The notes: generated from the letters alone by a model not told the origin. A stretch of DNA of 62,266 nucleotides, filler included, from 5 parts of 5 records of this genome joined end to end with filler, not necessarily neighbours in it, one strand, 5' to 3'; positions 1 through 62,266 are shown, numbered from the whole stretch's first letter. Numbers and translations: made by a program.

Positions 1-2
1 CC

Positions 3-2429
3 GGTACTCAGCTCCACCGCTGCAGGTTTAAGCTGTTCCAGCGGGCTGGGCTTGGATAACCGGTAACCCTGGCCAAAATGAATGCCCAGGGTACGGACCT
101 TTCTCAGGGTTTCGTCGCTCTCTATAAAGGTGGCAACGGTCTCCTTGCCTGCGGCTTCTGCAATACGATGCAGGGCATCCACCATCACTTGCTGAACCGG
201 ATCGTCCTCCAGATGATCCATCACCCGTCTATCCAGTTTGATGATATCCACCGGCAGGTGGGCGGCCAGGCTGTAGCTTTCCACCGAGGCGCCAGCGCCC
301 TCCAGGGCCACCCGGCAACCGATTCGATGCAGTGCATCGCAGAGCACGGCCACTTCGTCCGGATACTGGGTGGCATGGGCTTCCCGGATCTCCAGGCAGA
401 AGCACTCCGCCCGGAACGGTGAGGGTGCCAGTAGCTGTTCCATGAAATCGGCAAAGGTGTCATCCAGTACCGAGGCCAGAGACAGGTTGAAGCCGCAGTA
501 TTTCAGCCTTGGTTCCAGCAGTCGGTGCTGCCCCAGCCAGTCCAGGGTCTGACGAATGACCTGACGGTCCAGCCGTTTGGCCAGGTCAAAGCGCTCGGCC
601 AGGGGCAGGAACTGTCCGGGCAGGAGTGTGGTGTCGTCCGGTCCCTGACCGGGAATGCGACACAGTATTTCAATATGGTCGCCCCAGGTCACACTCGCCA
701 CCGGCTTCAGAGCCTGGAACTCAAGGATCAGTTGATGGTGGTCCAGGGCTTGGCGGAGCTGTTCCAGCTGCTTGTCTGTACCAGTATCGCCGGCGGAATC
801 CGGCAGTGCATGGGCGGTGTGGATCCGGTTCCGGCCTGAAGTCTTGGCGGTATGGCACAGGTCCGCAGCCTGGGTGAGCAGCGTGTCGGCCCGCTCCGGC
901 AACTCACTGTCCAGAATCAGCAGACCGCCGCTGGTAGTGGTCTGCAGGGTATGCCCCTGCCATTCAAACTGGAACTGGGCAATCTGTTCGCGGATTTCCT
1001 CGGCGATCTTTCGCGCTCTGGGTTCCGGGCAGTTCTCGATGAACAGCGCAAAGGTATCGCCGGCCAGTCGTGCCAGGGCATCACGCTGTCGTACGCGCAG
1101 CCCGAGCATGGCGGCCAGTTCCCGCAGGTAGCGGTCGCAGGTGCCGCTGCCAGCGTCCTCGTTGAACTGTTCGAAGTTGTCCAGGTCCAGAAACAGCAGG
1201 CCGTCGGTGCTCTGGCGTTTGTGGCGATGGCCCATGGCCCGTTCCAGGTGTTCGATGAAGGAACGGCGATTCATCAGCCCGGTGACCGGATCGTGTCGCA
1301 TGCGGTAATCGCTGTTGCTGGTGTGCTGGATCCGGTTGCTGATATCCCGTGCAACATGAACGGCCCCGGTGACCTCACCCCGGTCTCCGCGGATGCTCTG
1401 GAAGTGAAACTCGTAAATCGGCAGTCCCTCTCCCTGGCGGTTCAGGGGCATTTCTGCCACAAAATGCTCACGGTCGAAGGCCCGTTGCCATAGCCGTTCG
1501 ATCAGTCTCCGCTCATTGGGGAAGTCCTTCAGAAGGCTGCGCAGGTTGTCTCCGGTCTTTGGCGTCAGGTCAAAGGCGTGTTGAAACTGCTGGCACCAGG
1601 GGGTGTTGAAATGCAACAGTCTGAACTCGGTGTCGATGGCTACCACCAGATCAGAGGATGCGGCGGTCGTGGCTTGAAGAATCTGCTGAGCCTGTTGTTT
1701 TTCCAGATCGTGGACCATGGCCTCGCTGTGGTTGACCATCACGCCGCCGAGTTTTTGCACCCGGCCGCCGTTCTTCAGAGCACGACCGGCCAGAGTAACC
1801 CGTTGTGGCCGTTGCCGGCTGGTGAGAATGGTCAGGTCCATGCTGAACGGCTGGCCGGTGCGCATACAGCGCCTGAACATCGCTCGTACCCGGTTCTGGC
1901 CTGTCTGGCAATAAAACAGCGCCTGTTCCGGTGTCAGCTCGCTGCCGGCTTTGAGTTCCAGCAGGCGGTACATACCTTCGGACCAGCTGATCTCGTTGCT
2001 GGGCATGTCCAGTTCCCAGAGACCAAAGCCGGCACTCTGTTCCGCCAGTCGTTGAATCCGGCTATCCATGGCATCGCTGTCCCTGAGGGTAATCGAGGCG
2101 GTAGCGGCCTGGTCTGAATCCCGGATCTCCATTCGCAGCCCGAGCAGGGCAGTAAAGAAAAAGCCATCCTTGTGGCGGAACGTCACCAGCACTGTCTGGC
2201 CATTGTCCAGCCGGTGTCGGTGGGCGGGGGCGAAGGGATCGTCCTGGCGGGAAGCCAGAATATGCTGGACTTTCTGCCCGGTCAGATCGCTGATGTCGTA
2301 GCCAAACATGGTTTCTGCATGGCGATCAGCCTGGATGATCCGGCCATCGTCATCCACCCGAAGCAGGGTGGGCCGGATAACGGGGCCCGTCGGATCGGGC
2401 CGGTAGCGTTGAATCAGAAACTCTTTCAC
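3..2429 (-). CDS. PAS-containing GGDEF-EAL protein with degenerate catalytic motifs; 3' end runs off the window
   Basis: Absent from the ORF track because it has no stop; translated by hand from GTG 2429 (MKEFLIQRYRPDPTGP...). PAS-like segments: RVDDDGRIIQADRHAETMFGY and FGLWELDMPSNEISWSEGMYRLL. GGDEF position reads ARLAGDTFALF. EAL elements: HIEILCR, VALEGAGAS, VDIIKLD, TVATFIE, GQGYRLSKP. Confidence 0.85.
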   Translation of the reverse strand, partial: MKEFLIQRYRPDPTGPVIRPTLLRVDDDGRIIQADRHAETMFGYDISDLTGQKVQHILASRQDDPFAPAHRHRLDNGQTVLVTFRHKDGFFFTALLGLRMEIRDSDQAATASITLRDSDAMDSRIQRLAEQSAGFGLWELDMPSNEISWSEGMYRLLELKAGSELTPEQALFYCQTGQNRVRAMFRRCMRTGQPFSMDLTILTSRQRPQRVTLAGRALKNGGRVQKLGGVMVNHSEAMVHDLEKQQAQQILQATTAASSDLVVAIDTEFRLLHFNTPWCQQFQHAFDLTPKTGDNLRSLLKDFPNERRLIERLWQRAFDREHFVAEMPLNRQGEGLPIYEFHFQSIRGDRGEVTGAVHVARDISNRIQHTSNSDYRMRHDPVTGLMNRRSFIEHLERAMGHRHKRQSTDGLLFLDLDNFEQFNEDAGSGTCDRYLRELAAMLGLRVRQRDALARLAGDTFALFIENCPEPRARKIAEEIREQIAQFQFEWQGHTLQTTTSGGLLILDSELPERADTLLTQAADLCHTAKTSGRNRIHTAHALPDSAGDTGTDKQLEQLRQALDHHQLILEFQALKPVASVTWGDHIEILCRIPGQGPDDTTLLPGQFLPLAERFDLAKRLDRQVIRQTLDWLGQHRLLEPRLKYCGFNLSLASVLDDTFADFMEQLLAPSPFRAECFCLEIREAHATQYPDEVAVLCDALHRIGCRVALEGAGASVESYSLAAHLPVDIIKLDRRVMDHLEDDPVQQVMVDALHRIAEAAGKETVATFIESDETLRKVRTLGIHFGQGYRLSKPSPLEQLKPAAVELST

Positions 2430-2556
2430 AGCTCGGGTGCCTCGCTCGGGCTGGCAGCGTGTTCACTGCCTGTGCTTTTATTTTTTTACAGGTTTTGCCA
2501 CGATTCATTCATCATACTGACTATCTTGCCGAAAATAACCTCTTGCCGGAGCTCTC

Positions 2557-5406
2557 TTGACCGTTCACGCCGCGCCCATAGTTCTCGATTTCGAGGATGG
2601 AATCGACCGCAAGACGCTCAGGCGCCTGCGGGACCGGTTTCTGCTGGTTAACGAGCAGCGCTGGCGGCGGGCGTGCTCGGCTCTGACCTACCGGCAGCAG
2701 ATGGTGCTGGAGTTGTTGCCGCTGGTTTTTCACCGCAACCATCCGGCCTTGCCTGGCTATCTGGATGGTAACTGCCCGGACGGCTTCAATGGTTACACGC
2801 CCGGCCCGGAAGTGCTGGATGCGGCCCGCCGTTACGCCCGTAGCTTTCACTATCGTGACAAGGGCACTCGAAAGCCTGATCTGGACAGTCTGTTCCTGAT
2901 GGGAAGCCCTGGCACCCTCGGCCACTCGGTGGCCAGTGATCTGGATGTCTGGCTCTGCCACCGTCAGGATTTGCCGGCGTCGGGCATTCGGTGCCTGGAG
3001 CGAAAAGCCGAAAAACTGTCGGAATGGGCCGGTGGCCTGGGGGTGGAGCTGCACGTGTTTGTGTTCTCTGCCGCCGATTGGCGGGCCGGGCGACAGCGCG
3101 TGGAAGTCACCGGGGAAAACTGCGGCAGCGCCCAGCATTTTCTGTTGCTGGATGAGTTCTACCGCACCAGCATTCACCTCGCCGGCCAATATCCGTTGTG
3201 GTGGCTGATCCCGGTAGACCGGGAGGCCGATTACGACCACTGCCGGCGACAGCTGGTGGAGTGTCGGTTTATCCAGGCCAGGGATTACATCGACTTTGGC
3301 GCGGTGCCGGACATTCCTCCCGCAGAACTGCCTGGCGCTGGCATCTGGCAGCTCTACAAAGGAATCGATGCGCCCTGGAAAGCCATCCTCAAGCTGCTGT
3401 TGATTGAATGTTACGCCACCGACCGGGAGCGACCACTGCTCTCGGCCAGCTTCAAGCAGGCGGTTCACAATGGTGTGATTAGCGCCGATGCCCTGGACCC
3501 CTACGTGCTTTTGTACCAGAGACTGGAGCAGTGGTTGCTGGCCCGTGACGGCGCAGATCGGCTGGAGCTGGTGCGCCGAAGCCTGTACCTGAAATCCGGC
3601 TTGCCGCTCAGCCGGGCGGGTATGGTAGGTGACCCCTGGCGGGTCGAGTTGTTGCGCAGCCTGGTTGAAGGCTGGGGCTGGTCATCGGAGGATCTGGGCA
3701 GGCTGGACGATCGTCAGCGCTGGTGTGCCGAGGAAGTGATGGGGTTACGCCGGCGGGTGGTTGCCGAGCTTACCCACAGTTACCGCTTGCTGGCCAGATT
3801 GGCCCGGGAACAGGATGCACAGGCGTCGATCAGCGCCAATGACATCAACCTGCTGGGCCGCAAGCTCTATGCCGCCTTCCAGCGCAAGGCCGGTAAGGTC
3901 GAGCTGATCAATCCTGGGCTGGTGCCCTCGCTGGCAGAAGAGAATCTGTCGTTTCACCATCGCAGTGAACAGGGGGCAGCCGGAGACGGCTGGTTGTTGT
4001 ACCGGGATCTTGAAGATCCGTCCGACGCCTTCTGGCAGCCGGTTATTCGCCGCGCCGGCAACCTGGCTGAGTTGCTTGTCTGGTGTTACTGCAACGGGCT
4101 GCTCAGTCGCAGTACACGGTTGAATGTGCGAGCGGGCCAGAGCGTGGCGTCGGTCAGCGAGTTGAAGGAAATACTGGATGTGCTGGCTGGTTTCCTGCCG
4201 GTGCCTATGCCCCCGGCACCCCGGCAGGCCCTGTCCCGTGCAGTACGGCCGTTACGCAACCTGTTGCTGCTGAATGTGGCGGTGGACCCACAGGCTCATC
4301 TGACCGAGCGGGGGCTGCATAAACTCAGCGCCCGCAACGACTCGCTCGGGTTCAGTGGGGCCCGGGACAACCTGGTGGTGACCATCGACCAGATTACCCT
4401 GAACAGCTGGCACGAAGTCAGTCTGCAGCATTACGCGGCTGGGGATACCCTGATCCAGTGTTTGAAGAATGTGCTCGCTCAGGTGGCGATCAACCCTGCG
4501 GAATTGCCGGATATCCGAGTGATGGCGCCCAGCCGGGGGCACGGACAGGCCATTGCCCGGCGTGTGAGTGAGTTGTTTGCCGATGTGCTCCGACAGTTTT
4601 TTGCAGGCGGCACCGGCCCCCATCCCTTGCGTTATATCATCGAGATGGATCAGCGTTATTTTCTGCTCCAGTTCAATGGCCAGGAGCCGGGGTTTGTTGC
4701 CCTGGATAGCCGCGCGGCATTGATGGATGCCTTGTTCCAGCCCCAGGACAGTTTTCTGCCGGTGGTGCCGGATCGCTATGCTTTGCAGGATGCTCCCCTT
4801 TTGAAAGCGGTATGTGAAGCCTCCGAAGCCGGTAACATCCAGGTATTCTGGCAGCTGCAGGGAGACCAGGGCCAGCTCTGGGTGGTGGATGAGTATGGCA
4901 GTCTGTGGCATCGCCAGCTGAAGGCCCAGCAACGCCGTCATCTACTGGCACCGTTATTGCGATTTCTGGACAGTGTTATTGAGCGCCGGCAGTTGCGCCA
5001 GGCAGATAATCTGGAGCCGGTCGCCGGTATCCGGTGTTACGAACTGGTACGCAGGGATGGCCGATGGCTGGCCGATCCGCGGCCAGAACTGGTCGCCGGA
5101 ATGCCCTTGTCCGGCCTCGAAGTGCAGGCGGTGGGCGTGCAACAGGGTGACAGCATTCTGCGCTTTGATCTGTATTGCAACGATCAGGAGTTTACCGTGC
5201 AGGAATATGGCGACCGGTTGATTCCGGCGGTGGCCCATTACATCCGCTCCCTGCGGCAGAGTCCGGACCCCTATCCGGTGTATCTGACTGACCTGCATCT
5301 GCCCCACGATCTCGATCCACAGCTGTATCAGCGCGATATCCAGACCAGCCAGTACCTGTTCTACCGGGCGCAGTTGGAAGATGCCCTAAACCAGCACCTG
5401 TCCTGA
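2557..5406 (+). CDS. cyaA: Class I adenylate cyclase
   Basis: 949 aa with motifs LLPLVFH-N-H-P-LPGY, LFLMGSPGTLGHSVASDLDVW, GSAQHFLLLDEFYRT, WQLYKGIDAPWKAILKLLL; followed by lipoprotein and lysA as in gammaproteobacteria. Confidence 0.95.
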   Translation: MTVHAAPIVLDFEDGIDRKTLRRLRDRFLLVNEQRWRRACSALTYRQQMVLELLPLVFHRNHPALPGYLDGNCPDGFNGYTPGPEVLDAARRYARSFHYRDKGTRKPDLDSLFLMGSPGTLGHSVASDLDVWLCHRQDLPASGIRCLERKAEKLSEWAGGLGVELHVFVFSAADWRAGRQRVEVTGENCGSAQHFLLLDEFYRTSIHLAGQYPLWWLIPVDREADYDHCRRQLVECRFIQARDYIDFGAVPDIPPAELPGAGIWQLYKGIDAPWKAILKLLLIECYATDRERPLLSASFKQAVHNGVISADALDPYVLLYQRLEQWLLARDGADRLELVRRSLYLKSGLPLSRAGMVGDPWRVELLRSLVEGWGWSSEDLGRLDDRQRWCAEEVMGLRRRVVAELTHSYRLLARLAREQDAQASISANDINLLGRKLYAAFQRKAGKVELINPGLVPSLAEENLSFHHRSEQGAAGDGWLLYRDLEDPSDAFWQPVIRRAGNLAELLVWCYCNGLLSRSTRLNVRAGQSVASVSELKEILDVLAGFLPVPMPPAPRQALSRAVRPLRNLLLLNVAVDPQAHLTERGLHKLSARNDSLGFSGARDNLVVTIDQITLNSWHEVSLQHYAAGDTLIQCLKNVLAQVAINPAELPDIRVMAPSRGHGQAIARRVSELFADVLRQFFAGGTGPHPLRYIIEMDQRYFLLQFNGQEPGFVALDSRAALMDALFQPQDSFLPVVPDRYALQDAPLLKAVCEASEAGNIQVFWQLQGDQGQLWVVDEYGSLWHRQLKAQQRRHLLAPLLRFLDSVIERRQLRQADNLEPVAGIRCYELVRRDGRWLADPRPELVAGMPLSGLEVQAVGVQQGDSILRFDLYCNDQEFTVQEYGDRLIPAVAHYIRSLRQSPDPYPVYLTDLHLPHDLDPQLYQRDIQTSQYLFYRAQLEDALNQHLS

Positions 5407-5477
5407 ACATGTGAATCCTCGCGGTGCGGCCCGGGTGTCGGGTATACTTCGGCCATTATTCACTCAGGGGATTGGGT

Positions 5478-5672
5478 ATGCAGCTTGGGCTTGTGCGCCG
5501 CCTGGCCGTCGCGCTCTCGGTGTTTGTGGTTTTGATGGTATCCGGTTGTGGCCAGAAAGGGCCGCTGTACCGGAACGCGCCGGTGCCCGACGCCGTACCA
5601 TCGCAGACTGGTGACACCGAGGCAGCTGCGGAGGCGGGCGAAAATGCCGATGAGGACAATGAACAGCCCTGA
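5478..5672 (+). CDS. lptM: LptM/YifL (LppL)-family small lipoprotein
   Basis: Signal peptide, lipobox VSGC, family motif CGQKGPLY; directly upstream of lysA. Confidence 0.85.
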   Translation: MQLGLVRRLAVALSVFVVLMVSGCGQKGPLYRNAPVPDAVPSQTGDTEAAAEAGENADEDNEQP

Positions 5673-5707
5673 GCCAGACCACCCGACCTTAAGCTTTCAG
5701 GAACAGC

Positions 5708-5960
5708 ATGGATCACTTCAATTACCGTAACGGCGAACTCTACGCCGAAGACGTTGCCGTTGCCGATATCGCCGAGCGCTTTGGTACGCCAGCCTACATC
5801 TATTCCCGGGCGACGCTGGAGCGCCATTACCGTGCTTACGATGAGGCCCTGAAGAATCGCCCTCATCTGGTGTGTTATGCGGTCAAGGCGAACAGCAATC
5901 TGGCCGTGCTCAATGTGCTGGCTCGTCTGGGGGCCGGTTTTGACATAGTCTCGGCCGGAG
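5708..5960 (+). CDS. lysA: Diaminopimelate decarboxylase, 5' part (cut by contig end)
   Basis: FGTPAYIYS, CYAVKANSNLAVL (PLP lysine), GFDIVSAG. Confidence 0.95.
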
Positions 5961-6060
5961 NNNNNNNNNNNNNNNNNNNNNNNNNNNNNNNNNNNNNNNN
6001 NNNNTTAATTAATTAANNNNNNNNNNNNNNNNNNNNNNNNNNNNNNNNNNNNNNNNNNNN
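5961..6060. other. Artificial contig-joining spacer
   Basis: N-run + TTAATTAATTAA (stops in all frames) + N-run; genes are truncated on both sides. Confidence 0.99.
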
Positions 6061-6061
6061 C

Positions 6062-6565
6062 CGCAAGGAAATGGCCGACATGATCGGGCCGTTCTCCACC
6101 AACATCATGGCCGGAAACGAGGCCTTGTTCGAACGTGAGATCGGCATTCTGGGACGAAGGGGCGCTTTTGCCCCCGGTTCGCCCCTTGCCCCGCCGCAAA
6201 GCGTGCTGGAGGGCGATGTGACCCTGACGCCTACGGCGCCCATCGACCAGATGCGCGAGGCCGGGCATTTCGAGGCGATCATGGGCTTCCAGGAGTATCT
6301 CGGCATCGCAGCGGGGGCCGATCCTTCCATTCTGGATCTGCACGACCGGGAAGCCGAATACGACTTGACCCGCCGCGCGCTGGGGCTGCCCGCCAAGCTG
6401 AGGCGGCGGCCGGAAGAGGTGGAGGCGCTGCGGCAGGAACGGGCGGCCGAGCAGCAGCAACAGCAGCAGCTTGCGACCGGCGAAAGCATGGCGTGGATCG
6501 CCCGCGACGGGGCGCCGCTTCTGCAGGCCCTGGGCGGCGAGGGAGGGCTGAATGGTCTGGCGTAG
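6062..6565 (+). CDS. Phage portal (head-tail connector), C-terminal part
   Basis: 5'-truncated. EREIGILGRRG...PP...TAPIDQM...LGLPAKLRRRPEEVEALRQERAAEQQQQQ resembles the C-terminus of T7/BPP-1-type connectors; lies upstream of scaffold and capsid. Confidence 0.8.
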   Translation, partial: RKEMADMIGPFSTNIMAGNEALFEREIGILGRRGAFAPGSPLAPPQSVLEGDVTLTPTAPIDQMREAGHFEAIMGFQEYLGIAAGADPSILDLHDREAEYDLTRRALGLPAKLRRRPEEVEALRQERAAEQQQQQQLATGESMAWIARDGAPLLQALGGEGGLNGLA

Positions 6566-6866
6566 CCTCAAACGAGCCGCCCGGCGGCGCCGGGAGCGGG
6601 CTGGAGTGCTGGAACGGGCCTATCGGTCCGTTTTTTTGTGTCTGGACGGTGAAATCGTTCTGGCGGACCTGGCTGCCGAATGCGGCATCTACCAGGCGCC
6701 GCCGGTGAACCTGGAGCCGAGGGCCGGCGGTTATCTGGACGGACGCAAGGCACTTTATGCCCGCATCCTGTCCATGATCCGCATTCCGCCGGAAGAGCAC
6801 GCCGCGCTGCAGGAAGCTGCCCGGCTGGAAATGCTGCCTGAGTTCGAAACTGACGAGGAATATTGA
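6552..6866 (+). CDS. Small phage protein, Bbp19-like
   Basis: AYRSVF...DGEIVLADL...LDGRKALYARILSM pattern, typical of the gene between portal and scaffold in BPP-1-like podoviruses. Confidence 0.7.
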   Translation: MVWRSLKRAARRRRERAGVLERAYRSVFLCLDGEIVLADLAAECGIYQAPPVNLEPRAGGYLDGRKALYARILSMIRIPPEEHAALQEAARLEMLPEFETDEEY

Positions 6867-6868
6867 CG

Positions 6869-7780
6869 ATGTACGACGCGATTGAGCCGGCAGCAGGACC
6901 GGAGGCCGGCGGGCACGACGGTTCTGGACACGATGGTATGGGGCATCACCCTTCGGAGGGGGGAGGTTTCATCGACGGCCTGAGCGATGCCGACCGGGAC
7001 ATGGCCGCCAGCTATGGCTGGCGCGATGCTGCCGGCATTCTGGAAAGCTACCGCTCGCTGGAAGACAGACTGTCCGGGGCGCTTCAGGTTCCGGGTGAAG
7101 ATGCCGACAGCGAGGAGCAGGCGGCCTTTTATGCCGATGTTTCCAGCCGCTGGACGCCGAAGGACGGCTATCGCTTCAAGATGCCCGAGACGCTGCCGGA
7201 AAACTTTCCCTACGATCAGGCCTTTGCGCAGGAAGCCGGAGACTGGTTCAAGGAGGCGGGGCTTCACCCCGAGGCAGCGCAGAAGCTGCACGACCGGTGG
7301 GTGGGCAAGATGGCAGAGCAGTTTTCCGCCCATGAGGAAACGGCTTTTGACGCAGCGCAGAAACAGGGCCAGGCGGCCGAGGCCGCGCACATGTCCCTGG
7401 TCAGGGAATATGGCGAACCGGACAGCGACGGCTACCAGAACGCCATTGCCAAGGCCGACCGGGCGCTGAGCACCCTGAAGACGGCCGGGGTGGACCTGAC
7501 AGGATGGTTTGCGGAAAAAGGCGCCCTGACCACGGCTGGAAGCGACGGTTTGCAGCAGGTGACGGACCCCGTGGCGGTAAAGCTGCTCGCCTTCATCCAC
7601 GACAGCGCCTTTGCGGAAGACGGCCTGAACGGTTTCGGCGCGGGTGGGGAGGGCGGCAACCCCTTCGAGACCGGCAATCCGGACCTCAGGCAGCAGTCGG
7701 ATCTTCTGGAAAACAGCCCCTTGCGGGCGCGGCAGATGATCGTTGCGGCGGGGCGGGATCCACGGTTGTTCGGGCTGTAA
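6869..7780 (+). CDS. Capsid scaffolding protein
   Basis: Acidic; W...ILESYRSLE...VPGEDA...AAFY...P-DGY and FKEAGL-PEAAQKL motifs; ends NPFETGNPDLRQQSDLLENSPLRARQMIVAAGRDPRLFGL; between portal and capsid; RBS GAGGAA before ATG 6869. Confidence 0.8.
   Translation: MYDAIEPAAGPEAGGHDGSGHDGMGHHPSEGGGFIDGLSDADRDMAASYGWRDAAGILESYRSLEDRLSGALQVPGEDADSEEQAAFYADVSSRWTPKDGYRFKMPETLPENFPYDQAFAQEAGDWFKEAGLHPEAAQKLHDRWVGKMAEQFSAHEETAFDAAQKQGQAAEAAHMSLVREYGEPDSDGYQNAIAKADRALSTLKTAGVDLTGWFAEKGALTTAGSDGLQQVTDPVAVKLLAFIHDSAFAEDGLNGFGAGGEGGNPFETGNPDLRQQSDLLENSPLRARQMIVAAGRDPRLFGL
7658..7777 (+). repeat. Scaffold C-terminal tag, copy 1 (40 codons)
   Basis: Homologous to 8383-8467 (68/85 nt identical over 7668-7752, counted by hand) and to 10887-11006 (21/40 aa identical). 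Confidence 0.9.
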
Positions 7781-7921
7781 CAAGCAGTCTTTTCAAGTTG
7801 CCGCGGCGGGGATGAGTGCAAATCGCGTTTGGTTCCGGTTTTCGATTGTTGATCTGGCAGATCATGTGCTTAACCCGAATGTCGGTACACGCGAAGAAAG
7901 CCAGTGGGGAGCGAAACCCTG

Positions 7922-8284
7922 TTAGTTGGTGAGTTCCTCGCACCTGGGAATGATCCACGGTTCGCTGGATGGATCAATATCTGTAGACCAGAAGGCTAGG
8001 TCGCCGGTTTCCAGTACTTCTGCGTGTACCTGATAAACACTGACATCGTCAGAGCCAGGCCATTTCTCGCGGCAGACAAAGGTTTTTCCCTCTAATTTTT
8101 GGCATCTCGCGCTGTGATAAGCGTGTTTTATCAAGAGTAGGTCGTCGATCATCGTGAAATCGTAAGGTATCCATTCTTCTGTGCAGAAATTTTCCTGCGC
8201 TTTTAATTCGTTCGCAGGAAGAACTACTAGTATATTTAAGGCGATAAACTTAATGAAAAATCTCGTCAACGAATTCACTCGCAA
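7922..8284 (-). CDS. Small secreted 4-Cys hypothetical protein (candidate immunity protein)
   Basis: Basic N-terminus plus hydrophobic stretch (FFIKFIALNILVVLPA), four Cys, lower GC than the flanking phage genes; TTG start uncertain. Confidence 0.55.
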   Translation of the reverse strand: MRVNSLTRFFIKFIALNILVVLPANELKAQENFCTEEWIPYDFTMIDDLLLIKHAYHSARCQKLEGKTFVCREKWPGSDDVSVYQVHAEVLETGDLAFWSTDIDPSSEPWIIPRCEELTN

Positions 8285-8501
8285 TGTCTATATCGCAGCT
8301 AAAAACCTTGGGTTGCCTGATCCCCAGGCGCGCCTTGCGGCAACACAAGCATCACTTGAGACTGCATATGGCAAATCTGTCAAGATCGGTAATCCGGCCC
8401 ACAGGCAACAATCGAATCTTCTGGAAAACAACCCTTTGCGGGTACCCCAGATGATCGTGTCCGCCGGTTTCGGAAGAGGTTTTCGTGCCAATTTCAATTA
8501 A
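8253..8501 (+). pseudogene. Internally deleted remnant: N-terminus of a GH73/FlgJ-like muramidase joined to a partial scaffold tag
   Basis: AAKNLGLPDPQARLAATQASLETAYGKS matches the GH73 A-Q-A-x-L-E-[ST]-x-[WY]-G motif; immediately followed by GNPAHRQQSNLLENNPLRVPQMIVSAG (20/27 aa identical to the scaffold tail). Confidence 0.65.
8383..8467 (+). repeat. Scaffold C-terminal tag, copy 2 (partial)
   Basis: Ungapped, 68/85 nt identical to 7668-7752. Confidence 0.9.
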
Positions 8502-8592
8502 GGGTTGATCAGGAACAAATAATGAACATATTCTGATTGTTCAGCATCTCGATGCCTTTCTTCGAGAGCGCTGATATATAAAGGGATCCGGA

Positions 8593-9378
8593 ATGAAATT
8601 GAACACCTTTCGCTTTATCAAGGGCTTTGGGGCAATTCTGAAAGTGTCGGGGGTTATTGCTCTGCCGTCGGTTTGCCTGGCCGCGGACGGTGCTGTCATC
8701 CCGTGGGAACAGCAACCTGAAGTTCTTCGGTCTGAAATAGAGGGCTATGTCAATTCAAGCCTCGATCCCGCAATGTTCAAGGTGCAGGTCGCGGAGGATG
8801 TCCGTGTGGTCTATCTGGGCTTTTCGCCCGAGGAAATCGAACAGAATGCGGAGCAGTTTCCGGATATTCCAGGCCATGGCATCTCGCATCTGCCCTATGG
8901 ACGGAACGAGTATTACAGCACTCCGGTGGATGCGTTGGATTACCAGCTTTCCAATACGATTACCGTGCTCAATCTCGATCTGGACAAGGGACCGAGTTCG
9001 GAAGGTGGCAGTGGCGAGAAGAGTACGGAATTGACTGAAATTCTTGCGCCACAAGGAGAATTCTTTCAATCGCTCGGGTTATCCATTTTTGATTTGATGA
9101 GGGTCAAGGATGGTCGGGGCACTCTCGTTGAGTTCGGCCCGCCAATGTCAGTGTTCGACGATTTCGAGTTTTCCTATCGGGACAAGATTCTAGAGACGCC
9201 TTGCACATCGGTTTTTGAGTTTGCAGGAACTGACGACGGCACACAGGAAAACACCATGGTTGTTTATTCCGGCGCCGAACCCGGCTCCGCCGATCAACTT
9301 CAGTGCCTGGAGATGCAGGCTCTGGTTTTCATGCGGCCTGCGAGCCTACCACTTTCCACAGCGCTCGAAGAGAGATGA
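8593..9378 (+). CDS. Secreted acidic hypothetical protein (candidate orphan immunity protein)
   Basis: 261 aa, probable signal peptide ending CLA-A, two C-terminal Cys, RBS AAGGGA; no family recognised. Confidence 0.65.
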   Translation: MKLNTFRFIKGFGAILKVSGVIALPSVCLAADGAVIPWEQQPEVLRSEIEGYVNSSLDPAMFKVQVAEDVRVVYLGFSPEEIEQNAEQFPDIPGHGISHLPYGRNEYYSTPVDALDYQLSNTITVLNLDLDKGPSSEGGSGEKSTELTEILAPQGEFFQSLGLSIFDLMRVKDGRGTLVEFGPPMSVFDDFEFSYRDKILETPCTSVFEFAGTDDGTQENTMVVYSGAEPGSADQLQCLEMQALVFMRPASLPLSTALEER

Positions 9379-9654
9379 AACTCGCGGGCAGGTGTCGGTT
9401 TACTGCGCATTTCCATAAACCTGCACAAGCTGACACCTGCCTGCAAAGTCGTGCTGTGCCATGAGCAATCGTGCCAACTGATGCCAGCAATCCGTCTGTG
9501 GAGCAGGTCAGACACCCCGGCAGAAAAATCTGGCGATCTTTTCAGTCTCCGGTGCGAAGGCCTGGTTCTCTAACCGGATGCAATTAAAGGTTTTTTTGGA
9601 GCATGTCATGAACAATATGCCGGTATCAAAAGATCAAAATCGGAGAGTTCGATT

Positions 9655-10101
9655 GTGAAACTATCAAGACTATCGGGCATTTTGTTGGGCCTGTTTCTCG
9701 TTGCCTGCGCGTCAGATGAAGAGAGAAATTTATCAGGTGCAAACGGGAAAACGGTGGTTTCGGCCTGTGATCCCGGACCGATTTTCGAACGGCTTGAGAA
9801 AGAAATGAAAACCGGTCTTGCTGGCGCGGATCAGGAGAGGATTTCTCGCGTATACAACGAATATTTTCGAATAGTGAGAATTTGCGACAAAACTCAAGAT
9901 ATGACTTATGTCGTGAAGCAAGAATATGCCGACAAAAGAACCGCCGCATTTCTCGGTTTTCCACCGCCTCCCCCGTATATTTATACGCAAAAAAAATCCC
10001 GAAAAGGTGAGCTTTGCCTCAGTCGGGAGGGCTCGGAAAGTTCGTTGATTTCCGCACCGAAATGGTATTGCGAAAAGGGCGGTTGGTCTGACAACATTTA
10101 G
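9655..10101 (+). CDS. Lipoprotein, hypothetical (candidate cognate immunity protein)
   Basis: MKLSRLSGILLGLFLVA-C lipobox; RBS GGAGAG; four further Cys; ends 14 nt before the tagged ORF at 10116. Confidence 0.75.
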   Translation: MKLSRLSGILLGLFLVACASDEERNLSGANGKTVVSACDPGPIFERLEKEMKTGLAGADQERISRVYNEYFRIVRICDKTQDMTYVVKQEYADKRTAAFLGFPPPPPYIYTQKKSRKGELCLSREGSESSLISAPKWYCEKGGWSDNI

Positions 10102-10115
10102 ATAAGGGCCAAGTA

Positions 10116-11024
10116 ATGGATAATCACGGACAGCAAACGATACGTATCGGTGAGTACAAGCTGTTTGGTGTTGCCTCACATATTATCATCACAGCTCATG
10201 ATGAAACCGGCAAGCAGATCTGGGAAGTCAACGGACTTTCACATGACAGGCAAAATAATATAATTCCAATAGGAAAACCCTGGGACGGAAGCGATACGAT
10301 CAAAGGTCACTTGGATAATTTTTCAAGGATGGGGCATCTCGTCGACAACCAGACAACAATTATCGCGGGGACGCCGGCTGAAATCGAGGCATACAGGATA
10401 AGAGCTCGCAGGGCTATTGATCGGATCAATGCTCAAAACCTTGATTACAGAATCGACAACCAAAATAGCAACAGCGTGGCGGGGACGGTCCTGAAGTCTT
10501 TCGGGATTTCGCCACAGGAATTGCTGAATTCAACAAGGCATCAATTTGAAAAACCAGTCCCAGGCTTTACCGAAGATCTGATCGGCAACAAAGATGTCTT
10601 ACCTGCAGGATCGGCGCAGTCAGATCCTGAATTGGATGGTCAGTCGGCGCATGGCAACAGATTACGAAACCATGTTTCTGCTCCGTTTCCGATGCCGAGA
10701 CCTCATTTGGCAGCGGATGACAACCGTTCGAGGGATAGTCAGCCCGCGTTGCGTGGCGAAAGTGATATTCCGCCGCCATCCTTGAGCGAACCGAAGAGCG
10801 GTGAGGCTTTTGAGAACGGTCCCATTCCGAGCGCCAAACCGAGTAGAGCTCGCTCTATGCTCCAGCCTGATAATCTGAAGAATGCAAATCCATTCGACGT
10901 GAGAAAACCCGACCTCAAACAGCAGGCCTTCCTTTTGGACCATCAGCCGACGAAGGCGAAGCAGCTTATCCTTTCTGCTGGACGAAACCCGGAGTTGTTC
11001 GGGTTCAAGGGTGTTGTCGTTTAA
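10116..11024 (+). CDS. Putative effector: N-terminal catalytic-like domain, Pro/Ser linker and C-terminal scaffold-like tag
   Basis: N-domain has SHIII and DRINAQNLDYRIDNQNSNSVAGTVL, resembling permuted papain/NlpC-P60-like H...Y-x5-N[CS]N folds. Disordered linker. Ends NPFDVRKPDLKQQAFLLDHQPTKAKQLILSAGRNPELFGF. Confidence 0.75.
   Translation: MDNHGQQTIRIGEYKLFGVASHIIITAHDETGKQIWEVNGLSHDRQNNIIPIGKPWDGSDTIKGHLDNFSRMGHLVDNQTTIIAGTPAEIEAYRIRARRAIDRINAQNLDYRIDNQNSNSVAGTVLKSFGISPQELLNSTRHQFEKPVPGFTEDLIGNKDVLPAGSAQSDPELDGQSAHGNRLRNHVSAPFPMPRPHLAADDNRSRDSQPALRGESDIPPPSLSEPKSGEAFENGPIPSAKPSRARSMLQPDNLKNANPFDVRKPDLKQQAFLLDHQPTKAKQLILSAGRNPELFGFKGVVV
10887..11006 (+). repeat. Scaffold C-terminal tag, copy 3 (complete)
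   Basis: Ungapped alignment to the scaffold tail, 21/40 aa identical, many remaining changes conservative. Confidence 0.9.
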
Positions 11025-11402
11025 CTGAACGACTCCTCGAATTTACGTGGTCCGATGCATTACCTCACAAATCGGATCCATCAGACGCCAGATCCTTGCT
11101 CACTTGCGAAGTCCTTTGTGCGCTTTGCCGTCAAAGCAACGCAGGCCTGTGACTGTCATCGCGATATTGCCACCTCGGCTGAGCGATCTTACCCGCTTTG
11201 AGCGATTTCTGCCCCGTTAATCGAGGAAACGGAAGTCCTCCAAAACTGCGTATTTCTTTTTTCAACCGGAACGTTGCTTCAGCTACTTCAAAATTGGAAG
11301 GGGCGACTTTTTGGCAAATTGCCTGCGGCCATGGCGAGGAAACGTGCGTCATCGACAGCAGTCCGTTAGAGCCGGAAAATTGTCAAAATCAAAGGAAATT
11401 CA

Positions 11403-12440
11403 ATGACATCTCAAATTTCAGACATCGTCGTCCCGCGTGTGTTCACCCCCTATATGGCGGAGAACAAGCCGGCCAAGCTGATCATGCTGGAAAAATCCGG
11501 CATTCTGGCCGGTCCGGCATCGGAAATCGGCAAGCGCTTCAAGGCCGGTGGCAACCAGATTGAAGTGCCGTGCTGGGAAGACCTCGATGATGCCGAGCCG
11601 ACGGTGATCGACGACAGCGACAACAAGATCGGTGTCAGCAAGATTACCGCCAGCGACATGAAGGCCTACAAGCACCGCCTGGCCAAGAAATACGGTGCCA
11701 AGACGGTGGCAAGCTATGCCGCAACGGGCCGGGGCGACAGCGCCATGAACCGGGTGGCGGAGCGGATCAGCGCTTACTGGGGACGCCGCAAGGAAGAGCG
11801 CATCATTGCGACGGCTGAAGGCGTGATCGCCGACAATGTCGCCAATGACAGCGGCGACATGGTCTATTCCATCTATTCCGATGTCGGTTCGCCGCCGGCC
11901 GCCAACCGCATCAGCTATCAGGCGATCAACCGTGCGCGCCTGACCATGGGTGAGAACCTGGACGACCTGCGCGTGATCGCCATGCACAGCTTCGTTTACG
12001 GCACGCTTCTGGACGACGAAAAGATCGAGTTCAAGAAACCGTCCGAAGCGCCGTTCGAGGTGCCTTATTATGCCGGGATGATGGTGGTGCATTCGGAAAT
12101 GATGCCGGTGACGGCCGGGGCCAATTCGGACGAATATTCCTGCTTCCTGTTCGCACCGGGCGCATTCATGCATATCGACGAAGTGCCGAACCGCTCGACG
12201 ATCTACGGCAACGAGGGCACCGAAATCACTCGTGATCCGGACATCGGCGACGGTGGTGGCGCCGACTATCTGACCACCCGCCGTTTCGAGCTGATCCATC
12301 CGGCCGGAATGGATTTCACGGCGTCTTCTCTTGCCAAATCCCAGGGAGCGAGCCTGGCCGAACTGCGCAACGCGGCCAACTGGGACCGGAAATACAACCG
12401 CAAGAACGTGAAGTTGGCCTGCCTGAAGGTGAACATCTGA
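11403..12440 (+). CDS. Major capsid protein (HK97 fold, SPP1 gp13-like type)
   Basis: ISDIVVPRVFTPY...SGIL...GGNQIEVPCWEDL; IAMHSFVY; C-terminal LRNAANWDRKYNRKNV; RBS AAGGAA. Confidence 0.9.
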   Translation: MTSQISDIVVPRVFTPYMAENKPAKLIMLEKSGILAGPASEIGKRFKAGGNQIEVPCWEDLDDAEPTVIDDSDNKIGVSKITASDMKAYKHRLAKKYGAKTVASYAATGRGDSAMNRVAERISAYWGRRKEERIIATAEGVIADNVANDSGDMVYSIYSDVGSPPAANRISYQAINRARLTMGENLDDLRVIAMHSFVYGTLLDDEKIEFKKPSEAPFEVPYYAGMMVVHSEMMPVTAGANSDEYSCFLFAPGAFMHIDEVPNRSTIYGNEGTEITRDPDIGDGGGADYLTTRRFELIHPAGMDFTASSLAKSQGASLAELRNAANWDRKYNRKNVKLACLKVNI

Positions 12441-12603
12441 CGGCGTACCCAGCGGGCAGTCTGGGGACGAACGACCGCAGACATCCACCCCAACGTTTTT
12501 GGACCGATCGACGTTTCTGCCCTTAGCCTTTCCTGCGGGCTTTTTGTTTGGTCGGTTCGACCCCTCATGGGCCTGATCAAGTCAGGGCCTGCCAAACTTC
12601 TTC

Positions 12604-12626
12604 GGGCGGCGTTTGCCGCCCTTTTT
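12604..12626 (+). terminator. Intrinsic terminator downstream of the capsid gene
   Basis: GGGCGGC-GTTT-GCCGCCC perfect 7-bp stem followed by TTTTT. Confidence 0.7.
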
Positions 12627-12651
12627 CATTTTCTCGAAAAAGAGGCCAGAC

Positions 12652-12990
12652 ATGGACGAGATCATCATGCGCCGCTTGCGGCATCTCCAGCGCCTGGAAG
12701 AACAACACGAAGCAGATTTTCTGGCCCGGTGCGCCCCACCCAAAACCGAGGCCGAAAAGCGGCAGGAACACCTGGCGGATGCGCTGGCCGCGGACTGGAA
12801 CCGCAAGCAAAGGGCAGCAAGGCAGCCACAGGCCGAAAAGCCGCTGCCCAAAGGCTGGCGCAAGGAGCACTGGAAGACCCAGCAGGCCATGGCCGCGGAT
12901 TATGCCGGCGTGAAGGCCGCCAACAAATACGAGGCTGTTCAGGCGCTTGCTGCCTATGAGGCCAAAGCCGGCGACCTTGCCGCCGCCTGA
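12652..12990 (+). CDS. Small phage protein with possible C-terminal HeH/LEM-like domain
   Basis: RBS GAGG, ATG 12652; helical; C-terminus LPKGWRKEHWKTQQAMAA...NKYEAVQAL. Confidence 0.6.
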   Translation: MDEIIMRRLRHLQRLEEQHEADFLARCAPPKTEAEKRQEHLADALAADWNRKQRAARQPQAEKPLPKGWRKEHWKTQQAMAADYAGVKAANKYEAVQALAAYEAKAGDLAAA

Positions 12991-13011
12991 CCCTTTCAAG
13001 GAAACTATTTC

Positions 13012-13599
13012 ATGTCGGGAACCGTCAACACAGCCGTTGAGATGGCGAACCTTGCGCTTGCGCATCTGAAGGAAGCGCCCATCCGCGACTTCGATTTTTC
13101 CTCCGTCGCGTCGCGCTGGTTCAGGAACCATTATGCAGCGCACCGGGATGCCTATTTGGCCATGCACGACTGGGACTTTGCCATTGAGCTGGTGAACCTG
13201 CCTGCGGAAACCGAAAAACCGCCGTTTCGCTGGGCCTACCAGTACAAGCTGCCGGCCGGCACGCTTCGCATTCCGCAGCAGAGTGTTGGCGGATCGCCGG
13301 GAGGGACGATCATTCCCTTCGAAGTGGTGGGCCAGCGCATCATGTCGGATCATCCGCCGCCGTTTCCGCTCCGCCATGTGCGCCGGGTGGTGCGGGAGGC
13401 CGAATTCGCGCCGCTGTTCGTGAACGGGTTCGCCCTGTTTCTGGCGGCAGGCTGCGCCCATTCGATCACCGGAAAGAACAGCCGTGCGGAAGCCTTGCGC
13501 CAGGCGGCGCGGGAAGCCTTCGACCAGGCCGGAACATCCGACGCCCTGCAGGGCACGCCGCTGCCCATGATTGACCTGGATATCATTGCAAACAGATGA
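13012..13599 (+). CDS. Tail adaptor / tail tubular protein A-like
   Basis: VEMANLALAHL...WDFA...FRWAYQYKLP...FAPLFVNGFALFLA pattern of podovirus adaptors; overlaps the nozzle start (ATGA). Confidence 0.85.
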   Translation: MSGTVNTAVEMANLALAHLKEAPIRDFDFSSVASRWFRNHYAAHRDAYLAMHDWDFAIELVNLPAETEKPPFRWAYQYKLPAGTLRIPQQSVGGSPGGTIIPFEVVGQRIMSDHPPPFPLRHVRRVVREAEFAPLFVNGFALFLAAGCAHSITGKNSRAEALRQAAREAFDQAGTSDALQGTPLPMIDLDIIANR

Positions 13600-16028
13600 G
13601 CTATCACCTTCAAGCCACATTCAGCCGGGGCGAACTCGACCCGGAGCTGATCTACCGTTCGGACCTGGAACTGTTCCGGTCCTCCCTGGCCGAATGCCGG
13701 AATTTCCTGACCCTGAAACGCGGCGGTCTGCGCCGGCGCGGCGGCACCAAATTTTTTGCAGAGCTGAAGGACAGCAGTCGGCAAGGCTGGCTGATCCCGT
13801 TCGAGTTCGGAAACGGGCAATATTACATGCTTGAGTTCGGCCACCACATGTTCCGGGTGTTCACCAGCGAGGGGCGGGTCGGCACTGTTGAAGTGGCGAC
13901 ACCCTATTCCTCCGAGGTTTTGCCACGGCTGAAATTCGTGCGGTCGACCGACACGCTGTTCATCGCCGGAGGCGGCGTTGCCCCGCAGGCGCTCAAGCGG
14001 TTGTCGGAACTTTCCTGGGCGATCGAACCGATGGCGTTCAGGGATGGGCCCTATCTGGATGTCAATATCTCGCCGACGAACCTGAAACCGGCCGGCACGG
14101 GCAATGCTGTTCCGAAAATGACATCGAACACAGCCCCGAGCGGAGTGGTGTCTGCCTCCAACGGCAGCGCTTCGGCGTGGCAGGTGTTCAGCCGGTCGGA
14201 GGGCAAGACAGTGCTTTCATCCGGGGCAACGGGTTGGGTGCAATACCAGTTCCCCGGCAGCGTCGTGATCGACGCCTACATGCTGCAGGCGCCGAACGAC
14301 AATAGCCAGAACGACGACATGCCCTGGCAGTGGAACATTGAGGCGTCGAACAACGGCTCCGACTGGACAATTCTGGATACGCAGGACGGTCAGGATACCT
14401 GGGCCTCCAACGAATGGCGGGAATATGATTTTCACAACGAAACCGCCTTTACTCATTACCGGCTGAGCTTCACGCAAGGAGGCGGATCTGCTTCGGACAA
14501 TTCCGCCATCGGGCAACTGGTGTTTCACCAGGCTGGCAACGATCAGAACCCCTTCACGCTGACCGCATCAGGCACTGCAGGGATCAATGGAGGTGCCGGC
14601 TTTCAGTCGTCTGACGTCGGGCGGCATATCCGGTTTCGCGGGTCGGACGGGTTCTGGCGCTGGTTCCGGATCCACAGCCGCCAGTCGGCAACCTCGGTCA
14701 AGGTGCAGCTTTTCGGCCAGGCGCTGCAGGACACCAAGGCACAAAGCATCTGGCGGTTGGGGGCATGGTCCGGCACGACGGGATGGCCGGAAACGATCGG
14801 CTGGCACAAGAACCGTCTCGCCTTCGCGGGCACCAGCGAGGAACCACAGAAGATATGGGAAAGCCAGACGGAGGACTTCACCAACTTTTCCGTTTCCCAT
14901 GTTCTGAAGGCATCCGACGCGGTGACCGCGGGCATTCTTTCCGGACAGGTGAACCGGATCCAGTGGCTGGTCGACGATAACGACCTGATTGTCGGCACGA
15001 CCCGCGCGGTGCGTGCCGTCGGCAAGGCGACCGATCAGGACCCTTACGGGCCGGAGAATGTCGACCAGAAGCCTGAAACGAATTTCGGCGCCAATGACGT
15101 CAGCCCGATCAAGGTGGGGTCGGTGCTGATCTACTACGGCCCTTATGGAACCGACATGCGCGAAATGGCCTATGACTTCGGCTCCGATGGCCGGGTGTCT
15201 CAGGCGGTGAGCGAGGTGCAGTCGCATCTGTTTCAGGATGGGATTTCCGGGGCCTGCTACCAGCAATATCCCGATAGCGTCATCTGGCAGTGGGACCAAA
15301 ATGGCCTCGGGATCGGGTTTACCTATGAGCGTCAGCAGCAGGTCTATGGCATGCAGCGCCACGATTTCGGTGGTGTGGTGGAATGTATGGCGGACCTTTC
15401 GGGCGCTGGAGCGGACACCGTCTGGATGATCGTGAAACGGACCGTCGACGGACAGGTGCGGCGGTACATCGAAATCATGCAGCGGCCTTTTCTGGGCGAC
15501 GCTATCGAGGACGCATGGCATCTCGATTGCGGTGCGCGCTACGAAGGCCTGTCGGCAAACACGGTCTCGGGACTTCAGCATCTGGAAGGCGAAGAGGTGA
15601 TCCTTTATGCCGATGGGACCGACTATCCGGCAACTGTCACCGCCGGAGAAGCGAGCCTGCCGAATGGCCAGACAGCGGAAAAGATCCTGGTCGGGCTGAA
15701 TGTTTCGGCGAGGGCGAAGACCTTGCCGTTTCCCGTCAATGCGCAGGATGGCTCAGCCATGGGCCGCAAGATGCGCGTGGACAATTGCAGCATCGCGGTT
15801 CTGGACACCGGGACCCTGAAGGCCGGGTCAGACGAAACCTTTCTGGACGAGCTGATCTACTACCGTGCGGGAGATCCTGCCGGAGAGCCAGCGCCCTTGC
15901 GCACTGGGGTGCTCGACCAGCCAATAGAAACGCGATGGGAAGACGGCGGGCAGCTTACGCTGGCAGCCAGCGGCGGCAAACCCTGCACCATCCTGGCCGT
16001 CAATTTCGGCCGAGACGCGGAGCCTTAA
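13596..16028 (+). CDS. Tail nozzle / tail tubular protein B with an internal discoidin (F5/8-C)-like insert
   Basis: QATFSRGELDP...NF...GGLRRRGGTKF N-terminus; WRLGAWS...GWP...HKNRLAFAG; QQYPDSVIW; insert at ~14110-14535. Confidence 0.88.
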   Translation: MSYHLQATFSRGELDPELIYRSDLELFRSSLAECRNFLTLKRGGLRRRGGTKFFAELKDSSRQGWLIPFEFGNGQYYMLEFGHHMFRVFTSEGRVGTVEVATPYSSEVLPRLKFVRSTDTLFIAGGGVAPQALKRLSELSWAIEPMAFRDGPYLDVNISPTNLKPAGTGNAVPKMTSNTAPSGVVSASNGSASAWQVFSRSEGKTVLSSGATGWVQYQFPGSVVIDAYMLQAPNDNSQNDDMPWQWNIEASNNGSDWTILDTQDGQDTWASNEWREYDFHNETAFTHYRLSFTQGGGSASDNSAIGQLVFHQAGNDQNPFTLTASGTAGINGGAGFQSSDVGRHIRFRGSDGFWRWFRIHSRQSATSVKVQLFGQALQDTKAQSIWRLGAWSGTTGWPETIGWHKNRLAFAGTSEEPQKIWESQTEDFTNFSVSHVLKASDAVTAGILSGQVNRIQWLVDDNDLIVGTTRAVRAVGKATDQDPYGPENVDQKPETNFGANDVSPIKVGSVLIYYGPYGTDMREMAYDFGSDGRVSQAVSEVQSHLFQDGISGACYQQYPDSVIWQWDQNGLGIGFTYERQQQVYGMQRHDFGGVVECMADLSGAGADTVWMIVKRTVDGQVRRYIEIMQRPFLGDAIEDAWHLDCGARYEGLSANTVSGLQHLEGEEVILYADGTDYPATVTAGEASLPNGQTAEKILVGLNVSARAKTLPFPVNAQDGSAMGRKMRVDNCSIAVLDTGTLKAGSDETFLDELIYYRAGDPAGEPAPLRTGVLDQPIETRWEDGGQLTLAASGGKPCTILAVNFGRDAEP

Positions 16029-16031
16029 TTC

Positions 16032-16532
16032 ATGTGTCACCCAGCAATATTGGCTGCGGTCTCCGTTGCGGGATCGCTGGCCGGCGGCGCTGCGCAAGCG
16101 CAGGGCGCGCGCCAGCAGGCAGATGCCCAGGCAAAGGCGGAAGAGCGCCGTGCAGAACTGGCCGACCGCCAGAAGGCGGTCAACCAGACCCAGGCTTCTT
16201 TTGAGCGAAAACGAACCCTGGACAAATACGAAAGGGCACTCGGCTTCAACCGGGCTGCCGGAGCCGAACGCGGGCTATCGCAAACCGGTTCGCTGACTGA
16301 CGTCGCGGACGACAATGCCTTTGAAGCGGCACAAAGCATCGAGGCAATTCGGTATGGCGCGGAAGGCAAGCGGGACAATCTGACCTTCGAGGCGAAAACG
16401 GCCCGGGAGCGGGCACATTCGAGCCGCCGCGCGGGGCGTATCAGCGCCACCGGTGCCATGCTGGGTGGTGTTACCCAGGCTTTCACGACGCTTGGCAATG
16501 CCGCCTACAACGGCGCTTTCAAATTCAGGTGA
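16032..16532 (+). CDS. Internal virion (ejection) protein, T7 gp14-like
   Basis: MCHP + Ala/Gly hydrophobic N-terminus, coiled coil, GL---GS--DV motif, hydrophobic C-terminus; directly after the nozzle. Confidence 0.75.
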   Translation: MCHPAILAAVSVAGSLAGGAAQAQGARQQADAQAKAEERRAELADRQKAVNQTQASFERKRTLDKYERALGFNRAAGAERGLSQTGSLTDVADDNAFEAAQSIEAIRYGAEGKRDNLTFEAKTARERAHSSRRAGRISATGAMLGGVTQAFTTLGNAAYNGAFKFR

Positions 16533-16548
16533 CAAAACGGTACTGACA

Positions 16549-18084
16549 ATGGCGAGATTGCAGAAATTCAATGGTGCCGATAGCCTTCCGGGCGTTGGCA
16601 GTCCGCAAGTTGTCGCTGACACCGCGGTTGGAGAAGCTGCGGCAGGGCTGGGACAACAAATCCGCCGTTCGGCAGGGGCTTTCGGTGATCTTGCCGGGAC
16701 CGCTGCTCAAAGACGCAGGCGAATTGAGGACTTTAAAGTTCAAATGGCTCAACGGGAATTTGACGCCAGGTTGAAGGAAAAGGCTGCGGAGGAACAGCGG
16801 CAGTCACCGCCGGGTGGCTTTGGTTTCACAAAAGCCATGATGGCGCATCTTGAAAGGTCGAAGGAGCAGGCGCTCAAGGAACTGCCGGAGAGTTCAAGAC
16901 CTGCTTTCGATCATCATGTCGAGGCGCAGCGGGACCGCTATATCAACGGATTTGCAGCGATTGAGGCAGGGGAAAACGAACGCTATTTTCAGCAAGGTTT
17001 GGAAGAAGAAGGCATTCGGTTGGCATCGGAGGTGCGCGAGAATCCGGATGGTCTCGCAGAAGCATTCGAACAGGCAAGAACGTTGCTGAGGGCTGCACCC
17101 ATGCCGGCCGAAGGCAAAAAGGCAGCCTATGCGAAAATAGGCGAGACACTGGCAGAGGCCTGGGCTGAGACAAGACCACTTGAAGAACTGCTACCAGCAA
17201 TCGGCGACGAACTTGCAAGGCGAGAGTTTGCAGGACCGGAAGGGTTAGGGAATGACCTCGAACAGGTGGGTGAGACCGTCAATGGCCCCGACGGGCCGGA
17301 GGCGTTTGCGGACGAAAGCCAGGTACTGGCAGAGCGGCTGAAACTGCTGTCTGGTGAAACACTGGGCCGAATGCAGGTAAATGCCGTTAAAAGCAGAGCG
17401 GCGATTGCTGCTGGGGAAGTTGGCAAGATCGAACGCCGCATCGAGGCGAGTTTTGGCCAGTTCGACAAATCCGAGATCGAAGCAAACAGTTTGCTCGACC
17501 CAAGGCAGAAAACACGACTGATCGGCCAGCTTGAAGTCGCAAAAAAGGAGCATATCGCGAACATTGAAGCTGCGAACTGGCTCTTGTCTACTGAAATAGA
17601 GGATCGGGGACCGCAGCGCCAGAAGAACGCAGACCGGGCGTTCACCTTTCTGAATAATGGCGAAATCGACCGGGACACACTTGCACTCAAGATTGTGGCA
17701 ACGAAGGGCGTTGTTCCGGAGGGGTATGCCGCCGCCTTGAGCAAGGGAACGCGGAGCAACGAACCCGAGGTCATTGTACGAGCATTCGAAAACCTCGCAA
17801 AGGTTCTTGCGCTGGTACCGCAGTCGGCTGTGTTGGCAAAAAGAGATCGCAATCTTGTCGACAGGTTTGAAAAGTGGACCCTTTTGACAAAAGGCTATGG
17901 ACTGAGCCCTGAGGAAGCCGCGTTGACGCTGGCAAAAGGCAATAATCCTCGTTCTGGGTATAGTCTGGAGGAGGCTTTTGACCGGCAGTTTCCCGGTTGG
18001 GAAGGGAAAGACCTCGATAGCCAGAGTTTGAAAGAGTTGCTGACATCTGCAGATACAAGATTTCCGGAAGGATCTGGCGGATAA
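16549..18084 (+). CDS. Helical internal virion/ejection protein (gp15-like position)
   Basis: MARL...VGEAAAGLGQQI N-terminus typical of podovirus second ejection proteins; Ala/Glu-rich and helical. Confidence 0.6.
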   Translation: MARLQKFNGADSLPGVGSPQVVADTAVGEAAAGLGQQIRRSAGAFGDLAGTAAQRRRRIEDFKVQMAQREFDARLKEKAAEEQRQSPPGGFGFTKAMMAHLERSKEQALKELPESSRPAFDHHVEAQRDRYINGFAAIEAGENERYFQQGLEEEGIRLASEVRENPDGLAEAFEQARTLLRAAPMPAEGKKAAYAKIGETLAEAWAETRPLEELLPAIGDELARREFAGPEGLGNDLEQVGETVNGPDGPEAFADESQVLAERLKLLSGETLGRMQVNAVKSRAAIAAGEVGKIERRIEASFGQFDKSEIEANSLLDPRQKTRLIGQLEVAKKEHIANIEAANWLLSTEIEDRGPQRQKNADRAFTFLNNGEIDRDTLALKIVATKGVVPEGYAAALSKGTRSNEPEVIVRAFENLAKVLALVPQSAVLAKRDRNLVDRFEKWTLLTKGYGLSPEEAALTLAKGNNPRSGYSLEEAFDRQFPGWEGKDLDSQSLKELLTSADTRFPEGSGG

Positions 18085-18173
18085 ACGCAACAGGTTCAAT
18101 CCGGCGAGAGCCCTTTCGAGCCGCCAATGTGACCGTGGCTCAATTTCTGATCTCAATTTTTATAGGGAACTCC

Positions 18174-18203
18174 ATGACAGTAGCAGCCTTGACCGAAGGC
18201 CGC
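18174..18203 (+). CDS. Start of the next phage gene (MTVAALTEGR), possibly tail fibre; truncated
   Basis: RBS AGGGAA plus ATG; only 10 codons visible. Confidence 0.35.
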
Positions 18204-18303
18204 NNNNNNNNNNNNNNNNNNNNNNNNNNNNNNNNNNNNNNNNNNNNTTAATTAATTAANNNNNNNNNNNNNNNNNNNNNNNNNNNNNNNNNNNNNNNNN
18301 NNN
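18204..18303. other. Artificial contig-joining spacer
   Basis: N-run + TTAATTAATTAA + N-run. Confidence 0.99.
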
Positions 18304-18703
18304 GTTGCTCTGGCATGCGGTGCATGGCACCACCTAATAATAAACGGCTAACCATAGAGCGGTAGTGCTGAACAAAGCGCATGGCGACAATGCTGCCATA
18401 GCTGAAACCAACCAGATTAACTTTGCGAACACCCAGTTCTTCCAGTGCGGAAGCTATGCAATCAGAGATAAAATCAAACGAATATTCATGCGGTAAAACG
18501 CCTGTTGCACCGTTGCCGGGTGTATCGAAGGCAATCACCCAAGTATGCTTGGCTAATGCCTTACTCATGCGTTCAATTTGGGCGATATTCTGGAACGCGC
18601 CTCCAATGACTACAAGGGGGATATCACTGGACCCTTTTGCATATTCTTTCACATGAACTGGGAAGCCCTTGTGGCTTAACGTATGCGTCAATGTATCAGT
18701 CAT
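18304..18703 (-). CDS. Alpha/beta-fold hydrolase, N-terminal part (truncated)
   Basis: FDTPGNG and nucleophile elbow GFSYG; RBS GGAG before ATG 18703. Confidence 0.85.
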
Positions 18704-19189
18704 AAACTCTCCAACACGGCACCTTAACCCGTCTAATTTTACTGGCTGAGCAAGTGATTTTATGGCTTGCCCAGCCGGCTGCGTGTGCCATCGCAAGTAG
18801 TATGTAAAGTTAAAAATATACCTTAAGGTGTATAATGCAAGTCAAAAATTACTAATAAATTCGGTAGCTTAGGTAAATTTTGACATATTTTGATACATTT
18901 TGCTACAAAATCATGGTGTGTATAGCCTTGATAGAAAGCGCTATTTTCGGGGCCGGCACTTGCCATAAGTCCTAGGCAAATATGTTTGCGGTCGCCTAGC
19001 ATTTTTGCCAGCTAATAGATGAGATGGTTTGTTTTTTTGGGGCCAAAGGCACTGCATTTCCTCTGGGTAGCAACGACTTAAACGGCAATTGTGCGGATTA
19101 AAACCCAATTGAAACGGTTCGCCAAGTCCACATAGGGTTGTATGGGTATATTGGCTAAATATTCTTCCTTAAAATGGGAGGGATATATA

Positions 19190-20083
19190 ATGCTTAATTC
19201 GATTAGAGGCTTTGCATTCGCTTTATGGCTAATATTTTTTGCTGGTGTAATGCAGCCAGTCATCGCGCAACAATTTGGTAACGGCGCTTTGTTCGCAGAC
19301 GGCGGTGAAGCCATCATATTTCATAGCTTCTCTGAGGGAGATGGTAATCTTGTGGAGTTTAACCTGATCACTGGTGTCACGCGCCGTATTACGGCAGAAG
19401 GCCGCCGTGATCGCTGGCCCTCTTTAGACCCCTCTGAGCAACGCCTGGTTTTCATCTCACAGCGCACACCGCCCTGGAAAGTTTATACCGTTAACCGCAA
19501 TGGTAGCGATTTAAGACTGTTGACGGAAGAAGAGGGCGCGCATTTGGGGGCGAGCTGGTCACCCGATGGCACGCAACTGGTTTATTCAAAGCAAGACCTT
19601 GATGCTGAGGAGTTTAGAGCTGACTTATGGCTCATGAATGCTGATGGCACCAACAAAACCAAAGTCATTGATGGTGCCATGTGGCCGTTTTGGGATTGGC
19701 ATAACAATAGGGTGCTTTTCACCACTGTTCTCGCTGACGGCAATGTGGCACTTGGCTCATATAATATGCAGACAAAAGTGCGAGATACTCTTACCGACGG
19801 CGCATTGAATGCTGCCGGTGCCGGTGTTTCACCTGACGGCAAATTTATATATGTTTCTGCGGTCGCAAATGGAATGCACACACTGCACCGGATAAACGGT
19901 GATGGCACAGGTGTTGTTAATCTGGGTATAGCAAGCCAGCAAGACAGCAGTCCGCGTGTGTCACCAGACGGACGTTTTTTATTGTACGGATATAACGCTG
20001 GGCAAGGTACGGAAGTATATTTGCTGAACCTGGAAACCAGAAAAATACGTAACCTGTCTCAGGCCTTTGCGGCTGCCGAATAA
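19190..20083 (+). CDS. Secreted TolB-like/PD40 beta-propeller protein
   Basis: Signal peptide; repeated WSPDG/VSPDG units; LWLMNADGT. Confidence 0.85.
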   Translation: MLNSIRGFAFALWLIFFAGVMQPVIAQQFGNGALFADGGEAIIFHSFSEGDGNLVEFNLITGVTRRITAEGRRDRWPSLDPSEQRLVFISQRTPPWKVYTVNRNGSDLRLLTEEEGAHLGASWSPDGTQLVYSKQDLDAEEFRADLWLMNADGTNKTKVIDGAMWPFWDWHNNRVLFTTVLADGNVALGSYNMQTKVRDTLTDGALNAAGAGVSPDGKFIYVSAVANGMHTLHRINGDGTGVVNLGIASQQDSSPRVSPDGRFLLYGYNAGQGTEVYLLNLETRKIRNLSQAFAAAE

Positions 20084-20101
20084 GTGTAAATGAATAGATA
20101 T

Positions 20102-20133
20102 AAAAAGGCCTGACAGATGACTGTCAGGCCTTT
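20102..20133. terminator. Bidirectional intrinsic terminator
   Basis: AAAAAGGCCTGACAG-ATGA-CTGTCAGGCCTTT between the convergent PD40 gene and the tRNA. Confidence 0.85.
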
Positions 20134-20138
20134 GAATT

Positions 20139-20212
20139 TGGAGGCGCGAACGAGAATCGAACTCGTGTACACGGATTTGCAATCCGTTGCGTCACCACTC
20201 CGCCATCGCGCC
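20139..20212 (-). tRNA. tRNA-Cys (GCA)
   Basis: Reverse complement GGCGCGATGGCGGAGTGGTGACGCAACGGATTGCAAATCCGTGTACACGAGTTCGATTCTCGTTCGCGCCTCCA; 74 nt, anticodon GCA, TTCGA loop, encoded CCA. Confidence 0.97.
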
Positions 20213-20391
20213 TCATATGGTGTGATCCATCAGCCGGCTAGTTCCATTGCCGCTGGGGAATGCAGCATATAACAAAGCGGTCGATGACCGGCAATCTCTT
20301 TTTTAATTTCTAGTCGTATCTATTTGTTTCAGATAAATTCAATTTTTATATAGGTAATTTTATACAAAAAAAATAACGACAGGAATGTGAC

Positions 20392-20904
20392 ATGAGAAAA
20401 TTTTTAGTTTCACTTATGGTTCTGGCGGGCTTGCTTGTAGGGCTTGGTCTGCCGTCTTATGCAGATGAGGGCACTGTTATTTATCTGGTGCGCCATTCTG
20501 AAAAACTTTCGGGGTCAGACCCCGCTTTGAGCGACTTAGGTAAAGCGCGCACCGCAGCATTGGCAAATAGGCTGAAAGAAGCGGGAATCGCGCATGTTTT
20601 TTCGAGTGATTTTAAGCGCACACGCATGACAGCAGAGCCGGTTGCCGCGCAAAGTAATGTTGAGGTTACCATATACAATGTTCGTGCCTTGGGGCAATTT
20701 GTGCCGGAATTGGAAACTTTCGCAAAATCTGCCAAGGGCAATATTCTTGTTGTGGGGCACAGCAACACGACACCTGTAGTGGCCTCGCTGCTGACAAAGA
20801 CAGAGTTTCCCATGCTCAACGAAGATCAATATGATCATTTGTATATTGTGAAGCAAAATGAGGACGGGTCGTTTTCCGCAACAATCGAGTATTTCAACCC
20901 CTGA
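20392..20904 (+). CDS. Secreted histidine phosphatase (SixA/PGM superfamily)
   Basis: Signal peptide; IYLVRHSEK, SSDFKRT, LVVGHSNT. Confidence 0.9.
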   Translation: MRKFLVSLMVLAGLLVGLGLPSYADEGTVIYLVRHSEKLSGSDPALSDLGKARTAALANRLKEAGIAHVFSSDFKRTRMTAEPVAAQSNVEVTIYNVRALGQFVPELETFAKSAKGNILVVGHSNTTPVVASLLTKTEFPMLNEDQYDHLYIVKQNEDGSFSATIEYFNP

Positions 20905-21178
20905 CCAATTCCGGCGCGGTTGTTATTTTATATACTGCGACTGTAAAGGCCACAGGCGTATCAGAGATAGCAGTTTATCGCTTTGTACAGGCGAATAGTC
21001 GCATCTCTGTTGGCCGTAGTGGCTTATCTGCTACTTGGAACGAGAAGAAATTAGGTATTTTGGTACATTTTTACCATAATATCGCATTGTTTATACGACA
21101 TTCTCTCTATATAAAGCGACGTAACGAATAGGTACTGTGTACCAAATAATATTGAGTTTTGTTGATTGAGGTCTTGAT

Positions 21179-21832
21179 GTGAGTGATCCTGCTGTAGCCC
21201 TGTCTCATATGATTGATAGCCAGCTTCGCCCAAATGAAGTGAATGATGAGCGTATTATTGCCGCTGTTGCTGCGGTTCCGCGCGAAAGGTTTGTTCCTAA
21301 AGCCAAGCGTGCGGTTGCCTATGTTGACGAAGATATTGAGGTTGGTGAAGGCCGCTTTTTAATGGAACCAAGGGTGTTTGGTCGCCTTTTAACTGCAGCA
21401 GATGTGCAGCCCAGTGATATCGTTTTAGATATTGGATGCGCCACTGGCTATTCTTCAGCAGTTTTGGCGCAGTTGGCAGACGCTGTTGTGGCTGTTGAAG
21501 AAAACGAAACATTAGCAGCGCAGGCAGAAAAAAAACTTGCTGAGCAAGACATTATGAATGTGGCGGTTGTTACCTGCACCATGTGTGACGGTGTTGCAAA
21601 ACAGGGCCCATTTGATGTGATATTTATTGAAGGTGCTGTAGAAGAAGTGCCTGCAAAGCTGATAAAACAATTGAAAGATGGTGGTCGCCTTGTATGCGTT
21701 AAACTTGAACGCGGCGTGGGCCGGGCCCATATAATAACAAAATCCGCAGAGTCTGTTTCAGGGCAATCATTATTTGATGCTGATGTTATGGTTTTACCGG
21801 GTTTTGAAAAGAAACAAACATTCGTTTTTTAA
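21179..21832 (+). CDS. pcm: Protein-L-isoaspartate O-methyltransferase family
   Basis: MIDSQLRPN, VPRERFVP, LDIGCATGYSSAVL, GPFDVI; conserved pcm-tolC-popZ order. Confidence 0.9.
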   Translation: MSDPAVALSHMIDSQLRPNEVNDERIIAAVAAVPRERFVPKAKRAVAYVDEDIEVGEGRFLMEPRVFGRLLTAADVQPSDIVLDIGCATGYSSAVLAQLADAVVAVEENETLAAQAEKKLAEQDIMNVAVVTCTMCDGVAKQGPFDVIFIEGAVEEVPAKLIKQLKDGGRLVCVKLERGVGRAHIITKSAESVSGQSLFDADVMVLPGFEKKQTFVF

Positions 21833-21997
21833 GGGACGATAAGTCGCTTTTATTTCGTTTGAATAATTTTGATCATAAAAAGGTCAAAAACCAGAAAGAA
21901 AGATGATAAACAAGCTTTCTAAAGCTGGACGATCTATAAAGGGCCGTTTCAGTGAAAATAAAAATAATATAAACGGCGAGGAACCGAGGAGATACCA

Positions 21998-23386
21998 ATG
22001 AAATTAAGGATCAAGGCAGTATTGGCCCTTACCACTATTCTGACAGCTACTCCATTGGCGTCAGCAGAAACACTTAAAGAAGCGCTAGCGGCTGCTTACG
22101 CAAACAACCCGCAACTTATGGCACAGCGTGCAGCCCTAAGAGCTGTTGATGAAGGCGTTGCACAAGCGAACGCAGGCTTTTTACCAACTGTTAACGGAGC
22201 CATCTCGCTTCGGCGTGGTGCCCAGACTTTCGATACATCTGCCTCGCCTCAAGGAGGGGTGTCTGATCAAGACATTAATGATGATAATTACTCTGTAACT
22301 ATAAATCAGAATCTTTTTAGAGGCTTTCAGGACCGCAGTACGCGTAAACAGCGCCTCAGAGAAGTGGATGCTGGCCGTGCACAGCTAACGACTGTCGAAC
22401 AGCAAATTTTGCTAGACGCGGTTACTGCCTATATGAATGTATTGCGCGATGAGGCCGTTGTTGAGCTGAATACAAACAATATTCAGGTTCTTGAGCGGCA
22501 GTTGCAAGCCAGCCGCGACCGTTTTCGTGTTGGCGAAGTGACGCGAACTGACGTTGCACAATCTGAAGCAAGGCTAGAGGGCGCTAAGTCTACCTTACTA
22601 ACAGCAGAAGCGACTTTGGCGGGAAGTAGGGCACAGTATCAGCGGGTAATAGGGCGCGCGCCTGCAACTTTGGAAACGCCTAAAGACGCGCCAGAGCTGC
22701 CGGAAACACTTGACGCCGCCGTTGAAATAGCAGTGGCGGAAAGCCCCAATGTCAAGTTAGCAAGGTTCAATGAAGATGCTGCTAGATTTTCGATTAAGCA
22801 AGCAAAGGGTAACTTGTTACCCAGCATAGACTTTACTTATCGGCGCCTTCACAATGAGGGTATTACGGCCTTTGGTCCACAGGTCTTTCCTGCTGTTTTT
22901 GACCAAAACCAAGTAACTTTGCAATTGTCGGTCCCTATTTTTAACGGTGGTCAGCGACATTCTGCTGTTCGCCGAGCGAAGCAGGTACGTAGTCAGCGTA
23001 TGATGGAGATATATCAGGCTGAACGTGTCGCTCAGGAACAGGCGCTGGTCGCTTGGGACAACCACCGTGCTTCCAAAGGACAAATCCTTTCAAGTGAAGC
23101 GCAGGTGCGTGCTAACGAGATTGCCCTTGAGGGTGTTCGCCAGGAAGCATATGTGGGATCACGCACCACGCTGGATGTATTGAATGCAGAGCAAGAGCTG
23201 TTGAATTCACGGGTTTCTCTTGTGCGGGCGCAGAGAAATGAAGCAGTAGCAGCTTACAGCCTTGTTTCGGCAGTCGGGCGTTTAACAGCGCGTAATGTTG
23301 GCTTGGGTGTCGATTTGTATGACGAGGAAGCTTACTTTGAAAAAGTTAAAGGCAAGTTTGTTGGCCTTGACACCAAGGTAGATTAA
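21998..23386 (+). CDS. tolC: TolC-family outer membrane channel
   Basis: ETLKEALAAAYANNP, RFRVGEVTRTDVAQSEAR, VGSRTTLDVLNAEQEL. Confidence 0.95.
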   Translation: MKLRIKAVLALTTILTATPLASAETLKEALAAAYANNPQLMAQRAALRAVDEGVAQANAGFLPTVNGAISLRRGAQTFDTSASPQGGVSDQDINDDNYSVTINQNLFRGFQDRSTRKQRLREVDAGRAQLTTVEQQILLDAVTAYMNVLRDEAVVELNTNNIQVLERQLQASRDRFRVGEVTRTDVAQSEARLEGAKSTLLTAEATLAGSRAQYQRVIGRAPATLETPKDAPELPETLDAAVEIAVAESPNVKLARFNEDAARFSIKQAKGNLLPSIDFTYRRLHNEGITAFGPQVFPAVFDQNQVTLQLSVPIFNGGQRHSAVRRAKQVRSQRMMEIYQAERVAQEQALVAWDNHRASKGQILSSEAQVRANEIALEGVRQEAYVGSRTTLDVLNAEQELLNSRVSLVRAQRNEAVAAYSLVSAVGRLTARNVGLGVDLYDEEAYFEKVKGKFVGLDTKVD

Positions 23387-23408
23387 TCTGCCTGTATATC
23401 ATTTTATT

Positions 23409-23435
23409 AAAGGGAGCTTTCAGGCTCCCTTTTTT
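23409..23435 (+). terminator. Intrinsic terminator after tolC
   Basis: AAAGGGAGC-TTTCAG-GCTCCCTTTTTT. Confidence 0.8.
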
Positions 23436-23564
23436 ATTAACCAGTCCTTAAAGCATTTACGCGATGTTACCCTTTACGGCTTTAGTTTCATTAAGATTTA
23501 TTGACAGTATACTTTTGAAACGGTACCTCTTTTAGAGGGAATATTTTAGAAAATTGGCGGGTCT

Positions 23565-24170
23565 ATGAGCGCTAACGCATCAGAAGATGAACCGACTATG
23601 GAAGAAATTCTGGCGTCTATCCGCCGGATCATTTCTGATGAGTCGGAAGAAGACGGTGAAGTAGAGGCAACAGACGAGTCTCTTGAGGACGTGGCTGAAG
23701 AAAATGAAGACGCGGAACAAACCTCAGATTCTGAGCCTGAAGCCGAAACAGAGGATGAACCTGAGGCCGTGACCGAACCTGAAATAGCTGCTGAAAATGT
23801 GCCTGAGCCGGAAGTTGAAACCGAGGTTGAGCCCGAACCTGTCATAGAAGCTGAACAAACAGCTGCGCCAGAACCTGAGCCTATGCAACACATTGAGCCT
23901 GAAGAGGACATCCTTGAGCTCACAGATTTGGCGTCGCCGAGTGATATCGAATCTATTGTTTCACCAAAGGTTGAGGACAAGGCAGCAGAAAGCTTTGCCA
24001 ACCTGACTAACCTAATGGTTCAGGGATACGGCGGTGCTGAAAATACATTAGAGTCGTTAGTGCGGTCTATGCTCAAACCCATGTTGCAGGCGTGGCTTGA
24101 CGAGAATTTGCCCACCATTGTTGAAGATGCAGTAGAGCGTGAAGTGGCAAGAATATCCCGCCGTCAGTAA
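23565..24170 (+). CDS. popZ: Polar organizing protein PopZ (DUF2497)
   Basis: N-helix EPTMEEILASIRRIISD; Pro/Glu-rich disordered linker; C-terminal TLESLVRSMLKPMLQAWLDENLPTIVE. Confidence 0.93.
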   Translation: MSANASEDEPTMEEILASIRRIISDESEEDGEVEATDESLEDVAEENEDAEQTSDSEPEAETEDEPEAVTEPEIAAENVPEPEVETEVEPEPVIEAEQTAAPEPEPMQHIEPEEDILELTDLASPSDIESIVSPKVEDKAAESFANLTNLMVQGYGGAENTLESLVRSMLKPMLQAWLDENLPTIVEDAVEREVARISRRQ

Positions 24171-24258
24171 TTAAACGGTTTACGCTGGCACCTTTAAAAC
24201 TTTTTAAAAAGCATCTATTCGCCGTTTAGCCATTGCGGATTTTGCCGAATCTAACTTA

Positions 24259-25329
24259 TTAGGGCAGGTAGTTTTTGGCTTGTTTAGGCTCTGGAAGTGG
24301 CTTTGCTTTTTCAGAATATAAAACCATCGTAGGATAAATCGGGATTTTAGGGCCGTAAAATTTGACCTTAAAGTCTTCATTGTTCGGTGTGTATACAGCA
24401 CCGTCAACAATCTGAACGGGGTCGCCTTCTTCATCAACCAGCGCTGTTAGAAGAAGCCGTTCATTGTGGAAGTCAATTACATGTCGGTACTGTGACAGGA
24501 TGCTGGCACCAATTAACCCGTCCCGGTCATTTGATTGTTCTGGAACTGAGCTTGCAATGAAAATTGGCATATTTGCGAACGTTAAACTGCCAAACTTTAT
24601 ATTGGCAGCCGTTACAATACCCATATTATTTTCCGTTAGCTTTTTTCGCTCAGTGAGCGATGCGGCTTGCATGAAATGCTTATCGCTCCAGAATACCAGC
24701 CCGCCAGGGTAACCGCTATCTAGCATCATGCTCTTAACAGAGCTTCGTTTTTCCCAAGGCAGCTTAGACTTGAAAACAATATAAGGTGCTTGGCCCACCA
24801 TTTTCAGGTTGTGTTCATGTTCAAACTCATCTTCCATTTCTGTCCCTGGCGCATAAAGATGGATAAGTTTATTTTGTGGGTCTATTTCAACAATATATCG
24901 CTCAAATAACTCTTGGCCGATGATGCCACTAAAATTCGCTTCCAATGCGTCTTTTACATCTGTATCGCTGGCAATGAGCAGGCCGTTTTGGCTCACAAAA
25001 GTTGAGCCGCCTTCTGATAAAGCTATGTCACCAAGGCGCTTGCCCACCGCTGACTTGCCTATGGCCGGAAAATTTATCTTTGCTTCTTCGCTACCGTTCA
25101 GCGCATCGGCAGGTATTAGGTCTGCGTCAAAAAAAACAGAACTGGTCGCACCCGTATCAAGCAGAAATGTCACTTCGCCCTCAGGGCTATCGAATTTTAT
25201 ATGAGTCCGATTATCGATAATCTCGATAGGGAAGGTTGCAAGCGGTGTTGGTGCAGCATAGGCCGTAAGCCCAAAAGCAAGTGAGCAGGCTGCAATTACA
25301 ACAAGTTTTAGCGTAGAAGACATATACAT
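24259..25329 (-). CDS. Secreted two-lobed retropepsin-like aspartyl protease
   Basis: Signal peptide; FLLDTGA...GIIG and MLDSGY...GLIG. Confidence 0.85.
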   Translation of the reverse strand: MYMSSTLKLVVIAACSLAFGLTAYAAPTPLATFPIEIIDNRTHIKFDSPEGEVTFLLDTGATSSVFFDADLIPADALNGSEEAKINFPAIGKSAVGKRLGDIALSEGGSTFVSQNGLLIASDTDVKDALEANFSGIIGQELFERYIVEIDPQNKLIHLYAPGTEMEDEFEHEHNLKMVGQAPYIVFKSKLPWEKRSSVKSMMLDSGYPGGLVFWSDKHFMQAASLTERKKLTENNMGIVTAANIKFGSLTFANMPIFIASSVPEQSNDRDGLIGASILSQYRHVIDFHNERLLLTALVDEEGDPVQIVDGAVYTPNNEDFKVKFYGPKIPIYPTMVLYSEKAKPLPEPKQAKNYLP

Positions 25330-25449
25330 AATGAAAAAATACTATTGTTTATCCCTGATGTAAGCAATCTAAACTCGTATAGATGCGACGAGTTGCTCCA
25401 GATGCGGGACGAAATGATTTTCGGGCGTTACGTTTCTTGGCTGGTGTTT

Positions 25450-26469
25450 TTAATTTATTTTGAACACTTGCTTAATAACCACAGAGGGTTTGACCTTAAA
25501 GTTTTCAAATACGGCATCTTCGCCGTTCGGTGTATATAGGGTGCCATCAATTGATCTGGTGTATCCAGAAATTTCTTTCAACGATACCCATAGGTTTTTA
25601 CCAGTAAAGTCAATGGCATAATAAAAGTTATTCAATACAGCGGCCCCCATAAGGCCGTTTCGGTCTGTAATTTGTGGCGGTGGGTTTGCACCCACAAATA
25701 TGGGTGAGTTTAGAAATTTCATCTTACCAAACCTAAAGTTTGCGCGCGCTGAAATGCCGGTATTTGTCGCAATAAGCTCTTTGCGGTTTTGGTTTACAGA
25801 AGCTTTTGCAAAATGCTTCTTGTCCCAAATGACCAAAGCGCCAGGATAGCCGGTATCCAACAGCATTTCCTTAAGCGAAGGCTTGTTTTCCCAGGGTAGT
25901 TTGCTGGTGAACCGAACGTGGGCCGCTGTTCCTTGAAAGTACAGCCGGTGATGAGACCGGTATTTTTCACCAAGGTCTGTGCCTTTCTCATACAGCGTTA
26001 GGGTCTTAAGTTCCGGGTCAACCGCAATGGCAAAATTTTCAAAAAATTCTTGTCCTAATATGCCGTCGTATCGAAGGATAAGCTTTTTGCGGAGTTCGTG
26101 TTTGTTGTCAATCAACACAGCTTTTGCAAGGTTAACGTTCAGACCTTGCGTTTCCAGTTTCAATCCGGCTAGCTTTTTGCCTTCAATAACCTTTGCCATT
26201 GCCGGAAAAGATACAGATGAAGAACCTGACGCTTCTAATGATTTGAATTGCTGCTGATTGCCAGCAAATAGAACAGTGGTTGTTGCTCCAGAATCCAACA
26301 ACATTTTAATCTCGGCACCTTCAAGTGTGAATGTTAGCTTGATGCGATTATGTTCGCTTTCATAAGGCAAAACCACAATAGGGTCTTGTGCCAAAACACC
26401 ACCGGAAATAACCGTGAAAATTAATAATAAAAAGGAGGGAAAACAGCTTTTTAGTGGGGCTATCTGCAT
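25450..26469 (-). CDS. Secreted two-lobed retropepsin-like aspartyl protease (paralog)
   Basis: Signal peptide; MLLDSGA...DGILG and LLDTGY...GLMG; shares SKLPWE and YTPN with its neighbour. Confidence 0.85.
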   Translation of the reverse strand: MQIAPLKSCFPSFLLLIFTVISGGVLAQDPIVVLPYESEHNRIKLTFTLEGAEIKMLLDSGATTTVLFAGNQQQFKSLEASGSSSVSFPAMAKVIEGKKLAGLKLETQGLNVNLAKAVLIDNKHELRKKLILRYDGILGQEFFENFAIAVDPELKTLTLYEKGTDLGEKYRSHHRLYFQGTAAHVRFTSKLPWENKPSLKEMLLDTGYPGALVIWDKKHFAKASVNQNRKELIATNTGISARANFRFGKMKFLNSPIFVGANPPPQITDRNGLMGAAVLNNFYYAIDFTGKNLWVSLKEISGYTRSIDGTLYTPNGEDAVFENFKVKPSVVIKQVFKIN

Positions 26470-26645
26470 GGTTTTATCACTTAGCAGAAATCCTTGAAGT
26501 GTTAAACCCTAATGCGACCGATTGCGTTTGCTCATAAAAAAGAAACATAATTCGAAATCAGGGCTTTTGTTTTGGTGAAAATTTGTGCATTTTGCGGCAA
26601 ATATTGACGGAAACTGCCGCAAGGGCGGCAATGCAAGGTAACAAA

Positions 26646-29309
26646 ATGCTCGATAAAACATATTCACCAGCCGATATCGAAACCAAATGGTACGAGCATT
26701 GGGAAAAAACCGGTGCGTTTGAATGTGGCAAACGCCCTGAAGCTGAGCCATACGTCATTGTTATGCCGCCGCCAAATGTTACTGGTAGTTTGCACATGGG
26801 ACATGCGCTGGATAACGCCTTGCAGGACGCGCTCATTCGCTTTGAACGGTTGCGCGGCAAAGATACGCTTTGGCAGCCAGGTACAGACCACGCAGGCATT
26901 GCCACGCAAATGGTTGTTGAACGCCAAATGGCGGACGAGGGCAGTAATCTTAGCCGCCGTGACATGGGCCGAGAGGCTTTCGTTAACCGCGTATGGGAAT
27001 GGAAAGAGCAATCTGGTGGCAATATTACTCAGCAACTTCGTAGGCTGGGTGCCAGCTGTGACTGGTCGCGTGAAGCTTTCACTATGGATGCGCCGCGCTC
27101 TGAGGCGGTATTGAAGAAATTTGTCCAGCTATACCGCGAAGGCCTGGCCTATAAAGACAAGCGCCTTGTAAACTGGGACCCCAAGTTTAAAACGGCGATT
27201 TCTGATCTTGAAGTAGAGCAGCGAGAAGTCAACGGCCATATGTGGGAGTTTGCTTATCCACTGGTGGATGGCCCTGTTGACGGTATTTCGGAAATCACCA
27301 TTGCCACCACACGGCCAGAGACCATGCTCGGTGACGGCGCGGTCGCTGTGCACCCGTCAGATGAGCGGTATAAAAACCTGATTGGGAAAATGGTGCGGCT
27401 GCCTATTGCCGAACGGCATATTCCCATCATCGCTGATGAGTACCCTGACCCTGAGTTTGGCTCTGGTGCCGTAAAAATTACCGGCGCTCATGACTTTAAT
27501 GACTTTGAAGTTGCGCGCCGCAACGATATTCCGCTGATCGTGCTGATGGATGATGAAGCGCGGATGATCTCAACCCCGCAAAATAATGTGCCTGCGCATT
27601 ATCACGGTGTTGACCGGTATGAAGCCCGCAAGATGGTTTTAAAGGAAATCGAAGAATTGGGCTTTTACCGCGGCGTAGAAGACAAAGTTATTGCACAGCC
27701 GCTGGGCGATCGTTCCGGCGTGGTTATTGAGCCAATGCTAACAGAACAATGGTATGTTGATGCTGAAACGCTTGCAAAACCAGCCATTGAGGCAGTTGAA
27801 ACTGGCAAAACCAAATTCATTCCTAAAAACTGGGAAAAAACATTCTTCGAATGGATGCGCAACATCCAGCCGTGGTGCGTTTCGCGCCAATTGTGGTGGG
27901 GGCATCAAATTCCGGCGTGGTATGCGCCAGACGGCACCGTGTTTGTTGAGGAAACCGAAGAAGCCGCTCAAGCTGCCGCCACGGCTAAGTTTGGCGAAGC
28001 GGTTGAACTAACCCGCGATGAAGATGTGCTTGATACATGGTTTTCATCAGCCATGTGGCCCTACAGTACAATGGGATGGCCAGAGCAAACACCTGAACTG
28101 GCCAAATATTACCCTAATGCAACCTTGATCACCGGCTTTGATATTATTTTCTTTTGGGTTGCGCGTATGATGATGTCGGGTATGCATTTCATGGACGAAG
28201 TGCCGTTCAAGAATGTTTATATCCATGCGTTGGTGCGCGATGCCAACGGCCAGAAAATGTCCAAGTCAAAAGGCAATGTGATCGACCCGCTGGAATTTTG
28301 CGACAAATACGGTGCCGATGCCCTGCGTTTCACGCTTGTGGCGATGGAAGCCCAGGGCAGAGATATCAAGCTGGATGAAAAACGAGTTGAAGGCTACCGC
28401 AACTTTGGCACCAAGCTTTGGAATGCGGCGCGCTTCTGCGAAATGAATGGCATTAGCGGTTCTGACGGCACATTGCCAAGTGCGGATTTAACCGTGAACA
28501 AATGGATTATCAGTGAAGTTGGCAAAGCCCGCGACGGCGTTACGAACGCGCTTGATGCCTTTCGGTTTAATGATGCCGCTGATGCGATTTACCACTTCAC
28601 TTGGGGTACCTTCTGTGATTGGTATGTGGAATTAATCAAGCCCGTATTTTGGGGCGAAGATGAAGCTGCCAAGCAAGAAACACAGCGCGTTGCTGGGTGG
28701 GTTCTTGACCAAATATTGCTGCTGCTGCATCCGTTCATGCCGTTTATTACTGAAGAGCTTTGGCATGCCATTAAAGACGACCGCACCACTGACCTGATTT
28801 TGTCCGCATGGCCTGAAGAAATTGCGATCGACGAGCAAGCCGTTGGTGACGTTAATTGGGCGATTAAGTTTATCACTGAAATTCGCTCAACCCGCGCCGA
28901 AATGAATGTTCAGGCTGGCGCTAAGGCAACGGCGTTGGTTGTGGGTGCTTCTGATGAAACTGCTCGGCGTATCGCCGATTGGCAGGACATGATTGGCCGG
29001 CTGGCACGGCTTGAAAGCCTGTCTGTAGTTGATGCAGCAGACAGTAAAGGCGCAGCTCAGTTGGTTGTGGACGAAGCGACGGTTTACCTGCCGCTTGCGG
29101 ACTTGATGGATTTGGACGCGGAAAAAGCGCGGCTCAATAAATCCATTGAGAAACTCGGTAAAGAGGCTGGCGGCATTAAAGGGCGCCTGTCCAACGAGAA
29201 ATTCCTTGAAAAAGCCCCAGCGCATGTAGTCGCGGAAGCCAAAGAGCAATTGGCCGAGCTAGATGTTCAAATTGATAAATTGCAAGCCGCTTTAGCGCGC
29301 TTAGCGTAA
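26646..29309 (+). CDS. valS: Valine-tRNA ligase
   Basis: [22 protein letters not shown]-terminal coiled coil; start MLDKTY. Confidence 0.98.
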
Positions 29310-29338
29310 ATCTTTGGCTTTTATCAAGGCCTGCTGTT

Positions 29339-30172
29339 TTAGTTGCTGGCCTCTACCTTTATGCATTTGCCTTCTTCCGTGATGATCTCGGCTTTTTCAA
29401 ACGAGCTGGTTACAGCTTTCTGAACGCCTTCTAGACCACCAAACTGTGCCATCCAAGGTGCTGGGGTAGGGTTGAAGTGTGTCGGGATAACCATTTTTGC
29501 GCTCCAGCTTTCCTTAACGGCGGCCAATTGTTCATCATTCCGCAAGCCAAACCAAAACGGCATAATGAGGGCATCAACGTCTAATGCATTAACGCCAGCG
29601 TTTTTTAGCTGCGCGCGAGACGCACTTATGTCGCCGGTATGGAAAAAACTAACGCCGTCCACAGTAATTCTGTAACCCACATTTTGCGGCATGTTAGGGC
29701 CGTGATCCACATCAAAGGTTTGAACTTTTACATCACCAACCTTGAAGTCTGTTAGCGTTGCGTCTGGCACAGAAACAACCCGTTCCTTCTCAGCGTCATT
29801 CAGGCCGTTTGCCTCTAAGGCAACAACAGCATCCGCAGGGTAGGCATAGGTAACATCGCTCGTCGCACGTAAATGTCTGATGGTTGCGAGAGGATCAAAG
29901 TGGTCGCCGTGACGATGGGTTGACACAACCAGCGACAGATTTTCATAATCGCCGGTTTTATCGACCATTGCCTTAACATGATCAGCGGAAGGCAATGCAA
30001 AGCGGCCCTGATACTGATCTTCCACCATCAGACCATCAATTAACACTGAGGCGTTTTTACCTTTAATGAGAAAGCCTGCGTTGGCCACATGACACAATTC
30101 AACGGCATTAACTGCTGTTGTTGGCAAGGCCAGCAAGGTTGCAGCTGTATATATTTTTGTTGAAAAAGGCAC
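29339..30172 (-). CDS. Secreted metallo-beta-lactamase-fold hydrolase
   Basis: THRHGDHF, FFHTGD, IPTH; signal peptide; GTG 30172 with GGAG RBS. Confidence 0.88.
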   Translation of the reverse strand: MPFSTKIYTAATLLALPTTAVNAVELCHVANAGFLIKGKNASVLIDGLMVEDQYQGRFALPSADHVKAMVDKTGDYENLSLVVSTHRHGDHFDPLATIRHLRATSDVTYAYPADAVVALEANGLNDAEKERVVSVPDATLTDFKVGDVKVQTFDVDHGPNMPQNVGYRITVDGVSFFHTGDISASRAQLKNAGVNALDVDALIMPFWFGLRNDEQLAAVKESWSAKMVIPTHFNPTPAPWMAQFGGLEGVQKAVTSSFEKAEIITEEGKCIKVEASN

Positions 30173-30328
30173 AAATGGTCTCCGCGAATATGAGGGAACA
30201 AAATCAGAGCGTAAGCAAATTATAGATATTAAAGCAGCATAAATGGCCAAATTGAACCAAAGTGGGGACAAGTAAAATATTCTTGTAATAATATTCCAAG
30301 AATAGCATTAAAAACCCGCCATAAATTA

Positions 30329-30428
30329 NNNNNNNNNNNNNNNNNNNNNNNNNNNNNNNNNNNNNNNNNNNNTTAATTAATTAANNNNNNNNNNNNNNNN
30401 NNNNNNNNNNNNNNNNNNNNNNNNNNNN
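30329..30428. other. Artificial contig-joining spacer
   Basis: N-run + TTAATTAATTAA + N-run. Confidence 0.99.
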
Positions 30429-30455
30429 GATCCCATGGTCGAGCCATGGGATGAC
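30429..30455. repeat. REP-like palindrome half (GATCCC...GGGATGAC type)
   Basis: GATCCCATGG-TCGAG-CCATGGGATGAC, near-identical to 36716-36743; lies at the contig break. Confidence 0.75.
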
Positions 30456-30525
30456 GGAGGAGGAGGTGTTGCTCGAGTGGCCTTGCCACGTAAAAGGAGC
30501 GATTGAGACCTTGTCACGGTTTCCA

Positions 30526-32502
30526 TCACACCAGATCCGCATCCGTGATGATCTCCACCAGCGACGGACCGTCGTGGGCGATGGCATCGGCGATGGCGTC
30601 TTTCAGCTCGGCGGGGTCGGTCACCCGGTGGCCGTGACCACCGCACAGGCGCGCGAAAGCGGCGAAGGACGGGTTGGTGAGGTTCGTTTCCCAGACTGGC
30701 CATTCGCCCGAGCGCTGCTCCTTGGAGATCTTGCCGAGCTCGGAATTGTTCAAAAGGATATGGGTTATATCCATTCCGTATTTGACGGCCGTGGTGAACT
30801 CCATGGCGTATTGACCAAAACCTCCGTCACCCGAAATCGAGATCACCTTGCGGCCCCGGAATTCCTCGAAGTCCTGGGTCGCGCTCCAGGCGCCGAGGGC
30901 TGCCGGCAGGCTGAAGCCAATGGAGCCGAGATAACCGGACATCAGGATGCGCTGTCCGCAAGGCTCAAAATACCGACCGAAGGAATAGGTGTTGTTGCCG
31001 ACGTCGACCGGGATGATCGCGTCCGGTGGGCACAGATCGCTCAAAGCCTTGAAAACGGCCGCCGAGTGAATGCCCCTGCCGCCGTCCTCGGAAAGACGAA
31101 GGTCCTTTTCCGCGCGCCAGATTGTCCAGCGTTCCACCAGCTCGCTCGCCTGGTCGGGGGCATCTGCCGGTTTCAGCACCTGATCAACAATGGCTTCGCA
31201 GAAGGTGCCGATCTCGCCCCAGACAGGCAGGGTCACGGGATGGAACTTGCCGAGCTGCATGCGTTCGAAATCCACCTGGATGATGGTCTTGTAGGGGGCG
31301 ATGCCTGTGTGGTTGGCAAAGGAAGACCCGAGCGAGACGATCAGATCCGCCTCGTTCATGAACCAGCTCGCAATCGGGGTCCCGGAGCGGCCAAGAACAC
31401 CGGCCGCCAGCGGGTGGGTGTCCGGGATCAGGCCCTTGCCCTTGAAAGTGGTCAGGACCGGTGCGCCGAGCTTTTCGGCAAGCGCGACGACCTTGTCGCG
31501 AACATCCTTGGCGCCGTAGCCAAGCACAATGACCGGGCGTTTCGCTGCGTTGATCATCTCAACGGCCTTTGCGAGGTCCTCGCCCGAGGGCGTGATGCCG
31601 GTTCCGCCGAGGCGGCCTTCGGGTTTGCCTGCCTCCTTGCTGCTCGGGTTGGTCTGGACGTCGTCGGGGAAAATGAGATTGGCGACATCCCGTTCCACCA
31701 GCGCGGTTTTCAAGGCCAGCGACATCAGCTCGGCATGGTTGGAGGTGCTGAGCACTGGCTGGGAAAACTTCGAGACGGCTTCGAACGCGGATTTGAGATC
31801 AATGTCCTGAAAGGCCCCCGGGCCGAACACCTGGGTCTGAACCTGGCCAGTGAGGGCCAGAACCGGTGACCGGTCGACCTTGGCGTCCCAGAGGCCGGTC
31901 AGAAGGTTGGTTGCGCCGGGGCCTGCAATGGTGAGGCAGGCTGCCGGTTTGCCTGTCAGCTTGCCATAGGCGGAGGCGGCGAAGGCGGCGGCGCCCTCGT
32001 GGCGAATGCCGATATAGCCCAGGGCGCCTTTGTCGACCTGACGGCGTATCGCATCGGCAAGGCCGAGGTTGGAGTGGCCGACCATGCCGAAGACACGCTT
32101 GACGCCCCAGTTGACCATGGTTTCGGCCATGACGTCGGTCACGGTGCGTTCATGGGGCGGCTCCGGGTCCAGGCCGATGAAGATCTCGTCGCCGTCGATC
32201 CTGAGGGGATAGAGCTTCTGGCCACTGTCCTCGTGACCGCCGGGAGGCGTGCCCGTCAGCGGATCGAAGTCCCAGCCGTGCCAGGGGCAGCGAATCCAGC
32301 ATTTTCCGTCCGACCCCTTCTCGATGGAGCCTTCCCCGAGTGGGCCGCGCTGATGCGGGCAATGATTGTCCATTGCCGCCCACTGGCCTTCGAAATGCGA
32401 CAGGCATATCGAGGTTGTTCGCGCCGTAACCGTTTTCACCCGGCCTTCGGGCAGGTCTTTGACGTGCCCAACCTTGATCCAGTCGAGATCCTGAGCGTTC
32501 AT
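30526..32502 (-). CDS. Rieske [2Fe-2S] domain fused to a TPP-dependent enzyme (pyruvate oxidase/acetolactate synthase-like)
   Basis: CPH...CPWH Rieske ligands; IRHEGAAAFAA; GPGATN; TPP motif GDGG...NN. Confidence 0.92.
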   Translation of the reverse strand: MNAQDLDWIKVGHVKDLPEGRVKTVTARTTSICLSHFEGQWAAMDNHCPHQRGPLGEGSIEKGSDGKCWIRCPWHGWDFDPLTGTPPGGHEDSGQKLYPLRIDGDEIFIGLDPEPPHERTVTDVMAETMVNWGVKRVFGMVGHSNLGLADAIRRQVDKGALGYIGIRHEGAAAFAASAYGKLTGKPAACLTIAGPGATNLLTGLWDAKVDRSPVLALTGQVQTQVFGPGAFQDIDLKSAFEAVSKFSQPVLSTSNHAELMSLALKTALVERDVANLIFPDDVQTNPSSKEAGKPEGRLGGTGITPSGEDLAKAVEMINAAKRPVIVLGYGAKDVRDKVVALAEKLGAPVLTTFKGKGLIPDTHPLAAGVLGRSGTPIASWFMNEADLIVSLGSSFANHTGIAPYKTIIQVDFERMQLGKFHPVTLPVWGEIGTFCEAIVDQVLKPADAPDQASELVERWTIWRAEKDLRLSEDGGRGIHSAAVFKALSDLCPPDAIIPVDVGNNTYSFGRYFEPCGQRILMSGYLGSIGFSLPAALGAWSATQDFEEFRGRKVISISGDGGFGQYAMEFTTAVKYGMDITHILLNNSELGKISKEQRSGEWPVWETNLTNPSFAAFARLCGGHGHRVTDPAELKDAIADAIAHDGPSLVEIITDADLV

Positions 32503-32532
32503 TGGTCTTCCTCCCTTAAACGTCGCGATCGG

Positions 32533-34143
32533 TCACGCGATGCCGCCATAGGCAACGCCGGATAGCTCGGCCATTTCCCGTTTCCAGGTCGTCAGGTCTT
32601 CCAGGGTGAACTGGCTCAGGTGCGAATGGCCGCAGGCCCTTGCCATCACCTGCATCAGTTCAACCGATGCTTCGAAGAAGTTGGTCAGCTGACGGGCGGA
32701 TTTCTCGATTTCCAGCCGATTGACCAGATGCGGTTTCTGGGTGGCGATCCCGACCGGGCAATTGTTGGTGTGGCAGGCTCGCATGGCGATACAGCCGATG
32801 GCCTGCATGGCCGAATTGGAAAGCGCCACCGCGTCGGCACCGAGCGCCAGGGCCTTGATGAAATCGGCCGGTTTGCGCAGGCCGCCTGTGATGATCAACG
32901 TGATGTCCGGCCGATCCGACGTGTCGAGGTGCCGCCGGGCGCGGGCAAGCGCGGGAATGGTCGGAACGGAGATGTTGTCGCGGAAGATGATCGGTGCTGC
33001 CCCGGTGCCGCCGCCACGGCCATCAAGGATAATGTAGTCGACACCCAGCTCCAACGCCGCGTCGATATCCTTTTCGATGTGCTGGGCCGACAGCTTGTAA
33101 CCGATCGGGATGCCGCCGGTGCGGGTGCGCACCTCGTCGGCGAAATCCTTTATCTGGGACCGATCTGTCCAGTCCGGAAAGCGGGGCGGCGAGATCGCGT
33201 CTTCGCCTTCCTTCAAGCCGCGGACCTCGGCAATCTTGCCCTTGACCTTGGCACCCGGCAGATGACCGCCGGTGCCGGTCTTGGCCCCCTGGCCGCCCTT
33301 GAAGTGAAACGCCTGAACCTTGTCGAGCTTGTCCCATGCAAAACCGAAACGGGCCGAGGCAAGTTCATAGAAATACCTTGAATTGGCCTGTTGTTCTTCC
33401 GGCAGCATGCCGCCTTCGCCGGAGCAGATGCCGGTTCCGGCAAGGTCTGCGCCTCTGGCCAGAGCAATCTTGGCCGGCTCCGAAAGGGCGCCAAAGCTCA
33501 TGTCGGAGACCAGCAACGGAATCTTCAGTTTCAGCGGTTTCTGCGCGTTCGGCCCGACAACAACGTCCGTGCCGACCGGTTCGTCCTCCAGAAGCGGGAA
33601 TTTCTGCAGTTGGGCCGTCAGTATCTGGATATCGTCCCAGTCGGGCAACTGGTTGCGCGGCACGCCCATGGCGTCGACGCGGCCATGATGACCTGTCTTT
33701 TTAAGACCGTCGCGGGCGTATTGCTGGATCAGGCCGTTGTAAGGTTCTTCCTCGGTGCCGTGGCTGGTGTCGGCATAAAGGCCGAGGTAGCTGTTGCGGT
33801 TGAACGGCTGCGGATGCTCCCGAGCCCAGGCGGCGACCTCGTCCTCGTCGACCAGGATTTCGTCGCCTTCCACCCAGCTCTTGAATTTCGGCAAGGCCTC
33901 GGAGTTGTTGTATTCGGAGACGCCGCTGTCGAGCCGGTAATCCCAGTAATGAACACCGCAGATGAGGTTGTTGCCGCTGACATAGCCATCGGACATGAGC
34001 GCGCCGCGATGCAGGCAGCGGCCGTAGAAGACGGAGATGTCGTCGTCGAAGCGAACAACCACAAGGTCAACATCGGCGACGAGGGCATAGGTCGGTTTTC
34101 TGTCCGGCAATTCGCTGAGTTTGGCAACAACCTGTTTTGTCAT
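32533..34143 (-). CDS. Rieske domain fused to an FMN-binding glutamate-synthase-like domain
   Basis: CLH...CGVH; MSFGALS, SGEGG, GQGAKTGTGGHLPG, DGRGGGTGAAP; [3Fe-4S] motif CIAMRACHTNNC. Confidence 0.92.
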   Translation of the reverse strand: MTKQVVAKLSELPDRKPTYALVADVDLVVVRFDDDISVFYGRCLHRGALMSDGYVSGNNLICGVHYWDYRLDSGVSEYNNSEALPKFKSWVEGDEILVDEDEVAAWAREHPQPFNRNSYLGLYADTSHGTEEEPYNGLIQQYARDGLKKTGHHGRVDAMGVPRNQLPDWDDIQILTAQLQKFPLLEDEPVGTDVVVGPNAQKPLKLKIPLLVSDMSFGALSEPAKIALARGADLAGTGICSGEGGMLPEEQQANSRYFYELASARFGFAWDKLDKVQAFHFKGGQGAKTGTGGHLPGAKVKGKIAEVRGLKEGEDAISPPRFPDWTDRSQIKDFADEVRTRTGGIPIGYKLSAQHIEKDIDAALELGVDYIILDGRGGGTGAAPIIFRDNISVPTIPALARARRHLDTSDRPDITLIITGGLRKPADFIKALALGADAVALSNSAMQAIGCIAMRACHTNNCPVGIATQKPHLVNRLEIEKSARQLTNFFEASVELMQVMARACGHSHLSQFTLEDLTTWKREMAELSGVAYGGIA

Positions 34144-34196
34144 GTCTTCCCCCGGCTACTGGCGATATGCGCCCTGGCTATTGGGTTGGTCGAAAT

Positions 34197-35444
34197 TCAG
34201 TCCGCAGGCACTTCCGGCCGCATGGGCGGCATGGCCTTGAGTTCCGCTGCCCCGTCCTTGCCGGACATGTGAGCACCGTACCATTTGGCAAAAGGCACGG
34301 CTGTGACACCATGCAGGACAGCGCTGATCCAGACCGCGTTAACGGCCAGGTTCAGGAGCTGTTCACCGATTGCGTGATCGATCTGGTCAACGACGAGGAG
34401 CGCGAAGAGGGCTGTTGCCAGTCCGCGCGGGCCGAACCAGCCGAAAAAGAGCTTGGTCAGCGGGGCGGCATCCGTGCCGGCAAGCGACAGCCAGACCGCC
34501 AGTGGTCGCACCACGAACAGGCTCACCAGAATGAGCGCAAGGCTGGCGGCATCAAGGTGAGCGATGGCTTCGGGCAACAGGGCAAGACCGATCAGGAAAA
34601 AGGCACCCCAGGAAAGCATCTGGCCTTCGCTTTCGGTGAATTCGTAAATGAAGGCGCATTGCCCCTTGATGACGTTGCCGAAGAAGAGCCCTGCGACAAA
34701 CGCTGATATGAAACCGTTGCCGCCGATTTCGCCGGCGGCAAGATAAGCGCCGCACGCCATGGCAATGGCGCCGATGCCTTCGATGGTATCGGTGGTCATG
34801 CCCCGGCGTTTGGCAGCCAGAAACAGCACTCCGCCCGCAGCTCCGATAGCCGCGCCCGCCAGGGGACCAAGGATCAGTTGCTTGGCGCCAAACATCAGCC
34901 AGTCTGTCGCACCCGGCTGCATCATTTCCCCGGCAAGGCTCGCGAACAGCAAGATGGCCGGCAGGGCCAGTCCGTCATTGAGGCCGCTTTCCAGCGTCAG
35001 CGCCCGGCGCACCCGCTCCGGCACCGCCTTGTTGGTGATGACAGCCTGGCCGAGAGCAGCGTCGGTCGGGGCGAGCAGCGCGGCAGCAAGAGCGGCGACG
35101 ATGAGCGGTTCGCCGCTCAAAAACGGTATGGCCGCCACGGTTCCGATAATGATGGCAAGTGGCAGGCCAAGGGCGAGCATGCGCAGGGGCCATTGATGGC
35201 GCTGGCGCAGGGCCTGAAGATTGATCTGGGCAGCGTCCAGGAACAAAAGGACGATGAGAGCCATTTCGGCAACGATATGCAGAAGGCGTTCAGCATCGGT
35301 TCCGGGCATCAGCCCGGTCTGGGCCATCAGGTAACCGAAGCCGATGAAGAGGATCGGCGCTGTCAGGACGCCGTTCGACAATTTCCTGGCCAGCAGCGTG
35401 TAGCAGACCGTAAACAGCGCCAGAAGCAACAGGCCGGTTGTCAT
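34197..35444 (-). CDS. Cation:proton antiporter (CPA1/NhaP family)
   Basis: LAPTDAALG, ESGLNDG, WFGPRGLA; many TM helices. Confidence 0.92.
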   Translation of the reverse strand: MTTGLLLLALFTVCYTLLARKLSNGVLTAPILFIGFGYLMAQTGLMPGTDAERLLHIVAEMALIVLLFLDAAQINLQALRQRHQWPLRMLALGLPLAIIIGTVAAIPFLSGEPLIVAALAAALLAPTDAALGQAVITNKAVPERVRRALTLESGLNDGLALPAILLFASLAGEMMQPGATDWLMFGAKQLILGPLAGAAIGAAGGVLFLAAKRRGMTTDTIEGIGAIAMACGAYLAAGEIGGNGFISAFVAGLFFGNVIKGQCAFIYEFTESEGQMLSWGAFFLIGLALLPEAIAHLDAASLALILVSLFVVRPLAVWLSLAGTDAAPLTKLFFGWFGPRGLATALFALLVVDQIDHAIGEQLLNLAVNAVWISAVLHGVTAVPFAKWYGAHMSGKDGAAELKAMPPMRPEVPAD

Positions 35445-35593
35445 GAAACGGTATCCCCCTCGAACGCTGTGACGTTAGGACAGCGCGAGCTGCCGTCTCA
35501 AATCATAATGCGATGACGCGGTTGTGCGACAGCCGTGATTTGCCAAAGGCGAAAATGCGTTTGTAAAGGGCGGGGCCAAGGCCCGTGTGAGGA

Positions 35594-36328
35594 TTACTGC
35601 AAGGCCGCCAATTGCTTCAGGATGCGCTGCGCATCGGCGGGTTTGGCGGCGATTTCAAGGATCAGTTTCTTGCGCACTGCTTCGGCAAATGTCGCTGGAC
35701 TGTCGGCAGTCACCACAAAGGCGGCCGGACCGCCGATGATGCTCTCGTAGAACCGCTTTTCCAGATCGTAGGCAATCGGCCGGCCGGAACAGTGCCGGCA
35801 CAGAACCGCCAGGCCGTTGATGACAATGCCGGAGGAAACCACGATATTCCGGGCTTCGGGTATGGTCGGACCGTTCCAGTTGTTGGCGCTGTCGGCAGAA
35901 AGGTCGATCACCCTGCGCAAGCCTGCAAAGGCATTGTCGTCGATCAGCTCCTTGCCTTTCAGAAGCGCTGCGCCGATGGCGTTGCGGCCGTAGGCGCGGC
36001 GCGGGGCTGCCATCAGTTCCGTTGCAAAATGCTGGGCGCTCTCCGGTCCGTCGATGACTGTCCAGTCCACGACAACATCCTGGGAGTGCATGTCCGCCCA
36101 TTCGACATAGGTGACGACGATCTTGCCGTAAATGTTGCTGGCGATGGCATTCAGCACTGACGGATCCGTGATCGCGTCGGCATAGCCCTTGCGTTGAAAC
36201 CGAATTTCTTCGTCATCGATGGACCCGGTTGCATCGGCCAGGAGCACCAGTTCCAGGTCGAGTTCTTCGGAAAAGGCTGGGGGGATCAGAAAAAGGCACC
36301 AGACAACAACAGCAAGGATTATCCGCAT
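35594..36328 (-). CDS. DUF1194 (vWA-like) secreted protein
   Basis: DLELVLLADATGSID...QRKGY; RRVIDLS; IIGGP-AF; AVRKKLILEIA. Confidence 0.85.
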   Translation of the reverse strand: MRIILAVVVWCLFLIPPAFSEELDLELVLLADATGSIDDEEIRFQRKGYADAITDPSVLNAIASNIYGKIVVTYVEWADMHSQDVVVDWTVIDGPESAQHFATELMAAPRRAYGRNAIGAALLKGKELIDDNAFAGLRRVIDLSADSANNWNGPTIPEARNIVVSSGIVINGLAVLCRHCSGRPIAYDLEKRFYESIIGGPAAFVVTADSPATFAEAVRKKLILEIAAKPADAQRILKQLAALQ

Positions 36329-36513
36329 CGCAACCGTCTCCCCATGGCAAAGGCATTTGAGAGTAGCTAGGGCGGGGTCGGGAAAATGGCAGGGTGGATG
36401 ATGGTCGTGTCGCGAAGTTTGTCGTTGTTCGCACATGTCATAATACGGCTTGCCCCACTCGTATCCGGGGAAGCTCTCGCCACAGAATATTTGCACTCAA
36501 GCACCGGCAACTT

Positions 36514-36626
36514 GTCATCCCTGCGCAGGCAGGGATCCAGTAACCCGCAGAGTTTGCGTTTTTCGTCTCATACGACACGGCGTACTGGGTCCCGGTCTTG
36601 CTGCTGACGCAACAAACCGGGACGAC
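36514..36626. repeat. REP/MITE-like element with two palindromic ends
   Basis: GTCATCCCTGCGCAGGCAGGGATCCAG ... CTGGGTCCCGGT...ACCGGGACGAC; GTCATCCC/GGGACGAC termini. Confidence 0.75.
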
Positions 36627-36715
36627 AAATCATGGAGGTTCGGATGTGCATAATCCCGCAATCCATGCCAATGCGTTACCTCGTTCACGCACTTTGTATG
36701 GAGGTGCAACGGCTT

Positions 36716-36743
36716 GGATCCCGTGGTCATGCCATGGGATGAC
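36716..36743. repeat. REP-like palindrome half
   Basis: GGATCCCGTGG-TCATG-CCATGGGATGAC; matches 30429-30455. Confidence 0.75.
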
Positions 36744-36764
36744 GACGCTTGGAAATGAAGAACC

Positions 36765-36797
36765 AAAAAACCCGCCTTCCATCGGAAAGCGGGTTTT
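36765..36797 (-). terminator. Intrinsic terminator of hemA
   Basis: AAAAAACCCGCCTTCC-ATC-GGAAAGCGGGTTTT. Confidence 0.8.
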
Positions 36798-36821
36798 GCA
36801 GGGTCTGCTTTTAACCAGAGC

Positions 36822-38039
36822 TTACGCGACAGCGCGGGCCAGTGCGCATTGCGACCACAGGTCATTGATCGCGTTGGCGAGGTGTTCGATGTCTTCGGCC
36901 GTGTGCAGCGGTGTCGGGGTGAAGCGCAGGCGCTCCGTGCCGACCGGAACCGTCGGATAGTTGATCGGTTGAACGTAGATGCCGTAGGTGTCCAGAAGGA
37001 TGTCGGAGATCCATTTGCACTTCTTGGCATCACCCACCATCACCGGAACGATGTGGCTCGGGTTTTCCATGTGCGGGATGCCGCGCTTGTCGAGAGCGGC
37101 GCGGACCTGGGCGACCCGGTCCTTGTGCGCCTTGCGCTCGAACGGGCTGTCCTTCAGGTGACGGATGGAGACGGCTGCGCCTGCTGCCAGCGCCGGCGGC
37201 AGGGCGGTGGTGAAGATAAAGCCGGAGGCGAAGGAGCGGATAAAGTCGACAACCGTCTTCGAACCGGTGATGTAACCGCCCATCACGCCGAAGGCCTTGC
37301 CGAGCGTGCCTTCGATGATGGTCAGACGATCCATCAGGCCTTCGCGTTCGGCAACGCCGCCGCCACGCGGGCCATACATGCCAACGGCATGCACTTCGTC
37401 GAGGTAGGTCAGTGCACCGAACTTGTCGGCAACGTCACAGATTTCCTTGATCGGCGCGATGTCGCCATCCATGGAATAGACGCTTTCGAATGCGACCAGT
37501 TTCGGCGCGTCCGGATCGTCCGCCGCCATCTGGCGTTCCAGGTCTTCATAGTCGTTGTGCTTGAAGATGCGCTTTTCGCAGCGGGCGTGGCGGATGCCTT
37601 CAATCATGGACGCGTGGTTGAGCGAGTCCGAATAGACGATCATGCCCGGAACCTGGGAGGCGAGCGTTCCCAGCGCTGCCCAGTTGGAAACATAACCGGA
37701 CGTGAAGATCAGAGCAGCTTCCTTGCCGTGAAGGTCGGCCAGCTCGTTCTCCAGAAGAACATGGTAGTGATTGGTGCCGGAAATGTTGCGCGTTCCGCCT
37801 GCGCCTGCGCCGCATTTGGAGATCACGTCCTGCATCGCGGTCACGACCTTTTCGTTCTGGCCCATGCCGAGATAATCGTTGGAGCACCAGACGGTCACGT
37901 CCTGAACCGAACCATCTTCGCGGTAACGGGTTGCGCGCGGAAAAGCACCTGCCTGGCGTTCCAGATCTGCAAACACACGGTAATTGCCGTTGTCATGCAG
38001 TTTGCCCAGGCGTTCTTCCAGATACGCGTTCACGTCCAT
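36822..38039 (-). CDS. hemA: 5-aminolevulinate synthase
   Basis: [47 protein letters not shown]. Confidence 0.97.
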
Positions 38040-38199
38040 TCTCAGGATCCTCTCATCGCGGGCACCTTTGCCAGCGCCTCTCTCCTGCCCGCGCAACTCG
38101 CGTCCCGCGCGGCCAATTTGCTGCCTGGAACCTTTCCGTCCGATTCCAGACTAGCAGCTAACTTATAGCCATTCAAAACTGCTTATCAAAGTTTTGGCC

Positions 38200-38213
38200 T
38201 TGATCAAGGTCAA
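38200..38213. promoter_or_regulatory. FNR/FnrL/FixK box upstream of hemA
   Basis: TTGAT-CAAG-GTCAA, one mismatch to TTGAT-N4-ATCAA, ~160 nt upstream of hemA. Confidence 0.7.
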
Positions 38214-38499
38214 AAACCCCGGCTGCGTCCAATCGCCATAGTGTCCGTTGCCGTGGTTTGCCAAGGAAAACCGGCCTTGTTTCCTTGTCGGAAAAAGTGC
38301 GCAATACCCGGTGAAACCGAAGAATATCCCAAGGTGATTGCCGGAAAGTTTTCGCGGTTACGGCAAACATGGGTACGGCATCGGAAAGTGCATGGGGCCA
38401 AATTGCCGCATTCTTCGGCCCGGTTTGAAGAAGTTTCTTGCTTTCAACCCTCAAACATGAATACTGATTCATGTTTCATGAATTGGGAGGAAACAGCAG

Positions 38500-39126
38500 G
38501 TGCGCAAACCAGCCGCAGAAGCAGACGCGCCGCAAAAGGCTGCAGGCAACCAGCCGAAAACGGCGCGCGGTGAAGCCACCCGAAAGGCGATCCTGACCGC
38601 TGCCGAAAGGGTGATCGGCGAGAAAGGCTACAACGACGCCTCCATCGGCCACATTACCAGTGAGGCAGGTGTCGCCCAAGGCACTTTCTATATCTACTTC
38701 ACCACCAAGGAGCAGGTGTTCTCGGAGCTCGTCCTGGAAATGGGGCGGCTGGTCCGGCACACGATCGCCGAGGCAACGCAGGGCATCGGCAATCGGCTGG
38801 AAGCGGAAGAGGCCGGCCTGCGGGCCTTCCTGGAATTCGTCCAGGCCCATCCGGACCTCTACCGGATCGTACAGGAAGCACTGTTCGTCGATCCTGCCGC
38901 CTATGAGGAATATTACAAGACATTCGCTGCCGGTTACCGGTCGGGACTGGTTGCTGCCGAGGCCGCCGGACAGATCTCCAAGGGGGACACGGAAACCCGT
39001 GCCTGGGCCCTCATGGGCATCGCCCGGGCCCTTGGCGAGCAGCTGGTCGTGTTCAAGTCGGAAAAACCCATTTCCGAACTGGTTGCCAGTGCCTACGACC
39101 TGATTGCCAACGGCATCAAACCCTGA
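38500..39126 (+). CDS. TetR/AcrR-family regulator
   Basis: TRKAILTAA...GY...ITSEAGVAQGTFYIYF HTH. Confidence 0.93.
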   Translation: MRKPAAEADAPQKAAGNQPKTARGEATRKAILTAAERVIGEKGYNDASIGHITSEAGVAQGTFYIYFTTKEQVFSELVLEMGRLVRHTIAEATQGIGNRLEAEEAGLRAFLEFVQAHPDLYRIVQEALFVDPAAYEEYYKTFAAGYRSGLVAAEAAGQISKGDTETRAWALMGIARALGEQLVVFKSEKPISELVASAYDLIANGIKP

Positions 39127-39136
39127 GGCGCATGTC

Positions 39137-39910
39137 ATGGGTCTCGTTGAGGCAGAAACACGCGGCGGCGCTATCTGGATATGGTTGAACCGGCCGGACC
39201 GGCACAATGCTCTGGTTCCGGCCCTGGTTTCGCAACTGCGGAGCGCCATTGCCGAAGCGGCGATGGCCGAACCGGTGGCGCTGGTCCTGTCAGGCCGCGG
39301 ATCCAGCTTTTCGACTGGTGGCGATATTGGCGGGTTTTTGGACCATGCCGGATCGCAAGGTAAACTCGTGGTCTACTCGGACGAGCTTGTCGGCAGCTTG
39401 CACGAGACGATCCTCGACCTGCTGTCCTTTCCGGCGCCGGTGCTGGCGGCGGTCAATGGGCCGGTGACGGGTGGTTCTGCTGGCTTGATGCTGGCGGCAG
39501 ACATGGTTGCCATGTCCGGGACGGCCTTTGTCCAGCCCTACTACAATCAGGTGGGCTTCGGGCCGGATGGCGGCTGGACAGCCTTGCTGCCGGACCGCAT
39601 CGGCACTTCGAAGGCACTTGCGATCCAGTATCGCAACACGCGCATCAGTGCTTCGGAGGCTGTGGACCTGGGGCTTGCCGTCTGTCAGGTGCCGGGGGCT
39701 GAGCTTGTTGCAACTGTTGACGGCTGGGTCGTGGATCTCGGCAAAGGCTTCGCGCAGACCCACCGCACGACACGGCAGAGTGTTTGGGATGCACGCAGAT
39801 GCGCGATGGTGCGAGACCGTCTTGACCAGGAAAAAGCCAGGTTCCTGGACCTGGTGAGCCGTCAAAGCACGCTCGACGGCATGAAGGAATTCACCAGGAA
39901 ACGGGCCTGA
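39137..39910 (+). CDS. Enoyl-CoA hydratase/isomerase family
   Basis: LNRPDRHNAL, FSTGGD, AAVNGPVTGG, VGFGPDGG. Confidence 0.9.
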   Translation: MGLVEAETRGGAIWIWLNRPDRHNALVPALVSQLRSAIAEAAMAEPVALVLSGRGSSFSTGGDIGGFLDHAGSQGKLVVYSDELVGSLHETILDLLSFPAPVLAAVNGPVTGGSAGLMLAADMVAMSGTAFVQPYYNQVGFGPDGGWTALLPDRIGTSKALAIQYRNTRISASEAVDLGLAVCQVPGAELVATVDGWVVDLGKGFAQTHRTTRQSVWDARRCAMVRDRLDQEKARFLDLVSRQSTLDGMKEFTRKRA

Positions 39911-40008
39911 GGAGAAGCCCGTCCGAAGGACCAGGACGGCGACTGCAAGACGGACACCTCGCCTTGCAAGGTGCTGGCTCGAGGCCCCGCCAGGTGTTGG
40001 GAGGACGC

Positions 40009-41550
40009 ATGGAATATTTAACCGACATGGCCGCAAAACGGGCGGAGCTCACGCCCGGGGCGACAGCCTTTGTCGATCATGAAAGCGGCAGATCTTTCAG
40101 TTTCTGCGAGATCAACGAGCGCGCCACCCGGTTGGGCAATCTTCTGCTGGGTCGCGGCCTTGCCAAGGGCGACCGCATGGCGGTGCTTTGCCATAACCAC
40201 CCGGATTTCTTCGTGCTGCTGTTTGCGGCTCAGAAAACCGGCATTCTGCTTGTGCCTCTCAACTGGCGACAGCCGGTTGCCGAGCTGCAGCCCATATTGG
40301 CGACCTCCGGTGCGAAGCTGCTGTTTCATGATCTTGCGTTTGTCGAGATTGCCGAAGAACTTGCCGCCGCAACCGGCCTGTCGCTTCTGCCGCTGGGCGC
40401 CGAGGGCCGGGGTGGCAGTGCTCTTGATCGTCTTCTGACGGGGGCAAGTCCTGCAGCGATCGGCTGCGGCAAGGTCAAGGCTTCAGCCCCCTGGTATCTG
40501 CTTTACACCTCCGGAACGACGGGCCTGCCCAAGGCGGTCATCCAGACGGCGGGCATGGCCTATGCCAACATGATCAACTACTGCCAGGCAACGGGTCTTT
40601 CGATCGGCGAAAAAGGCGTCAATTTCCTGCCGCTCTTCCATACGGCGGGGATCAACCTGCCGACGCTGCCGATCTTCCTGAACGGCGGCATGTCGACAGT
40701 CTTGCGCAAGTTCGACCCGGAGACCGTGCTTGATCTCGTTTCCGCCGGAAACGTCACCTGCTTCTTCGGTGTTCCGGCGATCTATCAGGCGCTGGCCCTG
40801 TCACCCAGGATCGGCAAGACGAACTTTTCAAGGGTCCGGTCCCTGGGGTGCGGTGGTGCGCCGGTGCCGAAACACCTGTTGTCGGAGTTTCAGGAGCGGG
40901 GTGTCACCATCTGCAACGGCATGGGCATGACCGAGACCGGGCCAACCGTGTTCCTGATGGACAAGGGCCATGCGCCCGCCAAGATCGGTTCAGTCGGAAA
41001 ACCGCAGATCCTGACGGATGTTCGCCTGGTCGACGGCGATGGCGGTATTGTCGAAGGGCCGGGTGAGGGGGAAGTCCAGTTTCGCGGGCCGAACATCACG
41101 CCGGGCTACATGGACAACAAGGAAGCGACGGTTGCCACCTTCACGGTCGACGGCTGGCTGAAATCCGGTGATATCGGGCGCCGCGACGAGGACGGCTACT
41201 ACTACATCGTCGACCGGATCAAGGACATGTACATCTCGGGAGGCGAGAACGTCTATCCGGCCGAAGTCGAGAAGGTTCTGGTTGGTCATCCGGCCGTTCT
41301 GGAGGCCGTGGTGATTGGCGTGCCTGATGCTAAGTGGGGCGAGGTCGGTGCAGCTTTCCTGATTGTGCGGCCCGGTGAAGACCTCGACACGACGACGTTG
41401 TCCGACTGGTGCCGCAAGCAGCTGGCGCCCTACAAGGTGCCGAAAAGCTTTACCGTCGTTGACGACCTGCCGCGCACCGCGGCGGGCAAGGTGCGCAAGA
41501 ACATTCTGAAAGACGACTTCCTTGCCGACAATTCCCTGGAGAAAGCATAA
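40009..41550 (+). CDS. Acyl-CoA synthetase (AMP-forming)
   Basis: YTSGTTGLPK, GMTET, GWLKSGD, DRIKDMYISGGENVYPAE. Confidence 0.95.
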   Translation: MEYLTDMAAKRAELTPGATAFVDHESGRSFSFCEINERATRLGNLLLGRGLAKGDRMAVLCHNHPDFFVLLFAAQKTGILLVPLNWRQPVAELQPILATSGAKLLFHDLAFVEIAEELAAATGLSLLPLGAEGRGGSALDRLLTGASPAAIGCGKVKASAPWYLLYTSGTTGLPKAVIQTAGMAYANMINYCQATGLSIGEKGVNFLPLFHTAGINLPTLPIFLNGGMSTVLRKFDPETVLDLVSAGNVTCFFGVPAIYQALALSPRIGKTNFSRVRSLGCGGAPVPKHLLSEFQERGVTICNGMGMTETGPTVFLMDKGHAPAKIGSVGKPQILTDVRLVDGDGGIVEGPGEGEVQFRGPNITPGYMDNKEATVATFTVDGWLKSGDIGRRDEDGYYYIVDRIKDMYISGGENVYPAEVEKVLVGHPAVLEAVVIGVPDAKWGEVGAAFLIVRPGEDLDTTTLSDWCRKQLAPYKVPKSFTVVDDLPRTAAGKVRKNILKDDFLADNSLEKA

Positions 41551-41553
41551 CCG

Positions 41554-41943
41554 ATGAGCCTGACCGCTGACGCGCAGCACAGCGCAACGTTTAGCTGGAT
41601 CCCCCGTCAGGAGGATTTCGATGCCTTTGCCGATCTGTCCGGTGATGACAACCCGATCCACGTCGATCCCGAATTTTCGGCTCGCACACGGTTCGGCCGG
41701 ACCGTCTCCCACGGAATGCTGCTCTATACGCGGGTCTTTGCGCATCTGAAGGCCCTCCATCCGGGGCGAAGCCATGCCGTGCAGACTTTGATGTTTCCCA
41801 ATCCGGCCTATGCGGATGAGGAACTGGCGTTTTCGTTCACGCCGAGCGAGGACGATGCAGACCTGATCCTGATCGAGGTCGCCCGTGCGGCGGACGGGGC
41901 CGTGACCTTGTCCGGTTCCTGTAAACTGGGGGTGCGGACATGA
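41554..41943 (+). CDS. MaoC-like (R)-hydratase
   Basis: FADLSGDDNPIH...TVSHGML hydratase-2 motif. Confidence 0.9.
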   Translation: MSLTADAQHSATFSWIPRQEDFDAFADLSGDDNPIHVDPEFSARTRFGRTVSHGMLLYTRVFAHLKALHPGRSHAVQTLMFPNPAYADEELAFSFTPSEDDADLILIEVARAADGAVTLSGSCKLGVRT

Positions 41944-42311
41944 GCCTGGAAGTCGGAGCGCGCGCGGAAGTCAAACGCAGCTACACAGAAGACGACATGC
42001 GTGGTTTCGCGCAGCTTGCCGGAAACGGCACGGAAGTACCTGTGTCTGTTCCGGGGCCACTGATCGGCGGGCTCTTTTCCTATCTGCTGGGCGTCGAGCT
42101 GCCGGGGAGAGGAACCAACTACCTGAAGCAGAGCTTGGAGTTTCTGGCGCCCGCCCCGGTCGGGGAGACGCTGACGGCCTCGGTGACCATCACGCGCCTG
42201 CGGCCGGAAAAACACCTGGTCGATCTGGAAACGGTCTGTGAAGCCGAGGACGGCACCCGCATCTGTCAGGGCCGGGCGCTGGTCTATGTCGAGGATGTCG
42301 GCAAGGACTGA
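41940..42311 (+). CDS. Hotdog-fold MaoC-like protein lacking the catalytic motif
   Basis: VPGPLIGGLFSYLLGVELPGRGTNYLKQSLEF; no D-NP-H. Confidence 0.8.
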   Translation: MSLEVGARAEVKRSYTEDDMRGFAQLAGNGTEVPVSVPGPLIGGLFSYLLGVELPGRGTNYLKQSLEFLAPAPVGETLTASVTITRLRPEKHLVDLETVCEAEDGTRICQGRALVYVEDVGKD

Positions 42312-42377
42312 GCCGTTGTTACAGGTATTCGGCTGCTGCGCGGCGTTAGGCTGACCGGGTGCGCATTCGAGGGCCTT

Positions 42378-42767
42378 CTACTCGCCCTCGATGATCCGGA
42401 CCTTGGATGGCCAGAAGGCGTAGTGCCCGGCAAGTTTCTCCGCCATCGGCACCGGCGATCTGTAGACCCAGCCGATCTCCTCGCCATCATGGGAAATGTA
42501 GCTGGCGTCGCCCTTGATGGGGCAATGGGTAGACTTGTCGACATACCCGAACCGGGTCTTGAGATCGGCTTCCGGTACGTAGATCACGGGGTCATAAAAA
42601 GACTTGCCGATTTCAAGAACGCGAACCGCATTGATGCTGTCCGCCAGCAGGGCCGCGCCTTGGTAGATGCGAATTCGCCGGGGCACGTCCTTAATCACCA
42701 TCAGGTGGTCGGGGTTTTCCGGGTTGCGGATCGCCGTATCGAAGGCGGGCATTGTCTGCGCAGTCAT
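42378..42767 (-). CDS. DUF427 (NTP_transf_9) protein
   Basis: LADS...PVIYVP..D, STHCPIKGDASY, WVY. Confidence 0.85.
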   Translation of the reverse strand: MTAQTMPAFDTAIRNPENPDHLMVIKDVPRRIRIYQGAALLADSINAVRVLEIGKSFYDPVIYVPEADLKTRFGYVDKSTHCPIKGDASYISHDGEEIGWVYRSPVPMAEKLAGHYAFWPSKVRIIEGE

Positions 42768-42933
42768 GAGGTCCTCCGTGGAATTGGCCCTCATGTGTGG
42801 ATGGTGACGGTGAAACGCAAAACAATTCTATGCTGCAGGGCACACGGTTTCGCTGGGTTTTGGGCGTTCGCAGGTTGAAGGTCATCGTTTCGGCCTTGAT
42901 AATTCCTGCAGTTCTGCGCTCAAACAGGAGAAC

Positions 42934-44214
42934 ATGAATTTAGGAAGAAGTGGTGCCATGGCCGAAAGCGTTCAGGATTTTTTGAAACGGCTGTTCCTGC
43001 GGGCCGTCGAAGTGGCGGACCCGATGCAGAGCCTTGGTGCGTTTCTGCCAGAGAAACCAGCGGGCCGCGTCGTGGTGATCGGCGCAGGCAAGGCCTCCGC
43101 CCGAATGGCGGAAGCGGTCGAAAAGGTCTGGGGGCCGTGCGAAGGCCTGGTGATCACACGCTATGGCTACGCGAGGCCGTGCGAAGGGATCGAGATCGTG
43201 GAGGCCGCGCATCCGGTTCCGGACGAAATGGGGTTTGTCGCGACCAAACGCATGATCGAGCTTGTTTCCGGCCTGGGTGAGAACGACTACGTGCTGGCGC
43301 TCATGTCCGGTGGTGCTTCGGCCTTGCTGATTGCGCCTGCCGGAGAAATCTCGCTGGCCGAAAAACAGGCGGTCAACCAGGCGCTTCTGGCCTCCGGTGC
43401 GCCGATCGGCCAGATGAACGTCGTGCGGAAACATCTGAGCCGGGTGAAGGGCGGACAATTGGCAGCCGCTGCCTATCCTGCAAAGATGCTGGCTCTGCTC
43501 ATCTCCGATGTTCCCGGTGACAATCCTGCTGAAATCGGGTCCGGTCCGACGGTTGGCGATACCAGCACGACGGCCGATGCCAAGGCGATCCTGGAGCAGT
43601 GGAAGATCGAAGTGCCGGCTTCGGTGCAACAGGTTCTCGCCGCCGGAAGCGGTGTGTTGAAGCCCGATGACGAAAAGCTTGGCCGTGTGTCGAATGTCAT
43701 CTTCGCAGCTCCCTCCCAGTCGCTGGAAGCTGCCCGGACCCTAGCCGAAGCAGAAGGCTGTGATGTCGAGATCCTGGGGGACGCCCTGGAAGGCGAAGCG
43801 CGGGAAGTTGCGCGTGCCCATGCAGAGCTTGCCCTCAGCCGCCAGAGTGAGCGCCCTGACGGCAGCCGGCCCTTGCTGCTGCTGTCCGGCGGTGAGCTGA
43901 CGGTGACCCGACGCGGCGAGGGCATTGGCGGACCGAACGCCGAATACGCCCTGGCTCTTGCCTTTGCCTTGCGCGGGGCACCGGGTATCCACGCGATCGC
44001 TTGCGACACGGACGGTGTCGACGGGGCAGCAGAGGTCGCGGGTGCTGTCATTGGCCCGGATACGCTGGCGAGGGCGGACAAGGCGGGTGCCGATGTAGAA
44101 GAGGCACTTCTTACCAATGACGCTCACCGCTTTTTCGACACGATCGGAGATCAGGTTGTCACCGGGCCGACACTGACGAATGTCAATGATTTCCGTGCCA
44201 TATGGATCGGATAG
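42934..44214 (+). CDS. MOFRL-family glycerate 2-kinase (TtuD/GckA type)
   Basis: GAGKAS, AAHPVPD, SGGASAL, ISDVPGD...IGSGPT, DTDGVDG, TGPTLTNVNDFR; alternative start 42958. Confidence 0.93.
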   Translation: MNLGRSGAMAESVQDFLKRLFLRAVEVADPMQSLGAFLPEKPAGRVVVIGAGKASARMAEAVEKVWGPCEGLVITRYGYARPCEGIEIVEAAHPVPDEMGFVATKRMIELVSGLGENDYVLALMSGGASALLIAPAGEISLAEKQAVNQALLASGAPIGQMNVVRKHLSRVKGGQLAAAAYPAKMLALLISDVPGDNPAEIGSGPTVGDTSTTADAKAILEQWKIEVPASVQQVLAAGSGVLKPDDEKLGRVSNVIFAAPSQSLEAARTLAEAEGCDVEILGDALEGEAREVARAHAELALSRQSERPDGSRPLLLLSGGELTVTRRGEGIGGPNAEYALALAFALRGAPGIHAIACDTDGVDGAAEVAGAVIGPDTLARADKAGADVEEALLTNDAHRFFDTIGDQVVTGPTLTNVNDFRAIWIG

Positions 44215-44286
44215 TGCATTGGCCGGGACGAACGCCCGCAAATCCTTTACCCGGCAAATGGCGCCGGAATTCCCAAGGGACCGGAC

Positions 44287-45468
44287 TTGACTGAAATCAC
44301 CATCACCCGTGTGGCGCGCCTGCCGGATCCATTTCGGATCGAACGGTTTCTGTCCAATCCCAAGCTTGGCCCGAGGACGCTGTTCTTCAGCGGTGGATCG
44401 GCACTCAACGGTGTCGCCCAGTGCCTGAAGCGCTACACGCATAATTCCATCCACCTGGTGACACCGTTCGATTCCGGCGGCAGCTCGCAAGGGCTCAGGA
44501 TTGCCTTCAACATGCCGGCCATTGGTGATCTCAGAAGCCGGTTGATGGCACTCGCCGACGAAACGGTGCTCGGCCATCCGGACGTTTTTCGCCTGTTCAC
44601 ACATCGGTTTTCGAAAACAGCCTCGCAAGTGGATCTGGCCGCCGAGCTGGAAAGCATGATCGCCGGAACGCATCCGCTGGTGGAGGCGATAGAGCAGCCG
44701 ATGCGCACGCTCATCCAGAATCAGCTGGGCATGTTTCACGCCGCACGCCCGATAGATTTCGACCTGCGCGGCGCGAGCATCGGCAACCTGATCCTGGCCG
44801 GTGGTTACCTCAACCAGAACCAGCAACTTGAACCGATCATCTTTCTGGTGGCCAAGCTGGTGGGTGTTCAGGGTACCGTCCGGGCCGTTGCCGACGAGAA
44901 CCTGCACCTGGGGGCAGACCTTGAGGATGGCGAGGTTGTCATCGGCCAGCATCTTCTGACCGGCAAGGAGCATCCGCCACTGGTCTCGCCGATCAGGAAC
45001 CTGTTCCTCAATCGCGGGCTGACCGGCAAGGACCCTGCGGAAGCAGCGTTTCCGGACCGCAACCGGAGCCTCATCCAGTCCGCTGACCTCATCTGTTATG
45101 CGCCGGGCAGTTTCTATACCAGCCTGATCGCAAATCTTCTGCCGAAAGGCGTCGGAAAAGCCATAGCCGCACGCACCGTTCCGAAGGTCTATGTGCCCGG
45201 AACGGGGCAGGATCCGGAAACCGGCACGATGAGTGTTGCCGACAAGGTGCAGACCCTGCTTGCCTACTTGCGGCGTGACGCGGGCAGCGATTGCCCGATC
45301 GACCGTCTGCTCAACTTCGTGATCGTCGATCAAGCGGTTCCGGAGAAGGAAACGGAAGGGCTGCAGGCGCTTGGGCTTTCCGTGCTTCGGCTCGATCTCG
45401 TCAGCAAGGCGTCCGCACCCTATTATGCCCCTGTGCCGCTTTGCAAAACTCTGGTCTCGCTGACGTAA
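44287..45468 (+). CDS. CofD/YvcK-like protein (GAK-system CofD-like type)
   Basis: LGPRTLFFSGGSAL, VTPFDSGGSS, IGDLRSRL, ASIGNLILAGGY, ADLICYAPGSFYTS. Confidence 0.85.
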   Translation: MTEITITRVARLPDPFRIERFLSNPKLGPRTLFFSGGSALNGVAQCLKRYTHNSIHLVTPFDSGGSSQGLRIAFNMPAIGDLRSRLMALADETVLGHPDVFRLFTHRFSKTASQVDLAAELESMIAGTHPLVEAIEQPMRTLIQNQLGMFHAARPIDFDLRGASIGNLILAGGYLNQNQQLEPIIFLVAKLVGVQGTVRAVADENLHLGADLEDGEVVIGQHLLTGKEHPPLVSPIRNLFLNRGLTGKDPAEAAFPDRNRSLIQSADLICYAPGSFYTSLIANLLPKGVGKAIAARTVPKVYVPGTGQDPETGTMSVADKVQTLLAYLRRDAGSDCPIDRLLNFVIVDQAVPEKETEGLQALGLSVLRLDLVSKASAPYYAPVPLCKTLVSLT

Positions 45469-45495
45469 GCACCACCGAACATTCAGGACAAGGCC

Positions 45496-45906
45496 ATGAA
45501 ACGTACGAAGCTTCTAAACCGGCATCTCAGCAAACTGGTAGCCTCGCTCGGCCATATGGACGAGATCGTCCTTGCCGATGCAGGCCTTCCGGTTCCTGCC
45601 AATGTTGGTGTGATCGACCTGGCAGTCAGCCCCGGCATTCCGTCCTTCTTCGATGTTCTGGAAGCTCTGGCCGATGAAATGATCGTCGAGCAGGCGGTCT
45701 TTGCGGACGAGGCATCGGAAGATCTCGTCACGCAGATCGAGGTCCGGCTGGCCCATTGGGCGGCTGACACCGGCAAGCCGATCGAACATGTCCGCATGTC
45801 TCACGAGGACTTCAAGGAGCGTTGTTCGAAGGCACGTGCGGTCATTCGCACCGGTGAATGCACGCCCTATGCAAATCTGATTCTCGTCTCCGGCGTACCG
45901 TTCTGA
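45496..45906 (+). CDS. rbsD: D-ribose pyranase (RbsD/FucU family)
   Basis: LGHMDEIVLADAGLP, HEDFK, VIRTGECTPYAN. Confidence 0.92.
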   Translation: MKRTKLLNRHLSKLVASLGHMDEIVLADAGLPVPANVGVIDLAVSPGIPSFFDVLEALADEMIVEQAVFADEASEDLVTQIEVRLAHWAADTGKPIEHVRMSHEDFKERCSKARAVIRTGECTPYANLILVSGVPF

Positions 45907-45972
45907 CAATCGCCGCAGACGGTGTCTGCAAGGCCTGTCTCGACAGCCATCGATGAGAACTGACCGATGCGA

Positions 45973-46002
45973 GGGAGGAGCGGAAGTGCTCCTCCCATTT
46001 TT
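45973..46002 (+). terminator. Intrinsic terminator after rbsD
   Basis: GGGAGGAGC-GGAAGT-GCTCCTCCC-ATTTTT. Confidence 0.8.
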
Positions 46003-46082
46003 GTTTTCCGAAACGTTGCGACGGCATGTTTCGTTGCAACGTCAGTCGCTTCCCGCTCTGCAAAAAATAAAAATTTGATCTC

Positions 46083-46125
46083 CAAAACCGATTTTGTTGA
46101 CTTACAAAATCGGTTTTGTAAAAAT
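46083..46125 (+). promoter_or_regulatory. Promoter with two LacI-type operators
   Basis: CAAAACCGATTTTG (46083-46096) and its exact reverse complement CAAAATCGGTTTTG (46105-46118) flank a TTGACT -35 box upstream of the LacI gene. Confidence 0.7.
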
Positions 46126-46203
46126 TTTCCTCAATAAAACAATCTGTTGCCTTTTGAGGCTGCAGGCCGGGAATTGAGCCCTTCGGGCTCGCAGGGAGGA
46201 TCG

Positions 46204-47310
46204 ATGTCGCGACTTCGCGATTCCGTCACCATTGATGACGTGGCGCGCCATGTGGGCGTTGCGAAAGGAACCGTGTCGCGGGTCCTCAACAATTACACCG
46301 ATATTTCCGAAGCCACCCGCAAACGTATCCTCAAGGCTGTTCAGGATCTGGGCTATCAGCCGTCGGCCACCGCACGCAATCTGAAGCGCGGACGTCAGGA
46401 CACGCTCGGCATCGTCATCCCCGTGGGTCACGGCAGTGGAGCGGATCCGTTCCTGTCCGAATTCATCGACGGCATCGCAAGAGCTCTCGACGAACTGGGG
46501 CTGGACCTTCTGGTGACAACTGCCCATTCACGCGAACACATGATCGAGACCGTGAAGCGGCTGATCGCCAGGCGCAAGGTGGACGGTTTCATCGTCACCC
46601 GAACGGAAGTGGACGATCCGCGCATCGCCTATCTGCGGGAACAGAATTTTCCATTCGTCGCCCACGGCCGCACGCGCGATCCGGCAGGCTATGCCTGGTT
46701 CGATATCGATAACGAGGCGGCCTTTGCTGACGGCGTTCGCCACCTCTACAGCCTCGGACACGAGCGGATCGGGTTCATCGGCGGTCCGATGGAACTCAAC
46801 TTCGCGCTTCAGCGCCGCAACGGGTACAGGCAGGGTCTGGAGGCCCTGGGCCTTGTGCATGATCCGGCATTGGAAAATCTTCAGCCGCTCAGCGAAAAAG
46901 GCGGCTTTGCAGGCGCCGAGGCGCTGTTGTCGCTGGAGGCGCCACCGACCGCACTTTTGTGCGTGACCGACGCCCTTGCCATCGGAGCGGTGCAGTACTG
47001 CCGCAAGTTTGGTCTGAAGGTCGGCTCCGACGTTACCGTCGTCGGCTATGACGGCCTGCCGGTGGGCGAATACCTGGACCCGCCGCTGACGACCTTTTCG
47101 CAAAGCGCCCAGGAAGCAGGCGGCAGGGTTGCCCGCATGCTTATCGATGTTCTGGACGGCAAGAACCCCACGGATCTGCAGGCCCTTGCCAAGGCAAACC
47201 TGATCCGGCGCGCCTCGGATGGCGCTCCGGCAAATTCATCGGAGGCGCTTGCAAGCGCGCTCCGCGACCGGCTGAACCAACAGCCACATTCCGGCAGGAA
47301 GGGAGAGTAA
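46204..47310 (+). CDS. LacI-family regulator
   Basis: VTIDDVARHVGVAKGTVSRVLN; PPLTT. Confidence 0.95.
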   Translation: MSRLRDSVTIDDVARHVGVAKGTVSRVLNNYTDISEATRKRILKAVQDLGYQPSATARNLKRGRQDTLGIVIPVGHGSGADPFLSEFIDGIARALDELGLDLLVTTAHSREHMIETVKRLIARRKVDGFIVTRTEVDDPRIAYLREQNFPFVAHGRTRDPAGYAWFDIDNEAAFADGVRHLYSLGHERIGFIGGPMELNFALQRRNGYRQGLEALGLVHDPALENLQPLSEKGGFAGAEALLSLEAPPTALLCVTDALAIGAVQYCRKFGLKVGSDVTVVGYDGLPVGEYLDPPLTTFSQSAQEAGGRVARMLIDVLDGKNPTDLQALAKANLIRRASDGAPANSSEALASALRDRLNQQPHSGRKGE

Positions 47311-47311
47311 T

Positions 47312-48661
47312 ATGTTTGGGAGGACAACATTCCTGGCCTCGACCATCGCGGGCGTTCTGACGCTCGGTCTGACGGCCGCACAGGCCGAGACGTTGCGGTT
47401 CTGGACGACTGAGGAACAACCGGAGCGCCTGGCCAAGCAGGAAGAAATGGCCGCCGCGTTCAAGGAAAAGACAGGCATCGAGGTGGACGTCATTCCGGTG
47501 ACGGAATCCGATCTCGGCACGCGTGCCACGGCAGCCTTTGCCGCCGGCGATCTGCCGGATGTCATCTATCACACACTGCAATACGCGCTGCCCTGGGCGG
47601 AAGCAGGCATCCTGGATACGGAAGCTGCGACCGAAGTGTTTGAAAAACTGGGTGCCGGCACATTCGCGCCGGGTGCGGTTGCCATGGCTGCCGTTGAGGA
47701 CGGCGTCGCCTCCGTGCCTGTGGACGGCTGGACCCAGATGGTGATCTACCGCAAGGACCTCTTTGAGGAAAACGGCCTTGCCGCTCCGGACAGCTATGAA
47801 GACATTCTGGCGGCCGTCGAAAAACTGCATAACCCGCCAGAAATGTTCGGTTTCGTCGCCGCGACCAAGGTTGACGAGAACTTCATGAGCCAGGTGCTGG
47901 AGCACGTCCTTCTGGCCAATGGTGTCAGCCCTGTCGGTGATGACGGTTTCAAGCCGCTGGACGAGAAGAAGACTGTCGAAGCGCTGGAGTTCTACAAGGC
48001 AATCGCCAAGGCATCGCCTCCCGGTGACCTCTTCTGGAAGCAGTCGCGCGAGCTTTATTTTGCCGGCAAAGCAGCCATGATCATCTGGTCGCCGTTCATC
48101 CTGGATGAGCTTGCCGGCCTGCGGGACAGCGCTCCGCCGACCATCACAGACGATCCGACCTCCACGGAACTTGCTTCCAAGACCGGTGTAGTCACCACGC
48201 TGAGCGGCCCGTCCAATCCAGATGGGGCAGCCTGGGCCGACATCCGCTACTTCGGCATCACCAATGACGCGGACACGGAAGCGGCGATGCAGTTCGTCGA
48301 GTTCTCCATGGATGACGGCTACCTGTCGACCCTGTCGATCGCGCCGGAAGGCAAGTTTCCGATCCGTCGTGGTTCAGCCGACAACGCGACCGAATTCGTC
48401 GATGGCTGGGCAAAGCTCCCGGTGGGCGTCGACCGCAAGGCGCCGCTGACCGATCTCTACGATGCCGACACCATCAAGACCATCGTCTCCGGTCTCGACA
48501 CCGCCAGCCGCTGGGGCGTCAAGGAAGGCCAGCTCTCGCTTGCCTCCAAGATGATCAACAGCCAGGTGATGAACCGTCTGGTGCGTGAATACATCGACGA
48601 CGAACGCGATGCTGCGGCAACCGTTGCCAAGCTCAACGAGGAACTGGCCAAGATCCAGTAA
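47312..48661 (+). CDS. Sugar ABC transporter substrate-binding protein (CUT1)
   Basis: Signal peptide; AAGDLPDV; IYRKDLFE; FAGKAAMII. Confidence 0.92.
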   Translation: MFGRTTFLASTIAGVLTLGLTAAQAETLRFWTTEEQPERLAKQEEMAAAFKEKTGIEVDVIPVTESDLGTRATAAFAAGDLPDVIYHTLQYALPWAEAGILDTEAATEVFEKLGAGTFAPGAVAMAAVEDGVASVPVDGWTQMVIYRKDLFEENGLAAPDSYEDILAAVEKLHNPPEMFGFVAATKVDENFMSQVLEHVLLANGVSPVGDDGFKPLDEKKTVEALEFYKAIAKASPPGDLFWKQSRELYFAGKAAMIIWSPFILDELAGLRDSAPPTITDDPTSTELASKTGVVTTLSGPSNPDGAAWADIRYFGITNDADTEAAMQFVEFSMDDGYLSTLSIAPEGKFPIRRGSADNATEFVDGWAKLPVGVDRKAPLTDLYDADTIKTIVSGLDTASRWGVKEGQLSLASKMINSQVMNRLVREYIDDERDAAATVAKLNEELAKIQ

Positions 48662-48861
48662 CGCCTTTCCACCCCTCAAGACCCCACGAGGGGGTGGGAA
48701 AGCCCGCACATAACAGCCCGGACCGGGCGTCTATCGGATGCCCGGTCCTTCCCAATCTCCTGCCGCTGAATTGCCGGCAGCCGAGATGGGCTCCAGACAG
48801 TTGCCGGTTGGGACTTGTCGGTCGCCAACGGCAGAACGGGATCTAGACCCCGGGCGGAAAC

Positions 48862-50166
48862 ATGAACACCAAAACCGAAGCTGACGCTTCCTCAGGGCCG
48901 CCGAAAGGCATCGGTCCGATGCAGCGGCGTGAAATGTGGCTGGCGTATCTGATGCTGGCGCCGACATTTGCCATCATCCTGATGATTGTTGCCGGACCGC
49001 TGCTTGCCAATTTCTGGATCAGTGTGAAGCCGGTTCAGCTTGCCGACCTGCGGCCGCCGACCGTGCTCGTCAACGAACGGGTTCGTGGCCGGCCAAAAGC
49101 ACCAGGCGACGAGGCCCGGCTGGAATACCGGCTGCGCAATTCCTCACAGGACGAGGAAGTCCGCAACGTGACGCTGAGCGATGTAGTACCCGATGGCTTC
49201 ACGGTGACTTCGCATTCCGAAAACTGTTCGCTCAATGGCGCCGCGCTGACGTGCGATCTTGGAACCGTAGCGCCTGGCTGGCGCGGAGACGTCGAACTGG
49301 TCGGAACAGTGTCGCAGGGGTTTCTGGATGCAAACCGTCCCGAACGTGCGAGCGAGCCGGTTATTTCGGGCGAAGCCAACAATGTGCTGACCAACTTCGA
49401 ATTCACGTTCGAGAACTTCAGCCGGATCTTCAGCGCGGACGAGTTCTGGTCAGTGCTGCGCATTACGTTCTACTACACCATCTTCGGGACGGGTGGCGCG
49501 TTAGTGCTGGGTCTCTTTGCGGCGCAGCTCCTGAACACGACCTTCCCCGGTCGCGGTGTCCTGCGGGGCCTGTTCCTGTTTCCCTACGTCTCGCCGGTGA
49601 TCGCGGTTGCCTTTACCTGGGTCGTGCTGTTCGACCCGTTTTCCGGCACGCTCAACGCGCTGCTGACCAAAATGGGCGTTGTCGCCGATCCGATCAATTT
49701 CTTCGGCCAGAGGGCGATCGAGTTTTCCGTTTTCGGCATTCCGATGGAGTTTCCGCTGGCGCTGACGACGGTGATAGCCTTCGAGGCCTGGCGTTACTTT
49801 CCGCTGTCTTTCCTGTTCATCCTGGCGCGCATGCAGTCGATCAACACGGACATGTATGAAGCTGCCGAAATGGACGGGGCGACGCCGCTGCAACAGTTCT
49901 GGTACCTGTCGCTGCCGCAACTGATGGGGATCCTCTCGGTCCTGTTCCTGCTGCGCTTCATCTGGACCTTCAACAAGTTCGACGACATCTTCCTTCTGAC
50001 CGGCGGCAACGCGGGCACGCGTACGCTGACTGTCGATGTCTATGAGCAGGGATTTGCCCTGTCCAATCTCGGCGCCGGTGCGGCCGTTGCCGTGGTCGTC
50101 TTTGTCGTCCTTGTCACCTTCGCCACTTTGTTCATCCGCTTTTCGCCGAAGGAGGAAGGGCTATGA
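48862..50166 (+). CDS. Sugar ABC permease (MalF-like) with a periplasmic DUF11-like Ig insert
   Basis: EAA motif MYEAAEMDGA; insert YRLRN...VTLSDVVPDGF...C...TCDLGTVAPG. Confidence 0.9.
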   Translation: MNTKTEADASSGPPKGIGPMQRREMWLAYLMLAPTFAIILMIVAGPLLANFWISVKPVQLADLRPPTVLVNERVRGRPKAPGDEARLEYRLRNSSQDEEVRNVTLSDVVPDGFTVTSHSENCSLNGAALTCDLGTVAPGWRGDVELVGTVSQGFLDANRPERASEPVISGEANNVLTNFEFTFENFSRIFSADEFWSVLRITFYYTIFGTGGALVLGLFAAQLLNTTFPGRGVLRGLFLFPYVSPVIAVAFTWVVLFDPFSGTLNALLTKMGVVADPINFFGQRAIEFSVFGIPMEFPLALTTVIAFEAWRYFPLSFLFILARMQSINTDMYEAAEMDGATPLQQFWYLSLPQLMGILSVLFLLRFIWTFNKFDDIFLLTGGNAGTRTLTVDVYEQGFALSNLGAGAAVAVVVFVVLVTFATLFIRFSPKEEGL

Positions 50167-51395
50167 GACCCGGCAGTATCGTTCTCGCGGCGCTGACCGG
50201 CCTGATCTGGGGCGTCACTGCCATGGTGGTCATCGGTGTCACACTGACACTGGTGACCGGCGATGTGGCGCAGCCGCAGGCAACGGCGGCGGGTCTTGCG
50301 GGGCTTGTCAGTGCTCTGGTTCTGGTCTGGAGGCAGTCGACCGGGGGCGCTGGAACCATGGCGGACAGGGGGCTTTGTGCTGCCGTCCTGTTCGTCGTCC
50401 TGATGGTGGCTTCCTTCGCGGCGCCCTTCGGTCTGTCGCTTGGTCAGCACTCCTTGTGGCAGGGACTTGGTCTGGTGATGTTTGTCGCCGGCGTTACCGG
50501 TGCCAATGCGATCTGCCTCGGTGGGGCCCGGCTTGGTGCCATGTCGCGCTACGAGCGTGAGGTCGTCTATATTCGCATCGCGAAGGGCGTCGGCTTCGTC
50601 GTCTTCTCGATCATTGTCGCCTTGCCGTTCTACGTCATGATCATGACCTCGCTCAAAAGCCAACAGGCGCTGCTGGCCAATCCGCTGGACCTGTCGATCG
50701 ACGTCAGTCAGGGCATCAGCGGGCTGTTCCGGTCCTATGTCGAGCTTTTCACCCAGTTCAACTTCGGTCGTTACCTGATGGTGTCCGCCTTCGTGTCGGT
50801 GGCAACCGTCGTGCTGACATTGCTGTTCTCGGTGCCGGGCGCCTATGCCGTGTCGCGGCTGCGGTTTCCGGGGCAGGCATTCCTGGCCCGCTCCGTGCTG
50901 CTCATCTACATGGTGCCGGCGATCGTGCTGGTGATCCCGCTCTATGCGGTGTTCTCGCAGCTTGGCCTGCGCAACACGCTCACCGGTCTGTTGATCGTCT
51001 ATCCGGCAACGACCATCCCGGTCGCGCTCTACATGTTGCAGGGGTACTTTCGCGGTCTGCCGTCCGAACTGGAAGAAGCCGGGCTGATGGACGGGCTGTC
51101 GCGCATCGGCGTGATCCTCAAGATCACCCTGCCGCTGTCCCTGCCGGCGCTGGCCTCCGTTTCGCTTTACGTCTTCATGATCGCCTGGAACGAGTTCCTG
51201 TTCGCGTTCATGTTCCTGGATGATCCGGACATCTTCACGCTGTCGCGCGGAGTGGTGTCCCTCAATTCCTCCGAGGTGCCACGTCAGCATCTCATGGCGG
51301 GCGCGGTAATTGCGACCGTGCCCGTCCTTTTCATTTTCCTGTGGTTCGAACGTTTCCTTGTCCAGGGCCTGACGGCCGGCAGCGTCAAGGGTTGA
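50163..51395 (+). CDS. Sugar ABC permease (MalG-like) with extra N-terminal TM helices
   Basis: LEEAGLMDG EAA loop; AWNEFLFA. Confidence 0.92.
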   Translation: MRPGSIVLAALTGLIWGVTAMVVIGVTLTLVTGDVAQPQATAAGLAGLVSALVLVWRQSTGGAGTMADRGLCAAVLFVVLMVASFAAPFGLSLGQHSLWQGLGLVMFVAGVTGANAICLGGARLGAMSRYEREVVYIRIAKGVGFVVFSIIVALPFYVMIMTSLKSQQALLANPLDLSIDVSQGISGLFRSYVELFTQFNFGRYLMVSAFVSVATVVLTLLFSVPGAYAVSRLRFPGQAFLARSVLLIYMVPAIVLVIPLYAVFSQLGLRNTLTGLLIVYPATTIPVALYMLQGYFRGLPSELEEAGLMDGLSRIGVILKITLPLSLPALASVSLYVFMIAWNEFLFAFMFLDDPDIFTLSRGVVSLNSSEVPRQHLMAGAVIATVPVLFIFLWFERFLVQGLTAGSVKG

Positions 51396-51438
51396 ACGAT
51401 CAAGAGAAGGGGCTCTGAAGAGCCCGAGGGAGTACGCT

Positions 51439-52728
51439 GTGGCACACGCAGATCTAGACCAGGCGGCAAAGGCCATCCTGACCGAAAACGACCAGGGCGG
51501 GTACACGATCCCGACGAAGGGTCTTTATCCGTACCAGTGGAACTGGGATTCCGTCTTTGTCGCCCTGGGGTTTGCGGAATTCGACCAGGACCGGGCCTGG
51601 CAGGAAATCGAGATGCTGTTCCAGGGTCAGTGGCGCGACGGAATGGTGCCGCACATCCTGTTTCGCAAGGACGATCCGAGCTATTTTCCCGGACCGGGCG
51701 TGTGGGGAACCGACGGCGGTCCGATCCCGAGTTCCGGTCATTCCCAGCCGCCGGTGGCCGCGTCCGTCGTCCATAGCCTGGTGGAGGCTGACCGGACCGG
51801 CAAGGCACTGGAGCGGGCGAAGGCCTTGTTGCCGAAACTGATGGCCTGGCATCGCTGGTATCTTGCCTATCGCGACCCGAAAAACCTTGGTGTCATTGCC
51901 GTCATTCACCCCTGGGAATCCGGCCGAGACAACCTGCCGGACTGGGACGAGGCGCTGCGGGCGGTCGAGGTCAAGGACATTGGTCCTTATGAGCGGAAGG
52001 ACACCTCTCATGTCGATCCGGCCATGCGGCCGCACAAGGAGGACTACGACCGCTATCTCAGCATTGTCGCTGCTTGCCGTAAGGTAGGCTGGGATCCGAA
52101 AAAAGTTGCCGAAACCTGCCCGTTCTTCGTTGCCGACCCGGGCGTTACCTTCATCTTCCTGCGCGCCAACCGGGATCTTCTCGCGCTGGCCGAAAAACTC
52201 GGCATGAGTGCGGAAGCCGACGAGATCCGAGGGTGGATCGCGGTGATGGAAAAAGGCAGCCGGACGCTTTGGAATGATGAGCTCAAGGCACATGTCGCTT
52301 TTGACGAGCGTCGCGGCAAGCAGACAGATGGCATCTCCAGTGCTTCCTTCCTGGCGCTCTATGCCGGGCTCCATGATCCGCAGACCCTTGGTGCGCTTCA
52401 GGGACATTTCGACAGGATCGCGGAGCGGGTCGAATACCTGATGCCGTCCTATGATCCCGATCACCGCAGTTACGAGCCTTTGCGGTATTGGCGCGGACCG
52501 GTGTGGGCGATGATCAATTACATGATCGCGAAAGGCTTTGCCGAAGCAGGCGATGCCGTCCGGGCGGAACGACTGCGCGCCGACACCGCGCGGCTGATCG
52601 AAACCGGGGGCTTTGCGGAATATTTCAGCCCGGAAACGGGCGCAGGAGCAGGTGGCGGATCGTTCTCCTGGACGTCGGCCATCTGGCTGACCTGGGCTTC
52701 GCCTTCACACGCCGAGCAGGCAGCTTAA
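51439..52728 (+). CDS. GH63/MGH1-like glycoside hydrolase (mannosyl-/glucosylglycerate hydrolase-like)
   Basis: [47 protein letters not shown]. Confidence 0.85.
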
Positions 52729-52738
52729 GGGGGACGCG

Positions 52739-53016
52739 ATGGGAGCGATCCAGCTCAACAAGGTTGAAAAGTGGTTCGGCAACCTGCAGGTCATCAAGGG
52801 CATCGACCTCGACATCAAGGATGGCGAATTCGTCATCTTTGTCGGACCGTCCGGCTGCGGGAAGTCGACACTGTTGCGTCTGATCTCAGGGCTTGAGGAA
52901 ACCAGCCGTGGTGCTATCGAGATCGATGGCAAGGACGTCACTGCACTGCCGCCATCGGGGCGGGGACTGTCGATGGTCTTCCAGTCCTACGCGCTTTACC
53001 CGCATATGTCGGTGCG
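52739..53016 (+). CDS. Sugar ABC ATPase (MalK-like), truncated
   Basis: [21 protein letters not shown]. Confidence 0.95.
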
Positions 53017-53116
53017 NNNNNNNNNNNNNNNNNNNNNNNNNNNNNNNNNNNNNNNNNNNNTTAATTAATTAANNNNNNNNNNNNNNNNNNNNNNNNNNNN
53101 NNNNNNNNNNNNNNNN
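53017..53116. other. Artificial contig-joining spacer
   Basis: N-run + TTAATTAATTAA + N-run. Confidence 0.99.
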
Positions 53117-53117
53117 T

Positions 53118-54101
53118 GTGCCGCCGATCTGGATGATGCGGCAGGCTGGGCGCTATTTGCCCGAATACCGCGCTACCCGCGCCCAAGCCGGGGATTTCCT
53201 GTCGCTGTGCTACAATCCCGAATTGGCGGCCGAGGTGACATTGCAGCCCATCCGTCGCTATGGGTTCGATGCGGCAATCCTGTTTGCGGATATTTTGCTT
53301 ATTCCTCAGTCGCTTGGGGCTGATCTATGGTTTGTCACGGGCGAAGGTCCACGGCTGTCGACGATCACCAGCCAAGCTGATTTTGATGTACTGAAGCCTG
53401 CAACGGACATCCACGAAACGCTTTCGCCGATCTATGAAACGGTCAAGATCCTGTCGCGCGAACTGCCATCGGACACCGCTTTGATCGGGTTTGCGGGCGC
53501 ACCTTGGACTGTCGCAACCTATATGATTGCAGGGCGCGGAACCCCGGACCAAGGGCCAGCCCATGCCCTGCGCGAAGGCAATGTTGCCTTGTTCGAGGCG
53601 CTGTTAGACCGGATCACCGTTGCCACCATTGATTATCTGTCAATGCAGATTGAAGCCGGTGCCGAAGTGGTCAAAATCTTTGACAGCTGGGCCGGATCAC
53701 TCAAAGGCGACGCATTCGAGAAATACGCGTTAGAGCCGTGCCGGGTAATCACCAAAGCCCTTAAAGAACGCCACCCGACTGTGCCTGTGATCGGGTTCCC
53801 GCGCGAAGCTGGCGAAAAATACGTGGGCTTTGGCAAGGCAACCGGTGTGGACTGTGTCGCGCTGGACAATTCGGTTGATCCACTCTGGGCCGCTCAGAAT
53901 GTGCAGGTTGATGGCTGTGTACAAGGGAACCTTGCGTCCCGCCACATGGTGACCGGTGGGCAAGCCTTGGTCGATGAAACCAACGCCATTGTCGATGCAT
54001 TTTCCAAGGGGCCACACATTTTCAATCTGGGTCATGGCATCACACCGGATGCTGACCCTGAAAATGTGCAGCTTATGATCGATACGGTTCGGTCACGCTA
54101 A
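53118..54101 (+). CDS. hemE: Uroporphyrinogen decarboxylase (5'-truncated)
   Basis: [45 protein letters not shown]. Confidence 0.97.
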
Positions 54102-54117
54102 ACCCAGTCATCAAAGG

Positions 54118-55212
54118 TCAGCCGGATTGGCTGGCCTTTATTTCTTTCAGGATTTCATCGGAGTCCTGCCCGCGTGCCGGGCTGGGTTTTGGCTGCCAGT
54201 CATGCGTTGAAAAGCGCGGTGCTGCGGCGGCCTGCAAGGTTCCGTCCACATCCCGCCAAACCTGCCGTGCCTGATTCATGTCGTGGGCCGCGGACTCTGT
54301 TGGGGTCAACACGGGCGCAACACAGGCATCTGTCCCGACGAACATCGCTTCCCAATGGGCGCGAGGGTGCTGAGCGAACAGGTCCGCCAGACGCTTAGTC
54401 AAAGCGGGCCAAAGCTTTTTGTTCATTTGCTGCTTGAATTCAGGATCTTCTGTGAGTTCCAGAATCTGCAGGAACAGCGCGTAAAATTGCGGTTCCAGAC
54501 ATTGAACGCTCATGAAACCCCCATCGGCACAGGCGTAGGTGTGGCTCCAATGTGGACCGTCCAGCAAGCTGCGACCACGTGTATCCGAAAGCTGCCCAAT
54601 TTGGCGCAGCCCGATCAGCAGGTTCATCATGTGGGCCGATCCGTCATAGATGGCGGCATCCACAACGGTCCCTTCACCAGTTCGTCCGGCGCTGATCAGC
54701 GCTGCGAGCATACCCGCAACCAGATACATCGCCCCACCGCCGATATCTCCAACCAAAGTTGCGGGTGGCATGGGGACATCCCCGGGGGCAGAACTGTACC
54801 ACATGGCCCCGGACATCGAGATATAGTTCATGTCATGCCCGGCTGCCTGAGACAGTGGGCCGCTCTGCCCCCAACCTGTCATACGTCCGAACACCAGCTT
54901 GGGATTGATCGCGTGGCACATGTCAGGACCAAGGCCCAGTTTCTCCATCACGCCGGGTCGGAACCCTTCGATCAGGCCATCGGCGCTTGCGATCAGGTCT
55001 TTGGTGGTTTGCAGATCATTGGCGTCTTTCAGGTCCAGCGCGATTGACCGCTTACCCCGGTCCAGCAAAGCACCGCCTGCATCCCCAGTGATCGAAGCTC
55101 CCCCTTTGCGGTGAATCACGATCACCTCGGCGCCCAAATCGGCCAGTGTCATGGCGGCAAACGGGCCGGGGCCAAGGCCTTCGATCTCGATGATCCGAAT
55201 TCCGTTCAACAT
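54118..55212 (-). CDS. CaiB/BaiF CoA-transferase family (alpha-methylacyl-CoA racemase-like)
   Basis: Start MLNGIRIIEIEGLGPGPF; RGKRSIALDLK; EGFRPGVMEKLG; GHDMNY. Confidence 0.92.
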   Translation of the reverse strand: MLNGIRIIEIEGLGPGPFAAMTLADLGAEVIVIHRKGGASITGDAGGALLDRGKRSIALDLKDANDLQTTKDLIASADGLIEGFRPGVMEKLGLGPDMCHAINPKLVFGRMTGWGQSGPLSQAAGHDMNYISMSGAMWYSSAPGDVPMPPATLVGDIGGGAMYLVAGMLAALISAGRTGEGTVVDAAIYDGSAHMMNLLIGLRQIGQLSDTRGRSLLDGPHWSHTYACADGGFMSVQCLEPQFYALFLQILELTEDPEFKQQMNKKLWPALTKRLADLFAQHPRAHWEAMFVGTDACVAPVLTPTESAAHDMNQARQVWRDVDGTLQAAAAPRFSTHDWQPKPSPARGQDSDEILKEIKASQSG

Positions 55213-55356
55213 GATGCTCTCCCTTTTCTTGGTCGCAAGGTTTCGGGGCGAAGCGACAAAGGCAAGGGGCGGGTGGTGCGACGTGGCGTCCTGATCGGTG
55301 GTGGCTAGGCAGAACGGGGCAGGCGTGATCTTTTCGACCCAAGAGGGAGGACAGAC

Positions 55357-56217
55357 ATGTCGACAGTGAGCTTTGAAAAAGACGGACGGATTGGGCGGGT
55401 GACGTTGAACCGGCCAGACGTGATGAATGCGATCAACGATGAATTGCCCCGCGATTTGGCGGCTGCAATTGCAGAGGCCGATGCGGACCCCGAGGTGCAT
55501 GTGATTGTTCTGTCTGGCAACGGGCCCGCGTTCTGTGCCGGATATGACCTGACGTTTTATGCCGAAGGAAACGGGTCGGGGGATGTGACCCAACCGATGC
55601 CGTGGGACCCGATCAAGGATTACCGGTTCATGTGGCAAAACACGCAGCATTTCATGTCGCTTTGGCGCGCGGCGAAGCCGGTGATCTGCAAGGTGCACGG
55701 GTTTGCTGTGGCTGGGGGATCAGACATCGCACTGTGTGCTGATCTGACGATCATGGCTGAGGATGCGCAAATAGGGTACATGCCTGCCCGTGTCTGGGGC
55801 TGTCCGACCACGGCGATGTGGGTGTATCGGCTTGGGGCTGAGCGTGCCAAGCGGATGTTGTTCACGGGCGATAAGATTTCGGGGCGCGAGGCTGCGGATA
55901 TGGGCTTGGTGCTCAAGGCGGTTCCGGCGGATCAATTGGACGATGCGGTCGAAGAAATGGCAGGTCGAATGGCGACCGTGCCGATCAATCAGCTTGCGAT
56001 GCAAAAAATGGTGATCAATCAGGCGATTGAGTCGACAGGCATGATGGAAACTCAACGGCTTGCGACTATTTTTGACGGCATCACGCGGCATTCCCCCGAG
56101 GGGATCAATTTCAAGACCCGCTCGGAACAAGTTGGCTGGAAGCAGGCGGTGACCGAACGCGATCAGGGCACCTTTGACTGGACCGAAAACGAAGAGATCC
56201 CCAAACGCAACCGCTGA
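55357..56217 (+). CDS. Crotonase/enoyl-CoA hydratase family
   Basis: LNRPDVMNAI, FCAGYDL, KPVICKVHGFAVAGG. Confidence 0.92.
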   Translation: MSTVSFEKDGRIGRVTLNRPDVMNAINDELPRDLAAAIAEADADPEVHVIVLSGNGPAFCAGYDLTFYAEGNGSGDVTQPMPWDPIKDYRFMWQNTQHFMSLWRAAKPVICKVHGFAVAGGSDIALCADLTIMAEDAQIGYMPARVWGCPTTAMWVYRLGAERAKRMLFTGDKISGREAADMGLVLKAVPADQLDDAVEEMAGRMATVPINQLAMQKMVINQAIESTGMMETQRLATIFDGITRHSPEGINFKTRSEQVGWKQAVTERDQGTFDWTENEEIPKRNR

Positions 56218-56224
56218 TCAGACG

Positions 56225-57190
56225 TTACGCAGGAAACAACTGGTCCAACAAGGCGATGATTTCATCGCGTTGGGTCAGCTGTTCAATCCAATCCTCGGGA
56301 ATGCCGGTCTGACCGCCAACGCCATGGGCGGCCCCCATCACGGCGCCCAGCAGGATCGCGCGGCCACAGGAATCGCCCCCGGCATAGATGTTCTGCTCGA
56401 TCGCCTCTCTGTAAGAGGGTGCAATGGACAGGGTGTGAACCACGCTGGGCACGCCATAGGCAAGATCGCAGCTCATCCCTATCGTTCGGGTGACGTCGCA
56501 GGTGGATTGGCCAATCATGTCACCCAGCGGAGCAAGGGCGTCATGGACATCATCTGGAGCCGACACGTCGATTTGTTTCAGCGCATCGGTGATCGTATCG
56601 CCGTTCACAATAGCACGCATCAGGTCCGCTGCGGTTGTGCCAAAGGAAATGGCTGTGGCGCAATCGTTTGTGACGCGGATTGCGGATGTGACTTGCTTGG
56701 CAAAGCCTTCGGACCCTGCGGTCAGGGCGACAAGTGCTGGCAATTTCGAAATGGCAGGCAGTTGGCGGTCGTCAGCACCCAGAAATTCGGCTGCGTCGTC
56801 AGCCGTCGAAGCGCGGGATATATTGTCCAGTGTGTCGCGGGTTGGATGGTCAATGTAGCCAACATAGGCCCCGCCATATCCGAAATGGGCTTGGAATGCC
56901 GCTTGGTAGTGATCCTTGTCATACTGCCCTGTTTCAGCCAGAGACCGCAGCATGACCAAGGCTTGTTCACCATATTGAGACAGATCGCCAACCGATTTGG
57001 TTGGATGGGCAAAATATCCGGGCACGTCTTGGTAATCGCTGGGGGTTGCAGCGCGAAAGGCTGCTGTCTTTGGTGCAACTTGGACTATGCGATCCTGATC
57101 ATAGAGCCAATGCAGCCCAAGGGACGCCGCATCAGCGACCAACGCGCCAATGACAAGGTTGCGTTGGCGAGAGATCAGATCCTGGTTCAT
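56225..57190 (-). CDS. ADP-ribosylglycohydrolase family protein
   Basis: GALVADAASLGLHWLYD, NIYAGGDSCGRA, GAVMGAAHG..GIPEDW. Confidence 0.85.
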   Translation of the reverse strand: MNQDLISRQRNLVIGALVADAASLGLHWLYDQDRIVQVAPKTAAFRAATPSDYQDVPGYFAHPTKSVGDLSQYGEQALVMLRSLAETGQYDKDHYQAAFQAHFGYGGAYVGYIDHPTRDTLDNISRASTADDAAEFLGADDRQLPAISKLPALVALTAGSEGFAKQVTSAIRVTNDCATAISFGTTAADLMRAIVNGDTITDALKQIDVSAPDDVHDALAPLGDMIGQSTCDVTRTIGMSCDLAYGVPSVVHTLSIAPSYREAIEQNIYAGGDSCGRAILLGAVMGAAHGVGGQTGIPEDWIEQLTQRDEIIALLDQLFPA

Positions 57191-57255
57191 AAAGAAGTCC
57201 TTACGTGGGTCCCCCTTGATGTGGGGTGCTGTGGCGCTGCGACAAGATCCGTTGA

Positions 57256-58236
57256 TCAATAAGGCAGCTTGACCCGTGTACGGGCGATCTGGCGCTGTTT
57301 TTGTTTTTCCCGAAAATAGACGAACAAGCCAGAGCCCATGATCAAAGCCATGCCGACCCAGACTTCCCAATCCGGGATATCAGACCACAGCAACCAGCCC
57401 CAAAATACAGCCAAAGGCAGCCCGATATATTCAAAGGGGGCAACGGTTGCGGCACTGGACAAGCGATATGCTTGGCTCAGGCAATACCCGATCACTGTTG
57501 TGTTCACGCCCAGCCCGAACAGAAATAACCAGTCATAGGCTGATGGCATGGACCATGCGCGCAGCAAAAAGAACAACGCAGGACTGTCAAGGTTCTCTGC
57601 CAACGCGCCGTCGCCCGCGACCAGATAGAAACCAAGGGACACGGGAATAAACATTGCTTGGATATAAACCGCTAAAGCCGAAGCTTTGGTTGTCGCGCCC
57701 AGCTTTCGGGTCATCAATTGCATCAACGCATAAGCCAGCGCGGCCAGTACCGGCAGCAACAAGACCGCGCGGCTGGTTTCAAGTGCCTCGCCACTGTCCC
57801 AAGGACGCTGCATGATCAGCACTCCGACGAAGCCAGCAAAGACGGCCCCGATACGCAGCATACCGACCTTTTCCCCAAGCAAAGGGATGGATAGCAATGT
57901 GATAAAAAGGGGCGCAGCAAAAAATAGGGCCGTTACATCAGCCAAAGGCGCAGCTGCAAGAGCTACGAAAAACGCCATGTTGGAGACGACAACCAACAAT
58001 CCGCGCAACAGATGCATAAAGGGTTGGCTGGTTTTAAGGATCGACAGACCGCCTTCGAAATGCACCAGAACCAGACTGAGACAAATCCCGATGACCGAGC
58101 GGATCAACACGATTTCATGCAGGGGGTAGCCCCCAGACAATTGCTTGATCAGCAGATCATTGACCGAAATTGCGGCCATGCCGACAAGAATGAATGCAAT
58201 GCCCCGCGTGGACGGGGGCAGCGTGTGATCTGTCAT
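57256..58236 (-). CDS. DMT/EamA-family transporter
   Basis: About 10 TM helices; PLFITLLS..LLGEKVG; APFEY. Confidence 0.9.
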   Translation of the reverse strand: MTDHTLPPSTRGIAFILVGMAAISVNDLLIKQLSGGYPLHEIVLIRSVIGICLSLVLVHFEGGLSILKTSQPFMHLLRGLLVVVSNMAFFVALAAAPLADVTALFFAAPLFITLLSIPLLGEKVGMLRIGAVFAGFVGVLIMQRPWDSGEALETSRAVLLLPVLAALAYALMQLMTRKLGATTKASALAVYIQAMFIPVSLGFYLVAGDGALAENLDSPALFFLLRAWSMPSAYDWLFLFGLGVNTTVIGYCLSQAYRLSSAATVAPFEYIGLPLAVFWGWLLWSDIPDWEVWVGMALIMGSGLFVYFREKQKQRQIARTRVKLPY

Positions 58237-58413
58237 GTGGTAACTCCTCGGGTCGACACGTCGAAGAATTACGTGTGCCCATGGCGGCATGGCTATCACA
58301 GCTACGACTTATGTCTATGCATGTTTGTTATATCAGCCCGCTTGTGCTCTTGGCGGGTGGCCATGGCTGCTTTAGATGTAGGTCAAGCACAACCGAGCGG
58401 AGGACTTGCAGCG

Positions 58414-58938
58414 ATGCAGATGACAGGCGAACGCGACATTCAGGCCGATGTGGCCACGGTTTATCAGGCCCTGTTGGACGCAGAGGTGTTAAAAGCCTGT
58501 GTTCCCGGCGCGCAAGAGGTCGTTGGAACCCCTGAAGACGGATATACAGCTACCGTTGTGCAAAAAGTAGGGCCGGTGAAGGCGACGTTCAAAGGCTCGG
58601 TCACAATGTCGGATATGGTCACAAACGAAAGCTTGACCATCGCGGGCGAGGGCAAAGGCGGCGCGGCAGGGTTTGCCAAGGGCGGCGCGCAGGTGAGGCT
58701 TACGCCAACTGACGCGGGTGGCACGCTGCTCAGCTATGATGTTGAGGCAAAGGTGGGTGGTAAGTTGGCGCAACTTGGTAGCCGTCTGATTGATGGATTT
58801 GCCAAGAAAATGGCCGATCAGTTCTTTGGCAATTTCCAAGACGTCTTGGAAGGGCCTGCGGAAGACGAGGCCGAAGGTGACCCCGAAGAGGGCGGCAAGA
58901 AAAAAGGCTGGTTGGGAAAACTGACCGGGCGCGACTGA
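58414..58938 (+). CDS. coxG: CoxG/SRPBCC family protein
   Basis: [37 protein letters not shown]. Confidence 0.88.
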
Positions 58939-59029
58939 ACCCTGCGTACATGCGCAGCTAAATGTGCATTCAAGCTCTGTCCCCGTTCCTGCGCACAGGT
59001 TAGGCTGTCGCGGAACATGGGGAACGGGC

Positions 59030-59956
59030 ATGACGACAATTCTCTCTATCAAGGACCTGCGCAAATCCTACGAGGGTGGGTTTGAGGCGCTAAAAGGTCT
59101 TACGTTGGACATTGAGCAAGGTGAAATTCTTGCGTTGCTCGGCCCGAATGGGGCCGGCAAAACAACGTTGATTTCGACCATCTGTGGGATCACCTCAGCG
59201 ACCGCGGGCAGTGTCACGGTTGGCGGTCACGACATACAGCAGGATTTTCGCGCAGCCCGCCGGATGATCGGTTTGGTGCCGCAGGAAATCGCGCTGGAAC
59301 CTTTTGAAACGGTGCAAAACACTGTTCGGTTTTCCCGGGGGTTGTTTGGCAAGCCCAAGGATGACGCGCGGATCGAAGAAATCCTGCGCAAGTTATCCTT
59401 GTGGGACAAGCGGAAGAGCGCGGTTAAGGAGTTGTCCGGGGGTATGAAGCGCCGGGTTCTGATCGCCAAGGCGCTGGCCCACGAACCCCGCGTCTTGTTT
59501 CTGGATGAACCCACCGCTGGCGTTGATGTCGAGCTGCGTAAAGACATGTGGGAGATCGTGGCAGAGTTAAAGCAACAGGGCGTCACCATCATTCTGACCA
59601 CTCATTATATCGAAGAGGCCGAGGCCATTGCCGACCGTATTGGGGTAATCAACAATGGTGAGCTGCTCTTGGTTGAGCAGAAAGCCACCTTGATGGCGCA
59701 GATGGGAAAAAAGCAGATCGAAGTGCAGCTGGCTGAACCTTTGACCTCTATCCCAGCGGCCTTGGCCCAGCATGATCTGGTGCTGACCGAAGATGGCGGT
59801 ATCGTTTATACATATGACACACATGGTGAGCGTACCGGGATCACGACGTTGCTGAACGATGTGGCGCAAGCCGGGCTAACCCTGCGTGATGTTCAAACAC
59901 GCCAAAGCAGTCTCGAAGAAATTTTCGTCACCCTCGTGTCTGGAGGAAAGTCATGA
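59030..59956 (+). CDS. ABC-2 type ATPase (YadG-like)
   Basis: [26 protein letters not shown]. Confidence 0.95.
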
Positions 59957-60714
59957 ATTGGACCGCAATTGCCGCCATCTACCGGTTTGAGATGGCGCGG
60001 TTTTTCCGAACACTTGCGCAGAGCTTTTTCTCACCCGTTTTGTCGACGTCGTTGTATTTCGTGGTGTTTGGAACCGCGATTGGCAGCCGTATACAAGAGG
60101 TCGAGGGCGTTTCTTATGGGGCGTTCATCGTGCCGGGTTTGATCATGTTGTCGGTGGTGATGCTGGCAATTTCCAACGCGTCGTTCGGGATCTATTTTCC
60201 CAAGTTCCTCGGCACAATTTACGAACTGCTCTCTGCCCCGGTCAATTTCATCGAGATTGTCATCGGGTATGTGGGTGCGGCCGCGACGAAGGCGTTGTTC
60301 GTAGGCTTGGTGATTTTGATAACATCCATGTTCTTTGTCGATATCCGGATTGAGCACCCGGTCGCGATGGCCTCCTTTTTGGTTCTGACCTGTCTGAGTT
60401 TTGCCTTGCTGGGATTCATCATCGGGATCTGGGCCAGCAACTTTGAACAGATGTCACTGATCCCTCAACTTGTTGTGACCCCGCTGATTTTCTTGGGTGG
60501 GACATTCTACTCGATTTCGATGCTGCCCCCGGTGTGGCAGACGATCACTTTGTTTAACCCGGTCGTCTATCTGATTTCAGGGTTCCGCTGGTCCTTTTTC
60601 GGGACGGCAGATGTGCCTATTGGCCTGAGTTTGCTGGCGATTGCGGGATTTACTGCGATTTGCCTCGGGGTGATCTGGTGGATCTTCAAAACGGGCTGGC
60701 GGATTCGCAGCTGA
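59953..60714 (+). CDS. ABC-2 type permease (YadH-like)
   Basis: [30 protein letters not shown]. Confidence 0.93.
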
Positions 60715-60831
60715 GCGGCCCGGTTTAAGGCGTTGCATTTTTGCCCAGCCCCCACGTGAATCTGGCGGTCGTCACGTTTCTGTCGGGGGCTGCGTCTTGT
60801 TTGTCTTAGGGGGGCATTCTACATCGGCTGG

Positions 60832-61629
60832 ATGAAACTTAGCCTCCCGTTTTTCAACAAGCCGCCTTTGGTGGCCGTCGTGCGCCTGTCGGGTGCTATC
60901 GGAATGTCTGGCCGGTCGTCGCTGAACGATGCGTCTTTGGCCCCGGTTTTTGAGAAAGCGTTCCGCAAAGGGAAACCTGCGGCCGTGGCGCTTGAGATAA
61001 ACTCGCCGGGGGGATCCCCGGTACAAAGTTCGCTGATCGGCGCGCGCATTCGACGCTTGTCTGATGAGCTGGACGTGCCGGTTATCGCATTTGTCGAGGA
61101 CGTCGCCGCATCGGGTGGATATTGGCTGGCCGCCGCAGCGGATGAAATTTGGGCGGATGACAGCTCGGTCGTGGGGTCTATTGGGGTGATTTCGTCGGGC
61201 TTTGGCGCACATGTGTTTCTGGCACGTCAGGGGTTAGAGCGCCGCGTTCATACGGCGGGGAAATCCAAGTCGATGCTGGACCCGTTTAGCCCTCAGAAAG
61301 AGGACGATGTTGCCCGCCTCAAGGTGTTGCTGGGCGATATCCACGAGAATTTTATCAACCATGTAAAACGCCGACGGGGCGATAAGCTGGACTCAGCTAC
61401 TGAACTGTTTACAGGTGAGATCTGGTTGGCCAAGCGTGCAACAGAATTGGGTTTGATTGATGGGGTCGCCCATTTGAAACCCAAGTTGAAAGAGCGATTT
61501 GGCGATAAGGTTCGGACCCGTCGGTATGGCGTGCGTCGGCCGTTTTGGTCCCGGTTCGGGGCAGAGTTGGCCCAAGACGCGGTTGCCGGTATCGAAGAAC
61601 GCGCAGCATTTTCGCGGTTTGGTCTTTGA
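60832..61629 (+). CDS. S49 (SppA/SohB) family peptidase
   Basis: INSPGGSP, AASGGYW, GSIGV. Confidence 0.93.
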   Translation: MKLSLPFFNKPPLVAVVRLSGAIGMSGRSSLNDASLAPVFEKAFRKGKPAAVALEINSPGGSPVQSSLIGARIRRLSDELDVPVIAFVEDVAASGGYWLAAAADEIWADDSSVVGSIGVISSGFGAHVFLARQGLERRVHTAGKSKSMLDPFSPQKEDDVARLKVLLGDIHENFINHVKRRRGDKLDSATELFTGEIWLAKRATELGLIDGVAHLKPKLKERFGDKVRTRRYGVRRPFWSRFGAELAQDAVAGIEERAAFSRFGL

Positions 61630-61630
61630 T

Positions 61631-61801
61631 ATGATTTTGAAGGTCGTCACCTTGTTTCTTGTCGGTATGGCTGCCCTGGCCATGTTCGGAAAGCTCCGTT
61701 TTCCGGGGCAAAAACGTTTGGCTTCGGCCAAATGCCCGCGATGTGGGCGCTATCGTATCGGCAAAGGCCCCTGTGCCTGTGGACATGGAGGTCAAAAATG
61801 A
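61631..61801 (+). CDS. Small membrane-anchored Cys-rich protein
   Basis: MILKVVTLFLVGMAALAMFG TM segment plus CPRCG...CAC; tightly packed between both neighbours. Confidence 0.7.
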   Translation: MILKVVTLFLVGMAALAMFGKLRFPGQKRLASAKCPRCGRYRIGKGPCACGHGGQK

Positions 61802-62266
61802 TGGCTTGGGTACTTTCTGGTCTAGGTTTGTTGATCTTGCTGTTGGCCGGTGACGCATTGGTGCGCGGAGCTGTAAACCTCAGCTTGCGCCTTGGGGTTC
61901 CGGCGTTGATCGTTAGCCTGACAATCGTGGCTTTTGGAACTTCTGCGCCTGAGCTGTTGATTGCCATCAAAGCGGTGCAGGAAAATGCGCCAGGCATCGC
62001 CTTGGGGAACGTCGTCGGGTCCAATACGGCCAATGTTCTTTTGGTTCTGGGCATTCCAGCGTTGTTGGCCACACTTCACACCAGTGAATGCAACACGCGC
62101 CGCAATTATGTGTTTATGTTGTTGGCGACGCTGCTGTTCATTGGTTTGGCCTTCTGCGGCACGTTCACTCTGCTCAGTGGTGTGATCTTGCTGAGCGCGC
62201 TGAGCTTGGTTCTGATCAATGCATTTCGCCAAGCCCGGGCACATCGCCGGGCCTGCGGAGAGGCTT
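61798..62266 (+). CDS. Calcium/sodium antiporter (YrbG-like), truncated at window end
   Basis: Hand translation: MMAWVLSGLGLLILLLAGDALVRGA...TIVAFGTSAPEL...GNVVGSNTAN (alpha-repeat motifs). Confidence 0.93.
   Translation, partial: MMAWVLSGLGLLILLLAGDALVRGAVNLSLRLGVPALIVSLTIVAFGTSAPELLIAIKAVQENAPGIALGNVVGSNTANVLLVLGIPALLATLHTSECNTRRNYVFMLLATLLFIGLAFCGTFTLLSGVILLSALSLVLINAFRQARAHRRACGEA

Follow-up and report, generated by a model that had tools for sequence, protein, structure and literature searches.

Why does the C-terminal tail of a phage head scaffolding protein recur at the ends of other proteins, encoded between its own gene and that of the major capsid protein? The question is raised by a phage contig (positions 6061-18203) of the window, the whole stretch of 62,266 nucleotides analyzed here, in which several contigs are joined by N spacers. 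A sequence-only reading of this DNA had noted the scaffold ending on two further, unrelated open reading frames (ORFs), within a lower-GC insert that also encodes exported proteins, and had proposed that the tail loads variable effectors into a podovirus-like particle.

Organization of the head-gene region

The ORFs and the scaffold ending were as that reading had described them (Table 1). The GC content of the insert between scaffold and capsid (7781-11402) is indeed low, at 0.46-0.53 versus 0.59-0.69 for the phage genes on either side. The match of the portal gene to Pfam Head-tail_con is weak (0.0052), and searches of curated scaffold families and solved structures gave no match for the scaffold. 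Codons at about 7652-7777 specify its 42-residue tail. In cassette-free relatives, the scaffold orthologue stops 20-30 nt short of the capsid gene. The major capsid protein is 92-99% identical among Roseibium prophages. Besides the tagged proteins described below, the phage also encodes canonical ejected core proteins (16032..16532).

Table 1. Features of the phage contig, with positions counted from the first letter of the window
Position	Strand	Feature	Basis
6071..6565	+	portal (head-tail connector) gene, C-terminal end; start cut by contig edge 6061	PHROG 332 head-tail adaptor, 1.5e-13
6552..6866	+	Bbp19-like small phage protein	Pfam PF25181, 6e-14, 52.1 bits vs cut-off 25
6863..7780	+	head scaffolding protein, assigned by gene order	between portal and capsid genes; PHROG 3742, 3e-18
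7922..8284	-	small exported all-beta protein, 4 conserved Cys; candidate periplasmic inhibitor	neighbours glucosaminidase cargo
8181..8501	+	glucosaminidase cargo relic	DNA alignment with intact 315-aa gene L005:5391-6338
8593..9378	+	exported 261-aa protein, partner without cargo	N-terminal hydrophobic segment
9655..10101	+	lipoprotein, candidate cognate inhibitor	lipobox LVAC; 14 nt upstream of cargo gene
10116..11024	+	intact tagged cargo protein, 302 aa	tail copy at 10887-11006
11403..12440	+	major capsid protein	PHROG 247 major head protein, 1.8e-72
13012-13599	+	tail gene, T7-like podovirus (context)	PHROG 394, 5e-31
13596-16028	+	tail gene, T7-like podovirus (context)	PHROG 376, 6.9e-161
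16032..16532	+	internal virion protein homologue	PHROG 418 internal virion protein, 2.2e-16

A scaffold tail on unrelated proteins

The match counts given in the sequence-only reading were reproduced exactly: the scaffold tail shares 21 of 40 residues, ungapped, with 10887-11006, and 68 of 85 nucleotides with 8383-8467. When the 24,042 forty-residue windows of the phage contig, in six frames, were compared with the tail, the best unrelated match reached 11/40, against 20 and 21 for the two copies. BLASTP aligned the scaffold with the products of 10116-11024 (21/43 identical, E = 1e-12) and 8181-8501 (21/33 identical, E = 1e-11). Only the former stands as an intact tagged protein (hereafter cargo, after its proposed role). 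The latter is a broken relic, in which ~68 codons from the 5' end of a glucosaminidase cargo gene are joined to a truncated tail copy lacking the last ~8 residues, so that the frame runs into former non-coding (intergenic) DNA.

The tail consensus, NPF..(P)DL..Q..LLE.NP..A.QLI.AAGRDP.LFGL, has 12 invariant positions among 29 different tails compared. AF2 predicted the copy on the 10116-11024 product as a helix-turn-helix (helices 267-276, 278-287 and 292-295, pLDDT ~80), and the same motif terminates both the resident scaffold and six of seven scanned PF06810 scaffolds, whose bodies are unrelated. The coat-binding domain of the P22 scaffold is likewise a helix-turn-helix at the extreme C-terminus; the predicted likeness is one of shape.

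The phenomenon is much larger in scale than the sequence-only reading stated. Of 26 non-duplicate related Roseibium/Labrenzia prophages with a complete scaffold-to-capsid interval, 18 yielded extra copies with an HMM of the tail, 34 in total and one to four each within that interval; many of these loci are closely related, and the counts are not independent events. In the other eight prophages, the HMM found no extra copy between scaffold and capsid. Two further loci hold 6 and 7 tail copies, with their scaffold lying beyond the DNA examined. In 71 more distant relatives, the tail was confined to the scaffold. Against a library of 1.84 billion proteins, the HMM gave 219 matches (E<=1e-3); among the best 150 of these listed, nearly all end within a few residues of the C-terminus and 115 lack the Roseibium-type scaffold body. 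The C-terminal tag on variable N-terminal parts that the earlier reading had described extends to about ten unrelated families on long open frames. All tagged ORFs have their variable part at the N-terminus and their constant part at the C-terminus; the copy almost always closes the protein, with the stop codon 0-7 residues past the motif. Comparison supports the view that the tail is a conserved and portable module, attached to the C-terminus of many unrelated proteins whose genes lie between those for scaffold and capsid.

In the 10116-11024 product, an N-domain (~155 aa) is followed by a Pro-rich linker (~100 aa), the tail copy and 5 further residues. In its orthologues (47-49% identity), the N-domain and the tail are conserved, and the linker has diverged beyond alignment. 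In two orthologous cargo pairs, pN is 0.27-0.34 for the tail, 0.45-0.61 for the linker and 0.06-0.24 for the N-domain, with synonymous sites saturated in both (pS 0.64-1.01). These substitution patterns indicate purifying selection on the tail where it is attached to cargo.

Could the copies instead be recombination scars, that is, functionless pieces of tail dragged along by morons entering at the 3' end of the scaffold gene and fused in frame by accident? Relics are common: of the 34 extra copies, 14 are either fragmentary or preceded by short frames. Three repeated tail fragments of scaffold type occur at locus L046, and hybrid tails and tail-to-tail deletions show that recombination occurs there. 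However, scars would not be expected to close long frames of about ten unrelated families so close to the stop codon, to be retained beside unalignable linkers with a pN well below theirs, or to keep the 12 invariant positions. We consider this explanation very improbable.

Cargo families, partner genes and cassettes

The sequence-only reading had likened the locus to polymorphic toxin systems. The analogy holds for the cassettes and for family-wise pairing. The cargo domains that can be named firmly, with Pfam scores above the cut-off, are cell-wall hydrolases of the kind that phages carry in virions, namely Glucosaminidase PF01832 (1.8e-14, 54.9 bits; L005:5391-6335) and Hydrolase_2 PF07486 (3e-8, 34.7 bits; L016:3240-4412). 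These hydrolase domains also match PHROG families annotated as endolysin. Matches to Ntox44 (0.0049, 17.7 bits vs 24) and Tlde1_dom (0.00092, 20.1 bits vs 30.1) fell below the Pfam cut-off. For the 10116-11024 product, a Pfam scan gave no match, AF2 gave a poor model (mean pLDDT 45, N-domain of low confidence), and the Atlas gave no more than leads for the N-domain (DUF3750, 0.92; TseH, 0.89). RNA-library contigs from three studies span this cargo gene together with the capsid gene, which is weak evidence, as such contigs reveal neither expression level nor strand. An N-terminal hydrophobic segment was found in 0 of 35 tagged ORFs; the cargo would therefore stay in the cytoplasm, the site of head assembly.

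The genes beside the cargo tell a different story. Export was judged by a crude hydrophobicity rule rather than by SignalP. Among 27 cargo genes with an untagged neighbour upstream, that neighbour belongs in 23 to a family with an N-terminal hydrophobic segment, versus 9 of 96 ORFs with such a segment outside the arrays. The exported proteins that had been placed between the two tagged ORFs were recovered, one by its lipobox and the other (8593-9378) by its hydrophobic N-terminus; the product of 7922-8284(-) also has such a segment. The family of the 9655-10101 lipoprotein lies directly before the 10116 cargo family in 7/8 cases, always with the same gap of 14 nt, and the 7922-8284 family adjoins glucosaminidase cargo in 4/4 cases, down to 45% identity. 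The HExxH cargo pairs with its own neighbour family in 3/3 cases off locus edges, and three further cargo families show 2/2 pairing each. The 8593-9378 family, which occurs in 13 loci, lies upstream of intact or truncated helical "C2" cargo in L041, L004, L005 and L038; no cargo gene adjoins it in the window. Some partner genes are also present elsewhere without cargo. Partner genes lie upstream on the cargo strand or are divergently transcribed. Searches against protein families gave no match for the partner proteins (Pfam and PHROG for 9655-10101; Pfam and the PDB for 7922-8284, which AF2 models with eight strands at a mean pLDDT of 75). Comparison between loci supports a cargo-partner pairing that is family-specific, as in effector-immunity pairs, and the partners may be inhibitors of their cargo.

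The tail repeats also appear to be sites of exchange. One strain lacks 7774-8460, which together with the relic at 8181-8501 points to deletion between tails. First-cassette tails are hybrids, their C-terminal half being 0.82-0.95 identical to the resident scaffold tail. Since 8 of 26 prophages are cassette-free and 14 of 34 copies are fragments or behind short frames, the cargo is dispensable and turns over fast. Comparison thus supports a polymorphic locus made up of cassettes.

Proposed capsid loading and its relation to known systems

We favour, with modest confidence, a reading in which the tail tags enzymes for loading into the capsid, from which they would be ejected to act on the envelope, with the partners as possible inhibitors. 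The ~42-residue helix-turn-helix would dock the scaffold onto the inside of the capsid during assembly. Within one clade of podovirus-like prophages of Roseibium/Labrenzia, accessory enzymes would have acquired a copy of it as their C-terminal end, separated from the enzyme body by a long flexible linker. Their genes lie in the late operon just before the capsid gene, and the enzymes would therefore be made alongside coat and scaffold. The cargo would be captured in procapsids via the tail, held in the head and, on infection, reach the envelope of the next cell; several of the enzymes are cell-wall hydrolases. Scaffolds normally exit the head, so that the tail by itself is no guarantee of cargo retention. 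Each cargo gene would form one mobile cassette with its neighbour, which encodes an exported or membrane protein. This protein is most likely the cognate periplasmic inhibitor, and would protect lysogens or exclude related phages. Recombination between tail repeats would lead to cassette gain, loss and swap.

Fusing the coat-binding element of the P22 scaffold to foreign proteins loads them into virus-like particles; that loading is man-made, whereas the present locus would be a natural counterpart. Precedents closer than those listed in the sequence-only reading are the T4 internal proteins, the 80alpha scaffold with SaPI1 CpmB, encapsulin targeting peptides and T4 Spackle. T4 IPI-III and Alt bear a capsid targeting sequence, are packed in the head and injected, and their loci vary between relatives. 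As here, a constant short address is carried by variable proteins; however, in T4 it is an N-terminal stretch of about 10 residues that binds the scaffold core and is removed by the head protease, so that a C-terminal, 42-residue copy of the scaffold tail is not a T4-type targeting sequence. No gene for a head protease was noticed in the stretches covered here. T7 gp16 and phiKMV gp36 are virion-associated peptidoglycan hydrolases. Such known virion hydrolases are domains of fixed structural proteins, whereas the present ones are free-standing, swappable and tagged, each with a candidate inhibitor gene. In T4, Spackle is a phage-encoded periplasmic inhibitor of the gp5 lysozyme, which blocks incoming lysozyme and excludes superinfection (PMC7677548). 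The likeness would lie in particle-borne cell-wall hydrolases, periplasmic release and a phage-encoded inhibitor, given that we infer particle loading and inhibition here.

According to PMC5644958, the 80alpha scaffold binds the coat N-arm through a C-terminal helix-and-hook, made up of an amphipathic helix and an RIIK hook, which the otherwise unrelated CpmB reuses, thereby entering the procapsid. If the present tail binds coat, the principle is alike. The family is not, as the RIIK hook is absent from the 42-residue tail consensus. CpmB also differs in being a satellite's alternative scaffold that alters capsid size, whereas the phage's own enzymes, of many families and with long linkers, are tagged here. 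As CpmB competes with the scaffold (same source) and the cargo tails closely resemble that of the resident scaffold, the tagged proteins might instead be assembly modulators or decoys, which bind coat to alter or block assembly or to hinder related superinfecting phages, and are not carried. This is quite improbable: the tagged proteins are built not as dimeric helical scaffolds but as enzymes (PF01832, PF07486) or other globular domains with a long flexible linker to the tail, their genes sit in the phage's own late operon, and an assembly role leaves the pairing with exported proteins unexplained.

Since we infer coat binding by this tail, it could also serve another shared function, such as portal or late-protein docking, a degradation or timing signal, or release at lysis, which would make the hydrolases accessory lysins, in keeping with their endolysin-annotated PHROG families. 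We regard this as improbable. In scaffolds studied so far the C-terminus binds coat (P22; 80alpha, PMC5644958), the tail behaves as a scaffold-specific module in also ending the PF06810 scaffolds, and the gene position just before the capsid gene recalls encapsulin cargo. In family 1 encapsulins (PMC8346489), cargo genes lie beside the HK97-fold shell gene, and their products bear a C-terminal peptide behind a flexible linker that binds near the N-terminal helix of the shell protein. That peptide is, however, only ~10 residues long and unrelated in sequence, and encapsulins have no portal, tail or DNA. The present shell is a working phage capsid, and its gene does not stand alone but is flanked by genes for portal, tail and internal virion proteins, which rejects a family 1 encapsulin.

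In the capsid-loading reading, the locus also resembles MuF toxins (PMC5576092) and polymorphic toxins (PMC3482391), which combine a constant head-associated or trafficking module with variable effectors and adjacent protective genes (candidates here), recombination-driven swapping and effector-less partner genes; hybrid tails, relic tails and cargo-free partner genes were found at the present loci. Polarity is reversed, however. Those toxins have an N-terminal constant part, a C-terminal toxin and an immunity gene downstream, whereas the present tail is C-terminal, the partner is upstream or divergent, and no cognate gene lies immediately downstream. Pfam found no MuF (SPP1 gp7-like) domain in the ORFs of the window, 10 locus cargo proteins or 51 tagged proteins.

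A tentative and less likely extension is a phage-borne effector-immunity system, in which virions of these temperate phages would deliver swappable periplasm-acting effectors loaded by a copy of the scaffold tail, and the prophage would make the matching periplasmic inhibitors. If so, lysogens would be immune to particles with the same cargo, which would amount to superinfection exclusion or kin discrimination specific to the cassette, and the tail repeats would also act as recombination sites that shuffle cassettes. The locus would then be a living example of a scaffold tail turned cargo-loading peptide, as is assumed to have happened when encapsulins arose from prophage capsids.

The phage contig and its tail copies

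The five contigs of the window are separated by spacers of the form N44-TTAATTAATTAA-N44 (5961-6060, 18204-18303, 30329-30428 and 53017-53116), and the phage occupies only one 12.1-kb contig, 6061-18203. A 949-aa ORF at 2557-5406 lies on another contig and has no link to it, and GC content drops to 0.39-0.47 over 17750-19000, where the phage contig ends and the next spacer follows. The 305-aa protein was named scaffold because of its position; in relatives free of cassettes, its orthologue ends 20-30 nt ahead of the capsid gene. An ORF scan and a search of the scaffold profile against PDB and Pfam linked it neither to a curated family of scaffolds nor to a known structure, and tblastn on 50,697 phage records gave four weak partial matches. 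A promoter and terminator scan of 7600-11500 gave no signal, returning 3 and 7 sites where 2.8 and 5.2 would be expected. Directly 3' of the capsid gene, a 125-aa ORF (12613-12990) is kept in relatives at 29-100% identity and matched none of the PHROG families searched. BPP-1-like phages carry a decoration or cement protein gene at the corresponding position, and the placement of this ORF would suit such a role.

Features of the phage contig and of the cassette array between the scaffold and capsid genes
Feature	Position	Basis or state
Portal gene, 3' end	6071-6565	PHROG 332
Bbp19-like gene	6552-6866	PF25181, 6e-14
Putative scaffold gene, 305 aa	6863-7780	Assigned by position
Lower-GC stretch, 3.6 kb	Between scaffold and capsid genes	GC 0.46-0.53 vs 0.59-0.69
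Cassette 1	7922-8284(-) + 8181-8501	Latter is a relic
Cassette 2	8593-9378	Partner without cargo
Cassette 3	9655-10101 + 10116-11024	Intact
Major capsid gene	11403-12440	PHROG 247, 1.8e-72
Two podovirus tail genes	After capsid gene	PHROG 394 and 376
Internal virion protein gene	After tail genes	PHROG 418

The sequence-only reading had reported copies of the scaffold's C-terminal tail (here its last 42 residues) on unrelated proteins, and its counts were borne out on recounting: 21 of 40 residues at 10887-11006 and 68 of 85 nt at 8383-8467. BLASTP of the scaffold against the two tail-bearing ORFs gave E-values of 1e-12 (10116-11024) and 1e-11 (8181-8501). Across 24,042 windows of 40 residues taken from all six frames of the contig, the best unrelated match to the scaffold tail reached 11/40 residues. 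Both ORFs had been proposed as tagged cargo. The first is intact, and the second proved to be a relic on comparison with the intact gene of L005, a related prophage locus: its first ~68 codons are identical to that gene, a scaffold-like tail fragment follows, and the sequence then rejoins the one lying 3' of the L005 gene's stop codon. The window array consists of three cassettes of cargo and untagged partner genes, of which one is intact.

Distribution, selection and turnover of the tail

Scanning with the capsid protein yielded 37 loci in IMG/VR and 79 in bacterial genomes. Where the capsid protein is 84-99% identical, the locus either belongs to a Roseibium/Labrenzia genome or bin or is one of two, L040 and L042, whose records carry only the titles Rhodobacterales bacterium and Pseudomonadota bacterium, respectively. 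All these close loci were searched with a tail HMM. Extra tail copies, 34 in total, were found in 18 of the 26 non-duplicate loci with a complete scaffold-to-capsid interval, the other eight being L008, L011, L014, L015, L017, L019, L020 and L050 (L038, L044, L047 and L053 were left out as duplicates of L005, L008, L012 and L011, and the near-duplicates L016 and L048 were both counted). In L041 and L046, where the fetched DNA does not reach the scaffold, there are 6 and 7 copies. Throughout the close loci the reading frame almost always ends with the tail copy, with 0-7 residues after it; only fragments depart from this. In two loci a tagged ORF lies 3' of the capsid gene (L039:6207-7364 and L040:5054-6340). 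A second variable site lies just 3' of the capsid gene, before the homologue of 12613-12990, and spans 3.8-4.5 kb in L009, L012 and L016 versus ~170 nt in the window.

Among 71 distant relatives (capsid 28-47% identical), the last 45 residues of the pre-capsid gene recur nowhere in the fetched flanks (0 of 71), and the Roseibium tail HMM recognised that gene's single tail in 26 of them. The tail is therefore an ancient part of the scaffold, and its reuse arose as a novelty in the Roseibium clade of these phages.

A global search of 1.84 billion representative proteins with a profile of 44 positions, built from 29 tails, retrieved 219 proteins at E<=1e-3, 55 of them at E<=1e-10. Among the 150 of these 219 matches that were listed, 35 have a Roseibium-type scaffold body, recognised with an HMM built for this analysis, and 115 do not; the weaker end of the latter includes scaffolds of other phages. 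Of seven tail-bearing proteins scanned, six (P0070, P0071, P0083, P0098, P0100 and P0122; 214-231 aa) have as their body the curated family PF06810 Phage_scaffold, all above the cut-off, and end in the motif in the form NPF..NLT.QG....P..A..LI..AG..P..YGL. The tail is therefore common to scaffolds with unrelated bodies, and its co-occurrence with PF06810 connects the motif with genuine scaffolds.

Orthologues of the window cargo from database searches (P0002-P0004, 47-49% identical) retain residues 1-155 and the last ~42, the ~100 residues between being beyond alignment. In the orthologous cargo pairs L010/L013 and L007/L009, synonymous difference (pS) is saturated throughout (0.64-1.01). Non-synonymous difference (pN) is lowest in the N-domain (0.06-0.24), intermediate in the tail (0.27-0.34) and highest in the linker (0.45-0.61). 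An alignment of 29 different tails has twelve invariant positions (N5, P6, F7, L14, Q17, P25, A28, I32, A35, R37, P39 and F42), and AF2 predicts two helices plus a short third (pLDDT ~80). In cargo, selection acts on the tail at the protein level.

In the first cargo after the scaffold, the C-terminal half of the tail is often 0.82-0.95 identical to the resident scaffold tail and the N-terminal half differs (L001, L004, L007, L016), and in one transcriptome strain 7774-8460 is precisely missing, tail to tail. These hybrid tails and this loss indicate that recombination inside the tail repeats both adds and removes cassettes. Such exchange is what one would point to if the tail copies were scars of recombination, a scarcely probable explanation when set beside the invariant positions and the pN values. 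In one Roseibium bin, near-identical scaffold-type tail fragments each follow a cargo tail (L046:1061-1369, 3207-3479 and 4987-5145) and look like repeated insertion scars.

RNA-library contigs attest to presence, but neither to level or strand nor to a shared transcript, and may include DNA carry-over. Such contigs cover the cargo gene in three studies; a single one spans the cargo into the capsid gene in two of four runs compared. One metatranscriptome run (X1) lacks a base at window position 10152, near the cargo gene start, which the other three have.

Cargo and partner families

About ten cargo families were set by the first 130 residues, since linker similarity had over-merged them in single-linkage clustering. 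Two of the families matched domains above the Pfam cut-off: Glucosaminidase (PF01832) in L005:5391-6335 (1.8e-14), which also matched PHROG endolysin families, and SleB-type Hydrolase_2 (PF07486) in L016:3240-4412 (3e-8). Tlde1_dom, Ntox44 and DUF6973 were leads below threshold; by eye, one family carries a HEGAH motif and another an ETGG motif in a lysozyme-like-looking stretch. For the window cargo (302 aa), Atlas gave leads only (DUF3750, 0.92; T6SS effector family TseH, 0.89). It has just 6 relatives among 5.8 billion clusters and no tblastn match in the 50,697 phage records, its family profile found nothing meaningful among PDB sequences (best E 0.47), and its model, from a 6-sequence alignment, has a mean pLDDT of 45 with an uninterpretable N-domain. 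All 35 tagged ORFs examined lack a hydrophobic segment at the N-terminus.

The untagged genes of the arrays form recurrent families. Eight of the 17 seen at least twice start with a hydrophobic segment, and one more, at 1.98, falls narrowly below the bar; when likely antisense ORFs and fragments are set aside, ten families are left, and these nine are among them. Such a segment occurs in 9 of 96 plus-strand ORFs (>=100 aa) outside the arrays. Upstream untagged neighbours of 27 cargo genes pass the hydrophobicity threshold in 18 cases singly and in 23 by family.

Pairing between cargo and partner is family-specific. The lipoprotein family of 9655 precedes the 10116 cargo family in 7/8 cases, always with a 14-nt gap; the divergent 7922 family adjoins glucosaminidase cargo in 4/4 cases, with identity as low as 45%; for the HExxH cargo, a partner family of its own is present in all three cases away from the locus edge; and three more cargo families are paired 2/2 each. 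These counts overstate independent events because many loci are close relatives. In the one exception for the 10116 family (L043, 58-603 and 678-1367), P0006, the homologue of the cargo, lacks its N-terminal part, and a 181-aa ORF just upstream looks transposase-like by eye, which suggests that an insertion sequence disrupted the gene. Partners without cargo also occur: the 8593 family in the window, and members of fam3, fam4, fam12 and fam15 in L041, L046 and L016.

The 7922 partner model is an all-beta fold (mean pLDDT 75). Foldseek against PDB returned nothing at E<=0.001 (best 0.37, generic small beta-barrels), and an Atlas "C-type lysozyme inhibitor" cluster, at 0.88 below the 0.9 bar, is a lead only. 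Pfam on ten partner proteins matched one family, a metallophosphoesterase in L016. That protein (L016:6652-7650(-); PF00149, 8.5e-11) has an RR-type N-terminus with a weak Pfam TAT_signal match, under cut-off (0.039), and belongs to a set of opposite-strand array proteins of 330-338 aa found also at L039:1012-2004(-), L040:2108-3124(-) and L048:7567-8565(-).

Proposed capsid loading and its implications

The C-terminus of the P22 scaffold binds coat. That of 80alpha does so too, and SaPI1 CpmB reuses the element (PMC5644958). The reading we favour, with moderate confidence, is that the tail is a natural capsid-loading tag. Cargo is encoded in the late operon, just ahead of the capsid gene; its proteins are cytoplasmic and carry the address on a long tether. 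Coat binding, encapsidation, ejection and inhibition would follow. A complex prediction of capsid protein and cargo tail (score 0.02, mark 0.34) is neutral on binding. Tagged proteins that bind coat might instead be assembly modulators, which is improbable beside the hydrolase domains of the cargo, and a little less improbable is that the tail serves another function shared by scaffold and cargo.

It is well established that phages carry cell-wall hydrolases in their particles. Because hydrolases ride in this way and T4 Spackle is a phage periplasmic protein that inhibits incoming virion lysozyme (PMC7677548), the most likely reading of the cassettes, still a tentative one, is that they encode an enzyme and its inhibitor. 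That cargo and exported proteins are paired one to one suggests that related prophages are in an arms race over getting through the cell wall.

To our knowledge, the choice of head-carried proteins in tailed phages is known in detail for T4 only, and we know of no general head address in podoviruses. A constant address on variable cargo is a principle shared with T4, CpmB and encapsulins (PMC8346489 for the last); MuF toxins are phage-borne polymorphic toxins with a head-protein module (PMC5576092). What is new is that the address, in a podovirus-type phage, duplicates the 42-residue tail of that phage's scaffold, that cargo genes form a hypervariable cassette array with tail repeats at the flanks, and that each cargo has a specific exported partner. 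A full-text literature search, with incomplete coverage of subscription journals and supplements, did not find this arrangement described. Encapsulin operons have the same layout (cargo enzyme, flexible linker, C-terminal peptide, HK97-fold shell gene), and the locus therefore bears on how encapsulins acquired their cargo-loading peptides. The system is present in non-pathogenic marine species available in culture, namely Roseibium aggregatum IAM 12614, R. album and R. marinum; in R. aggregatum IAM 12614 the locus is L038, whose 315-aa glucosaminidase cargo is intact. If the tail is a natural, portable 42-residue address, it would offer a ready-made loading tag for capsid engineering and would explain how accessory proteins enter podovirus-type heads.
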